Positions 1-64,000 of a stretch of DNA of 64,000 nucleotides are shown in pieces. Within the stretch, counting starts at the first letter, position 1; the number at the start of each line of letters is the position of its first letter. The stretch covers positions 47,626 to 111,625 of the forward strand of contig CAZMZF010000001.1 in NCBI GenBank assembly GCA_964570765.1, in the 5' to 3' direction. The notes under the pieces were generated by a model that was given only the letters and a program-made list of their open reading frames with translations, did no database searches and was not told the origin of the DNA. The translations under genes and the position numbers were made by a program. This DNA comes from an uncultured Ignavibacteria bacterium. Its GTDB lineage: Bacteria; Zixibacteria; MSB-5A5; RBG-16-43-9.

Positions 1-54
1 AAGATAGATAAATAAAATTAAATGACGAATATCGGATATCGAATGATGAATATA

Positions 55-83
55 ACGTCCGGGTTTACCCCGGACGTTTTTTC
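55..83 (+). terminator. Hairpin ACGTCCGGG-TTTA-CCCGGACGT followed by a T6 run; rho-independent terminator-like
   Basis: Perfect 9-bp stem and T-tract read directly from the sequence. It would terminate a gene lying upstream of the window. Confidence 0.4.
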
Positions 84-333
84 TTGTAGGGACAGGACAT
101 TGTCCTGTCCTTTGAATTTTTTTATTCAGGATGAAAGTTTTTGAGATAGAAAATGTAAATTCAGTTACAAATGACAGATAACGGATAAAATATTTATCTT
201 TTAGAAAAGAACCTCACCCTTAATCCCTCTCCTTGAAAAGGAGAGGGAAGTGTAGCGTCCGGTCTCAAGATGCATTGCAGTTTATCCCAGACGTCCTTTT
301 TCTATGTAGCGCGAGGCCATCTCCGCCTCAGTA

Positions 334-515
334 TAGTTTTTCAGTATTTTGGTAACATTTTTTATAGGTTAAGGATATAGGAAAGAGATTATAAATTAGA
401 AGGTAACTTGTTAAAACGGGATTCACATCCAAAAATTTGTTAGTAATTAACGAGATATTGCGTAGGGGTGGAGATTGTTGAGCTTTGCGAAACCCAGATT
501 TTAGGGTCTCCACCC
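334..515. repeat. Copy A of a ~183-bp noncoding element that is duplicated at 52457-52639
   Basis: About 88% identical to the second copy. Ends in the hairpin GTAGGGGTGGAGA...TCTCCACCC. The 61-aa ORF on the minus strand inside it is judged spurious. Confidence 0.6.
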
Positions 516-1090
516 TTAACCCTTATTATAATTTTCATTGTAACTTGAGATCACCTCCTCTATAAACGATTTGTTTTAAAACTATTTTTGCCTGGATTTT
601 CTCCTCCGGTTTTATTAGAGTCTCCATTCATAGTTATTTCTCCCTTTTTTACTCCAGCAAAAATTTGATTAATTTTAGGATTTTTAAACAAAATAAATTT
701 TACTTCAACGAAGATTTCAGGAGAAAGCTTCCTGGTTTAACTCTTTAATATAAGGTTCCAACCTAGTTAGCACCCAATAATTACAATAATAATTAAACTA
801 ATAAAATTTATTTTGTCGTCTTTTTTTAGATTTTTTGGGATTTTAATAGTGCGGGAAGATTATTCTAGCATTAAGTTTTATCACAAAAACGCATGATTGA
901 AAAGCCAACATTGCTAATTCATTCTAAACACTTGCACCATTTTAATCTTTAAGCCAATATAGTCACTCTCCTGAGCTAACTTATAAACTTTTCCTTGACT
1001 TGAAGCTTAAAAGTATTAAATTTTGCGGTGAACTAAAAGGTTAAAGAGTTTAATCCGCCAGAGGCGGAAAGGGTTCAAGGGAAAAAACTT

Positions 1091-1933
1091 ATGCTTAAAC
1101 TTGATGATAAAGAAGTCTATTCTATAGTGGATAATTCCTTTAAGATCGATGGAGGGGCGATGTTTGGAGTGGTTCCTAAAATTATCTGGGAAAGGATGAT
1201 GGTTCCGGATGAGTCAAACAGGATAACTTTAGACTTAAACCTTCTCCTGGTTAAAGCAGAAGGTAAAAACATCCTGGTCGATAGCGGAATTGGTGATACT
1301 CTGAATGAAAAACAGAAGAAGATATATGGTGTGGAAAAAGAGTCTAATCTTGAAAAAGGTCTTTTCGAGATTGGGTTAAAACCTGAGGATATTGATCTGG
1401 TTATTCTTTCTCATCTTCATTTAGACCACGCAGGAGGGATTGTTAAATTTAATTCTCAAGGTGAGAAGGTTCCCCGTTTTCCAAAAGCGAAACATGTGAT
1501 TCAAACCGAAGAATGGAAATATGCGCTTCAACCGGATGAAAGGACTAAAGCAACTTATATGGTGGAGAATTTTCAGGTTCTGGATGAATACGGGTTGATA
1601 GAGTTAGTGAAAGGAGATAGGGAGATTGTGCCGGGGATAAGGGTGAAATTGACTGGAGGACATACAAAAGGACAGCAGGTGGTTTTTATCCAGGGAGGGG
1701 ATAAAACGATTCTTTATCCTGGAGATATAATTCCTACTATTTCTCATCTTAGAATTCCTTATGTGGCAGGTGTTGATATCTATCCCTTAGAGGTTATGGA
1801 GGTCAAAAAGAAATTGATCCAGGACTGTCTGGAATATAACTGGATGATTGCTTTTGATCACGAGATCGAGACAAAGCTCTGTCGTTTAGAAAAAATAAAT
1901 GATAAGATAGAAATTAAAAAAGTTCCAATTTAG
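1091..1933 (+). CDS. MBL-fold metallo-hydrolase (metallo-beta-lactamase superfamily)
   Basis: HLHLDHAGG metal-binding motif and overall MBL-fold pattern. The gene is preceded by a GGTTCAAGG repeat and an A-rich run. Confidence 0.75.
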
Positions 1934-1947
1934 AAAAAAGGTGTTTT

Positions 1948-3498
1948 ATGTCCTTAGAAAAAAAATTAGAGGAGTTAAAAAAGAAAAGAGCAGAGGCGGA
2001 ATTAGGCGGTGGTCCCAAAAGGATAGAGGAACAGCATAAAAAGGGGAAGCTTACGGCCCGGGAGAGGTTGGACCTGCTTTTAGATGATGGTAGTTTTGAG
2101 GAATTCGATATGTTTGTTTTGCACCGCTGTAGAGATTTTGGCCTGGATAAGCAGAAATTTTTCGGTGATGCGGTAGTTACCGGGTACGGAACCATCGAAG
2201 GTAGATTGGTTTTTGTCTTCTCCCAGGATTTCACCACCTTTGGCGGGTCTTTATCCGAAGCCCATTCAGAGAAAATCTGCAAGATTATGGATTTAGCAAT
2301 GAAAATTGGTGCTCCGGTTATAGGTTTGAACGATTCAGGAGGTGCCAGGATTCAAGAAGGGGTGGTTAGTTTAGGTGCTTATGCCAATATATTTTTAAAA
2401 AACACCTTAGCCTCAGGTGTAATTCCGCAGATCTCGGTAATACTGGGTCCCTGCGCCGGAGGTGCTGTCTATTCGCCAGCGATTACTGATTTCACCTTGA
2501 TGGTCAAAGGGACAAGTTATATGTTTGTTACCGGACCTTCAGTAGTCAAAACGGTTACGCATGAAGAGGTAAGTTACGATGAGTTAGGTGGTGCTCTGGT
2601 TCATTCAAGTAAGAGCGGAGTGGCTCATTTCGCCTGTGAAAATGAAGCAGAGACTCTTCTTATAACCCGGAAACTTTTTAGTTTCATCCCTCTGAACAAT
2701 ATAGAAGACCCTCCGGATAAGGAATGCTCTGACCCAGTTGACCGAATGGATGAAGAGTTAAATTTCGTTGTTCCAGAAGAACCGACCAAGCCTTATGATA
2801 TGAAAGATGTGATAAAAAGGGTAGTGGATGATGGCGATTTTCTTGAGGTTCACAAAGACTATGCTCAGAATTTAGTGGTGGGGTTTGCGCGAATGGGTGG
2901 TAAATCTGTAGGGATTGTAGGTAATCAACCAGCGGTCTTAGCCGGGGTTTTAGATATCGATTCGGCAATAAAGGGAGCGAGATTTGTCAGGTTCTGTGAT
3001 GCTTTTAACATACCTTTAGTGGTATTTGAAGATGTACCCGGTTTTCTGCCTGGGACCGCTCAGGAGTTTGGTGGAATAATAAAGCATGGGGCAAAACTTC
3101 TCTATGCTTTCTGTGAGGCAACTGTTCCCAGATTAACTGTGATCACACGCAAAGCTTATGGAGGAGCTTATGATGTTATGAATTCCAAACACATAAGAGG
3201 GGATATAAACTACGGCTGGCCCACTGCAGAGATAGCAGTTATGGGTCCAAAAGGTGCAGTGGAGATTATCTTTAAAAAAGAGATAGCGGAATCTCCTGAT
3301 CCTGAAAAGGCAACTGAGGAGAAGTTAAAAGAATTCATTGAAAAGTTCGCTAACCCTTATATCGCCGCAGAAAGGGGTTATTTGGATGATGTGATTGAGC
3401 CCAAAGAGACCAGACCAAGATTAATCAAGGCTTTGTCGATGCTGGAGACTAAAAAAGATTTCAATCCGCCGAAAAAGCATGGGAATATACCATTGTAA
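1948..3498 (+). CDS. Acyl-CoA carboxylase carboxyltransferase subunit (propionyl-CoA carboxylase beta / methylmalonyl-CoA carboxyltransferase 12S-like)
   Basis: 516 aa. Typical carboxyltransferase N-terminus ([22 protein letters not shown]) and the paired CT domains. Confidence 0.85.
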
Positions 3499-3583
3499 AA
3501 AGGTTCAAGGGTTCAATGGTTCAAAAGCTCAAGGGAAAATAATGACAAATTATAGATGACAGATATAAAATAAAAGAATCATA

Positions 3584-3742
3584 GGCGGAGCACCTTGCTC
3601 CGCAAAAACGTAGATCGTAGAGTCCGACCTTTGTGTCGGACAATGAAAGGTTTATCGTAGCGCCCGTAGGGCAATGCGACCCTGTCCTACGGTGGCTACG
3701 CCAGACGTAGTCTCCGTTATTAGGAAAAGGGTCGCGCTACGA
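3584..3742. repeat. Cluster of REP-like palindromes (GGCGGAGC hairpin, GTCCGAC hairpin, GTAGCGC...GCGCTAC family)
   Basis: Nested palindromes. The last 65 bp (3678-3742) recur at 7725-7789 with one mismatch. Confidence 0.6.
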
Positions 3743-3753
3743 CAAAATATATT

Positions 3754-5280
3754 ATGTTCAAAAAAATTCTTATAGCTAATCGGGGAGAGATCGCAGTCAG
3801 GATTATACGAGCTTGCAGAGAGTTAGGGATAAAAGCGGTCGCGGTCTTTTCTGAAATAGACCGAAAAGGTTTACATGTTCGGATGGCAGATGAAGCTTAT
3901 TTTATCGGACCCTCACCTTCAGTTGCCAGTTACCTTAATATGGAAAAGTTAATTGAGGTGACAAAAAAAGCAGGGTGCGAGGGGATTCATCCGGGTTATG
4001 GCTTTTTAGCAGAAAATCCAGTGTTCGCCCGATTAGTTGAAAAAGAGGGATTGGTTTTCATCGGTCCGCCTGCCTCTGCCATTGAGCTTTTAGGGGATAA
4101 AATGGCGGCCAGAAAAACGATGAAAAAAGCCGGGATCGAAGTTGTTCCCGGAACTGAGGAACCTTTAGAGTCTGAAAAGCAGGGGCTTTCTATTGCTCAA
4201 AAAATAGGTTTCCCAATTTTAATTAAAGCGGCTGGTGGTGGAGGGGGAAAAGGGATGAGGATTGTCAGAAATGAAAAAGATTTAAAAGAGGCCATGAGGG
4301 CTTGTTCCTCTGAAGCTAAATCTGCCTTTGCGGATGCCAGGATCTATATTGAAAAATATTTAGAGAAACCCAGACATATTGAGATTCAGATCTTAGGTGA
4401 TAAATTCGGAAATATTATTTATTTAGGGGAGAGGGAGTGCTCTATTCAGAGAAGACATCAGAAGGTGATTGAGGAATCTCCTTCACCGATTGTAGATGAG
4501 GTTATGCGAAAGAAAATGGGTGAGACGGCGGTTAAAGCAGCTAAAGCGGCTGGATATCGCAATGCAGGAACAATGGAATTTTTGGTTGATTCTGATAAAA
4601 ACTTCTATTTCTTAGAGGCTAATACTCGACTTCAGGTAGAACATCCGGTTACGGAGATGGTTACCGGGATCGATATAGCCAAGGAGCAGATGAAGATTGC
4701 CTCAGGTTTGCCTTTAAGCTACAAGCAGGCGGATGTTACCTGGAAGGGAGCATCTATAGAATGTCGGATTTATGCTGAGGACCCGGAAAACAATTTTCTG
4801 CCTTCAACCGGTACGGTTTCATATTATGAAGAGCCAGCAGGTCCAGGGATCAGGGTTGATTCCGGTCTTTATGAAGGATGTGATGTCCCGATCTACTATG
4901 ATCCAATCATAGGAAAATTAATCACCTGGGGTAAAGATAGAGAGGAAGCTATTCAGAGAATGAGAAGAGCTTTAGCGGAATATCATATTTCCGGTGTAGC
5001 TACCACCATACCTTTTCACATTCAGGTGATGGAGAATGAAAAATTCAAGCAAGGAGAATTGTCTACTCATTTTATTGAAGAGGAGTTTAATCAAGGCAGA
5101 AAAGCTCAACTTGAAGAAAATAGTTATAGAATGGTGGCTTTGTTTTCGGCTTTAGCTGAATATAAAAATATACAAAAGGTTCAAAGGTTCAATCCGCCAG
5201 GGCGGACAAAGACTCAAGAGAAGGAAAATCCGTGGAAGATGGAAGGGAGAAGAAGAGGATTAAGAAAATTTGGGATTTAA
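3754..5280 (+). CDS. Biotin carboxylase subunit (ATP-grasp), partner of the upstream carboxyltransferase
   Basis: N-terminus MFKKILIANRGEIAVRIIRAC, glycine-rich ATP-grasp loop GGGGGKGMR and the downstream biotin-carboxylase domain pattern. The 3' end runs through a GGTTCAAAGG/CCGCC repeat, which may extend the C-terminus. Confidence 0.9.
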   Translation: MFKKILIANRGEIAVRIIRACRELGIKAVAVFSEIDRKGLHVRMADEAYFIGPSPSVASYLNMEKLIEVTKKAGCEGIHPGYGFLAENPVFARLVEKEGLVFIGPPASAIELLGDKMAARKTMKKAGIEVVPGTEEPLESEKQGLSIAQKIGFPILIKAAGGGGGKGMRIVRNEKDLKEAMRACSSEAKSAFADARIYIEKYLEKPRHIEIQILGDKFGNIIYLGERECSIQRRHQKVIEESPSPIVDEVMRKKMGETAVKAAKAAGYRNAGTMEFLVDSDKNFYFLEANTRLQVEHPVTEMVTGIDIAKEQMKIASGLPLSYKQADVTWKGASIECRIYAEDPENNFLPSTGTVSYYEEPAGPGIRVDSGLYEGCDVPIYYDPIIGKLITWGKDREEAIQRMRRALAEYHISGVATTIPFHIQVMENEKFKQGELSTHFIEEEFNQGRKAQLEENSYRMVALFSALAEYKNIQKVQRFNPPGRTKTQEKENPWKMEGRRRGLRKFGI

Positions 5281-5306
5281 GTATAAAGTAATACTTTAAA
5301 GCATAT

Positions 5307-5813
5307 ATGAAATACATTGCTAATATTGAAGATAAGAGTTTTGAAGTTGATATAATTGAGACTGATGGTAAACTGATAATAAAGCTTGATGGTCAACCTG
5401 TTGCGGTTGATTTTGTGCAAGTTAAACCACCTAATCTTTTTTCATTTCTGGTGGATAATCAATCGTTTGATGTGGAGATAGTAAAAAATGCTGAGGGGTA
5501 CTGGGTAAATTTTAATGGAAGAAGATATGAATGTATTTTAGAGGATGAGAAAATTCAAAAGATAAAAGATATTGTCGGGTTTAAAAAAGAGATTTTGCAT
5601 GATAGAGAACTTAAATCTCCAATGCCTGGTTTAGTCGTTGCCATTGAGGTTGAGGAGGGGGAGATGGTGAAAGTGGGGCAGGGTGTTGCCATAGTTGAGG
5701 CGATGAAGATGGAAAATGAGTTGAAAGCTAAATTTGATGGGAAAGTGAAAAAAGTCAGGGTGAAACCGGGACAGGCAGTGGAAAAGAACGAGATTCTGGT
5801 AATATTTGAATGA
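5307..5813 (+). CDS. Biotin carboxyl carrier protein (biotinyl domain)
   Basis: C-terminal EAMKM biotinylation motif (VEAMKMENEL). Confidence 0.8.
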   Translation: MKYIANIEDKSFEVDIIETDGKLIIKLDGQPVAVDFVQVKPPNLFSFLVDNQSFDVEIVKNAEGYWVNFNGRRYECILEDEKIQKIKDIVGFKKEILHDRELKSPMPGLVVAIEVEEGEMVKVGQGVAIVEAMKMENELKAKFDGKVKKVRVKPGQAVEKNEILVIFE

Positions 5814-6048
5814 GAAAAAACGTTTTTCGTGACCGTTGTTCGTGAGCGTTGAAAAAATGTAGAGAGGTTCAATAGTTCAAAGGTTTAATAGTTCAAGGGC
5901 AAAAAAGATATAGAATTCATTGCGGGGAAACCAGGCCGGAATGACGAAATTCGTAGGACGTTCGCCCGACACGATGGTCGGGCGTTAAGAGTTTCAGCTA
6001 CTTGCTACATGCTACCTGCTAAGAGCTATTAATAGATGAGAGAGGTAA

Positions 6049-7647
6049 ATGATGGATGATAAACGCAAATTTTTCACCACCTCAAATATTCCCATAAACG
6101 AGCTTTATACTACAGAAGACCTTTCTGATTTCGATTACACCAGTAACTTAAGCTATCCGGGGAAATATCCTTTCACCCGTGGGGTGCAGAAGGATATGTA
6201 TCGGGGACGCTTGTGGACGATGAGGCAGTATGCTGGCTTTGGGACTGCTCTGGAGACTAATAAACGGTTCAAATATTTATTACAGAAGGGACAGACCGGT
6301 TTATCAATTGCCTTCGATCTTCCTACCCAAATCGGTTATGATTCTGACCATCCCTTATCCTCAGGTGAAGTGGGCAAAACCGGAGTAGCGATCGATACGC
6401 TTAAGGATATGGAAATACTTTTTGATGGAATTCCATTGGATAAAGTTAGCACCTCAATGACTATAAATGCTACAGCTTCAATCCTTTTAGCGATGTACGT
6501 GGCTTTAGCTAAAAAGCAAAATGTCCCCCTAAATCTACTCTCCGGCACGATTCAAAATGATATTCTAAAAGAATATATTGCCAGAGGAACATACATCTTT
6601 CCCCCTCGCCCTTCGATGAGACTTACTACTGACATTTTTAAATACTCCAGTGAAAATCTTCCAAAATTTAATCCAATAAGTGTTAGCGGTTATCATATCA
6701 GGGAGGCTGGGGCAACTGCGGTGCAGGAGATTGCTTTTACATTAGCTAACGGCATAACCTATGTGCAGGAAGCGATAAATTCCGGGCTGAAAGTGAATGA
6801 TTTCGCTAAACGGGTTTCATTTTTCTTGAATTCTCACAGTAATTTCTTTGAGGAGATAGCCAAGTTCAGAGCAGCCAGGAGGCTCTGGGCGAAAATTATA
6901 AAAGAGAGATTCAGGGCAGAAGAAGATGTATGTAAATTAAGATTTCACACTCAGACTGCAGGATGTACCCTTACTGCCCAACAGCCTGAAAATAATATAA
7001 TTAGAGTAGCCCTGCAGGCACTTTCCTCAATCCTGGGAGGGACTCAATCGTTACATACCAATTCAATGGATGAGGCATTAAGTCTTCCCTCACAAAAGTC
7101 AGCTGAAATAGCTTTAAGAACACAACAGATTATTGCCTATGAGAGCGGGGTTACTGATACGGTTGACCCCTTAGCTGGAGCTTATTTTATTGAAGCTTTG
7201 ACCAATAGAATAGAGGATGAGGCGAGAAAATATATAGATTATATCGTAAAGAATGGTGGTGCATTATGGGCGGTCGAATCTGGATATTATCAGAAAGAGA
7301 TTCAGAAAAGCGCTTATGAATATCAAAAGATGATAGAATCAAAAGAGAAAATTATTGTAGGGGTGAACAAATTTGAGGCTGAAGTTGAAAAAGAGAAAAG
7401 AAAAAAGATTTTTAAGGTAAGTAAAAAGGGAACATTGGATCAGATTAAAAGATTAAAAGAAGTAAAAGAAAAAAGAGATAAAGAAAAAGTGAAAAAGTCA
7501 CTGGATGAATTGAGAAATAAAATTAATACGGATGAGAATTTAATGTATCCGATAATTCATTGCGTAGAAGCTTATACCTCAATTGGTGAGATCTGCGAGG
7601 TCTTAAAAAGTGTCTGTGGAGAGTATGAACAGAAAGTAATAATTTAA
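6049..7647 (+). CDS. Methylmalonyl-CoA mutase, catalytic (N-terminal) subunit without a B12-binding domain
   Basis: 532 aa with the mutase TIM-barrel pattern (RMYAGFGT..., SIAFDLPTQ...). Lys-rich C-terminal linker and no cobalamin-binding DxHxxG domain. Confidence 0.8.
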   Translation: MMDDKRKFFTTSNIPINELYTTEDLSDFDYTSNLSYPGKYPFTRGVQKDMYRGRLWTMRQYAGFGTALETNKRFKYLLQKGQTGLSIAFDLPTQIGYDSDHPLSSGEVGKTGVAIDTLKDMEILFDGIPLDKVSTSMTINATASILLAMYVALAKKQNVPLNLLSGTIQNDILKEYIARGTYIFPPRPSMRLTTDIFKYSSENLPKFNPISVSGYHIREAGATAVQEIAFTLANGITYVQEAINSGLKVNDFAKRVSFFLNSHSNFFEEIAKFRAARRLWAKIIKERFRAEEDVCKLRFHTQTAGCTLTAQQPENNIIRVALQALSSILGGTQSLHTNSMDEALSLPSQKSAEIALRTQQIIAYESGVTDTVDPLAGAYFIEALTNRIEDEARKYIDYIVKNGGALWAVESGYYQKEIQKSAYEYQKMIESKEKIIVGVNKFEAEVEKEKRKKIFKVSKKGTLDQIKRLKEVKEKRDKEKVKKSLDELRNKINTDENLMYPIIHCVEAYTSIGEICEVLKSVCGEYEQKVII

Positions 7648-7678
7648 AATACGTGTGAAGGATTCGATGATTGGAGAT

Positions 7679-7789
7679 TGTAGCGCGAGGCCTCAAGGTC
7701 TTGAGACTTTCAGCCTCGCAATGTGACCCTGTCCTGCGGTGGCTACGCCAGACGTAGTCTCCGTTATTAGGAAAAGGGTCGCGCTACGA
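7679..7789. repeat. REP-like palindrome cluster (GTAGCGCGAGGC...GCCTCGC, then GACCCTGTCC...GGGTCGCGCTAC)
   Basis: Palindromes read from the sequence. The terminal 65 bp repeat 3678-3742. Confidence 0.6.
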
Positions 7790-7802
7790 AAGGTCGAAAA
7801 TT

Positions 7803-8201
7803 ATGAAAATAGAAAAAATTGAACATATCGGGATTGCAGTGAAAAGCATTGATGAAGTGGCGAAATTCTACAGCAACATTCTTAATCTAAAAATCTCTGA
7901 AAAAATTGTGGTGCCTCAAAGAAAGATTAGAATTGCCTTTGTCCAGCTCTCTGAAACAAAGTTGGAGCTATTAGAGTCGATGGAGGAAGGGAGTGTTATT
8001 GATAAATTCATTCAGAAAAAGGGGGAAGGGATTCATCATATTTGCTTTGAGGTGGAGGATTTTGATAAGGTTGTAGCTGAGCTAAAGGATAAAAAAGTAG
8101 AATTGGTGGGCGAACCCCGGACAGGTGCAGAAGGAAAGAGAATCGTTTTCCTCCAGCCTAAAAATGCGTTTGGGGTGTTGATTGAGTTAAAGGAAAAATA
8201 G
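7803..8201 (+). CDS. Methylmalonyl-CoA epimerase (VOC/glyoxalase family)
   Basis: 132 aa. N-terminus IEHIGIAVKSIDE is typical of epimerases, and the gene sits in the methylmalonyl-CoA cluster. Confidence 0.75.
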   Translation: MKIEKIEHIGIAVKSIDEVAKFYSNILNLKISEKIVVPQRKIRIAFVQLSETKLELLESMEEGSVIDKFIQKKGEGIHHICFEVEDFDKVVAELKDKKVELVGEPRTGAEGKRIVFLQPKNAFGVLIELKEK

Positions 8202-8326
8202 CACAGCTGATTGGAATGATTAAGCAAATTAAAAAATACGGATGACAGAGTTTTTCGTAGCGCCCGTAGGGCAATGCGACCCTAAAAGGTCGCGCTACGA
8301 AACTGCAACTTGATTAAGAGAATTAA

Positions 8327-9325
8327 GTGATAGATATTTTTGGTTATCAAATTGAACGTGATTTATTTTTGACAATTCTAGGTATTATTGTTGCGGGTAT
8401 AATTAGCTTTTTTACTTGGATTCGTCCTCGTCGGGCAAAACTGAAAAAACAAGACGAAGAGCGTCTTTGGCGTATTGAAAAACAAGCAAAAGAAACAAAT
8501 GAAAACATAAAGCTAATACAAAGGCATTTTGACATTCCGATTTATGTAGATGAGTTACCTTCTGCACGTCCATCAGTATTTGTCCCATTTCTTAAAGGGT
8601 TAAAACTTATGATGCAGCTTAAATGGGATGAAGCAATACTTGAATTTAAGCAGGCGTTGAAAGATGCAAAAACCAGTCAATTAGTTGCCCTTTATAATTT
8701 TATAGGACTCTGTTACATTGTGTATGACAAACTCGATTTGGCTTTAGAAAGTTTTAATAATTCTTTAACTTTTGCTAGTGAGCTTGACAGCAAAGAGGGT
8801 GAAGCGGTCGCTCTTAGCATGCTTGCCATAACTTTTCGAAATAAAGGTGAATTGGACAAGTCCTTAGAATATTACCAAAATGCTTTAGTTGTATGTAGAG
8901 AAATTAACGACAAAAAATTGGAAGCAGCAATAATTTTCAGCCTTGGTCTAATCTATCAGATGAAAGGAGTTCTGGATAAAGCAGAGAAAAGCTATGAGGA
9001 AGCTCTGAAGATTTTTAGAGTAATTGGTGAAAAAGAAGGGGAAGCTAAATCGCTTGGAAACCTCGGTTTAATTTATCAGGCCAATGGTCTTTTAAATGAA
9101 GCCTTCAGATCTTTTCTATCTGCTCTTAAGATCAATAAAAAACTTGGCAGAAAGAAAGGTATAGCAGTCCAGATTAACAATATAGGTACAGTCTTTGAAG
9201 CTAAAAGAGAAAAGGAAAAAGCTCTGAGATATTTTGAAGATGCTTTGAGAATATTTACTGAAATTGGAGAGCAGAAGGGAATTGAACAAACTAAAGAAAA
9301 TATTAAAAGATTAAAAGGTGAATGA
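8327..9325 (+). CDS. TPR-repeat protein with an N-terminal transmembrane helix
   Basis: Multiple 34-aa TPR-like repeats (AxxxYxxALxI...). Hydrophobic N-terminus. Confidence 0.65.
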   Translation: MIDIFGYQIERDLFLTILGIIVAGIISFFTWIRPRRAKLKKQDEERLWRIEKQAKETNENIKLIQRHFDIPIYVDELPSARPSVFVPFLKGLKLMMQLKWDEAILEFKQALKDAKTSQLVALYNFIGLCYIVYDKLDLALESFNNSLTFASELDSKEGEAVALSMLAITFRNKGELDKSLEYYQNALVVCREINDKKLEAAIIFSLGLIYQMKGVLDKAEKSYEEALKIFRVIGEKEGEAKSLGNLGLIYQANGLLNEAFRSFLSALKINKKLGRKKGIAVQINNIGTVFEAKREKEKALRYFEDALRIFTEIGEQKGIEQTKENIKRLKGE

Positions 9326-9339
9326 GGTTCAAGTACTCC

Positions 9340-9390
9340 GTAGCGCGAGGCTTTTAGCCTCGCAATGCGACCCTGAAAGGGTCGCGCTAC
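9340..9390. repeat. REP element: GTAGCGCGAGGC-TTTTA-GCCTCGC-AATG-CGACCC-TGAAA-GGGTCGCGCTAC
   Basis: Double-hairpin palindrome with GTAG/CTAC termini, located 22 bp upstream of the RAYT gene. Confidence 0.75.
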
Positions 9391-9412
9391 GATTATAAGA
9401 AATGTAAATTAA

Positions 9413-9892
9413 ATGAAATATAGTTTTCAAAAGAGGATAAGATTAAAGGACTTTTCTTATAAAGGTTTGTGGAGATACTTCGTAACAATTTCGACGTACG
9501 AAGGTAAACGATATTTCGAAAATAATAAGTCTGTAGAGAGTTGTATTATTTATCTTAAAGATATATCGGTTTCATATAACTTCAACGTATTAGCGTATTG
9601 TTTTATGCCTGATCATTTGCATCTTTTGATTGAAGGAAAAGAGGAAGATTCTGATTTTAGGAAGTTTATGTCTATGTTTAAACAGAAGTCAAATTATCAT
9701 TGTAAAAACATCGAAGGAAATCCTCTTTGGCAAAAGGATTATTATGAACATGTTTTAAGAAGAAATGAGGATACTATACAGGTAATAAAGTATATATTAG
9801 ATAATCCGGTAAGAAAAGGGATGGTTAAGGATTTTAGAGATTATCCCTTTCTCGGTTCTTTTGTTTATGATTTAAAAGAGGTATTTTCGTAG
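9413..9892 (+). CDS. REP-associated tyrosine transposase (RAYT, IS200-like HUH Y1)
   Basis: HuH motif MPDHLHLLI and downstream catalytic Tyr region LWQKDYYEHVLR...NPVRKGMV. Same-family REPs flank the gene on both sides. Confidence 0.85.
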   Translation: MKYSFQKRIRLKDFSYKGLWRYFVTISTYEGKRYFENNKSVESCIIYLKDISVSYNFNVLAYCFMPDHLHLLIEGKEEDSDFRKFMSMFKQKSNYHCKNIEGNPLWQKDYYEHVLRRNEDTIQVIKYILDNPVRKGMVKDFRDYPFLGSFVYDLKEVFS

Positions 9893-9938
9893 CGCGAGGC
9901 TTCAGCCTCGCAATGCGATCCTAAAAGGATCGTCCTAC
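9889..9938. repeat. REP element of the same family. Its GTAG supplies the RAYT TAG stop codon
   Basis: GTAGCGCGAGGCTTCAGCCTCGCAATGCGATCCTAAAAGGATCGTCCTAC. Confidence 0.75.
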
Positions 9939-9978
9939 GAAAAGCAATACGAAAGACAAAAATATACAGGAGAACAAG

Positions 9979-11052
9979 ATGGGTCTTTTTGAGATGATGG
10001 AGGAGAAAGGGCATGAGCAGTTGATATTTTGCTACAATCAGCCCACGCATTTAAAAGCCATAATCGCTATCCACGATACTACCCTGGGAAAAGCAGTTGG
10101 AGGATGCAGGCTCTGGAAATATAATACAGAGAAAGAGGCGATTACGGATGCTTTGATTTTGTCTGAAATTATGACTTATCAATCTGCTATCTCGGATTGC
10201 GATACCGGCGGGGGCAAAGTAGTTTTGTGGCATGATTTTGAAGAAGAGCCGGATGAGGCTTATTACCGGGCTTTAGGGAGGTTTATCGAGGGGCTAAAGG
10301 GAAGGATCATTACCTATCCGGATTTAGGCACTGATACTCAGGAGATGAAGTACATTCGAAGAGAGACCGAGCATGTCCTTTTTTATGAGACCTCCTCAGG
10401 TTTGAGAGCGGAAAGCTCAGAGCTTACCGCTTATGGAGTTTACTGGGGGATGAAAGCCTGTGTTAAAGAGCTTTATGGTATATCCTCTTTAGATGGGCTT
10501 ACTGTGGCAATTCAAGGAGTAGGGAGTGTAGGTCGAATACTGGCTGATTATCTCAAGGAAGAAAAAGTAAAGCTTATCGTTACTGATTTGAACTATGATT
10601 CCATCAAAAAAGTTCAGGATAAATATCCGGATACAATTATTGCCAACCCTGAAAATATTTTAACCTGTGAATGCGATGTCTTTTCTCCCTGTGCTTTAGG
10701 TCCAGTATTCAGCAGGCAGAATATAGATAAGCTCCGATGTAAAATCATTGCTGGAGGAGCTTATAATATTTTAGAAGAGGCTTCATTGGCTGAGGAACTA
10801 TTTAAACGAGGGATTTTGTATGCTCCGGACTTTGTGATAAACAGTGGTGAGCTTTTTATGACTGCGGATGCTTTAAAGATATTATCCAAAGATGAAGCTT
10901 TAGCCTCAGCTAAAAAGATCTATGATATAATGGCAAAAGTACTGGCTATATCCAGAAGAGGGAATATCTCCCCTTATAAAGCTGCTTACCAGTTGGCAAA
11001 AGAAAGGATAATAAAAGTAGGGGATATAAAAAATATTTTATGTTGTATCTAA
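9979..11052 (+). CDS. Leucine/valine dehydrogenase (Glu/Leu/Phe/Val dehydrogenase family)
   Basis: 357 aa. IAIHDTTLG...GGCR motif and Rossmann GVGSVG motif. Confidence 0.85.
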   Translation: MGLFEMMEEKGHEQLIFCYNQPTHLKAIIAIHDTTLGKAVGGCRLWKYNTEKEAITDALILSEIMTYQSAISDCDTGGGKVVLWHDFEEEPDEAYYRALGRFIEGLKGRIITYPDLGTDTQEMKYIRRETEHVLFYETSSGLRAESSELTAYGVYWGMKACVKELYGISSLDGLTVAIQGVGSVGRILADYLKEEKVKLIVTDLNYDSIKKVQDKYPDTIIANPENILTCECDVFSPCALGPVFSRQNIDKLRCKIIAGGAYNILEEASLAEELFKRGILYAPDFVINSGELFMTADALKILSKDEALASAKKIYDIMAKVLAISRRGNISPYKAAYQLAKERIIKVGDIKNILCCI

Positions 11053-11158
11053 AAAACAGTTCAAAGGTTTAAAGGTTTAAAAGTTTAAAGGTAAAAAAGA
11101 AAATTAAACTGTTTACAATAAGAGTTCTTATCAAGGAAACAAAAGGATAGAAAAAAGT

Positions 11159-12250
11159 ATGAATAAGAAGAATAGTTTTAGAATTCTGGTAATCAACCCA
11201 GGTTCGACCTCTACCAAGGTCTCAATCTTTGAAGATGAAAAGGAGCTTTTTGGAAAAGCAATCTCCCATAGCAAATTAGAACTGGAGCCGTTTAAAAGAG
11301 TCTGGGATCAATATGAGTTCAGAAAGAAGCTGATTAAAGACTTATTGGAAGAGTATGAGATTAAGCCAGAAACTCTTTCGGCAGTAGTAGGTAGAGGTGG
11401 ACTTTTCAGGCCAGTGGTTGGTGGAACTTATCTGGTAAATGAACTGATGATCGAGGATGGTAGAAATGCTTTTGGAGGAGAACATGCGGCTAATTTAGGT
11501 GCAGTTTTAGCTTTTGGATTAGGCTGGGATTATCATATACCAGCCTTCATAGTGGATCCACCCTCTGTGGATGAATTCGAAGAATACTCCCGCTATTCAG
11601 GTTTACCGGAGTTTCCCAGGAAAAGTCTTTTTCATGCACTAAACGTAAAAGCCACAGCCCGATTAGCCGCAAACGATTTGAAGAAAAAGTTAGAGGAGAT
11701 AAATCTGATTGTGGCTCATTTAGGAGGTGGAGTTACCGTAGCGGCTCTGGAAAAGGGAAGAGCAATTGATGTTAATAATGGCTTGCACAGTGGTCCGTTT
11801 ACACCGGAAAGGTCTGGAACTTTGCCGATGTTTGATTTTGCGGAATGGTGTTTTTCCGGAAAAGTGACTTTAGAACAGGTGAAAAAAAGGATGGTGGGTG
11901 GTGGTGGTCTGGTGGCTTATTTAGGGACGAATGATGCTAAAGAGGTGGAAAAAAGAATAAAACAAGGGGATAAAAAGGCTGAAGCTGTCTATAATGCAAT
12001 GATCTATCAGATCGCCTGTGAAATCGGTGCCAGAGCTGTAGCCCTTAAGGGTAAGGTGGATGCTATCGTTTTAACCGGAGGATTAGCTTACTCGGATATG
12101 GTAGTTGAGAAGTTGAGAGAGTATGTGGGCTTTATTGCCAGGATATTAGTTTATCCAGGACAGGATGAGATGAAAGCTTTAGCTTTAGGGGCTCTCAGAG
12201 TATTAAGAGGGGAGGAGGAGGCAAAGACTTATCCGGAGATGGTCAAATAA
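11159..12250 (+). CDS. buk: Butyrate (branched-chain fatty acid) kinase
   Basis: RILVINPGSTSTK N-terminus and the acetate/butyrate-kinase fold pattern. Confidence 0.9.
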   Translation: MNKKNSFRILVINPGSTSTKVSIFEDEKELFGKAISHSKLELEPFKRVWDQYEFRKKLIKDLLEEYEIKPETLSAVVGRGGLFRPVVGGTYLVNELMIEDGRNAFGGEHAANLGAVLAFGLGWDYHIPAFIVDPPSVDEFEEYSRYSGLPEFPRKSLFHALNVKATARLAANDLKKKLEEINLIVAHLGGGVTVAALEKGRAIDVNNGLHSGPFTPERSGTLPMFDFAEWCFSGKVTLEQVKKRMVGGGGLVAYLGTNDAKEVEKRIKQGDKKAEAVYNAMIYQIACEIGARAVALKGKVDAIVLTGGLAYSDMVVEKLREYVGFIARILVYPGQDEMKALALGALRVLRGEEEAKTYPEMVK

Positions 12251-12377
12251 AAAACGTTCAAAAGCTTAAAAGTTCAAATGTTCAAAGGTAAAATATAAGT
12301 GATGTTGGAGTGCTTAGGTTGGTTCGGGAATTGTCGTTAAGATTTTCTAGGGTGAGAATTCCTGAACCAGAAACGTA

Positions 12378-12410
12378 ACGTCCGACAATCCTGTCGGACG
12401 TTATTATTTT
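12378..12410 (+). terminator. Hairpin AACGTCCGACA-ATCC-TGTCGGACGTT followed by a T-rich run
   Basis: Seen in the sequence. Lies about 125 nt downstream of the buk stop. Confidence 0.35.
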
Positions 12411-12551
12411 TGTAGCGGATCCGCCTTTGGCGGATAGGTTTCCATCTTCCTTTAACAAGAGAATGGAAGGCTGAAGTCTCAAGACTTTGACGGCCTTCCG
12501 CTACACAAATCGGACTTGTCTGCTCATTACACTCATACAAGAATGTCTGAG

Positions 12552-13352
12552 CTACTTCAGAGGTTTTGCGTCTTCAGGAATCTTGAGCTGAAATTTCTTT
12601 TCCGAGATAGATGAATTTATCTGAATTTCCAAAAATTTAAGCCTGAGCTTCTCTTTTCCCTCTAATGATTTTATCTCTATTGTCTGAGGGAGTTTTATCC
12701 CATTGAATTTCCTAAAATCTTTATATTCTATCATAAATCCCTGGGCTTTTTCTTGTTCTACTTCAAATGAATTCAATCTCTCCCAGATGCTTTTTCTTAA
12801 AAGTGCCTCTTTTTTATCCAGACAGAATTTTCTTTTCCACATTTGAATGCTATCTTCATAGATGTAGTTTTTCTGGTCAGCTCCGGTATAATAAGCCCTA
12901 TCTTCCTTTATCTGGATTTCAACTGCAAGAATTTTTAAAAGACAGAAAAGGCTGATCTCATTCTCGTAAATAGAATCATAAGAGCAGTTTTGAGTGATAC
13001 CTTTATAATATTTTTTTAGACGGGGGAAATAAAAAAGTAAGGTATCGCTATAGACTACTCCAGATATGTAATCGGGACCTAAAAAAGCTTTTACTCTGAA
13101 GGCAAGACTATCTGGCTTTTTTAAAAATAGTTCTAAGTCTCCGGAGAAACTTCCCTGTTTAGATTTGTAGTTGAAGTTTATAAGCGAAGAAGAGGTTTTG
13201 GTCTGGCTTTGATTTGAGATCGCTTTTTCCAGGACTTTTTGCGGAGTAAGCTCCTCTGGAGGAGGTTTCAGGCGAGCCGCTGGATAACAGCTGAAAAAAA
13301 AGAGAATTAAATAAAAAAGTAAAAGAAGGCTTATCAACTTCATAAATGTCAT
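12552..13352 (-). CDS. Hypothetical secreted protein or lipoprotein
   Basis: The longer ORF in the track (to 13568) extends across a REP. The start is placed at MTFMKLISLLLLF (signal peptide, possible lipobox FSC). Confidence 0.45.
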   Translation of the reverse strand: MTFMKLISLLLLFYLILFFFSCYPAARLKPPPEELTPQKVLEKAISNQSQTKTSSSLINFNYKSKQGSFSGDLELFLKKPDSLAFRVKAFLGPDYISGVVYSDTLLFYFPRLKKYYKGITQNCSYDSIYENEISLFCLLKILAVEIQIKEDRAYYTGADQKNYIYEDSIQMWKRKFCLDKKEALLRKSIWERLNSFEVEQEKAQGFMIEYKDFRKFNGIKLPQTIEIKSLEGKEKLRLKFLEIQINSSISEKKFQLKIPEDAKPLK

Positions 13353-13476
13353 TCTGAAGGAGTCCCCTACGGGACGACTGAAAAATCTTCTTGAGACGGT
13401 TGCAGATTCTTCCCCCGCCAAAGGCGGGGTCAGAATGACAGTAAGGGGTGTTGAAATCTTAAAACCTGAATCTTTT

Positions 13477-14163
13477 TCATACATAGATAAGCCGGATAAA
13501 CTCCGGACCTGCGAAGAGTGTTCCAAAAAAGAGGATAAATGGTTTGAAAATAGACCAGAGTATTCCAAGATTTAAAAAATAATCTAAAAGGATCACGCCC
13601 AATAAAACATAAGGTGCATATTTTTGAATCTGACTTAACTGGATATAATATTTAGGAGGTAAAAGGCCACTTAAGATATGGGAACCATCTAAAGGGTTTA
13701 CCGGGATGAGATTGAAGACTGCTAAAACCAGGTTCAATTGTATTCCCTTAACCAGCATTATCAGGAAAAGTTGCTGGGTAGATAGTTCTGAGCTAAGAGC
13801 GTAGGGTGTGATAAGTAACCTGAAGATAAGTCCGAAAATTAAAGCTAAAAGCATATTTGAGCCTGGTCCAGCCAAGGAGACCCAGAGCTCATCTTTATGA
13901 GGATTTTTAAAATTGAAAGGATTTACCGGGACTGGCTTTGCCCAGCCGAAGCCATAGAAATAAAGAAGCACCAGCCCGACTATATCGATATGGGAAAGCG
14001 GGTTTAAGGTGAGCCTTCCAGCGTGCTTAGCAGTAGGATCGCCTTTACGATATGCCATCCAGGCATGGGAATATTCGTGCACGGTGATTGCAAAAAGAAG
14101 CGGTGGGGTTATTATCAAATAATATACAAGTCGATCCATTTTATTTCCTCGAAACAAATCCAC
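13477..14163 (-). CDS. Site-2 protease family (peptidase M50) membrane metalloprotease
   Basis: HEYSHAW HExxH motif inside a transmembrane helix. Multi-TM protein. Confidence 0.7.
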   Translation of the reverse strand: MDLFRGNKMDRLVYYLIITPPLLFAITVHEYSHAWMAYRKGDPTAKHAGRLTLNPLSHIDIVGLVLLYFYGFGWAKPVPVNPFNFKNPHKDELWVSLAGPGSNMLLALIFGLIFRLLITPYALSSELSTQQLFLIMLVKGIQLNLVLAVFNLIPVNPLDGSHILSGLLPPKYYIQLSQIQKYAPYVLLGVILLDYFLNLGILWSIFKPFILFFGTLFAGPEFIRLIYV

Positions 14164-14719
14164 TTTCTTTTATATAAAAACGCCACTTTTTCTCTTTTCC
14201 TTTATCTACCCCAATCCGGTTAGTAGAAACGATTTTTCCTGTAGATTCACCTCTATCTTCTACATAGATGACCTCAGAGCAGAGGTCAGCCCCCCATAAG
14301 GCTCTATCTATTCCCATAGCCAGACATAACTTTCCTGGACCATTGGTTAAGTCTTCAAACTTTTCTTTTTTCCTTCTTTGCTGCATCGTTTCGACTCCTT
14401 GTTCCGGCTCTAAGGCTCGAATTAAAACTGCGGCTGGGTATCCATTTCTTTCAGTGACGAAATTCAGACAATGATACATTCCATAGGTTAAATAGACATA
14501 AGCATATCCTGGATTTCCAAACATAACCTTATTTCTTTCAGTCATTCCTCTATGAGCATGAGAGGCCGGGTCGTTCAGGCCGATATAAGCTTCGGTCTCC
14601 ACAATCTTTCCGGAAAGTTTTTCTCCATTCTTATGCACAACTAAATATTTACCTAATAACTCTTTTGCCACCTTTAAAGTTGAGCGATTGTAAAACTTTC
14701 TCTGTAGTATTTTTCTCAT
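14141..14719 (-). CDS. DNA-3-methyladenine glycosylase (Mpg/AAG family)
   Basis: N-terminal FYNRSTLKVAKELLGKYL and ETEAY motif typical of the family. Confidence 0.75.
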   Translation of the reverse strand: MRKILQRKFYNRSTLKVAKELLGKYLVVHKNGEKLSGKIVETEAYIGLNDPASHAHRGMTERNKVMFGNPGYAYVYLTYGMYHCLNFVTERNGYPAAVLIRALEPEQGVETMQQRRKKEKFEDLTNGPGKLCLAMGIDRALWGADLCSEVIYVEDRGESTGKIVSTNRIGVDKGKEKKWRFYIKESGFVSRK

Positions 14720-14759
14720 AACTTGTTAAGTTGGTTCGGGTCACCAGGATTACTCAGCA

Positions 14760-15716
14760 TTAGGCAGGGGGAAAATCCAATTCCCTAACCAACGAAGATA
14801 CAGCTTTAAGCTCATCTAAGGTTTCTTTTATCTTTCTTTTAACAAAGGGATGACTTTCTGTTTTAGATAAATTGATAATTGCCTTTATTCCATTTTTATC
14901 TCCGATCTTTCCTAAAGCTTCTACTGCAAAACCTCTTTCAGCCCAATCCTCTGATCTCAATTTTTCTAAAAGATATGGAACCGCACGAGGGTCTTTAAGT
15001 TTTCCTAAGGACTCGATAGCTAGATACCTGGTATTATCGACTGAGTCGTTCAAAACTTTCAAAAGAGGTTCAACTGCTTTTTGTCCCAGTTTAACCAGAG
15101 AGATTGAAGCGGTCATCCTCACGCTGAAATGTTTATCTTTTAAAGCTTTAATCAGAAAATCTATTGCTACTGGATTATTCAAATCCCCTAATGAAACTGC
15201 GGCACTTTTTCTTACTACTTCCACTGAATCGTTTAACAAAAAGCTTATGTTATTTAAAATCGTGGTATCTCTTATTTTACCCAGAGAGGAGCAAGCATTC
15301 GCACGGATGTTGAAATCGGGGTTATCCAGTAAATCTGAAAGTGGTTGAACTGCTCTTTTATCTTTTATATCTCCTAATATCCGGGATGCAGTTTTGATTT
15401 TATCTTTGTTTCCACTTTTCAGACAATCGATCAAAGGGAGGACTGCCGGCTCACCGATTTTACCTAAAATATCAACTAAGGTTAAAATCTCCCGGGCATC
15501 CTGAGTTGCTAATTTATCAACCAGAAAAGGAACTGCATCTTTCCCCATTTCGATTAAAGCTTTTTTAGATGGTTCCACCAAATCCCGGTATTTTTCTTCA
15601 CCAGAGGAGGCTTTGATGAAAAGTTCATCCACCTGAGATTTTATGTCTGAAGAGAAGGACAAAGAAAAGAGATTAAAAAGAATTACAGAAAATAAATAAA
15701 GGAAAGCCGAACGCAT
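14760..15716 (-). CDS. HEAT/PBS-lyase repeat protein with a signal peptide
   Basis: Repeated ...VRxxAxxALGxIGD... HEAT-like units. Hydrophobic N-terminus. Confidence 0.65.
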   Translation of the reverse strand: MRSAFLYLFSVILFNLFSLSFSSDIKSQVDELFIKASSGEEKYRDLVEPSKKALIEMGKDAVPFLVDKLATQDAREILTLVDILGKIGEPAVLPLIDCLKSGNKDKIKTASRILGDIKDKRAVQPLSDLLDNPDFNIRANACSSLGKIRDTTILNNISFLLNDSVEVVRKSAAVSLGDLNNPVAIDFLIKALKDKHFSVRMTASISLVKLGQKAVEPLLKVLNDSVDNTRYLAIESLGKLKDPRAVPYLLEKLRSEDWAERGFAVEALGKIGDKNGIKAIINLSKTESHPFVKRKIKETLDELKAVSSLVRELDFPPA

Positions 15717-15750
15717 AATAAATGCCTTTTTTTATTAATTTAAAAACTAC

Positions 15751-16647
15751 TCAACTAACCACCGCACCTAAGGCTATGGACAAAAGTTTAATCTCGGCTG
15801 AATCTGAGCGTGAGAGTAAAACTATTGGAGCTCCGCCTCCAACTACTATTCCACCCACTTTAGCTCCGGCTAAATAGATTAGTCCTTTAACCAGGATATT
15901 GCAGGAGGAAATGTTTGGACAGAGGAAGATGTCTGTTTCTCCTGAAACTGGTGAGATAATCCCTTTGGTTTGTGCGGATTTGGAATCAATAGCCACATCA
16001 AAGGCTAAGGGACCGTCCACTATCACGTCTTTTATCTCACCTCTTTCAGCCATCTTTGAGATTATAGAGGCATCGATGGTCTCAGGCATATCCGGATTTA
16101 CCAATTCTACTGCGGCCAGGCAGGCAGTTTTGGGTTTTTCTATTCCTAACTTTTTTGCAACCTCAATCGCATTTTTCAAAATATCGATTTTCTTCATAAC
16201 ATCAGGCGCAATATTCATCCCGCCATCGGTTATAAGCATAAGCTTGGGGTATTTTTCTACTTCCATCACTGCTACATGGCTCAAAAGCTTTCCACCTTTA
16301 AGCCCTTTTTCCTTGTCCAGCACTGCTTTTAAAAGAGTAGGAGTGTCAACTTTCCCTTTCATCAGCATATCAGCTTTCTTCTGTTTAACTAGCTCAACCG
16401 CTAAGGAAGCTATTTTCTGAGGCTCTTTCTCTCCTAAAATCTCTAATCGACTTAAATCAAAGTTTAATTTTTTACATAAACTCTCGATTTTATCCGGGTC
16501 ACCTATCAGAATCGGAGAAATAATCTTTTCTTCAGTAGCAATCTTAACTGCTTCTATTATCTCCTCGCCCTCTGCACCGGCAATTGCCAGGTATTTTTTC
16601 TCTTTGTTTTTGACTGATTCGAGAAGCTCTTTAAAACTCTTTATCAT
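15751..16647 (-). CDS. ptb: Phosphate butyryltransferase / phosphotransacylase
   Basis: 298 aa. Pta/Ptb fold. Paralogue of 18467-19366. Confidence 0.85.
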   Translation of the reverse strand: MIKSFKELLESVKNKEKKYLAIAGAEGEEIIEAVKIATEEKIISPILIGDPDKIESLCKKLNFDLSRLEILGEKEPQKIASLAVELVKQKKADMLMKGKVDTPTLLKAVLDKEKGLKGGKLLSHVAVMEVEKYPKLMLITDGGMNIAPDVMKKIDILKNAIEVAKKLGIEKPKTACLAAVELVNPDMPETIDASIISKMAERGEIKDVIVDGPLAFDVAIDSKSAQTKGIISPVSGETDIFLCPNISSCNILVKGLIYLAGAKVGGIVVGGGAPIVLLSRSDSAEIKLLSIALGAVVS

Positions 16648-16685
16648 CTTTACCCTCTGGAAAAGTCTAACTTCTGTCTTCCAAT

Positions 16686-17609
16686 TTATTTCACATAAGT
16701 AAGCCAGCCGTATTTATCTTCAGCCTCACCTGACACTATCTGGAAAAACCTCTCCTGTAATTTTGCAGTTATAGGACCTCGTTTTCCTGAACCAATGCTT
16801 ACCTTGTCGATTGAGCTTATCGGGGTAATCTCTGCGGCACTACCTGTAAAGAAAACCTCATCTGCGATATAAAGCGCTTCACGGGGGATATTTTCCTCGA
16901 TGACCTTTATTCCTAACTCCTGGGCTAAATAAAGTACCGTATTACGAATGATTCCTGGAAGTATAGAGGAACCAAAGGATGGGGTGATTAAAGCTCCATC
17001 CCTGACTATGAATATATTCTCACCGCTTCCCTCGCTTACATAGCCATAGACATCCAGAGCGATCCCCTCGACATAGCCATGCTCTTTGGCTTCTAATTTT
17101 ATCAACTGGGAGTTCATATAGTTGGCTCCGCTTTTTGCCATGGCTGGAAATGTGTTAGGTGCCATCCGGTTCCAGGAAGAGACACAAACCGGAACACCAT
17201 TCTCCAGAGCATCTTTGCCCAGATATTTTCCCCATTTCCAGACTGCAATTGAGACATCGATAGGACAGCCGGTTGGATCAACTCCCAATTGTTCGTATCC
17301 GCGGTAAGCCACCGGTCGAATATAGCATTCGTCTAATTTATTCACTTTTATAAGGTCGATTATTGCCTGATTGATCTCTTCTTTAGTATAGGTGATTTTC
17401 ATCCGGTAGATTTTGGCGGAATTAAAAAGCCTGTCAGTATGTTCTTTCAGTCGGAAAATAGCAGGACCTTTTTTGGATTTATAACATCTGGCCCCCTCAA
17501 AAACGCTGGAGCCATAATGCACCACATGGGAAAGGACGTGAATCATGGCATCATCCCAGTTCATCATCTTTCCATTCATCCATATTTTTTCAACTTTTTC
17601 AAACGGCAT
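16686..17609 (-). CDS. ilvE: Branched-chain amino-acid aminotransferase
   Basis: 307 aa. Class IV aminotransferase pattern (EGxGxNxF, ITPxxxxSILPGITR). Confidence 0.85.
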
Positions 17610-17630
17610 ATAAATCCTCCTTTTTTTCGT

Positions 17631-17663
17631 TAGGTCATAGGTAATAGGTTATAGGTCATAGGT
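17631..17663. repeat. Tandem heptamer array (NATAGGT) x5
   Basis: TAGGTCATAGGTAATAGGTTATAGGTCATAGGT. An inverted counterpart lies at 18442-18477. Confidence 0.6.
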
Positions 17664-17757
17664 TTTTAATACCTTAAAAATATTTTTCCAGTTTAATTTA
17701 ACAAAATTAATGATTCGCTTTCTATTTTCATATTTGTAAAACATATTTAATCCTTTA

Positions 17758-17952
17758 TTATTTTTTAGATTCCCAATAAATTATGATAACTGCCACATTA
17801 CGATATTTGCCCGGTCTTACTGCGTAAATAAATTGAACTATAGATTTATCCTTATTAGAATCCAGCCACTTATTAAGTGCTTTATTAACTGTCAGAGAAA
17901 ACATTTTGTCTTCAACTGGCTCTAACTCCACCGTATCAAATCCCCTATCCAT
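17758..17952 (-). CDS. Small hypothetical protein (64 aa)
   Basis: The only ORF in an AT-rich segment. No recognisable motif. Confidence 0.25.
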   Translation of the reverse strand: MDRGFDTVELEPVEDKMFSLTVNKALNKWLDSNKDKSIVQFIYAVRPGKYRNVAVIIIYWESKK

Positions 17953-18051
17953 AGATCTACTTTTAAAAAAGGTTTAAAGTTAACTGTTCCGTGAAAATTT
18001 TCTTTATAAAAAGTTTAGACTACATTTTAAAAAACCTCCTCACACTCTGGA

Positions 18052-18441
18052 TTAACGGTGGAACAGTACTTTCTGTCTTTCTAAAGACCTTTCTAATCCC
18101 TTTAACATCCTTCCACATTCATCATACCGTGCAATATAATCAGTGTAGAGTTCCTTAGTGAGATAATTTTTTTTAAAAGCTATAGTTAGATGATGTGCAG
18201 TTTCTCTTAATTCTCCTAAGGCTCTATTTATGCCTTCTAAATAAAGATTTATATGTTTATTATTCCAGCCCTCAGCCAGATTAGCTGGAATCGAATTAGA
18301 AGACCTTCTTAACTGCGAACCTAACTCATGCAACTCGAATTTAGGGAAAGCTAATGTCAATTTATGAATATCCAAATGCAGCTTACAGAGCTTCTGATAA
18401 ACTTCTAAATCCTCAAAACTTTTAATCCTTTCCTTTTCCAT
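18052..18441 (-). CDS. Four-helix-bundle protein (family often found in 23S rRNA intervening sequences, TIGR02436-like)
   Basis: FEDLEVYQK...IPANLAEGW motif. The track ORF starts at a GTG codon at 18456. The in-frame ATG at 18441 is the likely start. Confidence 0.65.
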   Translation of the reverse strand: MEKERIKSFEDLEVYQKLCKLHLDIHKLTLAFPKFELHELGSQLRRSSNSIPANLAEGWNNKHINLYLEGINRALGELRETAHHLTIAFKKNYLTKELYTDYIARYDECGRMLKGLERSLERQKVLFHR

Positions 18442-18477
18442 CCTACTACCTACCACCTATTACCTATCACCTACTAC
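18442..18477. repeat. Tandem heptamer array (ACCTAY) x5, inverted relative to 17631-17663
   Basis: CCTACTACCTACCACCTATTACCTATCACCTACTAC. Overlaps the ptb2 stop region. Confidence 0.6.
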
Positions 18478-19366
18478 TTGCCACCCCCAAGGCAATCGAC
18501 ATAAACTTGGTCTCGTGTGAATCAGCCCTTGAAGTTAAGACCACTGGTGCTTTTGTGCCTAAGACGACAGCGGCGCATTTTGCTTTTGCAAATTCAACTA
18601 AAGTCTTGTAAATAGCATTCCCCGTCTCAATATCCGGGCAAAGGAGGATATCTGCTTTTCCTGCTATAGGACTTTTCACCCCTTTTATCCTAGCAGATTC
18701 CTCGGAGATGGCATTATCTAAGCCAAAAGGACCATCTACAATCGCACCTTTGATCTGTCCCCTTTTTGCCATCATTGAAAGACAGGCGGCATCTACAGTT
18801 GCTGGCATCTTTTCTGGATTGACCTTTTCCGTTGCGGCAATGCAGGCAACTTTGGGTTTTTCAATCCTTAGAGATATTGCTAAATCCACAGCATTCTGTA
18901 TTATCTGAGCTTTTTCCATAAGGGTGGGGGCGATATTTATGGCCGTATCAGTTAGGAGTAAAAGTCGAGGAAAATCCGGTATCTCAAAAACCGCTATATG
19001 GGTCAGAAGTTTTCCTATGGCTAACCCTTTTTCTTTATCCAAAATCCCCTTCATAAAAATACCGGTATCTAAAAGCCCTTTCATCATCAAATCTGCTTTT
19101 CCCTGATGGATTAATTGAGTGCAAAAAAGTGAGACTTTAAGTAAATCTTTTTCCTCGATTAATTCATACTCTGAGAGGTTTATCTTATTTTTATCAGCCA
19201 ACTCTTTTATCTTCTCCTTGGAACCAACTAAAATACCCTGAACAATTTTTTCTCTGCGTGCCTGGTCTAAAGCTAAGAAAACTTTTTCATCCTCAGCCTT
19301 AGCCACAGCAATTCTCTTGGGTCCGATTGATTTGGCTAAGTTTAATATCTCCCTTAGTTCCTTCAT
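18467..19366 (-). CDS. ptb: Phosphate butyryltransferase, second paralogue
   Basis: Roughly 45% identical by eye to 15751-16647. Same domain order. Confidence 0.85.
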   Translation of the reverse strand: MKELREILNLAKSIGPKRIAVAKAEDEKVFLALDQARREKIVQGILVGSKEKIKELADKNKINLSEYELIEEKDLLKVSLFCTQLIHQGKADLMMKGLLDTGIFMKGILDKEKGLAIGKLLTHIAVFEIPDFPRLLLLTDTAINIAPTLMEKAQIIQNAVDLAISLRIEKPKVACIAATEKVNPEKMPATVDAACLSMMAKRGQIKGAIVDGPFGLDNAISEESARIKGVKSPIAGKADILLCPDIETGNAIYKTLVEFAKAKCAAVVLGTKAPVVLTSRADSHETKFMSIALGVASSR

Positions 19367-19867
19367 AGATTTCCCTTGTCAAAAAAGTTCGGTATAATAT
19401 ATTGATTAAGAAGATATTTATCAACAGAAAAGATGAAAAGAAATATCAGATTTTATATTAAACGATAGAATTTAAAATACATAAAAGGGCGACCCGCCGG
19501 GTCGTCCCTACGATCTGTAAACGATGAAAGAACGTTGTAAGGAGAGAGGATAGGGGAGAGGTTTTATTTTGTCGATAAAGGAATTAAGACCAGTAGGGCG
19601 GAAACCTTCAGGTTTCCATATTATTTGAAAATGGAAAGTTGAAATCTCAAGACTTTGTCCGAAATTGGATCCATAGGAACGGTCTTCCGCTACAAAAAAC
19701 AAGAAGAGGGCAGGGGAGAGGTTTTAAAAAATTCTTGCCAAAAATAATTTATATGCTATACTTACAAGTGGAGAAGTAAGTTAGACACCAGAGAGTTTCC
19801 GTCAAGTCAGTCCGCCTGAGGTGGATGACGGGCATATTGAAAAATAAAAAATTGGAAGGAGGTTTTT

Positions 19868-20248
19868 ATGGCCTTCTGTCTTTTCTGCGGAAAAGAAATA
19901 ATGGAGGGTAATAACTTTTGTCAATTTTGTGGTTACTCGAACAGTTTAGCCCTTCCCTTTCCTTCAACTAAGATTAGCTTTTCTAATATATTATTAGCTT
20001 CCTTGGGATTGATTTCAGGAATAGGCTCATGTATTTTCTCTTTGCTCCCATATTACAATTATTTAGGATTTATTCTGGTCATATCCACGGTTGTCTTTTC
20101 AGGTATTTCTCTGGAGAAACTCGCTAAAAAATTTGACACTGTTCCGATTAAAGTTCTTTCAGTAATTGCTCTGGTTTTTGCTGCGGTAGGCTACCTTCTT
20201 TTTATTTTTTATAACTCCCGTATGCCTGGCAGTGGGAGCCATGCTTGA
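19868..20248 (+). CDS. Small membrane protein with an N-terminal zinc-ribbon (CxxC...CxxC)
   Basis: CLFCGKEI...CQFCG followed by 3 hydrophobic helices. Confidence 0.5.
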   Translation: MAFCLFCGKEIMEGNNFCQFCGYSNSLALPFPSTKISFSNILLASLGLISGIGSCIFSLLPYYNYLGFILVISTVVFSGISLEKLAKKFDTVPIKVLSVIALVFAAVGYLLFIFYNSRMPGSGSHA

Positions 20249-20448
20249 GTCTATAAGGGCACGGCGTCCATGCTCCTACAATAAAAAATGGAAGGCTAAA
20301 GCCTTCCGCTATAAAAAAACGTCAGGGTCAAACCCTGACGCTACGAAAATATTGGTAACGCCCGACCATCGTATGGGGCGTTTATTTTTCGTCCGATCCT
20401 GCGGATCCGTTAATGGGACAGAAACGCCGGAAGTTATATTAAAGTATT

Positions 20449-21516
20449 TTAATACTCTTTTTCTTTTTCTTCTCCGGTCAACACCCTCAAAACCCCTAAG
20501 GTTAAAGCTTCCATCTCATCTTCTCCCGGGAAGACCAGAACTTTGGAGAGGAAATCGACCCTCGGTTTGATCATATTTATCAATCTTTCCGAATTGGCTA
20601 TCCCACCAGTTAGTATGATTGCATCTACTTTGCCAGATAGAGTGGTTGCCATAGCCCCGATCTCTTTAGCAATCTGATAGACCATTGCCTCATAGGTCAG
20701 TTTTGCTTTTTTATCTCCAGAATCGATCATTTTTTCAATTTCTTCCACATCGTCTGTATCCAGATAAGCTAAGAGTCCACCTTTTTTGGTTATCTTATCA
20801 TACATCTCTGCATAAGTATATTTACCAGAGAAGCAAAGTTTTGCTAAACCCGTTACTGGCAGGCTCCCGCACCTCTGGGGTGAGAAAGGTCCACCATCAT
20901 TAGCATTATTTACATCGATCATCTGCCCTTTTAAATGGGAACTAACGCTGATTCCTGAACCAAGATGCACGATGATCAGATTAAGCTCCTCATATCTTTT
21001 TCCTAATTCAAATGCAGCTTTCCTTGCTACCATCTTGATATTCAAAGCATGCGAAAGGCTTTTCCTTTCTAATTCCGGCAGACCAGAAATTCGTGCAATA
21101 GGTGGGAATTCATCCACCGAGACCGGATCAACAATGAAGGCAGGTATCTCAGTTTCTCTGGTTAACTCATTAGCGATTAACGCCCCGAGATTAGAAACAT
21201 GGTCTGCCTGGACATTTCCAGCTCTTATATCTGAAAGCATCCTCTGATTAACTCGATAAGTGCCACTGGATAAGGGCTTAAAAGCACCTCCTCTTCCTAC
21301 CACTGCAGAAAGGTTCATAATTTTTAGATTGTTCCTTTTCAAAAACTCTAAAACAATATTCTTTCTGTAATCTAACTGATCTAAGGTCTTGGCATAAACT
21401 TTAAGCTCCTCTGCAGAATGTCTTAAAACCTCCACGATCAGAGGATTTTTATCCACATACAAAGCTACCTTGGTGGAAGTTGCCCCTGGATTAATGCTTA
21501 AGATTTTATAAGACAT
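20449..21516 (-). CDS. buk: Butyrate kinase, second paralogue
   Basis: ILSINPGATSTKVA N-terminus. Roughly 45% identical to 11159-12250. Confidence 0.9.
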   Translation of the reverse strand: MSYKILSINPGATSTKVALYVDKNPLIVEVLRHSAEELKVYAKTLDQLDYRKNIVLEFLKRNNLKIMNLSAVVGRGGAFKPLSSGTYRVNQRMLSDIRAGNVQADHVSNLGALIANELTRETEIPAFIVDPVSVDEFPPIARISGLPELERKSLSHALNIKMVARKAAFELGKRYEELNLIIVHLGSGISVSSHLKGQMIDVNNANDGGPFSPQRCGSLPVTGLAKLCFSGKYTYAEMYDKITKKGGLLAYLDTDDVEEIEKMIDSGDKKAKLTYEAMVYQIAKEIGAMATTLSGKVDAIILTGGIANSERLINMIKPRVDFLSKVLVFPGEDEMEALTLGVLRVLTGEEKEKEY

Positions 21517-21706
21517 GTTAGACGTTAGACGGAAGACGTGAGACGATTTTTATCGTTATCCAATATCTGCCATCCGTTATTTTCTATTTTAATTTCCCCT
21601 CTTCCTTCTTCCATCTTCCTTTGCTAAGGGCAGACACATAAGTCTACCATTTTTTATCTGTCATCCATCATTCGACATTCGTCATTCTTTTTATCTTCCT
21701 TTTCTT

Positions 21707-22771
21707 TTAGGCATGTCTCTGTCTGAACTTTTTCACCTCGGCGATTCTGGCTTTGGCTAAGATATTAGCGGCTTTGTAGGTTGGTATTTTCGATTCCTCA
21801 GAAATCTCTAAGATTCTTTTCATAATATCATAAATTCCAGTTGCCTGTTTTATCGCTTTTTCTTTAATATAACCTCCTAATTCATTAGCCACATTGATCA
21901 TTCCGCCTGCACCGATTACAAAATCTGGCGCATAGAGGATTCCTTTCTTGTGCAAAATCTCTCCATATTTTTCATCTGCTAATTGATTATTGGCTGGACC
22001 AGCTATTATTTTAACTTTAAACTTCTCAACCGTTTCAGCATTTATCACTCCACCTAAGGCACAGGGGGAGAAAACATCCGCTTTAATTTCGAAGATCTTT
22101 TCTGGCGAAACTATCTCTGCGCCTAACTCCTGTCTGGCTTTCTCGGTTTTCTCCGTTATAATATCCGCAACGATCAATCTGCATCCTGCCTCTTTCAATT
22201 TCTGAGCCAGATGATACCCTACATGACCTACTCCTTGAATCGCTACTGAAACACCTTCCAACGATTTTCTGTTAAAAACTTTTTCTACACAGGCTAAAAG
22301 CCCATGGTATAATCCGATAGCTGTAATCGGTCCTGGGTCTCCGCTCCCACCTAAAGCTCTGGAGAGACCCACTACGTATTTGGTCTCATATCGGACAATC
22401 TCCATATCCTCAACTGTGGTTCCAACATCTTCGGCAGTGATATATCTACCATTAAGACCTTGCACAAACCTTCCGAATGCCCTTAAGAGTAATTCGTTTT
22501 TATCTCTGAGAGGGTCTCCAATTATCACCCCTTGACCTCCACCTAAGTTAATCCCGGCAGCAGAGGCTTTATAAGTCATAGCTTTAGAAAGAAGCAATAC
22601 ATCTTTTAACGCCTCCTCCTCAGATTTGTAAGGAAACATCCTTACTCCACCAATTGCCGGCCCTAAGGTGGTATCATGAATAGCGATGATTCCCCGGAGC
22701 TGTGCTACTTTATCCGAGCAGAAGATTATCTGCTCATGTTGGTCTTCAGCTAAAGATTCAAAAATTTCCAT
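21707..22771 (-). CDS. Leucine/valine dehydrogenase, second paralogue
   Basis: IIAIHDTTLGPAIGGVR and GVGHVG motifs. Confidence 0.85.
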   Translation of the reverse strand: MEIFESLAEDQHEQIIFCSDKVAQLRGIIAIHDTTLGPAIGGVRMFPYKSEEEALKDVLLLSKAMTYKASAAGINLGGGQGVIIGDPLRDKNELLLRAFGRFVQGLNGRYITAEDVGTTVEDMEIVRYETKYVVGLSRALGGSGDPGPITAIGLYHGLLACVEKVFNRKSLEGVSVAIQGVGHVGYHLAQKLKEAGCRLIVADIITEKTEKARQELGAEIVSPEKIFEIKADVFSPCALGGVINAETVEKFKVKIIAGPANNQLADEKYGEILHKKGILYAPDFVIGAGGMINVANELGGYIKEKAIKQATGIYDIMKRILEISEESKIPTYKAANILAKARIAEVKKFRQRHA

Positions 22772-22929
22772 AGTTTAATTAATTTAAAGTTTGTAAATTA
22801 GTAGTGCGACCCTTTTAGGGTCGCCTTAGCGAGGCTAAAAGCCTCGCACTACGAAAGCTTCCTGGTAAACCTGAAGGTTTACACTCCATAATTACGTTCA
22901 CGAAAAACGAATAACGTTCACGTTTTTTC

Positions 22930-23703
22930 CTAAACCCAGTTCGGTTTTCTTTTCTGTAAAAATGCCTCCATCCCTTCTTTTGCTTCTCCGGAGGCGAAAC
23001 ACTCCCCAAAAGCATCCACTTCAAAGGAACTCCCTGTGGCAAAATCTGTTTCTACTCCCCGGCTTATTACCCTTTTAGCCTGTCTAACTGCAGTTGGTCC
23101 TTTGGAAGCTATTTTTCTTGCCATCTCCATACAGACATCCATCAGGTTATCATGGGGGACCACTTGATTAACCAGTCCGATATTCAAAGCAGTTTGAGCA
23201 TCGACTATATCTGCAGTTAAAATCAACTCCTTAGCTTTAGCAGCACCTACCATTCGAGCCAATCTTTGAGTTCCGGCAAAACCAGGAATTACTCCTAAGT
23301 TCACCTCCGGCTGTCCTAATTTAGCTTTGTCTGAAGCTATCCTGATGTCACAAGCCATAGCTAACTCACACCCTCCGCCTAAAGCGAAACCATTGACCGC
23401 GGCAATGACTGGCTTATCCTGAGATTCTATCAGGGAGAAAACTTTTTGTCCCATCTCAGAGAAATCTATTGCCTGTTGTCTGGTCATATCTTTCATCTCT
23501 GTAATATCCGCTCCGGCCACGAATGCCTTTCCCTCTCCAGTAATTATAATTACTTTGATCTTTTCATCTCTGCTCCACTGATGGGCTATATCGTTAAGCT
23601 CATGAATGGTCTCAGTATTTAAGGCATTTAACTGCATAGGTCGGTTTATCTTTATTATGCCGATACTGTCTTTAATCTCAGATAGAAGATTCTTATATTC
23701 CAT
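22930..23703 (-). CDS. Enoyl-CoA hydratase (crotonase family)
   Basis: 257 aa. Crotonase fold with the oxyanion-hole pattern (AAVNGFALGGGCELA). Confidence 0.85.
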   Translation of the reverse strand: MEYKNLLSEIKDSIGIIKINRPMQLNALNTETIHELNDIAHQWSRDEKIKVIIITGEGKAFVAGADITEMKDMTRQQAIDFSEMGQKVFSLIESQDKPVIAAVNGFALGGGCELAMACDIRIASDKAKLGQPEVNLGVIPGFAGTQRLARMVGAAKAKELILTADIVDAQTALNIGLVNQVVPHDNLMDVCMEMARKIASKGPTAVRQAKRVISRGVETDFATGSSFEVDAFGECFASGEAKEGMEAFLQKRKPNWV

Positions 23704-23917
23704 TTCTCCTCCTTTGATTGTTGAATTGTTTTTCGTAGTGCGACCCTTCAGGGTCGCTTAAGCAAGACTAAAGCCTCGCACTTCTTTTTGAAGTCTACAG
23801 GCTAAAATCCGTAGGGACAACCCTTATGATTGTCCGAAATCGGTAGAACAGACATTCCTGTCTGTTCATCGTAGTCAGACAAGAATGTCTGACTTACCAA
23901 TACCAAGAGCCTATTGC

Positions 23918-25051
23918 CTATTTCATCAGTTCCCTGAAGATAACCAATCTCTGTATTTCTGAAGTTCCCTCACCTATCTCACAGAGCTTTATATCCCGCA
24001 GATACCTTTCCACTGGATAATCTCTGGAATAACCATATCCTCCAAAGATTTGAATTGCCTGATAGGTAACAAATCTACCAACTTCAGAAGCAAAAAGTTT
24101 TGCCATAGCAGATTCTTTAACGTATTTCTCTCCTCTGTCTTCTAAAAAGGCAGAGTGGTAGATCAGATGACGGGCGGCTTCAATCTGAGTTGCCATATCA
24201 GCTAATTTAAACTGGATTGCCTGAAATTCAATCAAAGGTTTTTCAAATTGAACCCTTTCCCTGGCATACCGCAAAGCTTTATCAAATGCGCCTTGAGCTA
24301 TGCCTAAAGCCATTGCACCTATACTTATCCTGCCTCCATCTAAGGTAATCAAAAATTGCTTGAACCCTTCGCCTTCTTTGCCTAAAAGATTTTCTCTTGG
24401 AACTTTCAAATCTTCAAAATGTAAGGTGGCGGTATCAGAACCTCGTATACCCATCTTGGTTTCTTTTTTGCCTACGGAGAATCCTTTCATCCCTTTTTCG
24501 AGGATAAATGAACTTATACCTCTGGTACCTTTGGTTTTGTCTGTTACTGCGGTTATTATGAAGGTCTCTGCCACTGAGGCGTTAGTGATAAAACATTTAG
24601 AACCGTTGATTATATAACTATCACCATCTAAAACTGCTGTGGTTTTAGTTCCTCCAGCATCTGAGCCTGCATCAGGTTCAGTTAAACCAAAAGCGCCTAA
24701 CTTCTCACCCTTAGCTAAAGGTGGAATATATCTTTTCTTCTGTTCTTCACTCCCGAAAAGGTAGAGCGGGCAGATAGCCAAAGAATTATGTGCGGCAACT
24801 GTTATTCCAGTTGAGCCACAAACCCGGGAGAGCTCCTCTACTGCGATCGCATATCTCAATGTATCTATTCCTGTTCCTCCATACTCAGGAGGGACTACCA
24901 TCCCTAAAAGACCAAGATTTGCAACCTTTTTTATATTTTCGTAAGGGAACTCTGCCTTCTCGTCTATTTTTTGAGCTTCAGGCTCTATAACTTTTTCTGC
25001 AAACTCCCTTATCTTATTCCTGAAATCTTCATATTTTTTATCTAAATACAT
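23918..25051 (-). CDS. Acyl-CoA dehydrogenase
   Basis: 377 aa. ACAD N/M/C domain pattern, catalytic Glu near the C-terminus ([10 protein letters not shown]). Confidence 0.9.
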
Positions 25052-25080
25052 TATGTTCCCCTATTCTATGGATCCGTTTT

Positions 25081-26223
25081 TTAGGATTTCAAAAGGTCTC
25101 TGGAGATGACCATCCTCTGAGCTTCAGAGGTTCCTTCATAGATCTCGGTTACCCTGGCATCCCGGAAATATCTTTCCACTGCATATTCTTTCATATATCC
25201 ATACCCGCCGTGAATCTGAACCGCCTCGTTCACCACATAATTGGCTATTTCAGAAGAAAAGAGCTTAGCCATTGAAGCCTCTATACTGCATCTTATTTTA
25301 TTCTGTTTCAACCAGGCGGCACGATAGACTAAAAGGCGTGCGGCTTCTATCTGGGTAGCCATATTAGCTAATTTGAATTGAATCGCCTGAAAGTTGCAGA
25401 TTGGCTGACCGAATTGAACTCTTTCTTTTGAATATTTTAAAGCTTCAGCCAGGGCTGATTGGGCAATTCCTATGGATTGAGCACCTACTCCGATCCTTCC
25501 AGAATCAAGTAACTCCAGAGCTATGCGGAAACCTTTGTTTTCCTCTCCAATTAAATTTTCTTTAGGCACAAGGCAATCCTCAAAGGAGATCTCTCTGGTA
25601 TCAGAGCCTCTGATCCCCATTTTCTTTTCTTTGGCACCAATATTAAACCCTTTTAATCCTTTTTCTACTAAAAGGCAGGAGATACCTTTGGATTTAGCCT
25701 CTGCATTGGTTAAAACAAAAAGGACAAAAAGGTCTGCTATTCCGCCATTGGTTACGAAGGTTTTAGTGCCGTTAACCAAATAGTGGTCCCCTTTTAAGAA
25801 AGCACTTGTTTTTAAACTTCCAGCATCGGTTCCAGCCTGCGGTTCAGTTAAAGAGTAAGCACCGATAAATTCACCTTTAGTTAATTTAGGCAGATATTTT
25901 TTCTTCTGCTCCTCAGTACCAAATTTATATATGGCCTCGCAGACTAAGCAATTATGAACAGATAAGGAGATCATTAAGGCGGCACAGGCTTTGGCAAACT
26001 CCTCCATAGTCAGAATGTAGCTGATGAAATCTAAGCCAGAGCCACCATACTCTTCTGGCATCAACATTCCCAAGTAACCTAACTCAGCTAATTCTTTATA
26101 AAGCTCCTTTGGAAGCTCTTCCTTCTCATCGAACTCTTGAGCTTTAGGAGCTAACTTCTCAGAAGCAAATTCCCTGGCGGCTTCCTTTATCATCTTTTGA
26201 TCTTCATTAAATTCAAAGTCCAT
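25081..26223 (-). CDS. Acyl-CoA dehydrogenase (paralogue)
   Basis: 380 aa. IYEGTSEAQR motif. Confidence 0.9.
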   Translation of the reverse strand: MDFEFNEDQKMIKEAAREFASEKLAPKAQEFDEKEELPKELYKELAELGYLGMLMPEEYGGSGLDFISYILTMEEFAKACAALMISLSVHNCLVCEAIYKFGTEEQKKKYLPKLTKGEFIGAYSLTEPQAGTDAGSLKTSAFLKGDHYLVNGTKTFVTNGGIADLFVLFVLTNAEAKSKGISCLLVEKGLKGFNIGAKEKKMGIRGSDTREISFEDCLVPKENLIGEENKGFRIALELLDSGRIGVGAQSIGIAQSALAEALKYSKERVQFGQPICNFQAIQFKLANMATQIEAARLLVYRAAWLKQNKIRCSIEASMAKLFSSEIANYVVNEAVQIHGGYGYMKEYAVERYFRDARVTEIYEGTSEAQRMVISRDLLKS

Positions 26224-26380
26224 AATTTTCTCCTGGTTAAGCGATTTTAAAAATTTATTTATAACATTAGAAATTCGGCGGGCAAGGGTGCCCGCCCTAC
26301 GATATATAAAAAATTTAACAACCGTAGGTGGGGCTCCCAGCCCCGCAATTTTAGTTTTTCAGAGACCTCTTCATATTTTT

Positions 26381-27628
26381 TTACTCAGCTTTTTTGAAAA
26401 TCATAGCAGTAACAGTTTTATCGTTACCACCCATGCTGATCATCAGAGCGTAAGGTTTATTCGGGTTAAGTTTTACCTGATAATCACTGGCTTTACCTGT
26501 TAGCTGATGCACACAATCCACTGCTTGCCTGACACCTGTTCCACCAACGTAATGACCAAAACCGACCAAACCGCCACCTGGGTTTGTAGGAAGCTCACTC
26601 TGTAAATTGGTCTTTCCTTCCTGGACGAAAGCTGAGCCTTCTCCATATTTAACAAAACCAGCCGCCTCTAAAGCCAGAAGACCGCCTACAGTGAAACAAT
26701 CATGAACCTCTAAAACACCAATATCCTCAGGACTGAGCCCGGCCATCTGGAAGGCTTTTTCAACCGCTTTCTTGGTCGTGCTCATCACTGTAAGATCTGG
26801 AGGGGTTTTGGTGATATCAGCCACCGCTGTCCCGAATCCTACCACTTCTATTGCACCTTTCTTATCCACACCTATTTTCTTCAACCCCTCTTCTGAAGCG
26901 AAAATTAAAGCAGAGGCTCCATCAGAAACTTTAGAGCAATCATAAATATTGAGATGGTCAACAAAAACTTTGGGATTAGAAGGGGTCATTCCTGCTGCAA
27001 ATAAGTCTTCTATACTATTATGATATTCCTGAGCTTTTGGATTTTTTCGGGCATTTTCTATGGCTTGTTTATACCATAAAGCCATACCTTTTCTCATATA
27101 TTCATAACCGAATTTATCATAACAAACACCAGCTCTATCTGAGAATAGAGCCGGGAAAAAGTAGGCATGCCCATTTTTCCTCTCTGAGGCATAATGTCCT
27201 GCCCCAGCTAATATGTCTGCCCCGTAGATAGCTTTGACTGTGTTCTGTACCTCTACTCCAATGGTCAACACCACATCCGATATATCTGAGCAGATGCTCT
27301 TCACCGAGGTAAGCAAAGCCAATCCCCCCGAACCGCAAGCACCTTCCACTCTGGTATGGGGTTTATACTCCAGGGAAGGGTGAACAGTGGGAATGAGGGC
27401 GGCTAAGTTCCCCTGTTTATTAAATCTTGCAGCCATAAAGTTGGAGATTATACCTTCATCTATATTTTCCGGATTATTTATCTGAGAAATCACTCCTCTA
27501 CCCGCCTCCTGAATATAATCCTCCAATCCCGGTCTGGGTTTTTTGGGGTTAAACTCTTTTCTCCCTGAGCCAAATGAAATGGTATTATATCCAGCGGTTA
27601 GATAGACTTTCTTCCTTAGTCTGGTCAT
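26381..27628 (-). CDS. Thiolase-like protein (SCP-x / nonspecific lipid-transfer-type thiolase family)
   Basis: 415 aa. Thiolase fold with Cys-containing segments (GACGSGG, HDCFTV). Confidence 0.7.
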   Translation of the reverse strand: MTRLRKKVYLTAGYNTISFGSGRKEFNPKKPRPGLEDYIQEAGRGVISQINNPENIDEGIISNFMAARFNKQGNLAALIPTVHPSLEYKPHTRVEGACGSGGLALLTSVKSICSDISDVVLTIGVEVQNTVKAIYGADILAGAGHYASERKNGHAYFFPALFSDRAGVCYDKFGYEYMRKGMALWYKQAIENARKNPKAQEYHNSIEDLFAAGMTPSNPKVFVDHLNIYDCSKVSDGASALIFASEEGLKKIGVDKKGAIEVVGFGTAVADITKTPPDLTVMSTTKKAVEKAFQMAGLSPEDIGVLEVHDCFTVGGLLALEAAGFVKYGEGSAFVQEGKTNLQSELPTNPGGGLVGFGHYVGGTGVRQAVDCVHQLTGKASDYQVKLNPNKPYALMISMGGNDKTVTAMIFKKAE

Positions 27629-27640
27629 CTTTTTCCTCCC

Positions 27641-28981
27641 TTAAATATAATCGTTTATTGGTCCATAGATGTGATAAAAGCCATTTAACAATACATTATT
27701 AACATCTTCAGCAGTTTTAGCCACACCGGTTCTCACTAATTTTTCTCCAACTTCTTTGGAGTTTTTGAGGTAGGCTAAAGCAAGTTTTGCTCCGAGTGTG
27801 TTTGAGGCTCTTAGATTCTGGAAAAAGGCTGAAAGCTTATCACCTTTCTTCGGGTCCATCAGTAAATTTTTCCAGGGTGAAAAACCAGAAGGATATTCGC
27901 CTAATTTTTTATCTATATCCCCGGTCCAGCCCTGAGGGTTGAAAAGCTTATATTCTCCTTTGTCTAGGTCATAGACCCCGACTGGTCTATTCTTATCATA
28001 TTTCAGGAAACCATCCTTCTGGGTGTTGTCGCTTCTCTGTCCGCCCAGGACCTTTTTGTCATACATTTTTTTCAGAAGGTCATCTTTTAAATCTTCATCT
28101 TCGATATATTGAGCGCTCGTCTCAGATATGCTCTGGAAAACATCCACCCCCACATAATCGATCAACTGGAAGATTCCCATAGGTCTGATCAACAAATCTT
28201 GACTGATTTTATTCATTATATAAAGAGCACCGGGAAGTGTATAATTTCCGGATAATTTCTTAGCTTCTCTTAAGGCATAAAGACCATCTCTTAAGAAATG
28301 TCCATTCCCGATAAATCCAGCAATGTCGTTGGATGGAACGATTTTTTTATTCAACCTTTTTGCCAGATCAAGGGAGAAATCTTTCACTTCTTGAATAGTA
28401 GCATCTGTGGAGATAAGCTCTGCTAATCTCTGAACTGCAGGTGGATTATAAAAATGGAATCCGATTATTCTCCCTCCAAGGTTGGCTTCTTTGTTTAAAA
28501 TATTTATAGGTATAGATGATGTATTGGTAAGGTAGAGGGTGTCTTTGCTACAGAATTTGTCAATCTTTTTCAACAGATCTACTTTTAAATCCTTATTTTC
28601 CAGGACTGCCTCAAAGATGACCTTGGAATCTTTTGCCATTCCCAGATCTGTTCCGGTTCGGATTACCGAGAGTGCATCCTCTACAAACTGGTTAATACAA
28701 TCGTAATTCTCCACTAGATCTTCTCTATCTTTATATAACTGCCTTAACATCACACAGGATTTTTCACCAGCTTTGACTAACTGGGACTTCAGATATTGCA
28801 ATAGACCTGCAAGTGAATCGTAATTAATATCTATCAGGTAGAGTCGATAATTTTTATCCTTGTTCTCAGGTTTGTTTTTCAGTCTGGCCATCTCCTGAGC
28901 TAAAAGCAAAGCTATTCCGCTCCCCATCTTTCCCGCCGCCCCGATTATTACCACATTTTGCAGCCTCTCATCAAAATTCAT
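27641..28981 (-). CDS. 3-Hydroxyacyl-CoA dehydrogenase (NAD-binding) with a C-terminal extension
   Basis: VVIIGAAGKMGSGIA Rossmann motif. 446 aa. Confidence 0.75.
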   Translation of the reverse strand: MNFDERLQNVVIIGAAGKMGSGIALLLAQEMARLKNKPENKDKNYRLYLIDINYDSLAGLLQYLKSQLVKAGEKSCVMLRQLYKDREDLVENYDCINQFVEDALSVIRTGTDLGMAKDSKVIFEAVLENKDLKVDLLKKIDKFCSKDTLYLTNTSSIPINILNKEANLGGRIIGFHFYNPPAVQRLAELISTDATIQEVKDFSLDLAKRLNKKIVPSNDIAGFIGNGHFLRDGLYALREAKKLSGNYTLPGALYIMNKISQDLLIRPMGIFQLIDYVGVDVFQSISETSAQYIEDEDLKDDLLKKMYDKKVLGGQRSDNTQKDGFLKYDKNRPVGVYDLDKGEYKLFNPQGWTGDIDKKLGEYPSGFSPWKNLLMDPKKGDKLSAFFQNLRASNTLGAKLALAYLKNSKEVGEKLVRTGVAKTAEDVNNVLLNGFYHIYGPINDYI

Positions 28982-29505
28982 CGAGTAAACCTCCTGTTCT
29001 TGTGATTTATATCAAAAAAAGCAAAAATTCTTCTGTTTTATATATAATCTTTTTTAAATCAAGATTCAAGGATTTTCTTTCATACTTTGAGATTTTTTTC
29101 ACAAGGTATTTTATAGGGACCACCCTTGTTGAACTTTGTGAAATCCCCGCCAAAGGCGGGGGTGGTTGTCCGTATTTCGTAGTGCGACCCTTTTAGGGTC
29201 GCCTGGGAACTATCTATTGCGGAGACGCATGCAATGCGTCTCTACGTTTCTTTTAGCTTCTGCGGAGCAAGTCCGCCTCTGGCGGAAGCTTACGATTCTA
29301 CATTTGTCATTTCCTACGGATCCGTTTCTCGGACTGAGCAAGTCCGCCTTTGGCGAGACGATCGAAGAATCTCTTAAACTTGACAAGAGAATAGATTCTT
29401 CGTCCGCCTTTGGCGAGACTCAGAATGACAGTTCATTGTGTCCCTTGAGCCTTTGAACCCCTCAACCACATAAGCGAGGCTAAAGCCTCGCACTACGAAA
29501 AAAAT
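28982..29505. repeat. 524-bp intergenic region made almost entirely of REP palindromes inside a long minus-strand catabolic gene string
   Basis: Palindrome families CCGCCAAAGGCGG, GTAGTGCGACCC...GGGTCGC, GAGACGCATGCAATGCGTCTC, TCCGCCTCTGGCGGA, ...CTCAGAATGAC and GCGAGGCTAAAGCCTCGCACTAC. Confidence 0.6.
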
Positions 29506-30033
29506 TCATTTTTCTTCTTCCAACTCCATAATAGGCTCTTCGGTATCGACCATCTGGTTTTCTTTGAAATTTACCTTTTTAACCACTCCATCTAAAGCCG
29601 ATTTTATCTCATGCTCCATCTTCATTGCCTCTACGATTGCCAGGCTCTGTTTCTTTTTTACCTTCTCACCTTCAGAAACTAAAATTTTAAGTATCCGTCC
29701 TGGCATTGGAGCACAGATTAATTGTTTACCTTCAGCTAAACCTGATTCTTCTTCTTTTCTTTTAGCTCGGGTGGCTTCTTTTTCCTGGAGGATGAATTGT
29801 TCACCCTGAATAAATATGAATCTTTTATTCTCACCCTCAGCCATATAAATTGTCTGAATATTTCCATCGATCTCGAAGGATAAGCAGTTTGGAGAGATAA
29901 TTTGACAATCTACCTCCATTTTGTTATTCCTGAAATCTACAGAGTATTTCTCACCCTTTTTCTCTATATGTACTTTATAGATTTTATCCTCTAAGAGGAA
30001 TTCAAATTCCATAGTTATCCACCTATTTCCCAT
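29506..30033 (-). CDS. Biotin carboxyl carrier protein (second set)
   Basis: IVEAMKMEHEI biotinylation motif. Confidence 0.8.
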   Translation of the reverse strand: MGNRWITMEFEFLLEDKIYKVHIEKKGEKYSVDFRNNKMEVDCQIISPNCLSFEIDGNIQTIYMAEGENKRFIFIQGEQFILQEKEATRAKRKEEESGLAEGKQLICAPMPGRILKILVSEGEKVKKKQSLAIVEAMKMEHEIKSALDGVVKKVNFKENQMVDTEEPIMELEEEK

Positions 30034-31511
30034 TTGCCCAGCGAAACCCAGGGGTCAAATCCTGTGGCTTTAACCATCTTGCCCTTCACTGAGGTCTTGT
30101 TCAATGATAGAATAGCTCCAGCTGTTAAAGCAATCTCTTTGAATTTATCTCCGGCTCTTTTATCTTTCCAATCTCCCATATTCTTAGGGATGAAATCGGT
30201 CTGGGTATTACCGGCAGTAAACTCAGGATGGGATAATAAATCTTTAAGATAACCTATCTGGGTTTTAATCCCTAAAATGGCATAATCGGAAAGAGCCTGA
30301 ATTGCCCTTTTCCTGGCAGATTCTCTGTTTTCGCCCCAGCAGATGAGTTTAGCCAGAATTGGGTCATAATGCATAGTTACTTCGATTCCGGAATATAGCC
30401 CTGAGTCATTCCTGATTCCGGGTCCGGAAGGTTCTTTAACAAACAGGATTTTTCCGAAAGAGGGGAGGAAATCATTTTCCGGGTCTTCGGCATAGATCCT
30501 GCATTCGATCGCATGTCCTCTTTGTGAAAGATCCTCCTGCTTGAAAGAAAGTTTTTCACCACTTGCAATTTTTATCTGAGTTTTAACTAAATCCACACCA
30601 GTTACCATTTCAGTAATAGGGTGCTCCACCTGAATGCGTGCATTGACCTCCAGGAAATAGTATTTTCCATTCTCATCTAAGAGAAACTCGACTGTGCCAG
30701 CATTATTATATTTTGCAGTCTGGATTACTTTCACTGCTGTTTTACCCATCTCAGCTCGAAGTTCAGGAGTTAAAGCAGTTGAGGGAGTCTCCTCAATAAT
30801 CTTTTGATGTCTTCTCTGGATGGAACATTCCCTTTCAAAAAGATGAGCTGCATTTCCATAATTATCCGCCAAGATTTGAAACTCGATATGCCTGGGTCTT
30901 TCAATACATTTCTCCAGATAAACCGACTCATCTCCAAAAGCAGACTTTGCCTCTCTCATCCCGGCTTCAATTGAGGATTTTAAATCTTCTTTAGAGCGGA
31001 TAATCCTCATCCCTTTTCCACCACCACCAGCAGAGGCTTTGAGCATCACCGGGTAGCCGATTCTTTCTGCCTGCTCTTCAAATTCCTTAAGATTTCCACC
31101 TTTCATTCTCATCCCGGGGATTATAGGGATTTTCGCCTGGGTCATTGTTTTTCGAGATTCAATTTTATCTCCAACTAATCTTAATGCCTCTGAATTGGGA
31201 CCGATGAAAATGATTTTCTCATCTTCACATCTTTTGGAAAAAAGGTAGTTTTCAGCCAAAAAGCCATAACCCGGATGAATTCCTTCTACTTTAGTCTTTT
31301 TAGTTACCTCGATGATTTTGTCTATATTTAAGTAACTTTCTAAAGGAGGAGCAGGACCTAATAGATAAGCTTCATCTGCTAATTGAACATGTAGAGCTTT
31401 TTTATCCACCTCAGAATATACCGCTACAGTTTCAATCCCTATCTCCCTGCAAGCCCGGATAATCCGAACTGCAATCTCCCCCCGGTTAGCTATTAGTATT
31501 TTTTTGAACAT
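30015..31511 (-). CDS. Biotin carboxylase (second set; methylcrotonyl-CoA carboxylase alpha-like but lacking a fused BCCP)
   Basis: MFKKILIANRGEIAVRIIRAC N-terminus and the ATP-grasp fold pattern. Confidence 0.9.
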   Translation of the reverse strand: MFKKILIANRGEIAVRIIRACREIGIETVAVYSEVDKKALHVQLADEAYLLGPAPPLESYLNIDKIIEVTKKTKVEGIHPGYGFLAENYLFSKRCEDEKIIFIGPNSEALRLVGDKIESRKTMTQAKIPIIPGMRMKGGNLKEFEEQAERIGYPVMLKASAGGGGKGMRIIRSKEDLKSSIEAGMREAKSAFGDESVYLEKCIERPRHIEFQILADNYGNAAHLFERECSIQRRHQKIIEETPSTALTPELRAEMGKTAVKVIQTAKYNNAGTVEFLLDENGKYYFLEVNARIQVEHPITEMVTGVDLVKTQIKIASGEKLSFKQEDLSQRGHAIECRIYAEDPENDFLPSFGKILFVKEPSGPGIRNDSGLYSGIEVTMHYDPILAKLICWGENRESARKRAIQALSDYAILGIKTQIGYLKDLLSHPEFTAGNTQTDFIPKNMGDWKDKRAGDKFKEIALTAGAILSLNKTSVKGKMVKATGFDPWVSLGKWEIGG

Positions 31512-31561
31512 ATCTGACCTGAAACGATTTGAACTCTATATTAAGTTCTCGAAAAAAAGAG

Positions 31562-32314
31562 TTATATTTTTACATTATATTGTTTAAGGTATTGGTCTTT
31601 AAATTTTAGAAGCTGTTTTCCTAACTTTTCTTTTTCATATGTGAGCTTACTAAAAGCCTCCTCACATTTATTAATTAACTCTTCTTTTATTAAGAAAGTT
31701 TTCTTAAAAATTGTTTTAAGAAGATCTAATGACATCCCAAGAAATCTAGTAAAAAGATACATTGTTAGTGTAGCATCTTTCTCTTGGTAAACAATCCCGT
31801 ATGGCAAAAGATCCATTTCTTGTGATGCGGAAAACACAGCAATAATATTAAGGGTTGCCCCATGTGAGAACCTACAGAGATTTTGATAGTCAGTGTACCC
31901 TTCATTGAAATTAGTATCTTTGAACCTTTTACTGACAGGAAACTTTCTCGCAAATTTCTCTGGGTCTGTAATTACAGAATCAATGTATTGTTGATTTCTT
32001 GAAAAGAAAATAATGTTTGCTATTGACTCCAACCAAGGTCTCAACAAAGACATGGCATCAAAATAAAATCCTGTTTTAATTAAATTATAGATTGCTTTAA
32101 CAGAGTAGAAATTACGATAAAATTGTATAAAGGAATAATTTTCAAATTTAGATGTACTTTTGTTGATTTCTTCCATCAATATCTTTAGAAGCTCTGAGTA
32201 GATATTCATTGCATCTTTATGAATATTCAAACTTTCAGAGAAATTCTCTTCGGTTTGGTTAATTACTTCATTTTCTTGGAAGATCAAGTCATCATAATTT
32301 ATTAACTCAAGCAT
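31562..32314 (-). CDS. Hypothetical protein (very AT-rich ORF inside the carboxylase operon)
   Basis: 250 aa with no recognisable motif. Its GC looks clearly lower than the flanking genes. Confidence 0.4.
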   Translation of the reverse strand: MLELINYDDLIFQENEVINQTEENFSESLNIHKDAMNIYSELLKILMEEINKSTSKFENYSFIQFYRNFYSVKAIYNLIKTGFYFDAMSLLRPWLESIANIIFFSRNQQYIDSVITDPEKFARKFPVSKRFKDTNFNEGYTDYQNLCRFSHGATLNIIAVFSASQEMDLLPYGIVYQEKDATLTMYLFTRFLGMSLDLLKTIFKKTFLIKEELINKCEEAFSKLTYEKEKLGKQLLKFKDQYLKQYNVKI

Positions 32315-32407
32315 TTTTTAAGTCCTTTAAAGAACGATCCTTCGTTGCCACAGGAGTCGTAACGCTACGATTTTTTCCCCTTTGAACCTTTGAACTTTTA
32401 AACTGTT

Positions 32408-33196
32408 TTATTGACTCCACTTCGGTTTTCGTTTCTCCAGAAAAGCGTTCATCCCTTCCTGTCCTTCTTCGCTGACTCTCATCTCAGCTATGACTTCAGC
32501 GGTATATCTTTTAAATTCTTCAGGTTTCATCCCTGGAACTTTCTGCAATAAATCTTTGCACATAGCTAAAGCTTTAGGACCTGAGGAAAAGAGCTGTTTT
32601 ATCCTTTCGTTTACTGCTTCATCTAACTTATCTTCTGTAACTACCTGGTTTGCCATACCGAATTGTAAAGCCTTTTGAGCATCTATCCTTTCGCCGGTTA
32701 AAAATAATTCCTTGGCTACTCTTTCACCAACTCTCCGCAATACATAGGGGGAGATACAGGCGGGGACTAAACCTAATTTTACCTCGGATAAGCTGAACTT
32801 AGCCTTTTCTGAGGCAATAACTATGTCACAGACCGCTACCAGTCCTGCTCCACCTCCAATAGCCGCACCATTTACCCTGGCGATAGTTGGCTGAGGAAGG
32901 GTGTACATCAAATAGAAAAGCTCTGCCAACTGCAGAGACTCGTTCAAATTCTCTTCATATGAATAATTGATTACTCTTTTCATCCAGTTCAAATCCGCAC
33001 CCGCACAGAAGGATTGACCGATTCCAGTAAGGACTGCAATTCTGATTTTTTCATCAGTAGAAATATTCTTGAAAACCTCAGACAGCTCTAAAATCATAAC
33101 GTCATTAAAGGCATTATGAACCTCTGGACGGTTCAAAAAAATTCTGGCGATTCGATTTTCGATTTTAAAAGCTATGGTCTGATATTCTAAAGACAT
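32408..33196 (-). CDS. Enoyl-CoA hydratase (methylglutaconyl-CoA hydratase-like)
   Basis: Crotonase fold (ARVNGAAIGGGAGLV) in an MCC-type operon. Confidence 0.8.
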   Translation of the reverse strand: MSLEYQTIAFKIENRIARIFLNRPEVHNAFNDVMILELSEVFKNISTDEKIRIAVLTGIGQSFCAGADLNWMKRVINYSYEENLNESLQLAELFYLMYTLPQPTIARVNGAAIGGGAGLVAVCDIVIASEKAKFSLSEVKLGLVPACISPYVLRRVGERVAKELFLTGERIDAQKALQFGMANQVVTEDKLDEAVNERIKQLFSSGPKALAMCKDLLQKVPGMKPEEFKRYTAEVIAEMRVSEEGQEGMNAFLEKRKPKWSQ

Positions 33197-33292
33197 CTTT
33201 ATTATCCTTTGTCATTCTGAGGAAGTCCCACCAAAGGTGGGACGACTGAAGAATCTATAGATTCTTCGCCCTGCGGTCTCAGATATATTATT

Positions 33293-34900
33293 TTACATCC
33301 TGAAAATCCCATATTTAGTCTCAGGGACAGGGGTATTAAGTGCCATAGAGATTCCTAAAGCTAATGCAGTTCTGGTCTCTACAGGATCGACTATCCCATC
33401 ATCCCATATTCGAGCGGTGCTATAATAGGGGCTGGATTCCTCTTCATATTTTTTCAAAATCGGCTCTTTGAATTTCTCCTGCTCCTCCTCGGTCATCTTA
33501 ATCCCTTTAGCTTCTAAGGATCTCATCCTTACAGTCAATAAGACATTAGCGGCCTGGTCTCCTCCCATAACGCAGATCTTGGCATTGGGCCACATCCATA
33601 AAAGACGAGGGTTATATGCTCGACCACACATTCCATAATTTCCAGCACCATAAGAGCCACCCACAATCACCGTGAACTTGGGCACATCTGCATTGGCTAC
33701 TGCATGCACCATCTTAGCTCCATCTTTGGCAATTCCTCCATGCTCATACTGCTTGCCGACAATAAACCCGGTGATATTCTGCAGGAATATCAAAGGGATT
33801 TTTCTCATAGTGCAAAGGGTGATAAAATGTGCGGCTTTAACTGAGCTTTCAGAAAAAAGAACGCCATTGTTAGCTAAGATTCCTACTGGATAGCCCATTA
33901 TCCTGGCAAAGCCTGTGACTATGGTTGGTCCATAAAGCTCCTTGAACTCCTGGAATTTGCTTCCATCCACTATGCGGGCGATAATCTCCCTCTGGTCATA
34001 AGGCTTTCTTATATCCCTGGGAATAATCCCATAGATTTCCTTTGGGTCATAATAGGGTTCTTCAGGTTCCTTTGTATCCAACTCAAATCTTTTAGGTGGG
34101 TCTAAATTCTCGATTATATTTCTGGTGATCTCTATGGCATGTTCATCGTTTAAAGCATAATGGTCAGCCACACCTGAGATTCGGCAGTGAACATCTGCTC
34201 CGCCTAATTCCTCATCTGTAACTTCCTCACCGGTTGCGGCTTTAACCAGAGGTGGACCTCCGATGAAAATCGTTCCCCGTTTTCTTACTATAACTGCCTC
34301 ATCGCTCATCGCCGGGACATAAGCTCCACCTGCAGTGCAAGAGCCTAAGACCACTGCTATCTGGGGAATCCCTAAAGCTGAAAGACGAGCTTGATTATAG
34401 AAAATTTTGCCAAAATGGTCTTTATCTGGAAATGTTCCAGATTGATAGGGCAGAAAAATTCCACCTGAATCGACTAAGTAAACGCAGGGGAGACGATTCT
34501 GTTCTGCGATTTCCTGGGCTCTAACATGTTTTTTTATGGTCATCGGGAAATAGGTTCCGCCTTTAACTGTGGCATCATTTGCCACAATCAGAACCTCTCT
34601 TCCGTGAACCACACCCACACCCGTGATTATTCCCGCACCCGGAGGCTCTTCCTCATACATCTTGTAAGCGGCTAAATGGGAGAACTCTAAGAAAGGGGTG
34701 TTTTTATCGAAAATAAGATTCAGTCTTTCCCTGGGTAAAAGCTTTCCTCTGGCTTTATGTCTTTCCTTATCCTTGGCAGAGCCACCTTCCTTAATCTTGC
34801 CTAAAACCTCCTTATACTCATCCACCACCCTTTGCATTGCCTCGGAATTGGCTTTGTATTCTAAGGAGCCTGTATCGATTTTAGATTCTATGCGGAACAT
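33293..34900 (-). CDS. Methylcrotonyl-CoA carboxylase beta-like carboxyltransferase
   Basis: 535 aa. N-terminus ...[15 protein letters not shown] is typical of the MCCB/PCCB carboxyltransferase family. Confidence 0.85.
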
Positions 34901-35239
34901 TTTGTATTTCCTTGTTTATCGTAGTGCGACTCTTTCAGGGTCGTGTAGCAGAGGTTTTAGATCTCTGCCGAGCCCTGAAGGCTCGGCTACGCGTCTATTT
35001 TCATGGTTGGGCTACCCAACACATTATACGGCCTGTCCCGAAGGACGACCAAGGTGTAAACGGGCCTGCACGACCATTTTTTCAACATAAGTTTTTTGTG
35101 CGGTAGAATAGACATTCTTGTCTGTTCTTTTATTTGTCAGACAGGAACGTCTGACGTTACGTCTTGTCATTCTGAGGGAGCGTAGCGACCGAAGAATCTG
35201 AAGACTCTTCGCTTTCGCTCAGAGTGACAGTAAAAATAA

Positions 35240-35629
35240 TTACACCGGCACGCACTTATAACCGTAGCATATAATCCCGGCTTCGCCTTCCTGAAAGATT
35301 TTCCGGAACTCGATTCTCAACGGCATCCCGATCTCTAATTTGTCAAAGTCGCAATCTGCTACCTGGGATAAAATCTTTACCCCATCATTTAGTTCCACAA
35401 TTCCCATAGCATAAGGCGTCTGGTCTGTGAATTGACTGGGTGCTACCCGGATTACAGTATAGGTAAGAAGCTTACCTTCTTTTTGTAATTTAATCTTCTC
35501 GAATTCTCTGGATTTACAACCATCGCAGATTAATCTTGGCGGAAAGAATATCTTACCGCATTTTTTGCATTTCCCAGCCTCTAATCTATATCTCTGAGGG
35601 ATTTCCCTCCAGTATTTTGGCGATGACAT
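35240..35629 (-). CDS. DUF35 protein with OB-fold and zinc-ribbon (thiolase/HMG-CoA synthase partner)
   Basis: CKKCGKIFFPPRLICDGC Zn-ribbon followed by an OB-like segment. Its stop abuts the thiolase gene upstream. Confidence 0.75.
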   Translation of the reverse strand: MSSPKYWREIPQRYRLEAGKCKKCGKIFFPPRLICDGCKSREFEKIKLQKEGKLLTYTVIRVAPSQFTDQTPYAMGIVELNDGVKILSQVADCDFDKLEIGMPLRIEFRKIFQEGEAGIICYGYKCVPV

Positions 35630-36786
35630 TATACCACCTCCACTATATGAACAATGCTACTTCCTCCGCTTCCTCCCATATTCTGGGTTAACCCTACCTT
35701 AGCATTTTTGACCTGTCTTTCACCAGCATCACCCCTGAGCTGTTTTACGATCTCGATTGCCTGGGCAACTCCGGTTGCTCCTACTGGATGTCCTTTTGAT
35801 TTTAGTCCACCGGAAGTATTAACCGGTATCTTTCCACCGAGAGTGGTTAACCCGTGCTCAGTTTCAGGACCACCTTTCCCTTTTTCCACAAAACCTAATG
35901 CCTCGATCACGCATATCTCCGCAATGGTAAAGCAGTCGTGAACCTCTGCTAAATCTATCTCTTCTGGTCTTTTGCCGGACATATCATAAGCAATTTTTGC
36001 GGCTCGCTCAGTAGATTTAATCTCAGTTAAATCATTCCGGCTGTGAAGGGCAATGGTATCAGTTGAATGACCCGACCCTATGATTTTAACAATGGGCTTG
36101 TTGGATATCTTCTTAGCTAAATCCAGGGGCACTAAAATTACTACGGCGGCTCCATCAGTTATTGGAGAGCAGTCTAAAATCCTTAACGGGTCTGCCACCA
36201 TGACCGAGTCCAGAACCTCTTCTAAAGTTATTTTCTGAGGATATTGAGCTAAGGGGTTCATTGAGCCGTGATAATGGTTTTTTACAGCGACCTGGGCAAG
36301 TTGTTTTCTCGTGGTTCCATATTTCTGCATATGGGCACGCGCCATCAAAGCATAAAGTCCAGGGAAAGTTATTCCTTGATAAACCTCATATTCCTGGTCT
36401 GCGGCAGTGGAGAGGGCAAAAGTAGCGCCAGCTACTGAAACATCGGTCATTTTCTCCACACCACCTACTAAGACTATATCGTTTAATCCTGAGGCAACTT
36501 CAATAAATCCGGTTCTTAAAGCCAATCCTCCGGAAGCACACGCAGACTCAACCCTGGTTGCTGGAATTGGCCCCATTCCTAAATAATCAGACAAAAGGGA
36601 AGAGAGGTGCTCCTGATCCACAAAAAGACCTGAGGACATACAGCCAACATACATAGAGTCGATATGGTCAACACCCGCATCTTCAATCGCCAATAATGCG
36701 GCTTCAGTGAAGATATCCCTTAAAGATTTTTCCCATAACTCCCCCCATTTATTCATTCCTACACCGATTATGGCTACGTCTCTCAT
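35629..36786 (-). CDS. Archaeal-type acetyl-CoA C-acetyltransferase (thiolase)
   Basis: 385 aa. Catalytic Cys region VESACASGG and the HDCF motif. Confidence 0.85.
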
Positions 36787-36794
36787 TTTCCCTC

Positions 36795-37841
36795 CTATTC
36801 TCCCTTCCTGATTTTTCCACGGTATTTAGCATAAGTTCCGTATTCCACGTAGAATTTATTATTATTTAACATCTCTCTGGTTTTAATTGCTTTGTCCCTG
36901 ACCTGATTTATCCTCTCGGTTACCCTCCAGACAAAAGCATCACTACCAGCACCTGAACCATAAGAAACCATAAAGATTAAATCATCAGGCTTAGCTTCAT
37001 CCAGGATGGCAGTTAATCCCATTGGGGATGAACCTGAATAGGTGTTTCCTAATTTGGGGCACAAAAGACCGGTTTCCATCTGTTTTTTTTCAAATCCTAA
37101 GAGCTTACCTACCTTCACAGGAAATTTTCCATTGGGCTGGTGAAAAACTGCATATTGAAAATCATTAGGCTTCATTTTTACTTTCTCTAACAGACCTTTT
37201 CCTGCACCCAGGATATGTTTGAAATAAGCCGGGTCACCGGTAAATCTGGAGGCATGTCTGGGATAGAATTGATACTCTCTTCTCCAGAAATCCGGGGTAT
37301 CGGTCATATAGGAATAGCTATCAACTGCCTCAGCGATAATATTGTTCTTGCCCATAATGAAAGCCGCAGCTCCTGCAGCTGCAGTATATTCTAAGGCATC
37401 CCCGGGTGCTCCCTGAGAAGTGTCTGCTCCAATTGCCAAGCCATATTCGATAGAGCCGGATCCGACCAAACCGAGGCAGACGAACATCGCCTCAGACCCA
37501 GCCTTGCAGGCGAACTCAAAGTCTGCGCAGTGAACGTCTGGAGTAGCTCCGATTGCCTCTCCTACAACTGTTCCGCTCGGTTTTACTGCATAAGGATGTG
37601 ATTCTGAGCCCACATAGACTGCTCCAATTTTTTTAGGATCGATCTGCGCTCTTTTCAAAGCACTTAAAGCGGCTTCGACTGACATAGTGATAGTGTCCTG
37701 ATCTGGAGCTGGTACAGATTTTTCTTCCACGTTAAGCCCCTTCTTATAGGCTTGTGCATCAGCACCCCAGACCTTGGCGATCTCTTCCACCTTTATCCTG
37801 TGTCTGGGGATGTAAGCCCCGTATCCTGTGATTCCAACCAT
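36795..37841 (-). CDS. Hydroxymethylglutaryl-CoA synthase (archaeal-type)
   Basis: 348 aa. Catalytic GADTS..., CKAGSEAM and HQPNGKF motifs typical of HMGCS. Confidence 0.85.
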
Positions 37842-38279
37842 AGATTACCCTCGCTTTCTTTTTATTTTCAAAAGGAAAAGTATTATACTAAATAGATATG
37901 GAAAAAGTCAAGATTTTTTGACAGAATATTTTTTTAAAGTTTTAGGGATCCAGTTTTGGAGAAAGCACAGGTGACTTTCTAGGTAGAGACGCATTGCCAT
38001 GCGTCTCTACTTCTTTCGTAAAACTCATCTTGACATGGAAGACGGTTTCTCTCCTACAGGAAAGGGGATAGTTGAAAGCTGTAGGGGTGAAGTTACCTCG
38101 TCCCTACAAAAAATATTTAATTTTAATGTTCTTTGTCCGAGTTTGTCATCAAGACCCAAAATCGGGGATCCATAGGATTGGTATCCTCACCAAGAAGAAA
38201 AAATCGTTGGTCGGGAGACCAACGATTAGCAAAGGGCGTATGGCAATACGCCCCTACGATCTATTCGATATCTGATATT

Positions 38280-38678
38280 TTATTCCTGAGGAACCCTTTT
38301 GTCTTCTTCTAAGGCGATGGTTAGAAGACTGCGGGTGAATTCTATTTCCTGTTTGATCCGGGTAAGCTCACCTTTTAAGTCGATTTCTTCTTCTTTTTGT
38401 TCCTGAAATTTCAAAAGTTTTGATTCCAGCCGGGAGAGCCTCTGGTCGAAATTCTCCAAGACTTCCTTGAGCTCTAAAAACTCTTTCTTCAGGTCAAACA
38501 GGTCTTCTTTTATGATCTTGCCTGAAGAATCCAGATTTTGTAAACTGGTTTTTAGCTCAGAGAGTTTTTCAGAGACTTTTTGCAGTTCTTTTTCCAAGGA
38601 TACGCCTACCCTTTCGATGGCTTCCCCTACCTCTTCGATATCCTGTTTTTCTAAACTCATCTCGTTTTCTTTGTTCAT
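38280..38678 (-). CDS. Coiled-coil protein
   Basis: Heptad-rich, E/K/L-rich 132-aa ORF. Confidence 0.4.
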   Translation of the reverse strand: MNKENEMSLEKQDIEEVGEAIERVGVSLEKELQKVSEKLSELKTSLQNLDSSGKIIKEDLFDLKKEFLELKEVLENFDQRLSRLESKLLKFQEQKEEEIDLKGELTRIKQEIEFTRSLLTIALEEDKRVPQE

Positions 38679-38808
38679 TATTTAATTTCTTAGTTTACAT
38701 ATCTACTTTAAGGACAGAACAGTGTTCTGTCCCTACAATCCCCACCTTGTGGGCAAGGTGGGTCTACCAGTTTTTTTGGACAGAATCCACTTGAGATGGG
38801 TCCTGTCC

Positions 38809-39708
38809 CTACAATTCTTGCACAGAGCCCAGTTTCTCGGATGACCCATTCTGGATTGCAGTTTTCAAAATATGCTTTGCCTCAGCAAATCTTCTTTTGT
38901 TGGAGGAAGCGCCTAAAATTACCACGCAGAGTTTTTCTTTTACATTGTTAAGCATTACTGCCAGGCACCAGCCGGATTTACCTATGAAGCCGGTCTTTCC
39001 ACCCAGGATATCAAAATCTTCTCTAAGCAAACGGTTGCTGTTGCCAAGCTGATGGAACCTTTTTCTTTTATTCACCGAGTAAAACTTATATTGCTTAGTA
39101 GTGGTGATCTGTGAGATGAGCGGGTCAGTTAAAGCCATCTTCAGAAGTTTTGCAGTTTCCCAGGCAGTGGAGATGTTATCAGCATTCAAGCCGGTTGGAT
39201 CAGCGAATTGAGTGTTTCCCAGACCTAAGGAGTCAGCTTTCAAGTTCATTCTTTCCACAAATTCCCCCTCTCTCATCCCGGTAGCTCTCACTAAGGCTCG
39301 TGTAGCCCGATTATCTGAAGACATTAAACTGGCGTGCAAGAGATCAATCAGATAAAAAGTCTCTCCCGGACGCAGGCGGGACTTGGCAGAAGCTCTGGCA
39401 TCATCCCGGGTGATACTTATAGTATCGAAAAGGTCAATCCCTGATTCCAGAAGTACCATAGCGGTCATCAATTTGGTCAAGCTGGCAATGGAGCGAACAT
39501 CTTCGCTGTTCATATCGTAAAGCACGGTCTCATTGTCAAGATCCAGAACTAGAGCGGATTTGGCAGTTAGTTTGAATTCTTTCTTCTTTTTGGAAGTTTT
39601 GGTTTTGCTGTAGGCAGGGCTGGTTGAGGAAAAGAGAAATCCTGAAAGAAGGATTAGACTTAAAAGATATATCCCCCACTTAATATTCCAGTCTTTAAAA
39701 TTTCGCAT
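38809..39708 (-). CDS. D-alanyl-D-alanine carboxypeptidase (peptidase S11, serine type)
   Basis: SLTKLMT (SxxK) motif, SDN-like SSDN motif, KTG motif. Signal peptide. Confidence 0.75.
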   Translation of the reverse strand: MRNFKDWNIKWGIYLLSLILLSGFLFSSTSPAYSKTKTSKKKKEFKLTAKSALVLDLDNETVLYDMNSEDVRSIASLTKLMTAMVLLESGIDLFDTISITRDDARASAKSRLRPGETFYLIDLLHASLMSSDNRATRALVRATGMREGEFVERMNLKADSLGLGNTQFADPTGLNADNISTAWETAKLLKMALTDPLISQITTTKQYKFYSVNKRKRFHQLGNSNRLLREDFDILGGKTGFIGKSGWCLAVMLNNVKEKLCVVILGASSNKRRFAEAKHILKTAIQNGSSEKLGSVQEL

Positions 39709-39842
39709 CTTTTTCTCCTTTTCTCTTTCTTACCTGTTGAAACCTGACCTTTCCACAGTTCGGGCAAATCCATTTCCTCTGTTTATGAAAAGGTCTTCTC
39801 TCCTCCTGCATCTTGTTTTTACATCTGGGACAATACATTAGT

Positions 39843-40922
39843 TCATTTATTTACACCAGTTTTTACCTTTAAATATTCAAGAGCTTTTAAAAATCTTGAA
39901 GACCCAAACCTGACCGGGTCAGTAGTTGGCAGATTAGTTTCGTCTTCAGTTTTCTCTATCTCATGCCTGGCTTCTTTTTCATTCAAATTTGAGGTGTTCA
40001 GAGCTATGCCTATCATCTTAGATGGTTTCAAAGGTCTGGCTATTTCCTCGTGCAATCTAATATATTCGGATAATGAAGGCAAAAGCAAATCGTAATTATT
40101 GAATTTTTTCTTACCTGGAAAATGACATAAGACCATCGCATCTGGTAATGAGCCATGCAGAAGAGCTAAGGATACTCCGGAATAACCTGGATGGAGAATG
40201 GTTCCCTGTCCTTCCACTAATAGAAGGTCATAGGACTTAGATTTCTGGATCAAAAAATCCTCTATTGCTCCAGCCATAAAATCACCTTTGATAGCATCTA
40301 TGGGAACCCCTTCTCCGGTAATTATCATTCCGGTCTGGCCGGTTGCCACAAAGCAGGGGTTCCAGCCGAACTTTTCTGCCTCTTTTGTCATCTCAAAAGC
40401 GGTAATCATCTTGCCTGACCGGCAATCGGTGCCCACGGTTAAAACTACTTTCGATTTAATCTTCTCCGGTTTATAATCTGCAACTTTGTTATAATTTTTT
40501 GCCTCTCTTAAATCCCAGATTTTAGCCTTCCTGAAATTTGCCAGGGTAGCCAGTTCCGGGTCTTCATTTAACATATCGTGCAATCCATTGAGAATATTTA
40601 GCCCATTTTCAAGTGCAGAGACGATTTCTTTTCTCCACTCCAAAGGTAATTTCCCACCCCGGGGAGCGATACCGATTAAGAGTGAATCTGGTTTATAAGG
40701 CAGGGAGCTTAAAACATCCTTAACCACGGGGATTTTCCCACCCAGACCTAAAATCTCCTGAGCAGTTTTACCTGCCCGGGTCGAATCTATAACCGCCGCC
40801 ACATTCTCCGGCTTATACCTGATTAATCCATAAGCCGTCTTCGCCTCCAGTGCCGTAAAACACCCCTCCGCTAAAATTACGATCCTTCTTTTCCCCTCTC
40901 CCCCTCCCTCTACTAAAAACAT
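39843..40922 (-). CDS. DUF1611-family protein (tentative). Rossmann-like N-terminus
   Basis: The start is placed at MFLVEGGGEGKRR, which has a GGAGG Shine-Dalgarno sequence 4 nt upstream. The ATG lies 16 nt after the stop of the PAPS-reductase-like gene. The family assignment is from memory of the pattern only. Confidence 0.45.
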   Translation of the reverse strand: MFLVEGGGEGKRRIVILAEGCFTALEAKTAYGLIRYKPENVAAVIDSTRAGKTAQEILGLGGKIPVVKDVLSSLPYKPDSLLIGIAPRGGKLPLEWRKEIVSALENGLNILNGLHDMLNEDPELATLANFRKAKIWDLREAKNYNKVADYKPEKIKSKVVLTVGTDCRSGKMITAFEMTKEAEKFGWNPCFVATGQTGMIITGEGVPIDAIKGDFMAGAIEDFLIQKSKSYDLLLVEGQGTILHPGYSGVSLALLHGSLPDAMVLCHFPGKKKFNNYDLLLPSLSEYIRLHEEIARPLKPSKMIGIALNTSNLNEKEARHEIEKTEDETNLPTTDPVRFGSSRFLKALEYLKVKTGVNK

Positions 40923-40938
40923 CTTACCTCCGTGTAGT

Positions 40939-41949
40939 CTACATCCTCTCATTCAAAATTTGTCTTTCCAAATCCCTGAGAGGTATTCTTTGACCATTTT
41001 TGTAAATAAAAGTAAATCCACTTTTATTTCCTTCTTCAAGTTCGACTAATTTATAAAACATATCTCGATTCAAACCATATAATTTCCTGAAATCTGTCTC
41101 AGTTTTATATGCACCACACCAGCATTCTGTTGATGATCCGAGGGAATGTAATAAAGTCTTAGGTAACCCGTTACTATTTATTAACGAAGTTACTTGTAGG
41201 TCAGACCAATAAAAAATAGGACTAACAGAAAGACACTTGAAACTTGGGTGATACCATATCGGTATATATTGTTTTCTTACATTGGATTCAGCTGCTCTTA
41301 TCCCGTCAAAAACAACTTTTGGTTCTTTTACGCTATCTAGATATTCTTCAATAGGCTTAATTTTTAGCTCCCGACAACACCATCTATATCCAAAACTTGG
41401 AATACCCCATTCTTTTGCTAAAGTAAAATAATCCACTTTCGGTCTCACTATTTTAAGATTAATTTTCAAATGTTTGCAGACCTTCTTTACATATTTGGTA
41501 TTCTCAGGAAGCCCTGCTGTTGTGTCAACATATAGTGCAGTTAAGTCGTTATTGGCTGTTTTTGCAATGTCTTTCAGATAAGCTAAAGTGGCAAGACTAT
41601 CTTTCCCACCACTAAACAGCACAAACGACTTTTTTGTCTCCAATAGTTTTCTAATATCACTTTCAAATATGGAAACTTTTCCTCTGATATTTTTAGACTG
41701 TTCTTCGCTAAGTTCACATACTTTTCTTACTTTTCTCCATTTTATATGAAAAATATAAATGGGTTTTAATGCTGGACCTTTAATCCATCTGGTGACAACT
41801 AAACCTTTTTCTCTACAGAGGGGGCAAATGACTTTAAGGCTTTTCAAACTAAACCCACTAAAAGCCTCTTCAGTCCTTTTCCACCATTGTTTGGGAAAAT
41901 CATTTCCCTGATCTGGATTAAAATTTTGAAAGTTGTAGAATTGTTTCAT
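40939..41949 (-). CDS. PAPS-reductase-like PP-loop ATP pyrophosphatase domain protein with an ~110-aa N-terminal extension
   Basis: SGGKDS PP-loop (VLFSGGKDSLATL), WCCRELKIKP and ECWCG motifs characteristic of the PAPS reductase / DndC / SspD / IbrA superfamily. Confidence 0.75.
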   Translation of the reverse strand: MKQFYNFQNFNPDQGNDFPKQWWKRTEEAFSGFSLKSLKVICPLCREKGLVVTRWIKGPALKPIYIFHIKWRKVRKVCELSEEQSKNIRGKVSIFESDIRKLLETKKSFVLFSGGKDSLATLAYLKDIAKTANNDLTALYVDTTAGLPENTKYVKKVCKHLKINLKIVRPKVDYFTLAKEWGIPSFGYRWCCRELKIKPIEEYLDSVKEPKVVFDGIRAAESNVRKQYIPIWYHPSFKCLSVSPIFYWSDLQVTSLINSNGLPKTLLHSLGSSTECWCGAYKTETDFRKLYGLNRDMFYKLVELEEGNKSGFTFIYKNGQRIPLRDLERQILNERM

Positions 41950-41950
41950 G

Positions 41951-42559
41951 TTATTTTATCTTTTTTATCAACTCGACGAACTTTATAAAAGACTCTATGT
42001 TAGGAATATCAATCGAGCCATCCTCGTTAACTCTGTAAAGATAAAAGAAATTTGTATATCCTGCTTCCTTTAATCCTTTTTCTATCACTTTTGCGCGAGA
42101 CGTGCTTTTCGCGAAACAACACTCAGCAAAATACCACACTTCAGGTACAAACTTTTGGAGGCCAGAACAATATGCCTTATCATCTTTAGATACATAGCTT
42201 ATGTTACTGCGAACTTGAATAACTACCCTCGCTTGTTCTTTGTCAACCAAAACAAATCTCATAGATTTATTATTGTAAGTTTTACATCCAGGTTTGCCTT
42301 CATATATGATTATATCATTTTCATTTGATAGTGCGTTGCCAGTTTTTTTGTTTATAATCTGCCCCCAATCAGCTCTGTATCCATTTGGCAAATATTTATC
42401 AATTACTTCAATGATATTAGTTGAAAGTATAAGACCTTTTACAAAATCATGAATAGTAGGATTTCCAAAATTAGGAGTTGACAATGAATAGGGAGTAGCT
42501 TTACTAATTAACTCCTTCAACTCGCCTGCTATAGCATCAATATATCTCGAGTGTTTCAC
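41951..42559 (-). CDS. Hypothetical protein, possible degenerate PD-(D/E)xK-like motif
   Basis: 202 aa. NDIIIYEGK resembles a D...ExK nuclease motif but is very short. Otherwise unrecognised. Confidence 0.35.
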   Translation of the reverse strand: MKHSRYIDAIAGELKELISKATPYSLSTPNFGNPTIHDFVKGLILSTNIIEVIDKYLPNGYRADWGQIINKKTGNALSNENDIIIYEGKPGCKTYNNKSMRFVLVDKEQARVVIQVRSNISYVSKDDKAYCSGLQKFVPEVWYFAECCFAKSTSRAKVIEKGLKEAGYTNFFYLYRVNEDGSIDIPNIESFIKFVELIKKIK

Positions 42560-43257
42560 TACTTAGGCTCCTGCATATATTCACGCACTAAAGCATTACC
42601 TAATTTTGCTAGAGGGACTTTCAGTTCTTTTGATTTAGTTCTCATCGCAAACAATCCCTCTTTTAAAACTTTAATTATAACTACCCGACCATTTAATTCT
42701 AAAGAGACAATATATTTCGCAGGTACAACTCTGTTAAAAAAAGACTTTATAGTTTTTTGTATATCTTTGTTTTTGATTATCTTTTGGAGATTCTCAAATA
42801 TATCCTTTTCAATACCAAGGTAAGCCACGTAGATTTTTTTGACTTTGGATTTAAGGACTTTATTAATAACTTTATTGATAGGCATTTTGGAATTAACTAT
42901 TTTATACTTTACAATTGCCCTCACATCTTCTGAAGGAATGTTTTTACTCGCAATTTCTTTCGCGAATACGATTTGATCTTTTTCTCTCAGTTTTGAGATT
43001 CTGTAGCAAATATCAACACCTCTAATTAAATCCCTCTTAATCAGTTCTTTAACTTTTACATTCAATTCTGTTATTTTTAAAAATTGCCTTACCATTTCAG
43101 GAGAAAGTCTTACAACTTTCGCCACCTCATCTAGCGATTTATGGATATCGTATAGAAATTTCATCTCCTCAGCAACTTCAAGAAGGTTTATATCTCGTTT
43201 TTTTCTTTTTGTCCCCTTTCCAATTTTCGCTAATGATTTAAGATTCATTTCATCCAT
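42559..43257 (-). CDS. Hypothetical HTH protein resembling the central DNA-binding region of ParB/KorB
   Basis: SLDEVAKVVRLSPEMVRQFL helix-turn-helix-like segment. There is a 1-nt start/stop overlap with both neighbouring genes. Confidence 0.4.
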   Translation of the reverse strand: MDEMNLKSLAKIGKGTKRKKRDINLLEVAEEMKFLYDIHKSLDEVAKVVRLSPEMVRQFLKITELNVKVKELIKRDLIRGVDICYRISKLREKDQIVFAKEIASKNIPSEDVRAIVKYKIVNSKMPINKVINKVLKSKVKKIYVAYLGIEKDIFENLQKIIKNKDIQKTIKSFFNRVVPAKYIVSLELNGRVVIIKVLKEGLFAMRTKSKELKVPLAKLGNALVREYMQEPK

Positions 43258-44087
43258 TACTTATAAAAACCCTTATTGCTCAGCCAGTCTTCTATTGCTT
43301 TTCTAGCAATTTCCTCACGACTTAACCCAATTTCTTTTACCGCATTATCTAATGCCATCAGTAGCGGAGGGGATAAAGGAACCACTATCTTTTCTTCTGT
43401 ATATGTACTTTTAGCTTTTTTTATTAATTCGTCTGTTTTAATCTCTGGCGAACTCTTTTTGATCTCAACTGTTCTTATCCTCTCTGGTGGAGTAAGTTTT
43501 GCAAATTCTTTTGCCAATTTGATCATGTCTTCCTTGTTTTTCGGAGCAAGTTCCATAATTCTTTTTACATCTTGTTTACCAATTTCCTTTTTATAATACA
43601 TTTCTTTTACTTCTTGAGGTGCAGTGTCAATTTTCAGATATTCATAAATATATCCTGGTGGTTTCCCTAAAATTTTGGATAACTTTTTAACTGATTTTTC
43701 ATATTTCTTATATAGGTATGCTATAGCTTTTACAATATCTTCCCTATGTAATTCAACTCTGTGGATATTTTCACTCAAAGATAATATTTTCGCACTTTCC
43801 TCATCAGGTTTCTTCGTTAAAACAATTGCGAGAATTTTATTAAAGTCAGAGTATCCTCTTTTTCTTAATTCTTTAAATGCAAGTAATCTCCGTTGACCTA
43901 TAATTAAATTGTACCTATCGCCCTCACGAAAAACCACAATTGGTTGTAGTAATTTATATTTCAATATACTATCAGCAAGTTCTTCCATTTTCTTTTGTCT
44001 ATCTAAGGTCCTTACATTCCATTTGTCAATATTTGCTAAATTAACTTTATCGATTGATATTTTTTGAATATCTCTGTCGTCTGCCAT
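43257..44087 (-). CDS. ParB N-terminal domain (ParB/Srx fold) protein
   Basis: LLQPIVVFREGDRYNLIIGQRRLLAFKEL matches the ParB box with the GxRR arginine motif. Downstream SENIHRVELHREDIVKAI resembles ParB box III. Confidence 0.75.
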   Translation of the reverse strand: MADDRDIQKISIDKVNLANIDKWNVRTLDRQKKMEELADSILKYKLLQPIVVFREGDRYNLIIGQRRLLAFKELRKRGYSDFNKILAIVLTKKPDEESAKILSLSENIHRVELHREDIVKAIAYLYKKYEKSVKKLSKILGKPPGYIYEYLKIDTAPQEVKEMYYKKEIGKQDVKRIMELAPKNKEDMIKLAKEFAKLTPPERIRTVEIKKSSPEIKTDELIKKAKSTYTEEKIVVPLSPPLLMALDNAVKEIGLSREEIARKAIEDWLSNKGFYK

Positions 44088-44266
44088 TTTAATAACTCCT
44101 TTATTCTAAAAAAATTAATGCCATTATTCTCTTTGTTCCAATATGTATTTATGTATGTTTTTTTGAAGCTTCAATGGTGTTTACAGATTTAATTTTTAAA
44201 TAAATTACTCGTTTCGAAAAATTTTTTAGTAATTTAACTATATCTGTCTCTTCCTGCAACAATTAT

Positions 44267-44863
44267 TTATCTCAAAACCCCTAAAAAATCACCCAAGAGA
44301 AACTGAGCTCTGCCGATCAGGAGGGTGACTCGGGACATTACGGTGTAACCAAAGGTAGCTCCGAAGAAGACCATCATAAAGAAAACCCCGATTTTGGCTG
44401 AAGTGCCCAGAACTCCTTTATGCTCCCTGGAAAAGAAAAAGTAGCTCAGGGTGGTAATCACGGCTAAGGCAACGATGATATTATTGACTGAAGCATATGA
44501 GCCCATTGAGGCTTTCATCTGGGTGTAAATCTGCGCCTGCATCACTGCAGGAATGGAAACTCCTGCTCCTGCGCCTATTATTAAAGCCATTGAAATTCGT
44601 GAAAGCCAGGAAAGTTTCGGTAAAAAGCGGAGGAACATAAAGATGCCTAATATTCCAGGAATGAGATAGAGAAGATCGCCTTCTCTGAAAATCGGGTAGT
44701 AAAGCTTGGGCAGAACAATAGTTTTGATCGAGATAACGATGAGATACCCAACGGAGATACCGACCAAAAGATACTCGGCGAATTTATAAAAGGGGTTATC
44801 CTTATAGAGAAAAGAAAAGATAAACAAGGTTAAAATTACTGCGATTAAAGTGCCTGAGTCCAA
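44267..44863 (-). CDS. Integral membrane protein (about 6 TM), unknown function
   Basis: Hydrophobicity pattern only. Confidence 0.5.
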   Translation of the reverse strand: MDSGTLIAVILTLFIFSFLYKDNPFYKFAEYLLVGISVGYLIVISIKTIVLPKLYYPIFREGDLLYLIPGILGIFMFLRFLPKLSWLSRISMALIIGAGAGVSIPAVMQAQIYTQMKASMGSYASVNNIIVALAVITTLSYFFFSREHKGVLGTSAKIGVFFMMVFFGATFGYTVMSRVTLLIGRAQFLLGDFLGVLR

Positions 44864-45011
44864 ATTGTCTTACTCCTTTCTGTCATTCTGAGGGACTCCG
44901 CTTTTGGTGAGACGACCGAAGAATCTAATTTAGCGGATAGATTCTTCCCCCGCCAAAAGCGGGGTCAGAATGACATTGATTTGCTACAAGCTACTTGCTA
45001 CATGCTTCAAG

Positions 45012-45815
45012 CTATTTTTTCCTCTTCTCTATCCAGTATCCTATATTCCCCAAGATCACCAAAATTATAATCAGAAGATGAGCTATGGATTGGGCATCCA
45101 TACCTCTTGCGCCCATACCAGGTTGACCCAGCAAAATCTCATATTCTGCAGCTCCTTTGAGTCCATTGACCAGTCCCTGGATCTGTCCGGAATTTAAAAA
45201 AGGATAAAAACTGGTTGCCATAACTGCAGTCGTTAAAACAAACAATTTTTTTTCATATCTTGCCACTGCATAATTTATCCAGGAAAAAGGTATATCCCCG
45301 TCAGTAACTGAGATTATAAGAGCTATCTTTTTATAATCTTTTATCTCTTTAGTCAGTTCCAGATCAAAAGTTGAATTACCAGTATAATCCTCAGGAAAGA
45401 CCTGATGGAAATCCTCTCCCAATCCTAAGATGGTAGCAGTAACCTGTGGTCTGAATCCCAAGAAAACATAATCTTTCCCATAGGTTTTATTATGTTTTAA
45501 AGCGTTTTCCTTTAAGACCTTTTCTCCTAAAGCGGTCCCTTCAGCTAAAAGGGAAAGACCTATAGCTTTCAGATTTTTTGAAAAAGAGTGTTGTAAAATT
45601 GCATTGGCTAAAGGCTGGACCTCTGGAAAAGATGAGGCTTCAAAATCAAAGGAGATTAAAACCACTGAGCTGTCTTCTAAATTATTTATTTTCTCAAATA
45701 CATTTTTGACCTCTGGAGTTACCTTATTCGGCAGGCTTAGTTTAAAAATCAGAGGGAAGATTACCGCTACTGCCATCAGGATGAATATCGTTTTTCGGTT
45801 AAAATTTAGTTTCAT
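45012..45815 (-). CDS. Membrane-anchored protein (N- and C-terminal TM helices), unknown function
   Basis: Hydrophobic N- and C-termini. Confidence 0.5.
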   Translation of the reverse strand: MKLNFNRKTIFILMAVAVIFPLIFKLSLPNKVTPEVKNVFEKINNLEDSSVVLISFDFEASSFPEVQPLANAILQHSFSKNLKAIGLSLLAEGTALGEKVLKENALKHNKTYGKDYVFLGFRPQVTATILGLGEDFHQVFPEDYTGNSTFDLELTKEIKDYKKIALIISVTDGDIPFSWINYAVARYEKKLFVLTTAVMATSFYPFLNSGQIQGLVNGLKGAAEYEILLGQPGMGARGMDAQSIAHLLIIILVILGNIGYWIEKRKK

Positions 45816-46101
45816 ATTCTCTTTTGGTGGAACAGATATCCTGTCACTTCTTATTATCAGACAGGAATGTCTGACCTACCACTTTTTTGGACCCACCTTG
45901 GGGGCAAGGTGGGTCTACCGATTTAAGGATAGAATTCACCGAAGGTGGATTCTGTCCCTCCAACCAGTTTCGTCGGGCGTGAAGCCCGACGCTACGAGCA
46001 TTCACTCTTTCACCATCGGATCAGTCCGCTTGAGGTGGACGACGGACACATAACTCCATATTTTTGCTACAAGCTCCTTGCTACGTGCTACCTGCTTAAA
46101 T

Positions 46102-46722
46102 TCATCCTTTACCCAAATAGGTTCTCTCGATTCCAACAATTATCCTTAAAGATGTGGCTATAGAGCCCAGACCGATTCCGATTAAAATCCCTCTTCTGGC
46201 AGCCATACTGGGGATATTCAGTACCCAGGTTGCAGATTGAGGTATAGATGAATGAATCATCTCTCCTATGGGGACTCGGCCTAAGATGACTAAAATCCCA
46301 GCAATCAGAAGGATGGTTGCCTGTATATTTCTTGCCCTGAAACCTCGATAAGCGGCTGAGGCAACAAAAAAAGCTAAAAGTGAAAACATAGTTGACTGCA
46401 TTGGGACCTGGAGATTATCGAAAATCCATAAAAAAGGCGAGCCCTTCTGAATTCCCTTCCAGAAGCCAAAAAATACCATAATAAGAAGTCCGACTATGGC
46501 AACTGAGTTATATCCCCAACCCTTTTGTTTCTTAGATATTTTTTCCAGATGGAGAAGTAAAAAACTTAAAGCGCCGACCAAGAGTGCAAAAACGTAGATT
46601 ATCTGCATCCAGTCTAAAACATTTTGATAACCTTTTAGAAAAAGAGGATGGGGCACAAAAAACTGTGCCAGCATAAATGCCCCAAAACCAAAACATACCC
46701 AGAGAGGTATCTGCCTGCTCAT
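46102..46722 (-). CDS. Integral membrane protein, unknown function
   Basis: Multiple TM helices. Confidence 0.5.
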   Translation of the reverse strand: MSRQIPLWVCFGFGAFMLAQFFVPHPLFLKGYQNVLDWMQIIYVFALLVGALSFLLLHLEKISKKQKGWGYNSVAIVGLLIMVFFGFWKGIQKGSPFLWIFDNLQVPMQSTMFSLLAFFVASAAYRGFRARNIQATILLIAGILVILGRVPIGEMIHSSIPQSATWVLNIPSMAARRGILIGIGLGSIATSLRIIVGIERTYLGKG

Positions 46723-46726
46723 CTCC

Positions 46727-47512
46727 TTATCCTTTTCCTAAAAAATTGATCAAGAAATTATAACCGAGGGTGGATAAAATCCCACCGGCGACTATAAGAA
46801 ATCCTATGATTAATTTCAAAAAGTCCTGCCCTTTAATGCTTCCCAGAACTAAAGGGTCTTTAGTTAAATAGCCACTGGCGGCAAAAAGCTCCTCGCCTAT
46901 CAAAGTGTAGTCGCAGGCAACAATAAAAAAGGAAAGCTGAATAGTAGAATCTGTGCCTGCAATCTGCAAAGCGCCAATGGAGTTTCCGGTCTCAGCTAAG
47001 ATCAGAGATTCAGCTTCAAAGGTCCCTAAGAAAAGATTAGTAGCCGGTCTTTCTCTTAACATAATTCCATCCACTGCGGCTACATATCCAAACTGGCTCT
47101 GGGTTACAAAGTAGATGTTTTCCTTTTTGTATGATTCTGGATGTCCCGTACGGGTAAAACTCTCTTTAACTACTTCCTGGGCAACAGTTGTTACCATCGG
47201 GTCGTAGTTCGGGATTAGAAGAGGAGTGTTATACTCAGCTATTTTCTCCGCTACGCTCCCCAGGATATTCATCGAAGCCATGGTTGCCACCCTTTCCATT
47301 TTTCCCAGACCAGAAGAAAAAAGAATGGGCTTACCCATTTCCGTAGCCCTGCCAACTGCCTCATCTAAAGCCTCAAGCCCGGGAATGGAACGAATCTTCA
47401 GGCTTTTTCCTTTTTTAGCATAAAGGATAAACCCGAAGATAAAAATTAAGGTAACGATTATCCCGATTAAAAGATTTATTTTCTGCGGGTCAAACCAGCT
47501 TTCTTTTTTCAA
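46727..47512 (-). CDS. Membrane protein with a large extracytoplasmic domain, unknown function
   Basis: N-terminal and C-terminal TM helices. Separated by 4 bp from the gene at 46102-46722. Confidence 0.5.
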   Translation of the reverse strand: MKKESWFDPQKINLLIGIIVTLIFIFGFILYAKKGKSLKIRSIPGLEALDEAVGRATEMGKPILFSSGLGKMERVATMASMNILGSVAEKIAEYNTPLLIPNYDPMVTTVAQEVVKESFTRTGHPESYKKENIYFVTQSQFGYVAAVDGIMLRERPATNLFLGTFEAESLILAETGNSIGALQIAGTDSTIQLSFFIVACDYTLIGEELFAASGYLTKDPLVLGSIKGQDFLKLIIGFLIVAGGILSTLGYNFLINFLGKG

Positions 47513-47973
47513 AGCAAAAGCTGAGGAGTTAAAGCTAAATATTATAACAAGAAGAAGAATTAAGTGACGGATTTTCCTCTTCAGGTTAATCCTCCTTGAT
47601 AAGTTTTTAAGTAAAGTAGAAAATAAAATTTCTTTGTCAAGGGAAATTAAAATTTGAAGTAAATCATATAGACCCGCCTTGGGGGCGAGGTGGGTTTACC
47701 GAGTTGACAATTGCTCAGTTTATCAAGTAAAAGCCTGCCCAATGAATTGGGTAACAATATTTATAAATTCATTTTGTCTACCCTACGGGGGCAAGCTCCG
47801 GATCCATTTCTCGGACGAGGAGAGGGGGAAGATCCACTTTTTACTTGACAATTTAATTTGATTATTCTATATATTTTCTGGTTAGAGAAGATAGGGAGCA
47901 AAAAACCGTTTAACATTTTTCCCCGCCTTTGGCGGGATCCCGCTTAAAGCGGGAAAACCAACAGGAGGGTGGT

Positions 47974-50400
47974 ATGCGTTACCGTGTTTTGTTTTTGGTA
48001 GTGGTGGGGCTTCTGGTCTGCAATTTAGTTTATGCAGACGTACCCAGGCTGATTAACTTTCAGGGGAGGCTCACAGATGCATCAGGCAAGTTCGTGGCAG
48101 ATGGTAGCTATTCTGTGACCTTCAGTATTTACTCAGTCCCCTCAAGCGGGAGTGCTTTATGGACTGAGGCGCAATCTGTAACGGTAACCAAGGGGTTGTT
48201 TAATGTCATCCTGGGTTCTGTTACACCGATTCCCAACACCATTTTCGATTCTTATGTTGATACCTACCTGGGAGTACAGGTGGGTGCAGATGTAGAGATG
48301 ACACCTCGCCAGAGACTTACCAGCTTAGGGTATTCCTATTATTCTCTGAATTCAGACAAACTCGACGGTTATCATGCTTCAGATTTCACCAGTCCGGTAT
48401 CTGATTTTGGACGCTCAGGTGTAGCATCTGATTTATATGAGGGAACGACTACTTTGACTGACAAGTATGTAAATGAAGAAGGCCCTGAGATTGTTAGTTG
48501 CACTACCTCTGGCTCAGCCTTTACAGGAAATGCCTCAGGCAGCAACACAGGATCTATGCGAGGAATAACCGGGTATGTATCTAACTCTTCCAGCGGAGAT
48601 TGTTATGGAGTATGGGGAGAAGTGAGTTCTTCAGGCACATCGAGTCAACATTATGCAGTTGTGGGTTTAAGTAGCGGTACTTCTTCTAATAATTTCGCTA
48701 TGGGTCTTTATGGTCAAGCTTCTGGTAATGCCAGTGTCGGTTCCTATGCTGCCTATGGTACTAGTTCAAACTCCGGCTCCGGCAAAGCTTATGGTGGATA
48801 TTTTTCTACTGGTACCTCTGGTACTGGTGAGCATTATGGGGTCTATGCCTACGGTAATGGTAATTCTGATACCACATCCTATGGTGCCTATGGTTATGGT
48901 CGGAACGCTTCCACCGGAGATGTTTATGGCGGATATTTCACCACCTCTTCTTCGGGCACAGGAACCCATTATGGAGTTTATGGAGATGCTTATGGTAGCT
49001 CCTCTTCCGATGTTTATGGTTCTTATAGTATAGCTGAAAATACCTCCAATGGTAACGTTTATGGTGGCTATTTTGTAGCTGATTCCTCAGGCACAGGCGG
49101 CCATATAGGAGTTTGGGCAGAAGGTTATGGAGACTCACCTACAGAGAATGTTTATGGTGTAAGGGGCTATGCTCATAACTCCTCGTCTGCTTATGTCTAT
49201 GGTGGAATTTTTTCTACCTCTTCTTCCGGAACGGGTTATCATTATGGTTTAAGAGCAGAAGGGGTTGGTAACGGTCCTGCGACTTATGGTTCATATAACA
49301 GCGCTACTAACTATTCTGATGATGAGGCTTATGCAGGGTATTTTTATGCCTCCTCCTCAGGCAGTGGAAAGCGTTACGGGGTGTATTCCACCTCTTACAG
49401 CAATTCCGACTCCTCCGCTTACGGTGTTTATGGATATGGCTCAAATTATGTAACAGGTGATGCTTATGGTGGATTTTTTGAGACCTCTACTTCTGGCACA
49501 GGGTATCATTATGGTTTAAGAGCAGAAGGTAATAGTGGCACCGCAGGACCTGCTCGAGGGGTCTATGCAATAGCTGAGAATACCTCCAGTGGTAGTGCCT
49601 ATGCAGGGCAGTTTTATACCTCATCTTCCGGCACAGGATACCATGCTGGTGTTAGTTCATCTTGTTATGGTTCTTATTCTTATATAGATGGTGTTAATAG
49701 TTATGTTTCAAACAGTTCCTCTGGCGACGCTTATGCTGGGTATTTTACCGCCTATTCTAACACTGGAACAGAATACGGAGTCTATGCCTATGCTCCTGCC
49801 ACAGGTTATGCGGGATATTTTTCAGGGAATCATGTAATTACCGGAACCAAGAGCGCGGCAGTGAAGGTGGATAATGGGGAATATCGGTTACTTTACTCTA
49901 TGGAATCACCGGAGAACTGGTTTGAGGATTTTGGTGAAGGGAAATTAGTTAACGGTAAGGCATTGGTGCAGATTGACCCACTCTTTGCTCAATCGGTTAA
50001 TACCTCAGTTAAATATCATGTGTTCTTAACTCCTCAGGATGAGCCTTTGACCTTAGCTGTGGCGAACAGGACTGTAAGCTCTTTTGAGGTGAGAGGTCCA
50101 GCAGGCTCTGATATTTCCTTCTCCTATCGCATCGTAGCCAAGAGGAAAGGTTATGAGGATTTGAGGATGGCTAAGATGCTTGGCTCCACTCCAGAAGAGA
50201 TGCAGGCAGAGCAGTCAAAGCGCCTGGCTGAATCAGAACAGGAAAGAGCACAGATGAAGCTTGAAAGAAAAGAGAGAACAGAAGAAGAGGAGCAACAGTA
50301 TAGACCCAAGCCACCTGAGATAGAGAGCGTGCAGAAGGTAAGAAGAGAAGAGCCAAGACCGGATACAGAGAAGATGAGGGTGGTATCCCAAGAGAGGTAA
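47974..50400 (+). CDS. Secreted Tyr/Gly/Ser-rich repeat protein with a conserved N-terminal domain and a charged C-terminal tail
   Basis: The start is placed at MRYRVLFLVVVG (signal peptide) with GGAGGG before the ATG. There are more than 10 degenerate ~35-aa repeats ...YGVYGYG..S.GD.YGGYF.TSSSGTG.HYG... The E/K/R-rich C-terminus looks coiled-coil-like. Confidence 0.7.
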   Translation: MRYRVLFLVVVGLLVCNLVYADVPRLINFQGRLTDASGKFVADGSYSVTFSIYSVPSSGSALWTEAQSVTVTKGLFNVILGSVTPIPNTIFDSYVDTYLGVQVGADVEMTPRQRLTSLGYSYYSLNSDKLDGYHASDFTSPVSDFGRSGVASDLYEGTTTLTDKYVNEEGPEIVSCTTSGSAFTGNASGSNTGSMRGITGYVSNSSSGDCYGVWGEVSSSGTSSQHYAVVGLSSGTSSNNFAMGLYGQASGNASVGSYAAYGTSSNSGSGKAYGGYFSTGTSGTGEHYGVYAYGNGNSDTTSYGAYGYGRNASTGDVYGGYFTTSSSGTGTHYGVYGDAYGSSSSDVYGSYSIAENTSNGNVYGGYFVADSSGTGGHIGVWAEGYGDSPTENVYGVRGYAHNSSSAYVYGGIFSTSSSGTGYHYGLRAEGVGNGPATYGSYNSATNYSDDEAYAGYFYASSSGSGKRYGVYSTSYSNSDSSAYGVYGYGSNYVTGDAYGGFFETSTSGTGYHYGLRAEGNSGTAGPARGVYAIAENTSSGSAYAGQFYTSSSGTGYHAGVSSSCYGSYSYIDGVNSYVSNSSSGDAYAGYFTAYSNTGTEYGVYAYAPATGYAGYFSGNHVITGTKSAAVKVDNGEYRLLYSMESPENWFEDFGEGKLVNGKALVQIDPLFAQSVNTSVKYHVFLTPQDEPLTLAVANRTVSSFEVRGPAGSDISFSYRIVAKRKGYEDLRMAKMLGSTPEEMQAEQSKRLAESEQERAQMKLERKERTEEEEQQYRPKPPEIESVQKVRREEPRPDTEKMRVVSQER

Positions 50401-50630
50401 GATTTATGTAGGGGCACGGCGCACCGTGCCCCTACGGATGTCATTGCGACCCCGCCACAGGAGGGGGAAGCAATCTGCTGACTATGTGAAGGTTGCTTCG
50501 TCGTCCCCGAAGGGGGCTCCCCGCAATGACAGGTAAAAGAAAAATATTTTGAAATTTTTCTTGCTTTTTGAAAAGTTATCTATATGTTAGTTAATGGTAG
50601 TATAAAAAACCTAAAACTAAGGAGTGGAAG

Positions 50631-51176
50631 ATGTCAAGAACTCTGAAATTTCTACCAGTAGTTTTAGTAATTGTCTTTCTTTCTTTTTCTTTGGCTTTCT
50701 CCATAGAAAAAGAAAAAGTTTTTGAAGAAAGAACAGTAAAGGAGAATTCTATAGATGAGAAAGTCCTGATAGGAAAAGAGGTGATCATACCTAAAGATAC
50801 CACTGCCACTCCCCAGAATTATCATATTCCCTGGAGCAGTTTTAATGGCGGTGGAAAAGATATGGCTTCCACCAATTATAAGACTATGGTCTCTTCAGCG
50901 CAAAGTTTTATCGGAGAGTCTCAGAGTACCAATTATCAGTTAAAAAGCGGATACTGGTATGGTGGTAAGCCTTTTCTATGTGCAGATGTTAATGAAACCG
51001 GGAATGTATCTTTAGGGGATATCGTTTACCTGATCAACTATCTTTTCAAATTTGGTCCTGAGCCAGATCCATTTTATCGTGAAGCAGATACGAATGGAGA
51101 TGGAAAGGTAAGCTTATCTGATATCGTCTGGTTGATCAACTATCTTTTTAAATTTGGACCAGCCCCTGTTTGTTAA
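50631..51176 (+). CDS. Secreted protein with a C-terminal dockerin-like duplicated Ca-binding segment
   Basis: Signal peptide. ADVNETGNVSLGDIVYLINYLFKFGP and ADTNGDGKVSLSDIVWLINYLFKFGP form a tandem pair resembling dockerin type I repeats. Confidence 0.55.
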   Translation: MSRTLKFLPVVLVIVFLSFSLAFSIEKEKVFEERTVKENSIDEKVLIGKEVIIPKDTTATPQNYHIPWSSFNGGGKDMASTNYKTMVSSAQSFIGESQSTNYQLKSGYWYGGKPFLCADVNETGNVSLGDIVYLINYLFKFGPEPDPFYREADTNGDGKVSLSDIVWLINYLFKFGPAPVC

Positions 51177-51217
51177 AGCCGTAATTAAAAGGGTCTTTCA
51201 GTAATAAGTATGTAGAG

Positions 51218-51251
51218 GTCCCTCTGGCAAAAATGCCGGAGGGACTTTTTT
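51218..51251 (+). terminator. Hairpin GTCCCTCTGGC-AAAAAT-GCCGGAGGGAC followed by T6
   Basis: Stem with 1 mismatch and a T-tract, 42 nt after the stop of the dockerin-like gene. Confidence 0.5.
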
Positions 51252-51344
51252 ATATTTAAAAAGAAGTTATAAAGAATAATTTATCCTCCGATAAGATAAA
51301 AAGGGGTTAAAATTTCTTAAATATCCGGCTTGAAGGAGGAAAAG

Positions 51345-52277
51345 ATGGATAAGATAAAAAATTTTTTGGTAAAACACTTAGAGAAAATATTAATTCTGGG
51401 CTTGACCGGTATTATTTTGATTACTAACCATTTTGTTTTTCAGAAGATGGCTTTCCTTAATTTTTATTATCTGCCGGTCTTGGTCTCTGGTTATTTCCTT
51501 GGAAAAAAGTATGCTATCTACACCAGTGTTTTCAGCATAGGGCTGGTGGTTTTCCTGGCGATTTTATACCCGAACTCTTTTTACCATCAATCCACGGATC
51601 TAAGGTTAGCTTTAGATCTGGTGATCTGGGGTGGGTTTCTGTTTTTAGCCGGAGCGGTGGTGGGGACTTTATATGAACAGAAGGAAAATAAAATTCAGGA
51701 GATCAAAAAAGCGTATGTGGGAGTGATTGAGATTTTAACTAAATACTTGGAATCCTCGGACCGATATACCAAAGGCCACTCGCTCAGAGTGGCAGATTAT
51801 GCTTCGGAAATCGCCAAGTCGTTGGAATTATCTAAAAGTGAAGTTGAAAACATCAGAGTAGCAGGTCTTCTGCACGATATAGGAAAAATTGAGATCTCGA
51901 GCGAGCTTATAACCAAAGCTGCCAGTTTGACCACGGAAGAGAAGAAAATAGTTGAAACCCATGTGGAAAAGGGCGTAGAGATATTAAGCTCAGTTGGAAC
52001 GGTCTTAAAAGAGTCTATTCCTATAGTTTTATCCCATCATAAATTCTTCATCGAGAGCAGTGAGGAGGAGAAAAAATTCAATACCCTTCCCTTAGGAGCC
52101 AGGATTTTAGCAGTGGCAGATAGCTTTGATGCGATGGTCACAGATAGGCCTTACCGGGCAGGGAAACCGTTATGGCAGGCGATGGAGGAGTTAGAAAAGG
52201 GAAGCGGGATACAATTTGATCCGCATGTGGTTGAGGCTTTTAAAAGGGTGTTAGCGGATAAAGTGGAAGTAACGTAA
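51345..52277 (+). CDS. Membrane-anchored HD-GYP-family phosphohydrolase with a degenerate GYP motif
   Basis: N-terminal 4-5 TM helices. HD domain motifs (LLHDIGK, SHHKF, VADSFDAMVTDRPYR). The expected HHExxDGxGYP segment reads HHKFFIESSEEEKK, so no GYP is present. The start is chosen at MDKIKN, preceded by AAGGAGG. Confidence 0.7.
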   Translation: MDKIKNFLVKHLEKILILGLTGIILITNHFVFQKMAFLNFYYLPVLVSGYFLGKKYAIYTSVFSIGLVVFLAILYPNSFYHQSTDLRLALDLVIWGGFLFLAGAVVGTLYEQKENKIQEIKKAYVGVIEILTKYLESSDRYTKGHSLRVADYASEIAKSLELSKSEVENIRVAGLLHDIGKIEISSELITKAASLTTEEKKIVETHVEKGVEILSSVGTVLKESIPIVLSHHKFFIESSEEEKKFNTLPLGARILAVADSFDAMVTDRPYRAGKPLWQAMEELEKGSGIQFDPHVVEAFKRVLADKVEVT

Positions 52278-52456
52278 AAAAAGTTCAAGGGTTTAAGAGT
52301 TTAAAGGTTCAAAGGGAAAAAAGAAGTGGAATTGATTCGGGTTTCGTGAACGTAAATATAACCTTACCCTAACCCTATCATTAGGAAGGAGAGGGGATGA
52401 ATTATGTACAGTAGAGGTTCAAAATTTTGAACCCTTACTTTTTTCCAAATTCAGTT

Positions 52457-52639
52457 TAGTTTTTCAGTATTTTGGTAACATTTTTTATAGTTAAGGCTAG
52501 AGGAAAGAGATTATAAATTAGAAGGTAACTTGTTAAAACGTGATTCACATTCAAGAAATTGTTAGTAATTAAAGAGATATCGCGTAGGGGTGGAGCTTGT
52601 TGAGCGAAGCGAAATCCCGCTTCTGCGGGGTCTCCACCC
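52457..52639. repeat. Copy B of the ~183-bp noncoding element
   Basis: About 88% identical to 334-515. Same terminal hairpin GTAGGGGTGGAGC...GGGTCTCCACCC. Confidence 0.6.
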
Positions 52640-52868
52640 TTTACCTTGGGCGGAGTTAAACTCCCTACGGGGAGCTAAACCTGTTAACAAAATTGTGAAG
52701 TAGTGCAACGGGCAGGAGTACAACTCCTGCCCGAGCAGATTACCTCATCAGATATTCACAGAATTGATAAAATAGCCGATAAAAATAATAATACTGAATA
52801 GTATGTTACTGCGGATAATTTATTGTAGAGTAATGTGTTAGCAAATGCTTTTCTTTTAAAAAAAACGA

Positions 52869-52896
52869 TTGACAAATTTAAAAAATTGATTATTAT
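52869..52896 (+). promoter_or_regulatory. Sigma-70-like promoter: TTGACA, 16-bp spacer, TATTAT
   Basis: Consensus -35 and near-consensus -10 about 60 nt upstream of the 52956 start codon, which is itself preceded by AGGAGG. Confidence 0.4.
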
Positions 52897-52955
52897 ATAT
52901 TCAGATTGAGGGGGAAAAGAAAACCTTTTTGCTCCTGCTTCCCAGAGGAGGTTTT

Positions 52956-54221
52956 ATGAGAGTAATGACTAAAATTTTGTTATCTTTTTTAATCCTTTTT
53001 TCCCTGGTCAGTTCTTCACAATCCAGAATAATCTATATTCCCTCCCCCTCTTTAGCCACAATTCAAGGTGGGATAAATGTTGCCTCCAACGGTGACACGG
53101 TTCTGGTCAATGTGGGAACCTATTATGAGAATATAGACTTCAAGGGAAAAAATATCGTGGTGGCAAGCAGGTATCTTATTGAAGGGGATAGCAGTTTAAT
53201 TGAGGCGACCTTCATAGACGCAACTTATTCTTCATCCAAACCTGTGGTAACTTTTAAATCCGGTGAGGACTCCCTTACCCTTTTAACCGGGTTCACCATT
53301 CGTAACAATTCTGATTCCTTAGGGATACTTTGCGACAGCAGTTCCAGCCCCCGGATCATCTATAACCAGATTAAGAATAACCTGGGAGGTCTTTCCTGTT
53401 CCAATTCTTCTAATCCTTTGATAAAAAATAATTTCTTTAAAGATAATGTCAACAATGGGGTGCGGAGTCAGAGCGGTTCTTCTCCTCAGGTGGAGAATAA
53501 TTTCATCTCTGGACACCAAGTGGGGATAAATTGTTCTGCTGGTGCTCCACTTATCAAAAGGAATGTAGTAACTCAGAGCAGTAAGATGGGAATTAACATA
53601 AGTAGTGCGTCTCCACAAGTTTACAATAACACTATAGCAAATATCACCGGGGATGGAGTAGAGATTGTTTCCTCCTCAGATGTGAAATTAATAAATAACA
53701 TCATAGCAAGTTGCAGTCTTGGCGTGGGCATAAAGGTTTCAAGCTCTAATCCTATTATAAAGTATAACGATGTCTGGGGCAATGCTGGTGGAAATTTCTC
53801 CGGAACACCTATAGGTGTTGGGAATATGTCCTGGGGTAAAAATTTAAAAGGGATAGCCTGTGACCAGTTTCTAAATATCAGCCAGGAGCCTAAATTTGTA
53901 AACCCACCTGCTGATTTTTCATTGCAGTGTTCTTCTCCCTGTATAGATGTTGGAGATCCGGGTTTCCCCGTTCCGAGTTCAGGTGGACCCAGGATCGATA
54001 TGGGGGCTTATGAGTACCTTATCTCCACTGGAGATGTTTATGTAGATGGTAAGATCAATGTTTCAGATGTAATCTTCCTGATAAATTATCTTTTCAAAAA
54101 TGGTCCCGCTCCAGATCCCTTATTAAAAGGAGATGTGACTGCAGATAGTTTAGTAAATGTCCAGGATATATTCCATCTGATAAATTATCTTTTCAGAAAC
54201 GGTATGCAGCCCTGTCATTGA
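52956..54221 (+). CDS. Secreted right-handed parallel beta-helix repeat protein with a C-terminal dockerin-like module
   Basis: Signal peptide MRVMTKILLSFLILFS. The start is chosen at MRVMTK rather than the track start at 52929. Repeated ...N.I..N..G....SS.P.I..N... units. C-terminal GDVYVDGKINVSDVIFLINYLFKNGP / GDVTADSLVNVQDIFHLINYLFRNG. Confidence 0.6.
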   Translation: MRVMTKILLSFLILFSLVSSSQSRIIYIPSPSLATIQGGINVASNGDTVLVNVGTYYENIDFKGKNIVVASRYLIEGDSSLIEATFIDATYSSSKPVVTFKSGEDSLTLLTGFTIRNNSDSLGILCDSSSSPRIIYNQIKNNLGGLSCSNSSNPLIKNNFFKDNVNNGVRSQSGSSPQVENNFISGHQVGINCSAGAPLIKRNVVTQSSKMGINISSASPQVYNNTIANITGDGVEIVSSSDVKLINNIIASCSLGVGIKVSSSNPIIKYNDVWGNAGGNFSGTPIGVGNMSWGKNLKGIACDQFLNISQEPKFVNPPADFSLQCSSPCIDVGDPGFPVPSSGGPRIDMGAYEYLISTGDVYVDGKINVSDVIFLINYLFKNGPAPDPLLKGDVTADSLVNVQDIFHLINYLFRNGMQPCH

Positions 54222-54283
54222 CCTATGTGGGAGTGGAGGCTGGAACTCCTTTTACGAAAACCGAGGGAACGGTTTCATTAAGG

Positions 54284-54315
54284 CGAATCCCGAATTTCAG
54301 GGACTCGCTTTTTTG
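54284..54315 (+). terminator. Hairpin GCGAATCCC-GAATTTCA-GGGACTCGC followed by T6
   Basis: Seen in the sequence about 60 nt after the stop of the beta-helix gene. Confidence 0.45.
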
Positions 54316-54545
54316 TTATCAAAAAGCGTTTGTTTTTTCCAGTTGAAAGATTTATAATAAAAAATGAGTATGGAATAAGGAAGATGGAAAATGAAAAATG
54401 GAATAGGTAAAAAGTAGTAAACCGTTAGTGGAGATTTATGTATAGGTATTGACAATTTAGTTTAGAGTGTGTCATGGAAAATAAAAACGTAACGTTATCT
54501 TTACAAAGTTACCAAAATATGATTTAATTATGAAGAGAGTAAGCA

Positions 54546-55025
54546 ATGCGAGTTGAAGATCAAATAAACAATGACAATGTGACCTTGCCCCGACAGAATT
54601 TATTCTCCATCTTAAAATGGGGATTTTTTTTGACCTTAATACTTTTTTTAATAAATTGCGGGCTGAAAAGACCAAAGGATGAGATTGGTCCCCTTAAGGA
54701 GGTGATAAGCAGGTTTGAGAGAGGGGTTATTAATGAAAACAGAATAGTCCTGGATTCGGTCTATAGCAAAAAAGATATAAACAGGGATTCGCTTATCAGC
54801 TCAGTTCTTCAAGAATTTTCTGCCTTGAAATCGAAAGGATTTTATTCCTTTAAGAGGAGGAAGTTTTCGATAATAGAGAATAAAATAATTGCTACAGTGG
54901 AGCTTTTCATAAGCAGAGAGGATCAGAAATCCGCGAGTGGATCCGTAGGAGAGGAGAAGATATTAGAGGTTTTCTTAGAAAAGAAAAGGGGTGAATGGAA
55001 AATAGTTGGACAGGATATAAAATAA
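54546..55025 (+). CDS. Hypothetical lipoprotein
   Basis: TM/signal region ending in LINCG (lipobox-like). Confidence 0.4.
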   Translation: MRVEDQINNDNVTLPRQNLFSILKWGFFLTLILFLINCGLKRPKDEIGPLKEVISRFERGVINENRIVLDSVYSKKDINRDSLISSVLQEFSALKSKGFYSFKRRKFSIIENKIIATVELFISREDQKSASGSVGEEKILEVFLEKKRGEWKIVGQDIK

Positions 55026-55225
55026 AGAACGTTTAATCCGCCAAAGGCGGACAAAAGTTCAAAGGCTCAAAGGAAGAAAAAATAATAATGGATGAAGAAT
55101 GACGAATGACGGAAAAAATATTGTAGGGGCAACCCCCTGCGGTTGCCCATTATGGGAGCAGGCGCTGGAGCCTGCCCCTACATAAAATATAAAATGTCAA
55201 CACTTATGAATTCAGAGGTCAATAG

Positions 55226-56284
55226 ATGTTAGGTTTGAATGAGATTATCGAAAAAGAAGTTACTAAGGCGATTTCTTTCATCCAGGAAGCTTTGAAGGAA
55301 AAACCTGAGTATATCGAAATTGAGCGGGGTGAGGAGGAGAAAGAGCTATTACTTTTAGATAAAAATTTAGACCAACTTTCCTTTGATAAAATCCCGGAGC
55401 TTAGCTGTGAAAACAAAGTCGCGGCAGTGGATGGTGGGTCTGCTACAGTCCTTAAAACCAGGTCTTTTCTGATCGGAGTTTATCGGGCAGGATATGTAAT
55501 TTTTCAGAAAGGGAAAAGAGTTAAGGAGAAGTTTGTTCCTCTGAGGATGGAGATTCTATCTCTGGAAAACAAAGCAGAGAAATATCTGCAAGCGTATCAA
55601 GAACTGGTAGGTGAGGTGCCGAATGAGGTCCCGGAGTTAGATAAGATTTTAGACCGGTTAAGGCTTTTTGCGGAATGGGGGCTGGTCAAGGGATTAATAA
55701 CTGATTTAGAAAAGAGTGATATGATTTTAGTAGATGGCTCATTAAGGGCAAGCATTGTGCCTCCGTATGAGCTTCTTTTAAAAGTAACAGAAGAAGCCAA
55801 ACAGAAAAATATCCATTTAGTTGGAGTGACCAAGACCTCTACTCTATACTGGGGTAAAAAATCTCCTTTGATTCCGATGGTGGTTAAAAGCTCAGAGAAG
55901 TTCTGTCCAGAATCTAAGTGGTTCTGCCGTTTGTCTGATCTGGATTTAGCTTTGAAAAATTCCAACTGGTTCGGGACGATCTATGTATCCAGGCTTAAAG
56001 CCTCTTCTGATTATGCTTTTAGAGTGGATATAAATCGTCTGGATAATACTGAGCCAGCAAAGATTTTCTCCTGGCTGTCCAATCTTTCCTCTGACCCAGC
56101 ATACTTAGGTTATCCCTATCCTTTAGCTGCAGTGCATAATCGGGCCAGGATTTTAGGAAGTGAGATCGAAGATATAAAATATAGATTGCAGAGCAAGGCT
56201 TTAGAAAAAGGGATTTCATTTGCGGACTGGAACCTTTTGTTCCGGGATTTTCATGAGGTGTTGAATGCGGATTTAAATAAATAA
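55226..56284 (+). CDS. NurA-like nuclease domain protein (tentative)
   Basis: KVAAVDGGSATV matches the NurA N-terminal catalytic Asp motif (..DGS). Size about 350 aa. A HerA-like ATPase gene lies 1 kb downstream. Confidence 0.5.
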   Translation: MLGLNEIIEKEVTKAISFIQEALKEKPEYIEIERGEEEKELLLLDKNLDQLSFDKIPELSCENKVAAVDGGSATVLKTRSFLIGVYRAGYVIFQKGKRVKEKFVPLRMEILSLENKAEKYLQAYQELVGEVPNEVPELDKILDRLRLFAEWGLVKGLITDLEKSDMILVDGSLRASIVPPYELLLKVTEEAKQKNIHLVGVTKTSTLYWGKKSPLIPMVVKSSEKFCPESKWFCRLSDLDLALKNSNWFGTIYVSRLKASSDYAFRVDINRLDNTEPAKIFSWLSNLSSDPAYLGYPYPLAAVHNRARILGSEIEDIKYRLQSKALEKGISFADWNLLFRDFHEVLNADLNK

Positions 56285-56382
56285 AATAAATGACTAATGA
56301 TTAATGATAGATAACGGATAAAAAAAATGGAAAATGAAAGAAAGAAGAAGAGAAATAAAAAGATAATGACGAATAAATAACT

Positions 56383-56443
56383 GTAGGAGCAGGCCCCTGT
56401 GCCGGCCCTGATATTCTGGGCGAACACACAGGTTAGCCCCTAC
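56383..56443. repeat. REP element GTAGGAGCAGGCCCCTG...GCCCCTAC (GTAGGGGC family)
   Basis: Palindrome with GTAG/CTAC termini 18 bp upstream of the RAYT2 start. Confidence 0.6.
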
Positions 56444-56460
56444 AAATACCAGAATAAAAA

Positions 56461-57048
56461 ATGCAACAGAATTCGGAAAAATATCAACGTCGTTCAATCC
56501 GATTAAAGGAATACGATTATTCACAAGCTGGGGCGTATTTTGTAATGATATGCACGCAGAACAATGAATGCGTTTTTGGAGAGGTGATTAATGAAGAGAT
56601 GAGATTGAATAAATATGGGAAAATTGTTAAAGATGAGTGGTTGAGGACAAGGGAGATACGTTCAAATGTGATGTTGGATGAATATATCGTGATGCCAAAT
56701 CATTTTCATGGTATTATACTGATTATTGATGATGTGTTTGTAGGGGCGACCCGCCGGGTCGCCCCTACAGTAAAATCAACCACGTTGAAGTCAAATACCC
56801 TCGGTTCAATTATTGGTCAAATAAAATCCATTGTTACCAAAAATATTCACAAAATGGGATTAAAACATTTTCACTGGCAAAGAAATTATTATGAACATGT
56901 TATTAGGAATGAAGATAAGTTGAACAAAATCAGACAATATATTCAGAACAAACCTCTAAGCTGGCATCTGGATAGAGAAAATCCGGAAAGGGTAGGAATA
57001 AATAGGTTAGAAGATGAGATTTTTAATTTGAAGAAGACAATTAAATAA
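56461..57048 (+). CDS. REP-associated tyrosine transposase (RAYT / IS200-like Y1), second copy with a REP palindrome embedded in the coding sequence
   Basis: HuH motif MPNHFHGIIL. Catalytic Tyr region WQRNYYEHVIRNE...YIQNKP. The palindrome GTAGGGGCGACCCGCCGGGTCGCCCCTAC at 56740-56768 lies in-frame between the two motifs. Confidence 0.75.
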   Translation: MQQNSEKYQRRSIRLKEYDYSQAGAYFVMICTQNNECVFGEVINEEMRLNKYGKIVKDEWLRTREIRSNVMLDEYIVMPNHFHGIILIIDDVFVGATRRVAPTVKSTTLKSNTLGSIIGQIKSIVTKNIHKMGLKHFHWQRNYYEHVIRNEDKLNKIRQYIQNKPLSWHLDRENPERVGINRLEDEIFNLKKTIK

Positions 57049-57328
57049 ATAGCGGATGACGAATATCGAACGACGAATAATGGATAAAAGAAGAAGGGAT
57101 ATAGAAGAAGGAATATGAAAATGAAGAAAAATGGTAGATATTGAAGATTGATTAAAAGATTGTAAGGTCAATCTCCCGTGCCTGTCCCGGAAAGGTGCTA
57201 TCATTGCGAGGAGTCTCCCCGCCTTTGGCGGGGGACGACGAAGCAAGCACCTTACTCAATCAGTGTAAACAGATTGCTTCGCACCGCAGGGGACTCGCAA
57301 TGACACTATTATAACCTGAGGAGAAAAA

Positions 57329-58894
57329 ATGGATTACAAAGGCAGAATAATCGGAAAAAGTATAACCGAGATTTATTTCCGGACTTTTTATGAGGAGGAA
57401 CTTCATTTAGGGGATATCCTGGTGGCACAGGACGAGGAGAAAAATCTTCCTTTTTATTTAAGAGTAGTGGAGGTCAGTTACGGAGTTGAAGCAACTGATC
57501 CGGACTGGGCTTCTCGCACTGCGGGGAATATGATGCTTTTAGACCGGCAGACCGAGTCTTATCAGTTTCAGGAAAAAGAGAGAAGGCTTTTCAAAATTGG
57601 AAAATGTGTCCCCTTAGGTTATATTAAAGATAATCTCTTCAGAAAACCAAAAACTATACCGGAACATTTCTCCAGAGTGCGCACTCCAAATAATGAAGAT
57701 TTTCTTTTTCTGAAAAAATATACGGGTGATATAGACGTTGGTAAACTGCGCTCAGGTGAAGATGTGATTGATTTCAAAATCGGAGTCTCCGGAGAGCTGT
57801 TTCCTTATCATATCGGGATATTCGCTACCACCGGTATGGGGAAAAGTAATTTGATGAAGGTTTTAGCCAGTTCAGTTTTAGAATCGGGCAAATACGGGAT
57901 GCTGATTTTGGACCCGCACGGAGAATATTATGATGGGGGAGGTGATCCGAAACATAAGGGGTTGGTTGATCATCCTTTAGCAAAAGAATGGCTGAGAGTC
58001 TATTCTTCCAGAGATTTAAAAGGTCCTTATAATAAACTCAAGATAAGCTCCAAGGAGATAGAGATCAAGGATGTTCGGCAGATTTACGGGTTCACCCAGG
58101 CACAGGTGGAAGCGCTTTATGCCTTAGCGCATCATTTTGGCAGGGATTGGCTGGATGGAGTAAAGAGAAGTTCTATTTCAGAGCTGGCGATGAGTTTGTC
58201 ATCTGGCGGTGCTTTTTTTGAATCAACGATAGGAGTCATCCAGAGGAGAGCAGAGCAGATTTTGAGACTTCCCTTTGTGCATGGTGACCCTAATGTCTCT
58301 ATTACTGTTAATGTGATTAATGATTTATCCTCAGGTAAAGTGGTTTTGATAGATACTTCCAATATGTCTGAACAGGAGGAGCTTTTGATCTCTGCGGTTC
58401 TGGCACGGGCTGTTTTCTCCAGAAATAAAGAGGCATATCAGGATCCTGCCAAGTTCAAAAAGATCTTACCTACTCTGATCGTGATGGAAGAAGCCCAGAG
58501 AGTTTTATCTCAAAAGGGCGAAGCGGATATAAATATCTTTGCTCAAGTCTCAAGAGAAGGAAGGAAGTTCAAAACCGGGCTTTGTGCCATTACCCAACAG
58601 CCAAAACTAATCGATGAGGAGCTTTTGTCTCAGTTCAATACCCTTTTCATCTTAGGTCTGGCAGATGAACGGGACCGGAATATCCTGAAAAGCTCTGCCA
58701 AGCAGGATATTTCTGATCTGGGAACAGAGATTCAGATGCTTGAAGCAGGCGAAGCTTTGATCACCTCTCCCCAGGCTCCTTTTGCCATCCCGGTTAAGGT
58801 CTATCTTTTTGAAGAATGGCTGAAGGAAAGAAAAGAAAGCTTGAAAGAAAAAAATTCTGTGGATGTAAAGGTGGATGAGGGATTTTTTAAATAG
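57329..58894 (+). CDS. HerA-like ATPase (FtsK/HerA superfamily, DUF87)
   Basis: Walker A GIFATTGMGKSNL, Walker B LIVMEEAQR. About 520 aa. Confidence 0.7.
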   Translation: MDYKGRIIGKSITEIYFRTFYEEELHLGDILVAQDEEKNLPFYLRVVEVSYGVEATDPDWASRTAGNMMLLDRQTESYQFQEKERRLFKIGKCVPLGYIKDNLFRKPKTIPEHFSRVRTPNNEDFLFLKKYTGDIDVGKLRSGEDVIDFKIGVSGELFPYHIGIFATTGMGKSNLMKVLASSVLESGKYGMLILDPHGEYYDGGGDPKHKGLVDHPLAKEWLRVYSSRDLKGPYNKLKISSKEIEIKDVRQIYGFTQAQVEALYALAHHFGRDWLDGVKRSSISELAMSLSSGGAFFESTIGVIQRRAEQILRLPFVHGDPNVSITVNVINDLSSGKVVLIDTSNMSEQEELLISAVLARAVFSRNKEAYQDPAKFKKILPTLIVMEEAQRVLSQKGEADINIFAQVSREGRKFKTGLCAITQQPKLIDEELLSQFNTLFILGLADERDRNILKSSAKQDISDLGTEIQMLEAGEALITSPQAPFAIPVKVYLFEEWLKERKESLKEKNSVDVKVDEGFFK

Positions 58895-58946
58895 AGTATT
58901 TTGTATGGACAGAACACTGTTCTGTCCTACTTTTTTATCTAACTAC

Positions 58947-59888
58947 ATGAATATCCAGAAAGAAAAAATCAAATTTTATCTTGATAAAAATATTTGGTCG
59001 CATAAAATAATGGAGATGACTCCATCTGAGCTTGAAGAGTTTAAAATTTTATTGAAACCTTTAAAAGAACAATCAAAAATAGAGATATATTATTCTCCGA
59101 TTAATGTATTGGAGTTGATAAAGGGAATGTAATTAGAAAAATATTATGAGGTTTGTCAAAAAGAAATAAGGTTAGTCGACAGAATAACAGACAAACATAT
59201 ACTTGAATATCCGTGGCACCATATACAGCGAATAGCATTTTGGTTCCTTGGAAAGCCATTTCAGGAAATTGACCTTACCTTTTTGAATTTATGTAGAAAA
59301 ATTGCAAATTCATCATATCGAGATATTGAACGTGATATTCAACCAATTCATAACATCTTAAATAGATGGATTAATGAATGGGTAGACAATCTTAACTCTA
59401 TTATAATAAGATTTAGAGAGGAACTTGGTTTAGAGATCATAGGCGAATGTAAGTTATTAAAGATTAAAGAATATTGGACCAAAGAATCAACTCCTAAGAG
59501 AAGACAAAGAATGTGGATATCTTTCTGTAACCACTTTTCTCTTTCACCTCAACTAAAGGATTACCCTTTTATCTCAGCATATGATAACTTTCATTCATTT
59601 AGATATTGGGTAGATTATCGACTTACTTTTGAAAACAAACTAATCTTTAAGAACAAAAGAGTTGAATCTGGTGATTATTTGGATTGGGAACAAACTGTCT
59701 ATCTTAACATAATGGATTATTTAGTAACTGAAGATGGAGATTTAAGAAGTATTTTCGAAGAATGCGATAATGATGAAATTCATAGTAGGACAATTACTTT
59801 TAATAAATTTATTGACTACCTCAAAGGTGAATTACCTCCTAAACGAGCACCTGATACTACAGCTGAGCAATGGTATGATACCAGTTAA
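58947..59888 (+). pseudogene. AT-rich hypothetical reading frame interrupted by a single in-frame TAA (59130-59132). Possible pseudogene or two small genes
   Basis: The ORFs 58875-59132 and 59283-59888 are in the same frame and the stretch 59133-59282 is also open. The first ~70 nt of the upstream ORF cover a REP (GGACAGAACACTGTTCTGTCC). Confidence 0.3.
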
Positions 59889-60312
59889 AATTGGTGTAGG
59901 AATTCCCCAGAATGGGTCTTGGCGACATTTCCCGCACGAACAGTAAATCTCTTTTTCCGTCAGGTCAGGGTACCTGACGGGCACTTGGAATTCCTTTAAT
60001 AGGTCGTATATTATAATAAATCAATGGTAGGGGTTAAAAATTTTGAACCCTTTCAAGGTTTATCAACTCGCTCTAGACCTCACCCTGCCCTTGTATTTTA
60101 AATTGGAAGGATTTATAATTATACGGACCGGGATGAAACTGTCCTTACCCAAAGGTATTAAAGCCTGAAGGAGAGATTAGTTCGCCCGGTCCGTTAATCC
60201 GCCAGAGGCGGACCTGATACCGGACGGTATCTTAGGCGATCAGATTTGACCAGCCTGTATTCACAAGGTCGGTACAAGGCGTCCAGGGGTAAAGGTAAAA
60301 CAGGAGGTTACA

Positions 60313-61042
60313 ATGAGCAAGGGAATTTTTTACATTGGAGTTGATGTGGGGCAAGAGGAGTTATGGGTAGCAATAGAAGGACACAAGCCACATTCTTTTA
60401 CCCATACTGTGGCTGGCGCTAAGGAGTTGTGGAATTGGATTCGGAAGAGAGTAATCCTGAGGCAACTTTGCATTTCTGTATGGAAGCTACCGGAGTCTAT
60501 AGTCAGAGATTAGCAGCCATTCTTTCCAACTATGAGGATACAGAGATTAGCATTATCAATCCAGCCCAAATCGCCTCCTTTTCTAAAGCCCAACTCAAGC
60601 GTAGTAAAACTGATCGAATAGACTGTCAGGTCATTGTATCAAAACCCAGATCCAGCTTCTCTGCAGTGTTCAGTGCATAGGAGAAGGCACTGCTACTCAC
60701 TTGCTAGCCTATGGCAAAACAGCGCTGACCAATTATTCAGTCAGAGCTTTAGTGGCTCATGTCGGGATAGCGCCCAGACACCGACAATCCGGAATCTCAG
60801 TTTGGGGCAAAAGCCACCTGGCTAAAGAAGGAGATAAACGCTTACGCTGTATCCTTTATATGCCTACTCTTGTCGGAATTGTACCTAACCCTATCCACAA
60901 GAAATTCTACCAAAGACTATTGGCTAAGGGTAAACCCAAAAAGGTAGCTTTAATCGCTTGTATGAAAAAGTTACTGCTTATCGTTAGAGCTATCCTGATC
61001 AAACAAGTTCCATTTAACCCGGCTATCCAAGGCGTAATATGA
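60313..61042 (+). pseudogene. IS110-family transposase remnant (frameshifted and internally deleted)
   Basis: N-terminal DEDD-type segment IFYIGVDVGQEELWVA. C-terminal segment VAHVGIAPRHRQSG...ALIACMKKLL is typical of the IS110/IS116/IS902 C-domain. The remnant is split over three frames and only about 240 of an expected ~350 aa remain. Confidence 0.7.
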
Positions 61043-61182
61043 AAAAATCATCTTGACATGGAAGACGGTATCTCTCCTGAAAGGAGAGGGGAGGGTGGGG
61101 TCTATCTATGGAGACCTTGCCTACGAGTTGTGGAGACGCATGCCATGCGTCTCTACGAAAAAATCTACATAAATTTGTAGTT

Positions 61183-61204
61183 GCCCAATTTATTGGGCTT
61201 TTTT
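61183..61204 (+). terminator. Hairpin GCCCAAT-TTA-TTGGGC followed by T6
   Basis: Perfect short stem plus T-tract read directly from the sequence. Confidence 0.45.
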
Positions 61205-61372
61205 GCTTGATAAATCAAGCAACTATAGATAAAGGGGACTGTAGCGTCGGGTTTTACGCCCGATGTATTTTTTTCAATTATGGAGTACATCCATTTGGAT
61301 GCTTTCTATAATCCAAATTTCTGACTTGACACTGTTTTTTCCGTATATAAGTTAGGATTTAAAAGGAATGAT

Positions 61373-63373
61373 ATGGCTAAGTTTGGACTGGTTTCAAATT
61401 ACAAACCCACTGGTGATCAGCCTCAGGCGATTGAGAAATTAACTGAAGGTGTCCGGAGATGTGAAAAATATCAGACCCTTTTGGGTGTAACCGGCTCAGG
61501 GAAGACTTTTACGGTTGCTAATCTCATCGCCAATGTGGGTAAGCCAAGTATAGTGATTTCCCATAATAAAACCTTAGCGGCTCAGCTTTACGGTGAGCTA
61601 AAGGGTTTTTTCCCGCATAACGCGGTGGAGTTTTTCATAAGTTATTATGACTATTATCAGCCAGAGGCTTATGTCCCGCAGACTGATACTTATATAGAGA
61701 AAGATACCTCGATGAATGATGATATCGATAGACTGCGCCTGCGGGCTACCTCATCTTTATTAGAAAGAGAAGATGTGGTTATCGTTGCCAGTGTCTCCTG
61801 CATATATGGGTTAGGTTCTCCTAAGGATTACAAGGAGCTACTCTTGTTCTTAGAGGTAGGAGAAGAGTTCGAAAGGGACCAGATTTTAAAATCTCTGATC
61901 GATATCCATTATTCCAGAAACGATATCGAATTTGCCCGGGGAACTTTCCGGGTAAGAGGGGATACGATTGAGGTTCATCCAGCTTATGAGGAGACCGCAA
62001 TCAGATTAGAGCTGTTCGGCGATAAACTCGAGAGGATTTCGGTTATCGATACCTTAAAAGGTGATCTCTTGGAGGAGAAGAAAAGGGTTGCGATTTATCC
62101 GGCTAAACATTTTGTTACCACACCACCTCAATTAGAACAGGCGATCAAAAATATCGAAATAGAATTAGAGGAGAGGTTGAACTGGTTCAGGGACCAGGGA
62201 AAGCTCCTGGAGGCACAGAGACTGGAATCACGCACGAAATTTGATTTAGAGATGATGAGGGAGATCGGTTATTGTCCTGGAATTGAAAACTATTCACGTC
62301 ATCTTTCCGGCAGGAAACCAGGAGAAAAGCCTTATTGTCTTTTAGATTTTTTTCCAAAGGATTTTTTGATAATCATAGATGAATCTCATCAAACAATCCC
62401 TCAGATAAGAGGGATGTATGCCGGGGACAGGTCCAGGAAAGAGGTCTTAGTTGAATATGGGTTCAGGCTCCCTTCAGCCTTAGATAATCGTCCACTGTTT
62501 TTCAAGGAGTTCGAATCTATGATTAATCAGGTTGTCTTCGTCTCAGCCACTCCTGCAGAATTTGAGTTAGAAAGAAGCAAAGGGGTAGTAGTTGAACAGA
62601 TCATCCGGCCTACTGGACTGATAGACCCTCTAATTATAGTTAAACCTTTAAAAAATCAGGTGGATGATCTTTTAGAGGAGATAAAATTAAGGTCAGAGAA
62701 AAAGGAAAGGGTTTTAGTTACTACCTTAACCAAAAGGATGGCTGAAGATTTAGCAGATTATCTTGCACAGATGGGCATAAAAGTTAGGTACCTTCATTCG
62801 GAAATAGATGCGATTGAGAGGGTGGATATCTTAAGGGATTTAAGGTTAGCAGAGTTCGATGTCCTGGTGGGGATTAATCTATTAAGAGAAGGTCTTGACC
62901 TGCCAGAGGTTTCCCTGGTAGCCATCTTAGATGCAGATAAAGAGGGTTTTCTCCGTTCGGAAACTTCACTCATTCAGATTGCAGGCAGGGCTGCCAGGAA
63001 TAAAGCGGGTGAGGTGATTATGTATGCGGGTGAAGTAACAGACTCTATGAGAAAGGCGATTGAGGAGACGAATCGGAGGAGAAAGATTCAAGAAGAGTAT
63101 AATAAATCTCACGGGATTACACCTCAAACCATTTATAAAACCAGAGAGGAGATTTTGAAAACCACAACCTTTGCAGATTCCAGGACCGAATCTGTGGTCA
63201 AAGAAGAGAGGATGGATTATCTGGACCTTTTAACCTTAGAAGATAAGATCGAACATTTAGAAAGGGCAATGAAAAAGGCATCTCAAAACTTAGAGTTCGA
63301 AAAAGCAGCTATTTATCGAGATGAGTTGAAGAAATTAAAGGAAGGCCAGAAAAAAAGGTTCAGAAGAAATTGA
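61373..63373 (+). CDS. uvrB: Excinuclease ABC subunit B
   Basis: 666 aa. Walker A GVTGSGKT, helicase motifs, beta-hairpin region and C-terminal UVR domain ([12 protein letters not shown]). Confidence 0.95.
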
Positions 63374-63573
63374 AGATCTAAGATGGGGGGTATATTGCAA
63401 TATGCACATTTTTTGTTTGTCATTGTGGGGAGTCCCGCAATATGCGGGACGACGAAACAATCCGTTTTATAAGGGTATATGGATTGCTTTGTCTCGCCTG
63501 CGACGGACTCGTAATAACAGCCCTGGGGATAGGGGGTTCGATTTATCGAACCCTGATTTGTCTCAGAAATAAG

Positions 63574-63601
63574 TTGACAAAAAGATGTTTTTTTATATAA
63601 T
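63574..63601 (+). promoter_or_regulatory. Sigma-70 consensus promoter: TTGACA, 16-bp spacer, TATAAT
   Basis: Perfect hexamers 63574-63579 and 63596-63601, about 65 nt upstream of the atpC start. Confidence 0.45.
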
Positions 63602-63665
63602 CGTAAATTAAATGCGTTTTTAAAGAATCGAACAGCAAACAGCTAATAGCGAATACCGAAACAAA

Positions 63666-64000
63666 ATGTTTCTGTTGACCATCGTAACCCCGGAAAAAAT
63701 ATTCTATGAAGAAGAAGTTTCTTCTCTGGTTGCACCAGGGGTTGAAGGATATTTAGGGGTTTTAACGGACCATGCTCCTTTGATTACTTCCTTAGTTCCA
63801 GGAAAATTAACTGTAAAAGATTTAAAAAATACAGAGGTTGTGCTGGCAATAAGTGGAGGGTTTTTAGAAGTCCTGAAGAATAAGGTAGTGATTTTAGCTG
63901 ATGCGGTGGAATTTGCCAGAGATATAGATTTGGAAAGGGCAAAAAAAGCCTTAGAAAGAGCAAAACAAAGACTCAAGTCGAAGGAAAAAGAGATCGATAT
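63666..64000 (+). CDS. atpC: F-type ATP synthase epsilon subunit, 3' end truncated by the window edge
   Basis: MFLLTIVTPEKIFYEEEV...GYLGVLTDHAPLIT...GGFLEV is a conserved epsilon-subunit pattern. The minus-strand ORF 63704-63976 is its antisense shadow. Confidence 0.8.
   Translation, partial: MFLLTIVTPEKIFYEEEVSSLVAPGVEGYLGVLTDHAPLITSLVPGKLTVKDLKNTEVVLAISGGFLEVLKNKVVILADAVEFARDIDLERAKKALERAKQRLKSKEKEID

What the first reader, a model, noticed from the sequence alone, without database searches (positions are those of the whole stretch)
40920..44087. Low-GC, translationally coupled ParB-like / HTH / hypothetical / PAPS-reductase-like operon: candidate undescribed DNA-modification or defence module
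Four minus-strand genes are packed with 1-nt start/stop overlaps or a 1-nt gap: 43257-44087, 42559-43257, 41951-42559 and 40939-41949.

Seen directly in the sequence:
- A ParB N-terminal domain with the GxRR arginine motif.
- A protein resembling the ParB HTH core.
- An unrecognisable 202-aa protein with a weak D...ExK-like motif.
- A PP-loop SGGKDS PAPS-reductase-like enzyme, with CCxxxKxxP and ECWCG motifs and a novel ~110-aa N-terminal extension.
- The GC of the operon looks much lower than that of the flanking catabolic genes, which suggests horizontal acquisition.

From established knowledge, ParB-fold proteins paired with PAPS-reductase-like ATP pyrophosphatases recur in DNA-backbone or base modification and defence contexts: DndB/DndC, SspB/SspD, IbrB/IbrA and BrxP. 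This cluster has no DndD/SspC-type ATPase, no cysteine desulfurase and no DUF3440, and it has two extra unknown genes. It therefore does not match any described architecture that I know.

A DUF1611-like gene starts 16 nt after the PAPS-reductase stop, with its Shine-Dalgarno sequence inside the upstream ORF. It may be co-transcribed.
Basis: partly seen in the sequence, partly recalled or inferred. Interest (0 to 1): 0.85.

Follow-up and report, generated by a model that had tools for sequence, protein, structure and literature searches.

The report
Methylase-free ParB–nuclease–PAPS-reductase defence cassette
This is a horizontally spread four-gene cassette that looks like a restriction-modification system with no methyltransferase: a highly conserved sulfur-enzyme-like "writer" paired with a swappable trio of two ParB-type DNA-binding proteins and a small nuclease. 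It appears to be undescribed and untested.

Summary
Four tightly coupled minus-strand genes (40939-44087) form the lowest-GC stretch of the window (0.326 against 0.400).

They encode:
- a CTPase-type ParB;
- a ParB paralogue that lacks the CTPase domain;
- a NucC-fold DUF6602 nuclease, so this protein is recognisable;
- a PAPS-reductase-family PP-loop enzyme with an N-terminal zinc ribbon and APS-reductase-like CC...CxC cysteines.

The same gene order recurs in 87 complete cassettes (65 non-redundant) from at least eight bacterial groups and three archaeal lineages. It is always a sharply bounded four-gene unit, often beside R-M, toxin-antitoxin or STAND genes. It never has parA or an internal methyltransferase.

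The cassette has two modules. The PAPS-reductase is constant. ParB, HTH2 and the nuclease are exchanged as a block between a DUF6602 type and an AlwI-catalytic-domain type. This happens even at the window's own chromosomal site, where close relatives keep a 91-93% identical PAPS-reductase with the other trio. A third allele keeps only the PAPS-reductase.

Best reading (confidence about 0.5): a DNA-marking writer, probably inserting sulfur, plus an exchangeable reader/nuclease module, analogous to Dnd, Ssp, Tdp and BREX-4. It fails the membership tests for Dnd, Ssp and BREX-4. Tdp could be compared only by gene content, which differs. No description was found. DUF1611 is a host neighbour, not part of the cassette.

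The parts
44088..44266 (-). AT-rich leader (GC 0.22) upstream of ParB; presumed promoter/operator region and upstream edge of the exchangeable block
   Evidence: Sequence; GC. Homology to the sister alleles ends at 44198-44231. No significant promoter, terminator or operator repeat was found.
43257..44087 (-). ParB: CTPase-type ParB N domain (QPIVV 43932-43946; GQRR 43887-43898; SENIHR 43758-43775), ParB HTH, and a C-terminal ribbon-helix-helix-like domain (43266-43388)
   Evidence: Pfam and NCBIfam. Aligns to CTP-binding Noc/ParB structures 7ng0, 4umk and 6sdk. Motifs conserved in all cassette ParBs, with Q/S/H in place of the Glu of GERR. C-terminal domain homologous to that of HTH2.
42559..43257 (-). 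HTH2: ParB paralogue without the CTPase domain. Basic N-terminal peptide (GTKRKKR 43195-43215), ParB-type HTH (about 43078-43107), C-terminal RHH-like domain (42574-42684)
   Evidence: HTH_ParB 8e-5; alignment; hhalign of C-terminal domains against ParB gives probability 95-96%, E 2e-8 to 4e-9.
41951..42559 (-). Small PD-(D/E)xK nuclease of the DUF6602/NucC fold. E80-x-D82 at 42305-42322, Q115-x-R117 at 42206-42220, invariant E146 at 42119-42127. No separate DNA-recognition domain identified
   Evidence: Pfam DUF6602, PADLOC PD_DExK and NucC. AF2 model pLDDT 84.7. Foldseek NucC E 2e-8, TM about 0.6. Motif alignment to NucC. Invariant residues.
40939..41949 (-). Constant 'writer': PAPS-reductase-family PP-loop ATP pyrophosphatase. 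N-terminal zinc ribbon (C42/C45/H68/C78, about 41716-41826), PP-loop SGGKDS (41596-41613), FDGIRAAES (41284-41310), RWCCRELK (41362-41385), ECWCG (41113-41127)
   Evidence: PAPS_reduct 9e-24. PADLOC SspD 4e-20, BrxP 5e-16, DndC 4e-8. Invariant columns. The CC aligns with the CC of APS reductase 2goy. Fold nearest to TtuA, LarE and PAPS reductase.
41893..44197 (-). Exchangeable block (ParB + HTH2 + nuclease + first ~20-40 codons of the PAPS-reductase). Replaced by an unrelated AlwI-type trio in sister genomes at the same locus
   Evidence: blastn against L028 and L029: flanks 88-92% identical, no DNA similarity between window 44198/44218 and 41832/41892. Same breakpoints against L052.

Best explanation
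This is a self-contained, horizontally transferred, methyltransferase-free cassette of the restriction-modification kind, built from two modules.

Module 1, the constant writer, is the PAPS-reductase-family PP-loop enzyme. I infer that its zinc ribbon holds DNA, that it uses ATP to adenylate an oxygen on DNA, and that it replaces that oxygen with sulfur delivered through its probable [4Fe-4S]/cysteine site. A backbone phosphorothioate is the most likely product, as made by DndC, SspD, BrxP and TdpC. A thio-base is the alternative.

- a ParB-type NTP-gated DNA clamp with an HTH and an RHH domain;
- its paralogue that lacks the CTPase domain;
- a small PD-(D/E)xK nuclease with no DNA-recognition domain of its own.

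I infer that ParB and HTH2 load on DNA, sense whether the mark is present, and license the nuclease (NucC-like here, AlwI-catalytic-domain-like in the sister allele) to cut unmarked, foreign DNA.

Shown here: the gene content, motifs and folds; the conserved order; the very wide and patchy phyletic spread; the low GC; the defence-island neighbours; the block exchange of the trio against a constant writer; and the existence of writer-only alleles.

Inferred: that DNA is the substrate, that sulfur is the mark, which proteins read it, and the direction of discrimination.
For: 1. Conserved unit. The order ParB-HTH2-nuclease-PAPS-reductase holds in 51 of 54 metagenome loci with at least 2.7 kb upstream and in all informative genome loci. 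In total there are 87 complete cassettes, 65 non-redundant. Two nuclease-anchored look-ups also returned the full cassette.

2. Horizontal transfer.
- Hosts are Aminicenantes, Planctomycetota, WOR-3, Bacteroidota, Armatimonadota, Verrucomicrobiota, Thermodesulfobacteriota and Zixibacteria, plus Promethearchaeota, Methanophagales and Woesearchaeota.
- Identity between domains reaches up to 71%.
- Only about 19 of 185,579 species representatives carry it.
- The cassette is AT-richer than its flanks in 12 of 13 loci.

3. Context. The cassette has sharp edges between unrelated housekeeping genes, and often lies next to other defence genes:
- MTase-Mrr and Abi_C (L001);
- an MmeI-type R-M, Abi_C, integrase and NERD (L002);
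- EcoRV with MTases (L033);
- PemK and HicAB (L032);
- NACHT (L119);
- MwoI and a full AlwI R-M (L120).
It never has parA or an internal methyltransferase.

4. Two modules.
- Median identity, same versus different nuclease type: PAPS-reductase 63.6 vs 60.9%, ParB 59.4 vs 30.6%, HTH2 53.8 vs 27.1%.
- In 12 of 65 cassettes the nearest PAPS-reductase neighbour carries the other trio.
- At the window's own locus the trio is replaced as a block, with breakpoints in the leader and 60-120 nt inside the PAPS-reductase gene.

5. Writer-only alleles exist. They make up 3 of 54 loci. L052, at the same chromosomal site, keeps every motif intact. This is what is expected if the writer works alone and an orphan 'M' is harmless.

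6. Writer chemistry.
- It has a PP-loop, and its nearest defence profiles are SspD, BrxP and DndC.
- Its CC aligns with the CC pair of APS reductase 2goy, which from my own knowledge ligates that enzyme's [4Fe-4S] cluster.
- Its fold is closest to the [4Fe-4S] thiolase TtuA.
- PAPS-reductase-domain proteins are the established phosphorothioate-installing enzymes in dnd, ssp and brx, and tdpC alone is reported to suffice for PT synthesis (PMC12914056).

7. Effector.
- The nuclease has the NucC fold.
- A DUF6602 protein, 'Damona', is reported among the integron-cassette anti-phage systems (bioRxiv 2024.07.02.601686).
- The AlwI-type protein matches only positions 345-415 of the 441-position RE_AlwI profile.
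- Neither nuclease therefore has a recognisable DNA-recognition domain.

8. Precedents for ParB-fold proteins working with DNA-modification or restriction machinery: DpdB (PMC12839542), a ParB that activates phage T-dioxygenases (PMC13229309), and DndB and SspE.
Against: - There is no experimental datum for any member. All hosts are uncultured.
- No cysteine desulfurase or other sulfur donor is encoded in the cassette. A housekeeping IscS/SufS or free sulfide would have to serve.
- The writer is the last gene and is translationally coupled behind the nuclease. That is an awkward order for establishing protection in a new host.
- The nuclease motif is non-canonical. Gln replaces the Glu of ExK, and in the window protein Arg replaces the Lys, so activity is not guaranteed.
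- The PAPS-reductase model is only moderate (pLDDT 68.7) and its cysteine loops are disordered. The Fe-S assignment rests on motif alignment.
- Co-variation of ParB and HTH2 with the nuclease would equally fit a toxin-antitoxin-like relationship.
- Every collection scan was anchored on the PAPS-reductase. Trios without a writer could therefore have been missed, apart from two look-ups and the matching contig lengths.
Confidence: 0.5

Rival explanations
1. Single-complex model. ParB and HTH2 are the sequence-targeting and loading subunits of the PAPS-reductase, as DpdB is for DpdA or the phage ParB is for its T-dioxygenase. All four proteins would form one machine that either modifies or cuts, as in Type I/III R-M or BREX. 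There would be no separable writer and reader.
For: All four genes are tightly translationally coupled. ParB-fold proteins are experimentally required partners of DNA-modifying enzymes (PMC13229309; DpdB). Neither nuclease type has its own recognition domain.
Against: The PAPS-reductase stays 91-93% identical while ParB and HTH2 drop to 26-30% identity, so a specific interface would have to survive that. An intact PAPS-reductase persists without any ParB or HTH2 at the same locus (L052) and in L102/L118. The enzyme carries its own conserved zinc-ribbon extension.
Confidence: 0.2
2. Abortive-infection or toxin-antitoxin-like module with no DNA marking. The nuclease is a toxin held in check by ParB and HTH2. 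The PP-loop enzyme acts as a sensor, or as an ATP-consuming or small-molecule-making component, rather than as a DNA modifier.
For: NucC, the closest fold, is an allosterically gated abortive-infection effector (role from my own knowledge). ParB and HTH2 co-vary strictly with the nuclease, as an antitoxin would. The DUF6602 protein Damona is reported as a single-gene defence system.
Against: This does not explain why a PAPS-reductase with DNA-enzyme relatives (SspD, BrxP, DndC) is the most conserved and invariably present partner. It does not explain the retention of writer-only alleles with all catalytic motifs. No cyclase or other signal generator is present.
Confidence: 0.12
3. Selfish or mobile-element function. 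The cassette is an addiction, anti-restriction or maintenance module of an unrecognised mobile element. ParB and HTH2 would act in partition or regulation, and the PAPS-reductase would modify the element's own DNA to evade host restriction.
For: Distribution is extremely patchy across domains, and GC is low. Many hits lie on contigs of about 4 kb. Distant relatives of the enzyme occur in phages, archaeal viruses and plasmids, sometimes coupled to DNA methyltransferases.
Against: The cassette family itself is absent from IMG/VR, INPHARED phages and PLSDB plasmids. The best match there is 36% identity over 74% of the query. It is chromosomal, lies between housekeeping genes, and has no adjacent integrase, transposase, replication gene or parA in most loci. 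No flanking repeats were found. It is stably held at one site across lineages with 77-92% DNA identity.
Confidence: 0.08
4. Ordinary housekeeping. The genes are a chromosomal ParB partition protein plus an assimilatory PAPS/APS reductase or a tRNA thiolase that happen to be adjacent.
For: ParB passes the generic TIGR00180 domain model. The PP-loop enzyme shares the fold of PAPS reductase and TtuA.
Against: All housekeeping equivalog models are far below cut-off. There is no parA. Only about 19 of 185,579 species carry it. It is foreign in GC. Neighbours are variable. A nuclease is always embedded.
Confidence: 0.02

Closest known systems
Ssp system (SspABCD with SspE or SspFGH)
   Same: The writer is a PAPS-reductase-family PP-loop enzyme, and SspD is the best PADLOC match (4e-20). 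The restriction partner SspE combines a ParB-fold (DUF262) NTPase with a nuclease. The ParB + nuclease trio here looks like a split analogue of that. Modification and restriction modules are separable.
   Different: There is no SspA desulfurase, SspB nickase (DUF4007) or SspC ATPase. The ParB is the CTPase/partition type (TIGR00180), not DUF262. The nuclease is PD-(D/E)xK, not HNH/DUF1524. The enzyme has an extra zinc ribbon. The SspD match is weak: 70.6 bits over 217 profile positions.
Tdp system (TdpABC; An et al. 2025, Nat Chem Biol, cited in PMC12914056)
   Same: It is reported that a single gene (tdpC) suffices for phosphorothioate synthesis via an adenylated DNA intermediate, with a separate restriction pair (TdpAB). 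That is the same writer-plus-reader logic proposed here, and it could explain the writer-only alleles.
   Different: No Tdp-named chain is detectable by sequence in the PDB copy. The cassette has no hexameric translocase-type ATPase. Its restriction module would be ParB + HTH + nuclease.
Dnd system (DndABCDE with DndFGH, PbeABCD or DndI)
   Same: It has a PAPS-reductase-family Fe-S enzyme (DndC) with a ParB-superfamily protein (DndB). A constant modification module pairs with alternative restriction modules (PMC10853773).
   Different: The DndC equivalog model scores 21.7 bits against a 290.4 cut-off. There is no DndD or DndE. DndB is a DGQHR/DUF262-type ParB and a non-essential regulator.
BREX type 4 (brxPCZL)
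   Same: BrxP has a PAPS-reductase domain and was shown to be needed for phosphorothioate synthesis (PMC12914056). PADLOC BrxP matches at 5e-16.
   Different: The match covers only BrxP positions 132-286 of 779. There is no DUF4007, BrxC, PglZ or BrxL.
IbrA/IbrB-type ParB + PAPS-reductase gene pairs of prophages and viruses
   Same: A ParB-like gene lies next to a PAPS-reductase-like gene on horizontally moving DNA.
   Different: No DUF3440 domain was detected. IbrAB pairs have no second ParB paralogue and no obligatory nuclease. Their function is unknown too.
NucC (CBASS / type III CRISPR effector) and Damona (DUF6602 single-gene defence)
   Same: The slot-3 nuclease shares the NucC fold (E 2e-8, TM about 0.6) and belongs to Pfam DUF6602, as Damona does.
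   Different: There is no cyclic-oligonucleotide synthase. The active-site motif is D...QxK/R instead of D...ExK. It is always embedded between HTH2 and the PAPS-reductase.
ParB-dependent DNA modification (DpdA/DpdB; phage 5mYOX-ParB)
   Same: A ParB-fold NTPase is genetically and functionally tied to a DNA-modifying enzyme.
   Different: The chemistry differs (7-deazaguanine insertion, thymine oxidation). Those ParBs lack an HTH or act as activators. Here ParB travels with the nuclease, not with the enzyme.

Membership tests
Dnd phosphorothioation system | DndC equivalog (TIGR03183, cut-off 290.4 bits) | tested here: not met
   21.7 bits, E 8e-5, partial match. PADLOC DndC models 16-31 bits.
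Dnd phosphorothioation system | DndD ABC ATPase and DndE encoded with DndC | tested here: not met
   No such genes in the cassette, in the window or in any of 87 complete cassettes. The cassette is exactly four genes.
Ssp phosphorothioation system | SspD-type PAPS-reductase enzyme | tested here: inconclusive
   PADLOC SspD is the best defence-profile match, but it is weak (70.6 bits, E 4e-20, profile positions 5-221 of 277) and PADLOC has no curated cut-off.
Ssp phosphorothioation system | SspB (DUF4007 nickase) and SspC (ORC/Cdc6-type ATPase) adjacent | tested here: not met
   Absent from the window cassette and from all annotated loci.
BREX type 4 | BrxP (PAPS reductase fused to DUF4007) with BrxC, PglZ and BrxL | tested here: not met
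   Only BrxP profile positions 132-286 of 779 match. No PglZ, BrxC or BrxL neighbours.
Tdp phosphorothioation system | TdpC writer homology; TdpA/TdpB restriction pair | not testable with these tools
   The paper is not held. No Tdp sequence or profile was available. No Tdp-named chain was found in the PDB searches. The gene content differs: no translocase ATPase.
IbrA/IbrB | PAPS-reductase domain followed by DUF3440 | tested here: not met
   No DUF3440 hit at E <= 0.1.
ParABS partition system | ParB/RepB/Spo0J domain (TIGR00180) | tested here: met
   78.3 bits against a 58.45 cut-off. Aligns to CTP-bound Noc/ParB structures.
ParABS partition system | Adjacent parA ATPase; chromosomal origin or plasmid context | tested here: not met
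   No ParA/CbiA-type gene beside the cassette in the window or in 11 Pfam-annotated contexts. The Noc equivalog scores 74.6 against a 315 cut-off.
Assimilatory PAPS/APS reductase (CysH) | Equivalog or subfamily score above cut-off | tested here: not met
   PRK02090 scores 50.9 against 154, TIGR00434 37 against 165, TIGR02055 32.4 against 235.
Classical Type II restriction-modification | Cognate DNA methyltransferase in the unit | tested here: not met
   No methyltransferase domain in any of the four proteins or inside any cassette.
Classical Type II restriction-modification | Restriction endonuclease of a known REase family | tested here: inconclusive
   The sister-allele slot-3 protein matches RE_AlwI above the gathering score, but only at profile positions 345-415 of 441. 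The window protein is DUF6602/NucC-like.
CBASS / NucC effector systems | NucC-fold nuclease with a CD-NTase or other cA3 source | tested here: not met
   The fold is met, but no cyclase is present in the cassette or conserved nearby.

The most novel reading that the evidence does not exclude
This is a fifth, previously unrecognised DNA sulfur-modification (or other PP-loop-driven DNA-marking) immunity system. A stand-alone zinc-ribbon PAPS-reductase writes the mark. A ParB-CTPase-fold clamp with its CTPase-less paralogue acts as the mark reader that gates a recruited, non-specific PD-(D/E)xK nuclease. That would be the first case of a partition-type ParB clamp used for self/non-self discrimination.
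Probability: 0.3. Interest if true: 0.85.

Novelty: new variant of a known kind. Interest (0 to 1): 0.72.

Why it matters
Four phosphorothioate systems are established: dnd, ssp, tdp and BREX-4. Each uses a different machine around a PAPS-reductase-type enzyme.

This cassette would add a compact four-gene architecture in which the partner is a partition-type ParB clamp plus a minimal nuclease. It could extend the known uses of the ParB-CTPase fold to immune discrimination.

The natural swap of the trio against a nearly identical writer at one chromosomal site is a ready-made genetic experiment. It shows which parts are interchangeable.

The cassette spans bacteria and archaea, including Asgard and ANME relatives, living in anoxic sediments. 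It may therefore shape gene flow in communities that cannot yet be cultured.

At about 3.2 kb it is small enough to synthesise and test directly. If it is active, the writer could serve as a tool for site-specific DNA marking.

Tried and rejected
- Housekeeping sulfate assimilation or tRNA thiolation: rejected on NCBIfam cut-offs and variable context.
- Chromosome or plasmid partition: rejected because there is no parA and a nuclease is always embedded.
- DUF1611 as a fifth member: rejected. It has host GC of 0.426. It is present only in the window's lineage, whichever trio allele is there. It is absent beside the cassette elsewhere.
- Small plasmid or repeat element, suggested by the many ~4-kb contigs: not supported. 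Those contigs are linear fragments carrying the same four genes, and long contigs show single chromosomal copies.
- Flanking direct repeats or att sites: only chance-level AT-rich matches.
- Operator or parS-like palindromes in the leader: nothing above AT-rich noise.
- Promoter and terminator scan: no enrichment, and no terminator before DUF1611.
- Presence on viruses, phages or plasmids: the family is absent. Only relatives at 36% identity or less were found, and their neighbourhoods were uninformative.
- Literature: no description under DUF6602, PAPS reductase + ParB, COG0175/COG1475, PF01507/PF02195, IbrA/IbrB, ParB-CTPase fold, tdp, or PP-loop/ParB/REase. Makarova 2011 and An 2025 are not held.
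- 8xMP literature search: only irrelevant hits.
- A look-up of the window's own record failed because the exact product is not indexed.

Full report
**Observation**

- ParB and HTH2 overlap by one base (TAATG).
- HTH2 and the nuclease overlap by one base (TAGTG).
- One base separates the nuclease stop from the PAPS-reductase ATG.
- The DUF1611 ATG at 40922 follows 16 nt later, behind a GGAGG.

A 179-bp leader with GC 0.22 precedes ParB. The cassette (GC 0.326, GC3 0.25-0.29) is the lowest-GC 3.1-kb stretch in the whole 64-kb window. The window mean is 0.400 with sd 0.023, and only 3 of 609 sliding windows are as low, all of them overlapping the cassette.

**What the four proteins are**

*ParB (276 aa).* It has a ParB_N domain and a ParB HTH, and passes the TIGR00180 domain model.
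- It aligns to the CTP-binding clamps Noc and ParB, with QPIVV, G-Q-R-R-x-x-A and S-E-N-x-x-R in register.
- Every cassette ParB keeps G-x-R-R and E-N-x-x-R, but has Q, S or H where canonical ParBs have the Glu of GERR.
- That Glu is described as a CTP-hydrolysis residue in PMC13229309. I therefore infer an NTP-binding clamp that hydrolyses slowly or not at all.
- Its C-terminus is a strand-helix-helix domain.

*HTH2 (232 aa).* It has only the ParB-type HTH.
- Its C-terminal ~45 residues are homologous to those of ParB (hhalign probability 95-96%, E 2e-8 to 4e-9).
- It is therefore a ParB paralogue in which the CTPase domain is replaced by a short basic peptide.

*The 202-aa protein.* It is recognisable.
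- It matches Pfam DUF6602, PADLOC PD_DExK and NucC.
- A confident model (pLDDT 84.7) matches NucC structures at E 2e-8 and TM about 0.6.
- NucC's catalytic D and E-x-K align with D82 and Q115-x-R117.
- E80, D82 and E146 are invariant in the family.
- The active site is thus a variant. This is a caveat.

*The PAPS-reductase-like enzyme (336 aa).* It scores 9e-24 against PAPS_reduct.
- Its best defence-profile matches are SspD (4e-20), BrxP (5e-16) and DndC (4e-8).
- All housekeeping models fall far below their cut-offs.
- Eighteen homologues share invariant C42-x2-C45...H68...C78 in the N-terminal extension, S113-G-G-x-D-S, R-W-C191-C192-R-E-L-K, C239 and E-C276-W-C278-G.
- The CC pair aligns exactly with the CC of P. 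aeruginosa APS reductase (2goy). From my own knowledge, that pair is half of its [4Fe-4S] site. Cluster-free PAPS reductase has no Cys at that position in the same output.
- The AF2 model is moderate (pLDDT 68.7), with the Cys loops disordered.
- Its nearest solved folds are the [4Fe-4S] tRNA thiolase TtuA, LarE and PAPS reductases.

**A conserved, mobile unit**

Homologues of the enzyme at 63-93% identity occur in Zixibacteria, Thermodesulfobacteriota, Planctomycetota and WOR-3. A scan of 185,579 species representatives found the family in only about 19. These span Aminicenantes, Planctomycetota, Bacteroidota, WOR-3, Armatimonadota and Verrucomicrobiota. The archaeal hits are Promethearchaeota, Methanophagales and Woesearchaeota, at up to 71% identity to the bacterial query.

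An exhaustive profile search of 1.84 billion cluster representatives found only 36 with E <= 1e-30, few of them full length. The family is small.

In every genome locus with enough upstream sequence the order is ParB-HTH2-X-PAPS-reductase. Among 54 metagenome loci with at least 2.7 kb upstream:
- 28 have the AlwI-type X;
- 23 have the DUF6602-type X;
- 3 have the enzyme alone.

Two look-ups anchored on the nuclease also returned the full cassette. The 83 close nuclease homologues lie largely on contigs whose lengths match those of the enzyme hits.

The cassette is AT-richer than its flanks in 12 of 13 loci. It is absent from IMG/VR, INPHARED phages and PLSDB plasmids, where only relatives at 36% identity or less appear.

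**Context**

The four genes sit, with sharp edges, between unrelated housekeeping genes such as recA-alaS, thiamine, isoprenoid and ABC-transporter genes. They frequently lie next to other defence genes:
- an MTase-Mrr fusion and Abi_C (L001);
- an MmeI-type R-M, Abi_C, an integrase and NERD (L002);
- EcoRV with two MTases (L033);
- PemK and HicAB (L032);
- a NACHT/STAND protein (L119);
- MwoI and a full-length AlwI R-M with two MTases (L120).

No locus has parA, and none has a methyltransferase inside the cassette.

**Two modules**

The closest relatives of the window (flanks 88-92% identical at the DNA level) carry the cassette at the same chromosomal site. That site lies between the 198-aa membrane-protein gene and the DUF1611 and Peptidase_S11 genes. 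Their first three genes, however, are the AlwI type.

DNA similarity stops in the leader (window 44198-44218) and resumes 60-120 nt inside the PAPS-reductase gene (41832-41892). So ParB, HTH2 and the nuclease were replaced as a block, while the enzyme stayed 91-93% identical.

Across 65 non-redundant cassettes:

| Protein | Median identity, same nuclease type | Median identity, different type |
|---|---|---|
| PAPS-reductase | 63.6% | 60.9% |
| ParB | 59.4% | 30.6% |
| HTH2 | 53.8% | 27.1% |

In 12 of 65 cases the nearest enzyme neighbour carries the other trio. One independent pair has enzymes 93.4% identical.

A third allele at the same site (L052, about 77-81% DNA identity) has an intact enzyme with all motifs. 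In place of the trio it carries a small membrane-protein gene.

The AlwI-type slot-3 protein matches only positions 345-415 of the 441-position RE_AlwI profile. Together with the NucC fold of the DUF6602 type, this means neither nuclease has an identifiable DNA-recognition domain.

**Mechanism (inference)**

The pattern is a constant enzyme, an exchangeable DNA-binding-plus-nuclease block, and harmless enzyme-only alleles. This is the pattern of modification-based immunity. There, one modification module pairs with alternative restriction modules, as documented for Dnd (PMC10853773) and for the ssp, tdp and brx systems (PMC12914056).

I therefore propose the following.
- The PAPS-reductase-like enzyme marks host DNA on its own. 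It adenylates a DNA oxygen with ATP and substitutes sulfur through its Fe-S/cysteine site.
- ParB and HTH2, possibly dimerising through their shared C-terminal domain, load on DNA and read the mark.
- They then license the recruited nuclease on unmarked DNA.

All identified hosts belong to lineages known (from my own knowledge) mainly from anoxic sediments and groundwater. That would suit an oxygen-sensitive Fe-S enzyme and free sulfide as the sulfur donor. The sample habitats themselves were not checked.

The precedents for ParB-fold proteins working with DNA-modification or restriction machinery are DpdB, the phage T-dioxygenase ParB, DndB and SspE.

The main weaknesses are:
- there are no experimental data;
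- no sulfur donor is encoded;
- the writer is the last gene of the operon;
- the nuclease active site is non-canonical;
- my scans were anchored on the writer.

The rivals are a single integrated complex, a toxin-antitoxin-like or abortive module without DNA marking, and a selfish-element function. They are listed separately with the results that would decide between them.

**Comparison with known systems**

The cassette works most like the phosphorothioate systems, but it is not a member of Dnd, Ssp or BREX-4.
- DndC scores 21.7 bits against a 290.4 cut-off.
- There is no DndD/DndE, SspB/SspC, or BrxC/PglZ/BrxL.
- The BrxP match is confined to the PAPS-reductase domain.

Its reported gene content differs.

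It is also not an IbrAB pair, since there is no DUF3440. It is not a ParABS system, since there is no parA. It is not a classical R-M, since there is no methyltransferase. It is not a CBASS module, since there is no cyclase.

Ten full-text searches, and the PADLOC 2.0 and NCBIfam 20.0 libraries, gave no name for it. From memory, ParB-PAPS-reductase adjacency has been noted before in comparative-genomics work that I could not retrieve. The novelty claim is therefore limited to the four-gene, two-module architecture.

**Verdict**

The added results are the family-wide synteny, the exchangeable trio against a constant writer, the writer-only alleles, the NucC fold and the Fe-S-type cysteines. Together they turn a single-locus curiosity into a well-defined candidate defence system.

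I rate it a new variant of a known kind (modification-based immunity with a PAPS-reductase-type writer), with interest 0.72.

Noticed in passing
L033 10025-10429; L001 ~11109-11486 (same contig as L012); L052 4199-4609; L073 ~3548-3721; L095 ~3720-3914: A ~135-aa '8xMP' small membrane-protein gene (PF24838, 5e-9) directly abuts the PAPS-reductase gene in at least five independent loci. In L052 it sits where the ParB-HTH2-nuclease trio would be. It may be an accessory or alternative partner of the writer. It is not present in the window, and no literature was found.
   Followed up: partly
L120/L121 1996-4174 and 7682-12609; L065/L066 5500-7296: In one lineage the cassette is sandwiched between classical R-M genes. 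Upstream are an N6_N4 MTase and an MwoI-like gene. Downstream are an HATPase_c_3 protein and a full-length 595-598-aa RE_AlwI with two N6_N4 MTases. So a genuine AlwI-family Type IIS system lies beside a DUF6602-type cassette.
   Followed up: partly
window 45823-45962, 38741-38813, 23842-23899, 47671-47705, 35102-35155: A REP-like intergenic repeat with a GC-rich palindromic core (CCCACCTTGKGGGCAAGGTGGGTCTACC) recurs at several intergenic sites of the window. It also occurs in the related contigs L028, L029 and L052.
   Followed up: partly
window 31562-32314 (-): A lone low-GC (about 0.31-0.33) 250-aa ORF of unknown function is wedged between a biotin-carboxylase gene (30015-31511) and an enoyl-CoA hydratase gene (32408-33196). 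It is probably another acquired gene.
   Followed up: no
L026 6811-8660: A distant 254-aa relative of the enzyme keeps RWCCRELK but has no zinc ribbon. It is translationally coupled to a Dcm-type cytosine-5 DNA methyltransferase. A Deinococcus plasmid hit shows the same adjacency. This suggests that the wider clade is tied to DNA modification.
   Followed up: partly
window 39843-40922 (-): The DUF1611 protein scores 264 bits against the NCBIfam DgcN (N-acetyltransferase) equivalog, below its 480 cut-off. It is a conserved host neighbour of the cassette site, together with a Peptidase_S11 D-Ala-D-Ala carboxypeptidase.
   Followed up: partly
window 44267-47512 (-): A conserved run of four membrane-protein genes lies upstream of the cassette site (198, 267, 206 and 261 aa). 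The 198-aa and 267-aa proteins have no Pfam match. One of the run is annotated DUF6754 in the related contigs. The run is syntenic in all three allele types.
   Followed up: no

What the first reader, a model, noticed from the sequence alone, without database searches (positions are those of the whole stretch)
50631..54221. Dockerin-like duplicated Ca-binding modules on two secreted proteins in a non-cellulolytic metabolic context
Both 50631-51176 and 52956-54221 end in a tandem pair of D.N.DG.V...D...LINYLFK.GP segments. These resemble dockerin type I F-hand repeats. The second protein is a right-handed beta-helix protein, a fold typical of polysaccharide lyases, hydrolases and adhesins. This points to a cohesin-dockerin-type surface display system. 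No cohesin is evident in the window, and the large repeat protein could be a scaffold.
Basis: partly seen in the sequence, partly recalled or inferred. Interest (0 to 1): 0.5.

Follow-up and report, generated by a model that had tools for sequence, protein, structure and literature searches.

The report
Dockerin-tagged surface proteins in a Zixibacteria genome
Two secreted proteins of an uncultured Zixibacteria bacterium really do end in dockerin modules, the calcium-dependent "plugs" known from cellulosomes, and relatives encode matching cohesin "sockets" with cell-surface anchoring tails, so this is a non-cellulolytic example of a known display system, not a new kind of system.

Summary
ORFs 50631-51176 (B, 181 aa) and 52956-54221 (D) each end in a duplicated Ca-loop + helix module. 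Both score above Pfam's Dockerin_1 cut-off (41.3 and 33.7 bits against 22.9). A confident model of B's module superposes only on solved dockerins. D is a right-handed beta-helix protein.

The window is from Zixibacteria (83.6% nt identity to chromosome OY970208.1). In this phylum the dockerin subtype (…LINYLFKGGP.P.C-end) is a mass-used C-terminal tag: more than 531 copies in species-representative genomes, mostly on beta-propellers, beta-helices and many peptidases, with no glycoside hydrolase among the commonest families.

No cohesin lies in the window. A Zixibacteria MAG with the orthologous locus does encode multi-cohesin proteins ending in type IX secretion (T9SS) sorting domains. Docking onto T9SS-anchored cohesins is therefore the likeliest mechanism, though it is inferred and not shown for this genome.

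The 823-aa repeat protein is not a scaffoldin. It is a fibre-like protein co-transcribed with B, and the pair "fibre gene + small module-dockerin gene" recurs in about five paralogous groups. B may be a fibre-to-cohesin adaptor.

The closest precedent is the Cloacimonadota "cellulosome-like" system. Verdict: new member of a known kind.

The parts
47929..50400 (+). Protein A, 823 aa (likely start ATG 47974, MRYRVLF…). A secreted fibre-like protein with a 'VPRLINFQGRLT…' N-terminal domain, 7-8 copies of a 45-aa G/S/Y-rich repeat, a C-terminal domain and a charged tail. It is not a scaffoldin. It is the probable partner of B.
   Evidence: NCBIfam Bdello_MAT_N aa 29-100, E 1.8e-10, 40.8 bits (cut-off 60). 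No Pfam hit. Repeat spacing 44-46 aa. No PDB sequence relative. Orthologues 66-75% identical directly upstream of B orthologues.
50631..51176 (+). Protein B, 181 aa: signal-peptide-like N-terminus (aa 1-25), variable charged linker, conserved ~58-aa beta module, C-terminal dockerin.
   Evidence: Thirty full-length homologue clusters at 42-91% identity (29 of them 57-91%), labelled Zixibacteria where a source names them.
50802..50975 (+). B middle module (aa 58-115): PQNYHIPW…GGG…STNYK…AQ…G.SQSTNYQLK.GYWYGG. Proposed fibre-binding part.
   Evidence: Strongly conserved. Weak match to NCBIfam PamT in all 23 family members (best E 1.4e-7, 31 bits, cut-off 240). Homologous to the module of paralogous fibre-adjacent small dockerin proteins (hhalign 92%, E 5e-7).
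50979..51173 (+). B dockerin (aa 117-181): segment 1 loop DVNETGNVSLGD + helix IVYLINYLFKFG; segment 2 loop DTNGDGKVSLSD + helix IVWLINYLFKFG. Flanked by Cys117 and the C-terminal Cys181.
   Evidence: Pfam Dockerin_1 41.3 bits. AF2 model pLDDT 88. Foldseek top 33 hits are all dockerins, TM 0.72-0.84. Cys117 nearly invariant and Cys181 invariant in the family.
51214..51249 (+). Terminator-like hairpin (16-bp stem, 8 G-C pairs, T-run) ending the A-B transcription unit.
   Evidence: No terminator-like site lies between A and B.
51330..52277 (+). Protein C, a membrane-anchored HD_5/HD-GYP-type domain protein (no GYP motif evident by eye). Conserved neighbour; possible regulator; link to the dockerin proteins not shown.
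   Evidence: Pfam HD_5 106.9 bits. 81-94% identical in syntenic loci.
52869..52896 (+). Sigma-70-like promoter match (TTGACA-16-TATTAT, 11 of 12) upstream of D.
   Evidence: This is a consensus match only; the number of such sites in the region equals the shuffle expectation.
52956..54221 (+). Protein D, 421 aa from ATG 52956 (ORF opens at TTG 52929): signal-peptide-like N-terminus, right-handed parallel beta-helix, C-terminal dockerin.
   Evidence: Pfam Beta_helix 71.8 bits, NosD 43.6, DUF1565 26.0, Dockerin_1 33.7. Orthologues 52-71% identical in synteny.
54030..54218 (+). D dockerin (aa 368-430 of the 430-aa ORF): loops DVYVDGKINVSD and DVTADSLVNVQD, helices VIFLINYLFKNG and IFHLINYLFRNG, end …MQPCH. 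Position 3 of both loops is non-canonical (Y, T).
   Evidence: The module is conserved in orthologues (…LINYLFRNGMPPCH), several with a canonical first loop (DVDSNGKLDVSD).
54306..54328 (+). Terminator-like hairpin after D.

Best explanation
B and D are Sec-exported proteins of a Zixibacteria bacterium. Each carries a C-terminal type-I-like dockerin, a duplicated Ca2+-binding loop-helix module. In this phylum the same dockerin subtype tags a large set of extracytoplasmic proteins: beta-propellers, beta-helices and many peptidases. Its most likely role is to plug these proteins non-covalently and Ca2+-dependently into cohesin modules. Those cohesins sit on scaffold proteins that end in a T9SS type A sorting domain and are therefore exported and fixed to the outer surface. 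The result would be a cellulosome-like display used for proteolysis and adhesion, not cellulose breakdown. D is a beta-helix cargo whose substrate is unknown; it could be a polysaccharide-active enzyme or an adhesin. B is probably an adaptor, not an enzyme. Its only non-dockerin part is a ~58-aa beta module, and it is co-transcribed with the fibre-like protein A, so it may tether A to a cohesin. Shown: dockerin identity and fold, beta-helix, phylum, spread and cargo of the tag, cohesin + T9SS-tail proteins in relatives, and the A-B gene pairing. Inferred: actual cohesin binding, surface location, a cohesin in this particular genome, and the B-A contact.
For: Dockerin identity: Pfam above cut-off for both proteins. 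The nearest PDB sequences are cellulosomal type I dockerins. The model has pLDDT 88 and superposes on 33 solved dockerins (TM 0.72-0.84, rmsd 1.7-2.0 A), while EF-hand proteins reach TM ~0.25. Ca ligands are conserved across 143 dockerin ORFs: D1 97/91%, N3 92/82%, D5 88/92%, D12 100% for loops 1/2. Phylum: homologues are named Zixibacteria, and the window shares 83.6% nt identity over 16.4 kb with chromosome OY970208.1. Spread: more than 531 matches in species-representative genomes, the best 80 nearly all Zixibacteria, 14 of the 77 loci from OY970208.1 alone. At least 21 dockerin ORFs lie in ~280 kb of that genome. 161 of 168 dockerins lie within 12 aa of the stop codon. Cargo: 136 of 145 ORFs match Dockerin_1. 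Matches in the two batches: SBBP 22+2, FG-GAP 11+5, Peptidase_C25 3+6, C1 2+4, S8 4+1, M14 3, M1 3, Beta_helix 6+1. No GH family appears among the 25 most frequent in either batch. Cohesins: L061 in Zixiibacteriota MAG JAUYBY01 has two adjacent genes with Pfam Cohesin 44.5 and 68.4 bits (cut-off 24.1) and TIGR04183 39.6 and 36.9 bits (cut-off 23). L048 has Cohesin 68.5, Dockerin_1 36.0 and TIGR04183 36.8. The same MAG holds the orthologous locus L016: A 66%, B module 79%, C 85%, D 68%, NurA 83%. Small cohesin+dockerin and cohesin+T9SS-tail proteins exist in metagenomes. Paralogues of D's beta-helix carry a T9SS tail in place of the dockerin (L057 in OY970208.1, L041), so the two modules are alternative C-terminal surface-targeting ends. 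Adaptor idea: all 12 distinct module+dockerin ORFs lie directly downstream of a fibre-N-domain ORF, against 2 of 147 other dockerin ORFs (Fisher p 3e-14). A terminator follows B and none follows A.
Against: No cohesin is present in the 64-kb window or in the ~280 kb sampled from the closest complete genome. The rest of either genome could not be read. The cohesin-bearing relative is a MAG, and the cohesin and the orthologous locus are on different contigs, so mis-binning is possible. Dockerins greatly outnumber cohesins in the sampled loci, although these loci were selected for dockerins. D's loops have Y and T at ligand position 3. Dockerin proteins lack a T9SS tail, so how they would cross an outer membrane is unexplained. 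The fibre-adaptor statistic used HMMs seeded from the same loci, and orthologous loci are not independent (about 5 independent groups). The full-length B model was unusable (pLDDT 46).
Confidence: 0.6

Rival explanations
1. Orphan dockerins. In this organism the dockerin modules work without any cohesin, for example as Ca2+-dependent stabilising ends or as binders of another envelope component (polysaccharide, S-layer, other proteins), as proposed for many non-cellulosomal dockerins.
For: No cohesin in the window or in the sampled part of the closest genome. About 159 dockerin ORFs against about 4 cohesin ORFs in the named-genome loci. A pattern scan of species-representative genomes with the P0054-type cohesin found nothing. 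Non-cellulosomal dockerins without an obvious partner are a known phenomenon (Peer et al. 2009, PMC3035643, cited).
Against: Pfam-significant cohesins do occur in Zixibacteria loci, one of them in a MAG holding the orthologous locus. They also occur fused to this same dockerin subtype. The helix face …LINYLFKGGP… is kept nearly constant over more than 100 unrelated cargos, which fits one shared partner. The sampling was biased towards dockerins, and only about 10% of the closest genome was seen.
Confidence: 0.2
2. Piggyback export. The dockerin is in effect a secretion tag. Dockerin proteins bind cohesin carriers in the periplasm and are carried through the T9SS translocon together with the carrier's sorting domain, and are not docked after independent export.
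For: Dockerin proteins have signal peptides but no T9SS tail, while the cohesin partners do have one. Minimal proteins made only of signal peptide + one cohesin + T9SS tail exist (P0071, P0073). The same beta-helix family uses either a dockerin or a T9SS tail. The window encodes a LolA/LolB-like lipoprotein (DUF4292), which hints at an outer membrane to be crossed.
Against: No direct evidence. To my knowledge, co-transport of non-covalent complexes by T9SS has not been established. Other outer-membrane routes were not examined. T9SS machinery genes were not looked for.
Confidence: 0.1
3. The large repeat protein A is the scaffoldin to which B and D dock.
For: A is large, repetitive, secreted and adjacent. 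A-B adjacency is conserved.
Against: The repeats are 45 aa long and G/S/Y-rich, not ~140-aa cohesin modules. There is no Pfam hit at E<=1 and no hit to the cohesin HMM. The N-terminal domain is of the trimeric-fibre type. Paralogous fibres next to B-like genes have quite different bodies and share only the N-domain.
Confidence: 0.03
4. The C-termini are ordinary EF-hand Ca2+-sensor pairs, not dockerins.
For: Weak sub-threshold EF-hand Pfam matches in B (EF-hand_7 20.6 bits against 30) and weak PDB sequence matches to calmodulin-like proteins.
Against: All EF-hand models are below cut-off while Dockerin_1 is above it. The model superposes on dockerins (TM ~0.8) and not on EF-hand proteins (TM ~0.25). 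The proteins are secreted and the module is always at the C-terminus.
Confidence: 0.02

Closest known systems
Type I dockerins of clostridial cellulosomes (Pfam PF00404; e.g. PDB 4dh2, 4fl4, 1ohz, 2ccl)
   Same: Duplicated ~22-residue segments, each a 12-residue Ca loop (D-x-N-x-D…D) followed by a helix. C-terminal position on secreted proteins. Predicted fold superposes at TM 0.72-0.84. The near-identical segments in B are compatible with a dual binding mode (inference).
   Different: Host is a Zixibacteria bacterium, presumably diderm, not a Firmicute. Cargo is not cellulases. The helix face is a distinct, very uniform …(D)VVYLINYLFKGGP.P… motif. 93% of modules carry a Cys in the last 10 residues, often with a second Cys in loop 2 or before loop 1. 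From memory, this is not a feature of clostridial dockerins. Cohesin binding is untested.
Cellulosome-like system inferred in Cloacimonadota 'Ca. Stygibacter' (PMC8542988)
   Same: Candidate phylum. Signal-peptide proteins, including S8 and C25 peptidases, carry C-terminal dockerins. The scaffoldin-like cohesin protein ends in a T9SS C-terminal domain for surface attachment. Polypeptide degradation is proposed. The evidence is entirely genomic.
   Different: Different phylum. The Zixibacteria scaffolds seen here are small (563-756 aa, 1-3 cohesins, Big_9 domain) with no CBM detected, against a 3,755-aa scaffoldin with CBM2/3. No GH cargo is among the commonest families here. The fibre + small-adaptor gene pairs are not described there.
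Non-cellulosomal cohesin and dockerin modules across the three domains of life (Peer et al. 2009, PMC3035643)
   Same: Dockerins on proteins unrelated to plant cell-wall degradation, in non-cellulolytic organisms, often far outnumbering cohesins.
   Different: I did not read that survey here; it is cited through. No paper in the searchable library mentions Zixibacteria together with dockerin or T9SS.
T9SS type A C-terminal sorting domain cargo (TIGR04183 / PF18962), e.g. gingipains
   Same: A C-terminal module directs many secreted proteases, beta-propellers and beta-helices to the cell surface. C25 gingipain-like peptidases are prominent cargo. Paralogues of D carry this tail.
   Different: B and D have no such tail: the only modules found at their C-terminal ends are dockerins, and the local CTD search listed no window ORF. 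The dockerin would give indirect, non-covalent attachment through a cohesin.
Bdellovibrio mosaic adhesive trimer (MAT) fibre proteins (NCBIfam NF053851) - relevant to protein A
   Same: A and all fibre partners of B-like genes match the MAT N-terminal domain model (E 1.8e-10 to 5e-13).
   Different: Scores of 29-49 bits are below the model's cut-off of 60. The bodies are unrelated. A neighbouring dockerin adaptor is not a feature I know of in MAT proteins.
CPR Pam pilus tip protein PamT (NCBIfam NF058579; bioRxiv 10.64898/2026.03.03.709456)
   Same: B's middle module weakly matches the N-terminal third of the PamT model in all 23 family members. Pam operons co-localise with a tail-fibre-like gene.
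   Different: 31 bits against a cut-off of 240. The paralogous modules do not match PamT. B is far shorter. PamT's own role is only predicted. No Pam pilins or chaperones were noticed in the window.

Membership tests
Dockerin type I (Pfam PF00404) | Profile score at or above the curated gathering score | tested here: met
   B 41.3 bits and D 33.7 bits against 22.9.
Dockerin type I (Pfam PF00404) | Tandem duplication of a ~22-residue segment, each a 12-residue Ca-binding loop followed by a helix | tested here: met
   Two segments per protein, 20/26 (B) and 14/26 (D) identical. Helices at model residues 21-32 and 55-66.
Dockerin type I (Pfam PF00404) | Ca-ligand residues at loop positions 1, 3, 5, 9, 12 (D/N/S/T) | tested here: inconclusive
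   B: D-N-T-S-D and D-N-D-S-D, acceptable. D: D-Y-D-N-D and D-T-D-N-D, with position 3 non-canonical in loop 1. Orthologues of D have canonical first loops. Ca binding was not measured.
Dockerin type I (Pfam PF00404) | Dockerin three-dimensional fold | tested here: met
   B aa 108-181: pLDDT 88. The top 33 Foldseek PDB hits are dockerins, TM 0.72-0.84. D was not modelled.
Dockerin type I (Pfam PF00404) | Ca2+-dependent binding to a cohesin | not testable with these tools
   Needs biochemistry or multimer modelling.
Cohesin-dockerin display system | A cohesin-bearing protein encoded in the same genome | tested here: inconclusive
   None in the 64-kb window. Present in a related MAG that carries the orthologous locus (L061 and L016, JAUYBY01). 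The rest of this genome is unavailable.
Cohesin-dockerin display system | Scaffold protein has a cell-surface anchoring module | tested here: met
   In relatives: TIGR04183 T9SS sorting domain 36.8-39.6 bits (cut-off 23) on the cohesin proteins of L061 and L048, and on P0071, P0073, P0074, P0076.
Cellulosome (plant cell-wall degrading complex) | Dockerins carried mainly by glycoside hydrolases and other CAZymes; scaffoldin with a cellulose-binding CBM | tested here: not met
   No GH family among the 25 most frequent Pfam families in either batch of the 145 dockerin ORFs; peptidases and beta-propellers dominate. No CBM was reported on the cohesin proteins. Rarer families were not listed by the tool.
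EF-hand Ca2+-binding pair | Profile above cut-off and EF-hand fold | tested here: not met
   All EF-hand Pfam models are below cut-off. TM ~0.25 to EF-hand structures.
T9SS type A sorting-domain cargo | C-terminal Por_Secre_tail domain | tested here: not met
   No such match in B or D. The local CTD HMM search included the window, and no window ORF appears in its per-source tally.
Right-handed parallel beta-helix (Pfam PF13229) - protein D | Profile score above gathering score | tested here: met
   71.8 bits against 25.9. TIGR03804 repeat 26.2 against 19.45.
CPR pilus protein PamT (NF058579) - B middle module | Score at or above the equivalog cut-off (240 bits) | tested here: not met
   31.2 bits. 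Paralogous modules give no match.
Scaffoldin - protein A | One or more cohesin modules | tested here: not met
   No Pfam hit. No hit to the local cohesin HMM. 45-aa repeats.

The most novel reading that the evidence does not exclude
B-type proteins are a previously undescribed class of dockerin adaptors. Each is a ~58-residue beta module that grips the N-terminal base of a trimeric fibre adhesin encoded just upstream, fused to a dockerin that plugs the fibre into T9SS-anchored cohesins. Zixibacteria could then mount interchangeable fibres, and proteases, non-covalently on one surface scaffold, possibly assembling the complexes in the periplasm and exporting them together through the T9SS.
Probability: 0.3. 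Interest if true: 0.65.

Novelty: new member of a known kind. Interest (0 to 1): 0.4.

Why it matters
It extends the cohesin-dockerin principle to another uncultured phylum (Zixibacteria) and to a protease- and adhesin-rich cargo set that fits the amino-acid-fermenting metabolism encoded in the window. It adds a second example, after Cloacimonadota, of cohesin scaffolds ending in T9SS sorting domains. This suggests that such diderm candidate phyla combine covalent (T9SS) and non-covalent (dockerin) surface attachment. The recurrent fibre + mini-adaptor gene pair gives a concrete, testable case of a dockerin used to mount a structural fibre instead of an enzyme. The very uniform, Cys-bearing dockerin subtype may also be useful as an orthogonal cohesin-dockerin pair for protein engineering. 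None of this overturns current understanding.

Tried and rejected
- Full-length AF2 model of B from 23 homologues: mean pLDDT 46, unusable, so no fold search was run on it.
- Word-indexed homologue searches with the cohesin module, alone and as a 19-sequence profile, found only 3 and 6 close proteins, none with an organism name.
- Cluster look-up of ten cohesin proteins gave no taxonomy.
- The cohesin alignment A2 was too diverse for the genome pattern scan. The narrower A3 pattern (GYYE[FY]xxGK[VAM]) found no relative in species-representative genomes. This is a narrow test, not evidence of absence.
- Contexts of the small cohesin-dockerin proteins (L008-L014) were too short to place taxonomically. 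The only link is that one comes from the same metagenome as a B homologue (ERZ27247683).
- PamT membership was rejected: the score is far below cut-off and the paralogues do not match.
- EF-hand reading rejected.
- Scaffoldin role for A rejected.
- No Rfam family in 47000-55500.
- No PDB sequence relative of A.
- Model coordinates are not exposed, so the Cys117-Cys181 distance could not be measured. The disulfide clasp remains an inference from conservation and from the N- and C-terminal strands pairing in the model.
- The first B-versus-D segment identity counts were off by one residue in register and are not used.

Full report
**Observation.** B runs 50631-51176 (+) and is 181 aa. D opens at TTG 52929, with the likely start at ATG 52956, ends at 54221 and is 421-430 aa. 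A six-frame scan finds the "…LINYLF…" helix preceded by a D.N.DG-type loop exactly four times, twice at the end of each ORF. Pfam's Dockerin_1 model scores 41.3 bits (B, aa 119-172) and 33.7 bits (D, aa 368-421) against a gathering score of 22.9. Every EF-hand model stays below its cut-off. The nearest solved sequences are cellulosomal type I dockerins. A full-length model of B was useless (pLDDT 46). A dockerin-only model built on 42 sequences was confident (pLDDT 88, pTM 0.76). Its 33 best PDB matches are all dockerins taken from cohesin-dockerin complexes (TM 0.72-0.84, rmsd 1.7-2.0 A), whereas EF-hand proteins reach only TM ~0.25. D also matches the right-handed beta-helix family (71.8 bits). 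The observation and the dockerin and beta-helix labels are therefore confirmed.

**Organism and setting.** Full-length homologues of B form 30 clusters at 42-91% identity (29 of them 57-91%), and those with names are labelled Zixibacteria. The window aligns at 83.6% nucleotide identity over 16.4 kb with the complete chromosome OY970208.1 of an uncultured Zixibacteria bacterium. That makes it a related but distinct species. The rest of the window encodes acyl-CoA carboxyltransferases, methylmalonyl-CoA mutase, Leu-dehydrogenase-like enzymes, butyrate kinases, acyl-CoA dehydrogenases and similar proteins (recognised by eye). The "non-cellulolytic" description is fair. The order A - B - HD-domain protein - D - small lipoprotein - NurA … HerA is kept in relatives down to ~60% identity.

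**The dockerin is a mass-used tag in this phylum.** The best 80 fall in 77 loci. Nearly all are labelled Zixibacteria, and a few are labelled Ignavibacteria, Terriglobales or Woesearchaeota; I did not verify those labels. Fourteen of the loci are from OY970208.1 alone. These loci hold 145 distinct dockerin ORFs, and 161 of 168 dockerins, counting all loci, lie within 12 residues of the stop codon. Across 143 full-length modules the Ca ligands are strongly conserved: D1 97/91%, N3 92/82%, D5 88/92% and D12 100% for loops 1 and 2. A Cys occurs in the last ten residues in 93% of them. Pfam scans of all 145 show Dockerin_1 in 136. The cargo is dominated by beta-propellers (SBBP, FG-GAP, PD40), beta-helices and peptidases (C25, C1, S8, M14, M1, M28, InhA-like). 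No glycoside hydrolase family appears among the 25 most frequent in either batch. A protease-rich displayed set fits an amino-acid fermenter.

**Cohesins.** Nothing in the window resembles a cohesin. Two small hits from the B search (P0049, P0054; 224 aa) combine a Pfam-significant Cohesin with this same dockerin subtype. An exhaustive HMMER search with that cohesin found 120 clusters. The closest are small proteins made of a signal peptide and one cohesin, followed by a dockerin, by a T9SS type A sorting domain, or by both. The T9SS tail was confirmed with TIGR04183 above cut-off. I then screened the 77 named loci with local HMMs. L061, in Zixiibacteriota MAG JAUYBY01, has two adjacent genes: a 563-aa protein with Cohesin 44.5 bits, Big_9 and TIGR04183 39.6 bits, and a 750-aa protein with three cohesin stretches at 68.4 bits, a weak internal dockerin and TIGR04183 36.9 bits. 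L048 encodes a 756-aa protein with Cohesin 68.5, Dockerin_1 36.0 and TIGR04183 36.8. The same MAG JAUYBY01 also contains the orthologous locus L016, with A 66%, B module 79%, HD protein 85%, D 68% and NurA 83% identity. So a fairly close relative has both the window's dockerin proteins and cohesin scaffolds with a surface-anchoring tail. For the window's own genome this remains untested: only ~280 kb of its closest complete relative was visible, and it contained six T9SS-tailed ORFs but no cohesin.

**Protein A is a fibre and B looks like its adaptor.** A has 7-8 copies of a 45-residue G/S/Y-rich repeat, no Pfam hit and no cohesin signal. Its N-terminal domain resembles that of Bdellovibrio mosaic adhesive trimer fibres, though below the model's cut-off. 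It is not a scaffoldin. A strong terminator-like hairpin follows B (51214-51249) and none separates A from B, while D has its own promoter-like and terminator-like sites. Looking across loci, ORFs with A's N-domain but quite different bodies repeatedly sit just upstream of small proteins (~200 aa) built like B: signal peptide, variable linker, a ~58-residue module (…NF.L….GGQ…STNFKLY.GF…) and a dockerin. All 12 distinct module+dockerin ORFs have a fibre-N-domain ORF directly upstream; the one apparent exception is a truncated contig whose missing part the window supplies. Only 2 of 147 other dockerin ORFs have one (Fisher p 3e-14). Two caveats apply. The HMMs were seeded from these loci, and the cases collapse into about five independent paralogous groups. 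Non-circular tests still support homology of B's module with the paralogues' module: hhalign gives 92% probability with E 5e-7, and reciprocal family-only HMMs reach 1.5e-8 and ~1e-7. B's module also weakly matches the NCBIfam model for PamT, the predicted tip subunit of a CPR pilus whose operon co-localises with a tail-fibre-like gene. That score is 31 bits against a cut-off of 240 and the paralogues do not match, so I treat it only as a hint. The inference is that B tethers fibre A to a cohesin.

**Protein D.** The beta-helix and the dockerin are conserved in orthologues. In the window and in OY970208.1 the first loop has Tyr at ligand position 3, whereas other orthologues are canonical, so Ca binding at that site is uncertain. 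Two paralogues of the same beta-helix family (L057 in OY970208.1, and L041) end in a T9SS sorting domain instead of a dockerin, with TIGR04183 at 29.1 and 39.5 bits. That swap is good circumstantial evidence that both modules serve the same purpose, delivery to the cell surface. D's substrate or ligand is unknown.

**Mechanism and rivals.** The best-supported reading (about 0.6) has four steps: Sec export, folding with Ca2+, docking onto cohesins of T9SS-anchored scaffolds, and display of proteases, propellers, beta-helices and (through B-type adaptors) fibres. The conserved Cys117/Cys181 pair in B's family and the paired N- and C-terminal strands in the model suggest a disulfide clasp, which was not measured. 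The main rival (about 0.2) is that the dockerins are orphans in this organism. A non-exclusive, more novel variant (about 0.1) is that cohesin-dockerin pairing happens in the periplasm and lets tail-less proteins ride through the T9SS with a cohesin carrier. This would explain how dockerin proteins cross an outer membrane, a step the simple model leaves open. The EF-hand and A-as-scaffold readings are rejected.

**Comparison and novelty.** The closest described system is the cellulosome-like complex inferred in Cloacimonadota "Ca. Stygibacter". It has dockerin-tagged S8 and C25 peptidases and glycosidases, plus a cohesin scaffoldin with a T9SS C-terminal domain (PMC8542988). Non-cellulosomal dockerins and protease cargo are also known more generally (PMC6487960; Peer et al. 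2009 as cited there). No searchable paper links Zixibacteria with dockerins or T9SS. The finding is therefore a new member of a known kind. The fibre + mini-adaptor pairing and the Cys-bearing, highly uniform dockerin subtype are the parts that look new and worth a follow-up.

Noticed in passing
window 47929-51176; L015, L016, L022, L026, L031, L033, L056, L072, L074: Recurrent gene pair: a fibre-like gene with a 'VPxLINYQGKLT' N-domain is immediately followed by a ~200-aa protein made of signal peptide, small beta module and dockerin. This holds for 12 of 12 such proteins against 2 of 147 other dockerin ORFs, in about five paralogous groups.
   Followed up: yes
L057:11907-13394 (OY970208.1) and L041:4220-5977: Paralogues of D's beta-helix (38% and 35% identity) end in a T9SS type A sorting domain instead of a dockerin, so the two C-terminal modules are interchangeable on one cargo family.
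   Followed up: partly
P0049, P0054, P0066, P0068 (L008-L014); L013:986-6246: Small 224-227-aa proteins consist of signal peptide, one cohesin and one dockerin. They could act as adaptors or self-polymerise. In L013/L014 the gene sits 5 bp after a 1,526-aa dockerin protein.
   Followed up: partly
window 51330-52277: Membrane-anchored HD_5 (HD-GYP-type) protein between B and D. It is among the most conserved genes of the locus (81-94% identity). By eye it keeps the HD motif but shows no GYP motif. It may be a c-di-GMP-related regulator of surface structures.
   Followed up: no
window 44267-47512 (minus strand): Four membrane-protein genes lie upstream of A on the opposite strand. One is a strong DUF6754 match (366 bits), one has only weak sub-threshold matches, and two have no Pfam family. 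Function unknown.
   Followed up: no
window 55226-56284, 56461-57048, 57329-58894: A NurA gene and a 521-aa gene at the position where relatives encode a DUF87 (HerA-type) protein are separated here by a 195-aa ORF. By eye this ORF looks like an IS200/REP-associated tyrosine-transposase-like protein. A similar 159-aa ORF lies at 9413-9892. Relatives have other small genes between NurA and HerA.
   Followed up: no
window 40939-44087 (minus strand): A cluster contains a PAPS-reductase-domain protein (Pfam 84.8 bits) next to ORFs that by eye look ParB-like. It may be a DNA-modification or defence island.
   Followed up: no
window 9979-12250 (+) and 15751-22771 (-): By eye there are two copies each of Leu-dehydrogenase-like, butyrate-kinase-like and phosphate-butyryltransferase-like genes, suggesting duplicated branched-chain amino-acid fermentation modules. 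Not checked with profiles.
   Followed up: no
L085:5960-8236 and other loci: Gingipain-like C25 peptidases, classic T9SS-tail cargo in Bacteroidota, carry dockerins in Zixibacteria (9 of 145 dockerin ORFs).
   Followed up: partly
L017, L019, L034 and others: Several loci with this dockerin subtype come from MAGs labelled Ignavibacteria, Terriglobales or Woesearchaeota. One 'Ignavibacteria' MAG (CAZEDM01) has a NurA 81% identical to the window's. Mislabelling, mis-binning or real spread beyond Zixibacteria was not resolved.
   Followed up: no

What the first reader, a model, noticed from the sequence alone, without database searches (positions are those of the whole stretch)
55226..58894. NurA-like nuclease and HerA-like ATPase pair, split by insertion of a RAYT/REP unit
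The gene at 55226-56284 has the NurA-type N-terminal ..AAVDGGS.. catalytic motif. The gene at 57329-58894 has HerA/FtsK-type Walker A (GMGKSN) and Walker B (VMEEAQ) motifs. HerA-NurA pairs are an archaeal-type end-resection machine. In bacteria they are sporadic, and related HerA-like ATPases have been co-opted into anti-phage systems. Here the two genes are separated by about 1 kb that holds RAYT2 and REP arrays. The presumed operon has therefore been disrupted by, or tolerates, a mobile element. An AT-rich reading frame interrupted by a stop follows HerA (58947-59888).
Basis: partly seen in the sequence, partly recalled or inferred. Interest (0 to 1): 0.55.

Follow-up and report, generated by a model that had tools for sequence, protein, structure and literature searches.

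The report
NurA–HerA repair pair hosting a RAYT
This Zixibacteria genome carries an archaeal-type NurA nuclease and HerA motor pair for trimming broken DNA ends, and a small domesticated transposase gene with its palindromic repeats sits between the two genes without visibly damaging either, so the pair is real but ordinary.

Summary
55226-56284 is a NurA nuclease by Pfam score, predicted fold and catalytic Asp residues. 57329-58894 is a HerA ATPase by its DUF87 domain, Walker A and B motifs and fold, which is closest to the Sulfolobus and Thermococcus repair HerAs, not to VirB4/TraC. 56461-57048 is a RAYT-type HUH/Tyr transposase next to GTAG-tagged REP hairpins.

The organism is a Zixibacteria MAG. 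Across 84 related loci, nurA is almost always followed directly by herA, usually within 200 bp. In more distant Zixibacteria, Actinomycetota and Thermoplasmata, mre11-rad50 follow, giving the canonical archaeal end-resection operon.

Relatives with about 90% identical NurA have a 137-bp spacer that already holds the REP doublet. The window carries an extra 872 bp (56444-57315) between that REP and the unchanged herA ribosome-binding site. Sibling lineages carry other RAYTs, or a RAYT plus a SIR2-like gene, at the same spot, so the spacer is a recurrent landing site.

All three genes are under purifying selection (dN/dS 0.03-0.21). The unit is therefore tolerated, not disruptive. This is a new member of a known kind.

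Side observations are more unusual. Every RAYT of this type carries a perfect, covarying REP hairpin inside its own reading frame. In siblings, a SIR2 gene lies immediately upstream of this herA.

The parts
55123..55181 (.). GTAG-tagged REP doublet (REPIN-like hairpin) upstream of nurA
   Evidence: GTAGGGGC at 55123 (+) and 55174 (-). Folds as ssDNA at -19.3 kcal/mol, z = -3.85.
55226..56284 (+). nurA: NurA-family 5'-3' nuclease, 352 aa
   Evidence: Pfam NurA 55.9 bits against a cut-off of 21. The family profile hits Sulfolobus NurA 2ygk, aligning D69 and D170 with the catalytic D58 and D133. The AlphaFold model (pLDDT 83.7) best matches 2ygk at E 1.7e-12. dN/dS 0.07-0.12.
56383..56443 (.). 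REP doublet in the nurA-herA spacer, also present in relatives that lack the RAYT
   Evidence: Aligns with the spacer REP of L001-L003; L007 and L008 carry the same REP type in their spacers. GTAGGAGC at 56383 (+) and GTAGGGGC at 56436 (-).
56444..57315 (+). Extra segment relative to RAYT-free relatives (872 bp, boundary uncertain by about 2 nt): RAYT gene, A-rich spacer and composite palindromic element
   Evidence: Alignment with L001-L003. Shared sequence stops after ...CCCCTAC (56443) and resumes at CTGAGGAGAAAAAATG (57316).
56461..57048 (+). RAYT-type Y1 HUH transposase gene ('RAYT2'), 195 aa
   Evidence: HUH motif HFH at residues 81-83 and NYYEH at 142-146. NCBIfam REP_Tyr_transpos scores 47.3 bits, below the cut-off of 80. 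At least 7,977 homologues, many annotated RayT and/or carrying PF01797. dN/dS 0.11-0.21.
56739..56769 (.). Perfect 15-bp-stem GTAG-tagged palindrome inside the RAYT reading frame (encodes FVGATRRVAPT)
   Evidence: ssDNA fold -18 kcal/mol, z = -6.05. The same position in every RAYT2-type gene examined holds a perfect palindrome with a covarying inner stem.
57162..57307 (.). Composite palindromic repeats downstream of the RAYT (GTAAGGTC...CACCTTAC, and a roughly 100-nt TCATTGCGAG...CTCGCAATGA element)
   Evidence: Folds at -30.5 kcal/mol, z = -7.0. Exact inverted TCATTGCGAG at 57201 and 57294; a sister copy lies at about 50438-50532.
57316..57328 (+). herA ribosome-binding region CTGAGGAGAAAAA, unchanged from RAYT-free relatives
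   Evidence: Identical in L001-L003.
57329..58894 (+). herA: HerA/FtsK-superfamily hexameric DNA translocase ATPase, 521 aa
   Evidence: DUF87 91 bits against a cut-off of 23.2. Best PDB sequence hit is Sulfolobus HerA 4d2i at 8.7e-26. The model (pLDDT 87.1) best matches 4d2i at 2.6e-29 and the Thermococcus HerA-NurA complex 9x1m. dN/dS 0.03-0.04.
58907..58937 (+). Intrinsic-terminator-like hairpin plus T-run 13 nt after the herA stop
   Evidence: 9-bp stem GGACAGAAC/GTTCTGTCC followed by TACTTTTTTA.
58947..59888 (+). AT-rich gene of unknown function, pseudogenised by one nonsense codon (TAA 59130-59132)
   Evidence: Uninterrupted in L007, L009 and L071, directly downstream of herA; the ORF listing on L009 gives 320 aa. 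Rare family: 54 clusters in 1.84 billion representatives. No convincing Pfam match and no PADLOC match for the intact homologue.

Best explanation
**What the genes are.** The two genes are the Zixibacteria orthologues of the archaeal-type NurA-HerA DNA end-resection machine.

**How the pair most likely works (inferred from the solved Sulfolobus, Thermococcus and Deinococcus complexes, not shown here).** A HerA hexamer, using Walker A K172 and the Walker B residues E387/E388, translocates on duplex DNA from a broken end. It feeds the strands into a NurA dimer docked on its N-terminal barrel face. The NurA RNase-H-like active sites (D69, D170, probably E150, K203, Y296) degrade the 5' strand. 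This leaves a 3' tail for recombinase loading.

**Link to Mre11-Rad50.** In sister lineages the pair is transcribed with mre11-rad50. In this sub-clade that linkage is lost, and the pair ends at its own terminator.

**The inserted unit.** The nurA-herA spacer carries GTAG-tagged REP hairpins. It has been colonised, probably more than once, by REP-associated tyrosine transposase units (REPtrons). Here an 872-bp segment sits exactly between the foot of the resident REP and the herA ribosome-binding site. The segment holds the RAYT gene and further palindromic repeats.

**Consequence for expression.** All three genes point the same way. No terminator-like site lies in either spacer flanking the RAYT (56285-56460, 57049-57328), and herA keeps its native RBS. 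The RAYT is therefore most likely carried as a passenger inside a nurA-RAYT-herA transcript, and the repair pair remains functional.

**Shown:** the gene identities, the insertion boundaries, the recurrence in relatives and the purifying selection.

**Inferred:** complex formation, resection activity and co-transcription.
For: **NurA.** Pfam 55.9 bits. Collinear catalytic motifs against Sulfolobus NurA. Invariant D69, E150, D170, K203 and Y296 in 21 homologues. Fold match to 2ygk, TdpB and Deinococcus NurA.

**HerA.** DUF87 91 bits. Best sequence and fold matches are the Sulfolobus and Thermococcus repair HerAs.

**Orthology with repair operons.** In 84 loci nurA is followed by herA, mostly within 200 bp. 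About half show mre11 and rad50 directly downstream, including Zixibacteria with 60-63% identical NurA and 75-78% identical HerA.

**Insertion.** L001-L003 (NurA 90%) have a 137-bp spacer with the same REP and the same RBS.

**Recurrence.** A RAYT lies in the same spacer in L087, L089, L090, L091, L005/6/10 and L016. RAYT identity to the window ranges from 53% to 93%.

**Selection.** dN/dS is 0.07-0.12 for NurA, 0.03-0.04 for HerA and 0.11-0.21 for the RAYT.

**Transcription signals.** The terminator-like hairpin with the longest stem follows herA at 58907. No terminator-like site falls in either spacer flanking the RAYT; the weaker sites the scan lists lie inside nurA or herA.
Against: - No Mre11 or Rad50 homologue lies in the 64-kb window, so the partner complex is unverified for this genome.
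- The NCBIfam equivalog models for characterised NurA and HerA score far below their cut-offs (30.8 against 400; 103.6 against 800). These are distant family members, and their biochemistry may differ.
- In Deinococcus and Thermus the physiological role of bacterial NurA-HerA is itself disputed (PMC9960219).
- Co-transcription and complex formation were not tested.
- The sigma-70 and terminator scans are crude and are not calibrated for this phylum.
- The polarity of the event is not resolved. It could be a gain in the window lineage or a precise loss in L001, L007 and L009.
Confidence: 0.8

Rival explanations
1. In this sub-clade the pair has left DNA repair and acts as an anti-phage or anti-plasmid module. 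The model would be TdpAB (a HerA-like TdpA plus a NurA-like TdpB) or Sir2-HerA. HerA would sense or thread foreign DNA, and NurA would act as the effector, together with a SIR2 NADase in the siblings.
For: - The mre11-rad50 linkage is lost in this sub-clade.
- The siblings L005/6/10, L016 and L091 carry a SIR2_2 gene immediately upstream of this same herA. Its only PDB sequence match is the SIR2 of a SIR2-HerA antiphage complex.
- TdpB and TdpA are the second-best structural families for NurA and HerA.
- HerA hits PADLOC HerA models at up to 96.5 bits.
- Mobile elements and a rare AT-rich accessory gene flank the pair.
Against: - NurA has no PADLOC hit.
- The best matches for both proteins are the archaeal repair enzymes.
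- The proteins are clear orthologues of pairs embedded in nurA-herA-mre11-rad50 operons.
- The pair is conserved in syntenic position across the phylum with very low dN/dS, which is unlike a patchy, fast-evolving defence island.
- The window itself has no SIR2 gene.
Confidence: 0.12
2. The RAYT unit is not a recent insertion in the window lineage. It is an old resident of this spacer, present since the common ancestor with L005, that was precisely lost in L001-3, L007 and L009 and replaced by other RAYTs elsewhere.
For: - RAYT identity tracks NurA identity for L091 (92-93% against 91%), L087 (about 87% against 88%) and L005 (73-74% against 76%).
- The RAYT-free spacers keep a REP exactly at the junction, as expected after REP-guided excision.
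Against: - L016, L089 and L090 carry RAYTs only 53-60% identical to the window's at the same spot, although their NurA is 83-90% identical.
- RAYT dS between the window and L091 (0.19) is less than half the NurA dS (0.44). This suggests more recent exchange of the RAYT.
- No rooted tree was built.
Confidence: 0.4
3. The insertion has uncoupled the genes, and one or both are decaying. On this view the pair is a disrupted operon on its way to loss.
For: - The 1,044-bp gap is unusual. Only 6 of 84 loci exceed 600 bp.
- The neighbouring AT-rich gene and an IS110 transposase are pseudogenes.
- The L016 nurA has a frameshift.
Against: - Both ORFs are full length with all invariant residues.
- dN/dS is 0.03-0.12, including against RAYT-bearing relatives.
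- The herA RBS is intact.
- Lineages with RAYT or RAYT+SIR2 inserts have kept both genes over long divergence (dS above 1).
Confidence: 0.03
4. The ATPase is a conjugative VirB4/TraC/TrwB-type motor, and the 'NurA' is an unrelated RNase-H-fold protein.
For: Weak sub-threshold hits to AAA_10, TrwB_AAD_bind, TraC and VirB4 models.
Against: - Those hits score 15-29 bits, against cut-offs of 20.5-27.5 for the Pfam models and 325-1177 for the NCBIfam models.
- The HerA models and structures win by many orders of magnitude.
- No other conjugation genes are nearby.
Confidence: 0.01

Closest known systems
Archaeal HerA-NurA end-resection complex (Saccharolobus solfataricus 4d2i/2ygk; Thermococcus kodakarensis 9x1l-9x1p) and the nurA-herA-mre11-rad50 operon of thermophilic archaea
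   Same: - Best sequence and fold matches for both proteins.
- The same catalytic Asp motifs and Walker motifs.
- The same gene order, nurA-herA(-mre11-rad50), in orthologous loci of Zixibacteria, Actinomycetota and Thermoplasmata.
- HerA is 43-57% identical to that of Thermoplasmata and related archaeal MAGs.
   Different: - The host is bacterial and mesophilic-looking.
- Only 16-20% identity to the solved proteins, far below the NCBIfam equivalog cut-offs.
- In the window's sub-clade mre11-rad50 are not adjacent.
- A RAYT gene lies between the two genes.
Bacterial NurA-HerA of Deinococcus radiodurans and Thermus thermophilus (7f6d, 7wrw; PMC9960219)
   Same: A bacterial NurA-HerA pair. NurA is the third-best fold hit (7f6d_G).
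   Different: - Deinococcus HerA ranks only 37th by fold and is absent from the sequence hits. The Zixibacteria pair is of the archaeal type, not the Deinococcus type.
- The literature describes bacterial NurA-HerA as present in only a few bacteria. Here it is phylum-wide and often keeps mre11-rad50.
REPtron: a RAYT (TnpA_REP, E. coli 4er8) flanked by GTAG-tagged REPs/REPINs
   Same: - HUH and Tyr motifs.
- A GTAG-headed REP doublet immediately upstream.
- In the closest relative, L091, REPs lie on both sides.
- The family is annotated RayT.
   Different: - Very distant from E. coli TnpA_REP (E 0.74), and below the Pfam and NCBIfam thresholds.
- Carries a perfect REP hairpin inside its own ORF.
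- In siblings it carries a SIR2_2 cargo gene.
- It occurs at the same intergenic site in many lineages with divergent RAYTs, which is not the strictly vertical single-copy picture usually drawn.
HerA-based defence systems (Sir2-HerA/Nezha, DUF4297-HerA, TdpAB)
   Same: - The HerA fold, with a partner docking on the hexamer.
- Siblings have a SIR2_2 gene directly upstream of the orthologous herA.
   Different: - The window has no SIR2 or DUF4297 gene.
- NurA is not in PADLOC.
- Defence HerAs are weaker matches than repair HerAs.

Membership tests
NurA nuclease (Pfam PF09376) | Profile match above the curated gathering score | tested here: met
   55.9 bits against a cut-off of 21, covering profile positions 2-254 of 254.
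NurA nuclease (Pfam PF09376) | RNase-H-like NurA fold | tested here: met
   The model (pLDDT 83.7, pTM 0.84) hits Sulfolobus NurA 2ygk at E 1.7e-12, TdpB at 3.9e-11 and Deinococcus NurA at 7e-8.
NurA nuclease (Pfam PF09376) | Catalytic D-E-D triad plus the conserved Lys and Tyr (Sulfolobus D58, E116, D133, K202, Y298; PMC3326311) | tested here: met
   D69 aligns with D58 and D170 with D133. GYPYPL aligns with GYPFPL, placing Y296 opposite Y298. D69, E150, D170, K203 and Y296 are invariant in 21 homologues. The Glu equivalence is offset by 3 residues in the HMM alignment, so that one residue is inferred, not shown.
NurA nuclease (Pfam PF09376) | NCBIfam equivalog of characterised Sulfolobus NurA (NF041033) | tested here: not met
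   30.8 bits against a cut-off of 400. It is a family member but not an equivalog.
HerA helicase/translocase (DUF87, PF01935) | Profile match above the gathering score, with Walker A and Walker B motifs | tested here: met
   91 bits against 23.2. GMGKSN at 169-174 and VMEEAQ at 385-390, invariant in 22 homologues.
HerA helicase/translocase (DUF87, PF01935) | HerA fold (N-terminal beta-barrel, RecA-like core, helical insert) | tested here: met
   The model (pLDDT 87.1) matches Sulfolobus HerA 4d2i at E 2.6e-29 with TMt 0.74, and Thermococcus HerA at 7.7e-29. The N-terminal strands at residues 5-53 and 87-105 are consistent with a barrel.
HerA helicase/translocase (DUF87, PF01935) | NCBIfam equivalogs of repair HerA (NF040937, NF040819) or antiphage HerA (NF042943, NF042944) | tested here: not met
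   103.6 against 800 and 95.1 against 970 for the repair models; 47 against 800 and 44.8 against 850 for the antiphage models.
HerA helicase/translocase (DUF87, PF01935) | Hexameric ring that binds a NurA dimer | not testable with these tools
   No complex prediction or biochemistry was available.
Archaeal-type nurA-herA-mre11-rad50 operon | Adjacency of nurA and herA on one strand | tested here: met
   Same strand, separated by 1,044 bp that holds the RAYT. Relatives are directly adjacent.
Archaeal-type nurA-herA-mre11-rad50 operon | mre11 and rad50 in the same cluster | tested here: not met
   No tblastn hit to Mre11 or Rad50 anywhere in the window. They are present downstream of herA in about half of the 84 related loci, including Zixibacteria L004, L012, L013, L015, L021, L023, L025, L026, L028 and L031.
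RAYT / REPtron | HUH motif and catalytic Tyr of Y1 transposases | tested here: met
   MPNHFHGI, with H81 and H83, and WQRNYYEH, with Y143/Y144. Conserved in 18 diverse homologues.
RAYT / REPtron | Curated profile thresholds (Pfam Y1_Tnp PF01797; NCBIfam REP_Tyr_transpos NF047646) | tested here: not met
   No Pfam hit at E <= 0.01. NF047646 scores 47.3 against a cut-off of 80. Many homologues do carry PF01797 and the RayT name.
RAYT / REPtron | Flanked by GTAG-tagged REPs | tested here: met
   A REP doublet lies 17 nt upstream (56383-56443). Downstream there are palindromic repeats of another class in the window. GTAG REPs lie on both sides in L091, and downstream of the unit in L005 and L016.
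RAYT / REPtron | Single copy per genome, vertically inherited | not testable with these tools
   Only 64 kb of the genome is visible. A second, distant RAYT (27% identity) lies at 9413-9892, and L090 has two 89% identical copies within 2.2 kb.
Sir2-HerA defence system | SIR2 NADase gene adjacent to herA | tested here: not met
   No SIR2 homologue in the window. One is present in the siblings L005/6/10, L016 and L091.
VirB4/TraC conjugative ATPases | Profile match at family threshold | tested here: not met
   TraC scores 25.7 against 567, VirB4_plasma 29.4 against 590 and CD1110 16.5 against 325.

The most novel reading that the evidence does not exclude
The REP-marked nurA-herA spacer may be a site where RAYT units move in and out carrying cargo.

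**Cargo and defence.** In sibling lineages the cargo is a SIR2 NADase gene placed directly upstream of a repair-type herA. These loci could be caught in the act of building a Sir2-HerA defence system on a housekeeping HerA, with one HerA hexamer serving both NurA and SIR2.

**The internal hairpin.** Independently, every RAYT of this widespread family carries a perfect, covarying copy of a REP hairpin inside its own reading frame, read in different frames in different lineages. That hairpin could be the master copy from which extragenic REPs are seeded. Alternatively it could be a self-recognition site through which the transposase regulates its own gene.
Probability: 0.15. Interest if true: 0.7.

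Novelty: new member of a known kind. Interest (0 to 1): 0.38.

Why it matters
**The pair.** As a NurA-HerA pair it adds little. It does extend the archaeal-type end-resection module, often as a complete nurA-herA-mre11-rad50 operon, to Zixibacteria and to some Actinomycetota MAGs. The literature read here still describes bacterial NurA-HerA as confined to a few lineages such as Deinococcus-Thermus.

**The RAYT.** The locus is a clean natural example of a repair operon tolerating a domesticated transposase between its genes. A RAYT has been gained, lost or replaced repeatedly at one REP-marked site. This bears on whether RAYTs are really immobile single-copy genes.

**The side observations.** The REP hairpin embedded in the RAYT reading frame, and the SIR2 cargo placed next to a repair-type HerA, would matter more if they hold up. 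The first offers a handle on how REP families and their transposases stay matched. The second suggests a route by which HerA is recruited into defence systems.

Tried and rejected
- **PADLOC on NurA, the RAYT and the neighbouring genes.** Only HerA hit, against generic HerA models. This gives no basis for calling a defence system in the window.
- **Rfam scan of 54000-61500 at E <= 1.** It returned only a chance miRNA-model hit, so the structured 57195-57315 element is not a known RNA family.
- **Single-sequence phmmer of NurA against the PDB.** It found nothing meaningful. A family profile was needed.
- **Single-sequence phmmer of the RAYT against the PDB.** It gave only E 0.74 to E. coli TnpA_REP.
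- **Pfam and PADLOC on the intact homologue of the AT-rich gene.** Nothing usable came back. The exhaustive HMMER search shows only that the family is rare.
- **Sigma-70 promoter scan.** It found no + strand candidate in the 281 bp upstream of herA, but the scan is not calibrated for this phylum.
- **Assembly chimera.** I considered that the RAYT could be one and rejected the idea for the left junction, because an independent assembly is identical. Many independent metagenomes also show a RAYT at the same site.

Full report
**1. What is in the sequence**

The region holds three co-oriented ORFs:
- 55226-56284 (352 aa)
- 56461-57048 (195 aa)
- 57329-58894 (521 aa)

NurA has AAVDGGS at residues 66-72. 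HerA has GMGKSN at 169-174 and VMEEAQ at 385-390. Local GC is about 0.35-0.44, falling to about 0.30 downstream of herA.

**2. Identity of the two main genes**

*NurA (55226-56284).*
- It matches Pfam NurA (PF09376) over the whole profile at 55.9 bits, against a cut-off of 21.
- A profile of 21 homologues hits the Saccharolobus solfataricus NurA structure 2ygk in three collinear stretches. These pair AAVDGGS with VAIDGGS (D69 with D58), LVDGSL with LMDGSL (D170 with D133) and GYPYPL with GYPFPL (Y296 with Y298).
- D58, E116 and D133 are the published catalytic residues, and K202 and Y298 are conserved neighbours (PMC3326311).
- D69, E150, D170, K203 and Y296 are invariant in the family alignment. 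The Glu is offset by three residues in the HMM alignment, so its equivalence is inferred.
- An AlphaFold2 model (pLDDT 83.7) best matches 2ygk (E 1.7e-12), then TdpB of TdpAB, then Deinococcus NurA, then Endonuclease V and Argonaute PIWI domains. That order is the expected neighbourhood for NurA.

*HerA (57329-58894).*
- It matches DUF87/HerA at 91 bits, against a cut-off of 23.2.
- Its best PDB sequence hit is S. solfataricus HerA 4d2i at 8.7e-26.
- Its model (pLDDT 87.1) best matches 4d2i (2.6e-29) and the Thermococcus kodakarensis HerA-NurA complex. These rank ahead of TdpA, Sir2-HerA and DUF4297-HerA. Deinococcus HerA ranks only 37th.
- TraC, VirB4 and TrwB models score 15-29 bits, against cut-offs of 20.5 for the Pfam TrwB model and 325-1177 for the NCBIfam models.

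Neither protein reaches any NCBIfam equivalog cut-off, so these are distant members of the families rather than equivalogs of the studied enzymes.

**3. Host and conservation**

- The closest homologues are all from candidate division Zixibacteria. NurA is 52-91% identical across many MAGs, and HerA is 71-95% identical.
- HerA is still 52-58% identical to proteins from Thermoplasmata archaeal MAGs.
- A scan of one genome per species recovered 80 NurA loci from Zixibacteria (some labelled 'Ignavibacteria'), Actinomycetota, Thermoplasmata and Methanobacteriota.
- I located NurA, HerA, Mre11 and Rad50 in every locus by tblastn. In 84 loci with both genes, herA follows nurA on the same strand, mostly within 200 bp.
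- In about half of the loci, mre11 (Metallophos) and rad50 (SMC_N, AAA_23, SbcC Walker B) follow directly. These include Zixibacteria whose NurA is 60-63% and HerA 75-78% identical to the window's.

The window's pair is therefore orthologous to pairs that sit in the canonical archaeal-type nurA-herA-mre11-rad50 end-resection operon. In the window's own sub-clade (NurA at least 76% identical), mre11-rad50 are not downstream, and no homologue is found anywhere in the 64-kb window.

**4. The segment between the genes**

*The gene.*
- The 195-aa ORF has the HUH motif (MPNHFHGI) and the Tyr motif (WQRNYYEH) of Y1 transposases.
- It scores 47.3 bits on NCBIfam REP_Tyr_transpos, below the cut-off of 80, and has no Pfam hit.
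- It has at least 7,977 homologues. Many are annotated 'REP element-mobilizing transposase RayT' or carry PF01797.

*The repeats.*
- Seventeen nucleotides upstream lies a doublet of GTAG-tagged REPs (56383-56443). A similar doublet precedes nurA (55123-55181). Both fold as hairpins.
- GTAG-headed REPs are the class associated with RAYTs (PMC3733652).
- Downstream of the RAYT is a strongly structured palindromic element of another class (57162-57307; -30.5 kcal/mol, z = -7). It has one sister copy at about 50438-50532.

**5. Comparison with genomes lacking the RAYT**

- Three contigs whose NurA is 90% identical (L001-L003) have nurA and herA 137 bp apart.
- The alignment and the raw spacers show that this short spacer already contains the REP doublet. 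It then runs straight into CTGAGGAGAAAAAATG, the herA RBS and start.
- In the window the shared sequence stops after ...CCCCTAC (56443) and resumes at CTGAGGAG (57316).
- The extra segment is therefore 56444-57315 (872 bp, with about 2 nt of ambiguity). It sits exactly at the foot of a resident REP and leaves the herA translation signals untouched.
- L007, L009 and L071 also lack a RAYT, with spacers of 134-176 bp.
- An independent assembly (L092) is identical over nurA, the REP and the 5' part of the RAYT.

**6. The spacer is a recurrent landing site**

A RAYT lies in the same spacer in several other loci:

| Locus | RAYT identity to window | Other content |
|---|---|---|
| L091 | 93% | intact 373-aa SIR2_2 gene |
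| L087 | about 87% (frameshifted) | none |
| L005/6/10 | 74% | SIR2-like gene split into two ORFs |
| L089 | 59% | none |
| L090 | 55% | a second, 89% identical RAYT copy 2 kb upstream |
| L016 (complete chromosome OY970208.1) | 53% | SIR2_2 gene |

- In L091 the unit is bracketed by GTAG REPs on both sides, which is the classical REPtron layout.
- For L091, L087 and L005, RAYT identity tracks NurA identity. That pattern is compatible with long residence and later precise loss in the RAYT-free lineages.
- For L016, L089 and L090 it does not track. The RAYT dS between the window and L091 (0.19) is also well below the NurA dS (0.44). Both points suggest replacement or exchange.
- I therefore leave the polarity of the event open.
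- One other lineage, L023, has an unrelated 256-aa membrane/coiled-coil ORF in the spacer while keeping mre11-rad50. So the junction tolerates inserts in general.

**7. Are the genes still working?**

- Nei-Gojobori dN/dS against several relatives is 0.07-0.12 for NurA, 0.03-0.04 for HerA and 0.11-0.21 for the RAYT. That includes comparisons among RAYT-bearing lineages with dS above 1.
- The consensus scan finds no terminator-like site in either spacer flanking the RAYT. The weaker sites it lists lie inside nurA (for example 56227-56245) or herA.
- The hairpin with the longest stem, a 9-bp stem followed by a T-run, lies 13 nt after the herA stop (58907-58937).
- The most economical reading is a nurA-RAYT-herA transcript with the RAYT as a passenger. 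This is inference, because the scans are crude and no expression data exist.

**8. Mechanism**

By homology to the solved complexes (PMC3326311, PMC9960219, PMC12977600), the pair most likely works as follows:
1. A HerA hexamer translocates on duplex DNA from an end.
2. It feeds the strands into a NurA dimer bound to its N-terminal face.
3. NurA degrades the 5' strand and leaves a 3' tail for recombination.

None of this was tested here. The physiological role of bacterial NurA-HerA is disputed even in Deinococcus and Thermus.

The main rival is a defence role, which I put at about 0.12.
- In favour: the loss of mre11-rad50 linkage, the SIR2 cargo in siblings, and the structural proximity of TdpAB.
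- Against: clear orthology to repair operons, phylum-wide syntenic conservation, very low dN/dS, and no PADLOC hit for NurA.

**9. Downstream of herA**

- The AT-rich frame 58947-59888 is a single uninterrupted gene directly after herA in L007, L009 and L071; the ORF listing on L009 gives 320 aa.
- The window has one nonsense codon, TAA at 59130-59132, where the relatives encode Lys. It is a recent pseudogene or a sequencing error.
- The family is rare, with 54 clusters among 1.84 billion representatives. The intact homologue has no convincing Pfam match and no PADLOC match.
- Next come frameshifted IS110-family transposase fragments at 60313-61042 (Transposase_20), and then an intact 666-aa ORF at 61373-63373 that I read as UvrB-like from its translation but did not test.

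**10. Things seen in passing that are more unusual than the finding itself**

(a) *A REP hairpin inside the RAYT reading frame.*
- Every RAYT2-type gene examined carries a perfect GTAG...CTAC palindrome at the same position, just after the HUH strand. This covers ten gene copies (nine loci plus the window) and five distinct sequences. The window copy is at 56739-56769.
- The outer 8 bp are constant, while the inner stem differs between lineages and stays complementary. On an alignment with extragenic REPs, 6 of 14 pairs show double changes, 95.7% of cells are paired, and 0 of 500 shuffles reach the covariation score.
- The palindrome is read in different frames in different lineages (VGATRRVAPT against GRGTLQRAPT). 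The DNA or RNA structure, not the peptide, is therefore what is conserved.
- The peptide signatures of such palindromes occur in 75 of 116 top homologues that have an HUH motif, across several phyla.
- Extragenic REPs with the same stems exist. Window 19485-19512 matches the window RAYT's own hairpin. L016 10993 matches the L016 RAYT's hairpin. Window 50408-50435 and about 38233-38260 resemble the hairpins of RAYTs seen only in other lineages.
- In the papers I could search I found REPs inside genes described, but not this feature of RAYT genes. I cannot exclude that it is known.

(b) *SIR2 next to a repair-type herA.* In the siblings, the SIR2_2 gene is immediately upstream of this herA. Its only PDB sequence match is the SIR2 of a SIR2-HerA antiphage complex (E 0.008), and it hits PADLOC SIR2 models. 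Automated defence finders would probably call those loci Sir2-HerA.

**11. Verdict**

The observation and the interpretation both stand. The pair is a new bacterial-phylum member of the archaeal-type NurA-HerA family. The RAYT/REP unit is a tolerated and recurrent occupant of its spacer. Interest in the finding as stated is modest. The embedded REP hairpin and the SIR2 cargo deserve their own follow-up.

Noticed in passing
window 56739-56769; also L005 7379-7411, L008 3449-3478, L016 9506-9533, L087 6509-6539, L089 6461-6488, L090 4185-4212 and 6370-6397, L091 3943-3973: Every RAYT of this type holds a perfect GTAG-tagged REP palindrome inside its ORF, just after the HUH motif. The inner stem covaries between lineages: 6 pairs show double changes, and 0 of 500 shuffles reach the score. 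The palindrome is read in different frames (VGATRRVAPT against GRGTLQRAPT). Peptide signatures of such palindromes occur in 75 of 116 top homologues from several phyla.
   Followed up: partly
L091 4258-5379; L016 9826-10980; L005 7692-8848 (split into two ORFs): In sibling Zixibacteria the nurA-herA spacer holds a RAYT plus a SIR2_2 gene directly upstream of the orthologous herA. The SIR2_2 gene matches PADLOC SIR2 models, and its only PDB sequence hit is the SIR2 of a SIR2-HerA antiphage complex. Together this looks like a Sir2-HerA arrangement built on a repair-type HerA.
   Followed up: partly
window 19485-19512, 38233-38260, 50408-50435: These extragenic REPs have stems that match palindromes embedded in RAYT genes. 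The first matches the window RAYT's own internal hairpin. The other two resemble the internal hairpins of RAYT lineages seen only in other genomes (the L090 type and the L089/'GRGTAHRAPT' type).
   Followed up: partly
window 9413-9892, with flanks 9342-9392 and 9890-9938: A second, distant RAYT (27% identical to the one in the spacer) is flanked on both sides by a different GTAG-tagged REP (GTAGCGCGAGGC...GCCTCGCAATGCGA...GCGCTAC). It has no internal palindrome.
   Followed up: partly
window 57199-57307 and 50438-50532: There are two copies of a roughly 100-nt multi-hairpin palindromic element (GTCATTGCGA...GAAGCAA..TTGCTTCG...TCGCAATGAC), each next to a GTAG REP. It has no Rfam match.
   Followed up: partly
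window 58947-59888 (stop codon at 59130-59132): This AT-rich gene of a rare unknown family (54 clusters) is conserved directly downstream of herA in L007, L009 and L071 as one uninterrupted ORF (320 aa in L009). The window copy has a single nonsense codon where the relatives have Lys.
   Followed up: partly
window 60313-61042: Degraded IS110-family transposase. Three overlapping, frameshifted ORF fragments are present, and the last carries Transposase_20. It lies between the AT-rich pseudogene and a 666-aa UvrB-like ORF.
   Followed up: no
window 54546-55025: A 159-aa protein with no family match, whose N-terminal part looks hydrophobic by eye, is conserved immediately upstream of nurA in most Zixibacteria loci (28-65% identity). 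It may belong to the same transcription unit.
   Followed up: no
L023 9301-10071: In another Zixibacteria lineage, the nurA-herA spacer holds an unrelated 256-aa ORF that looks like a membrane/coiled-coil protein, while mre11-rad50 remain downstream.
   Followed up: no
L009 12274-15704; L005 11053-11472: Downstream of the herA region, some relatives carry a conserved 139-aa gene and a 373-aa protein with a weak Phage_capsid_4 match (E 0.0024). This could be a prophage or encapsulin-like remnant.
   Followed up: no
L016 8813-8815: nurA in the complete chromosome OY970208.1 has an apparent 1-nt frameshift. It could be a long-read indel error or a real pseudogene.
   Followed up: no
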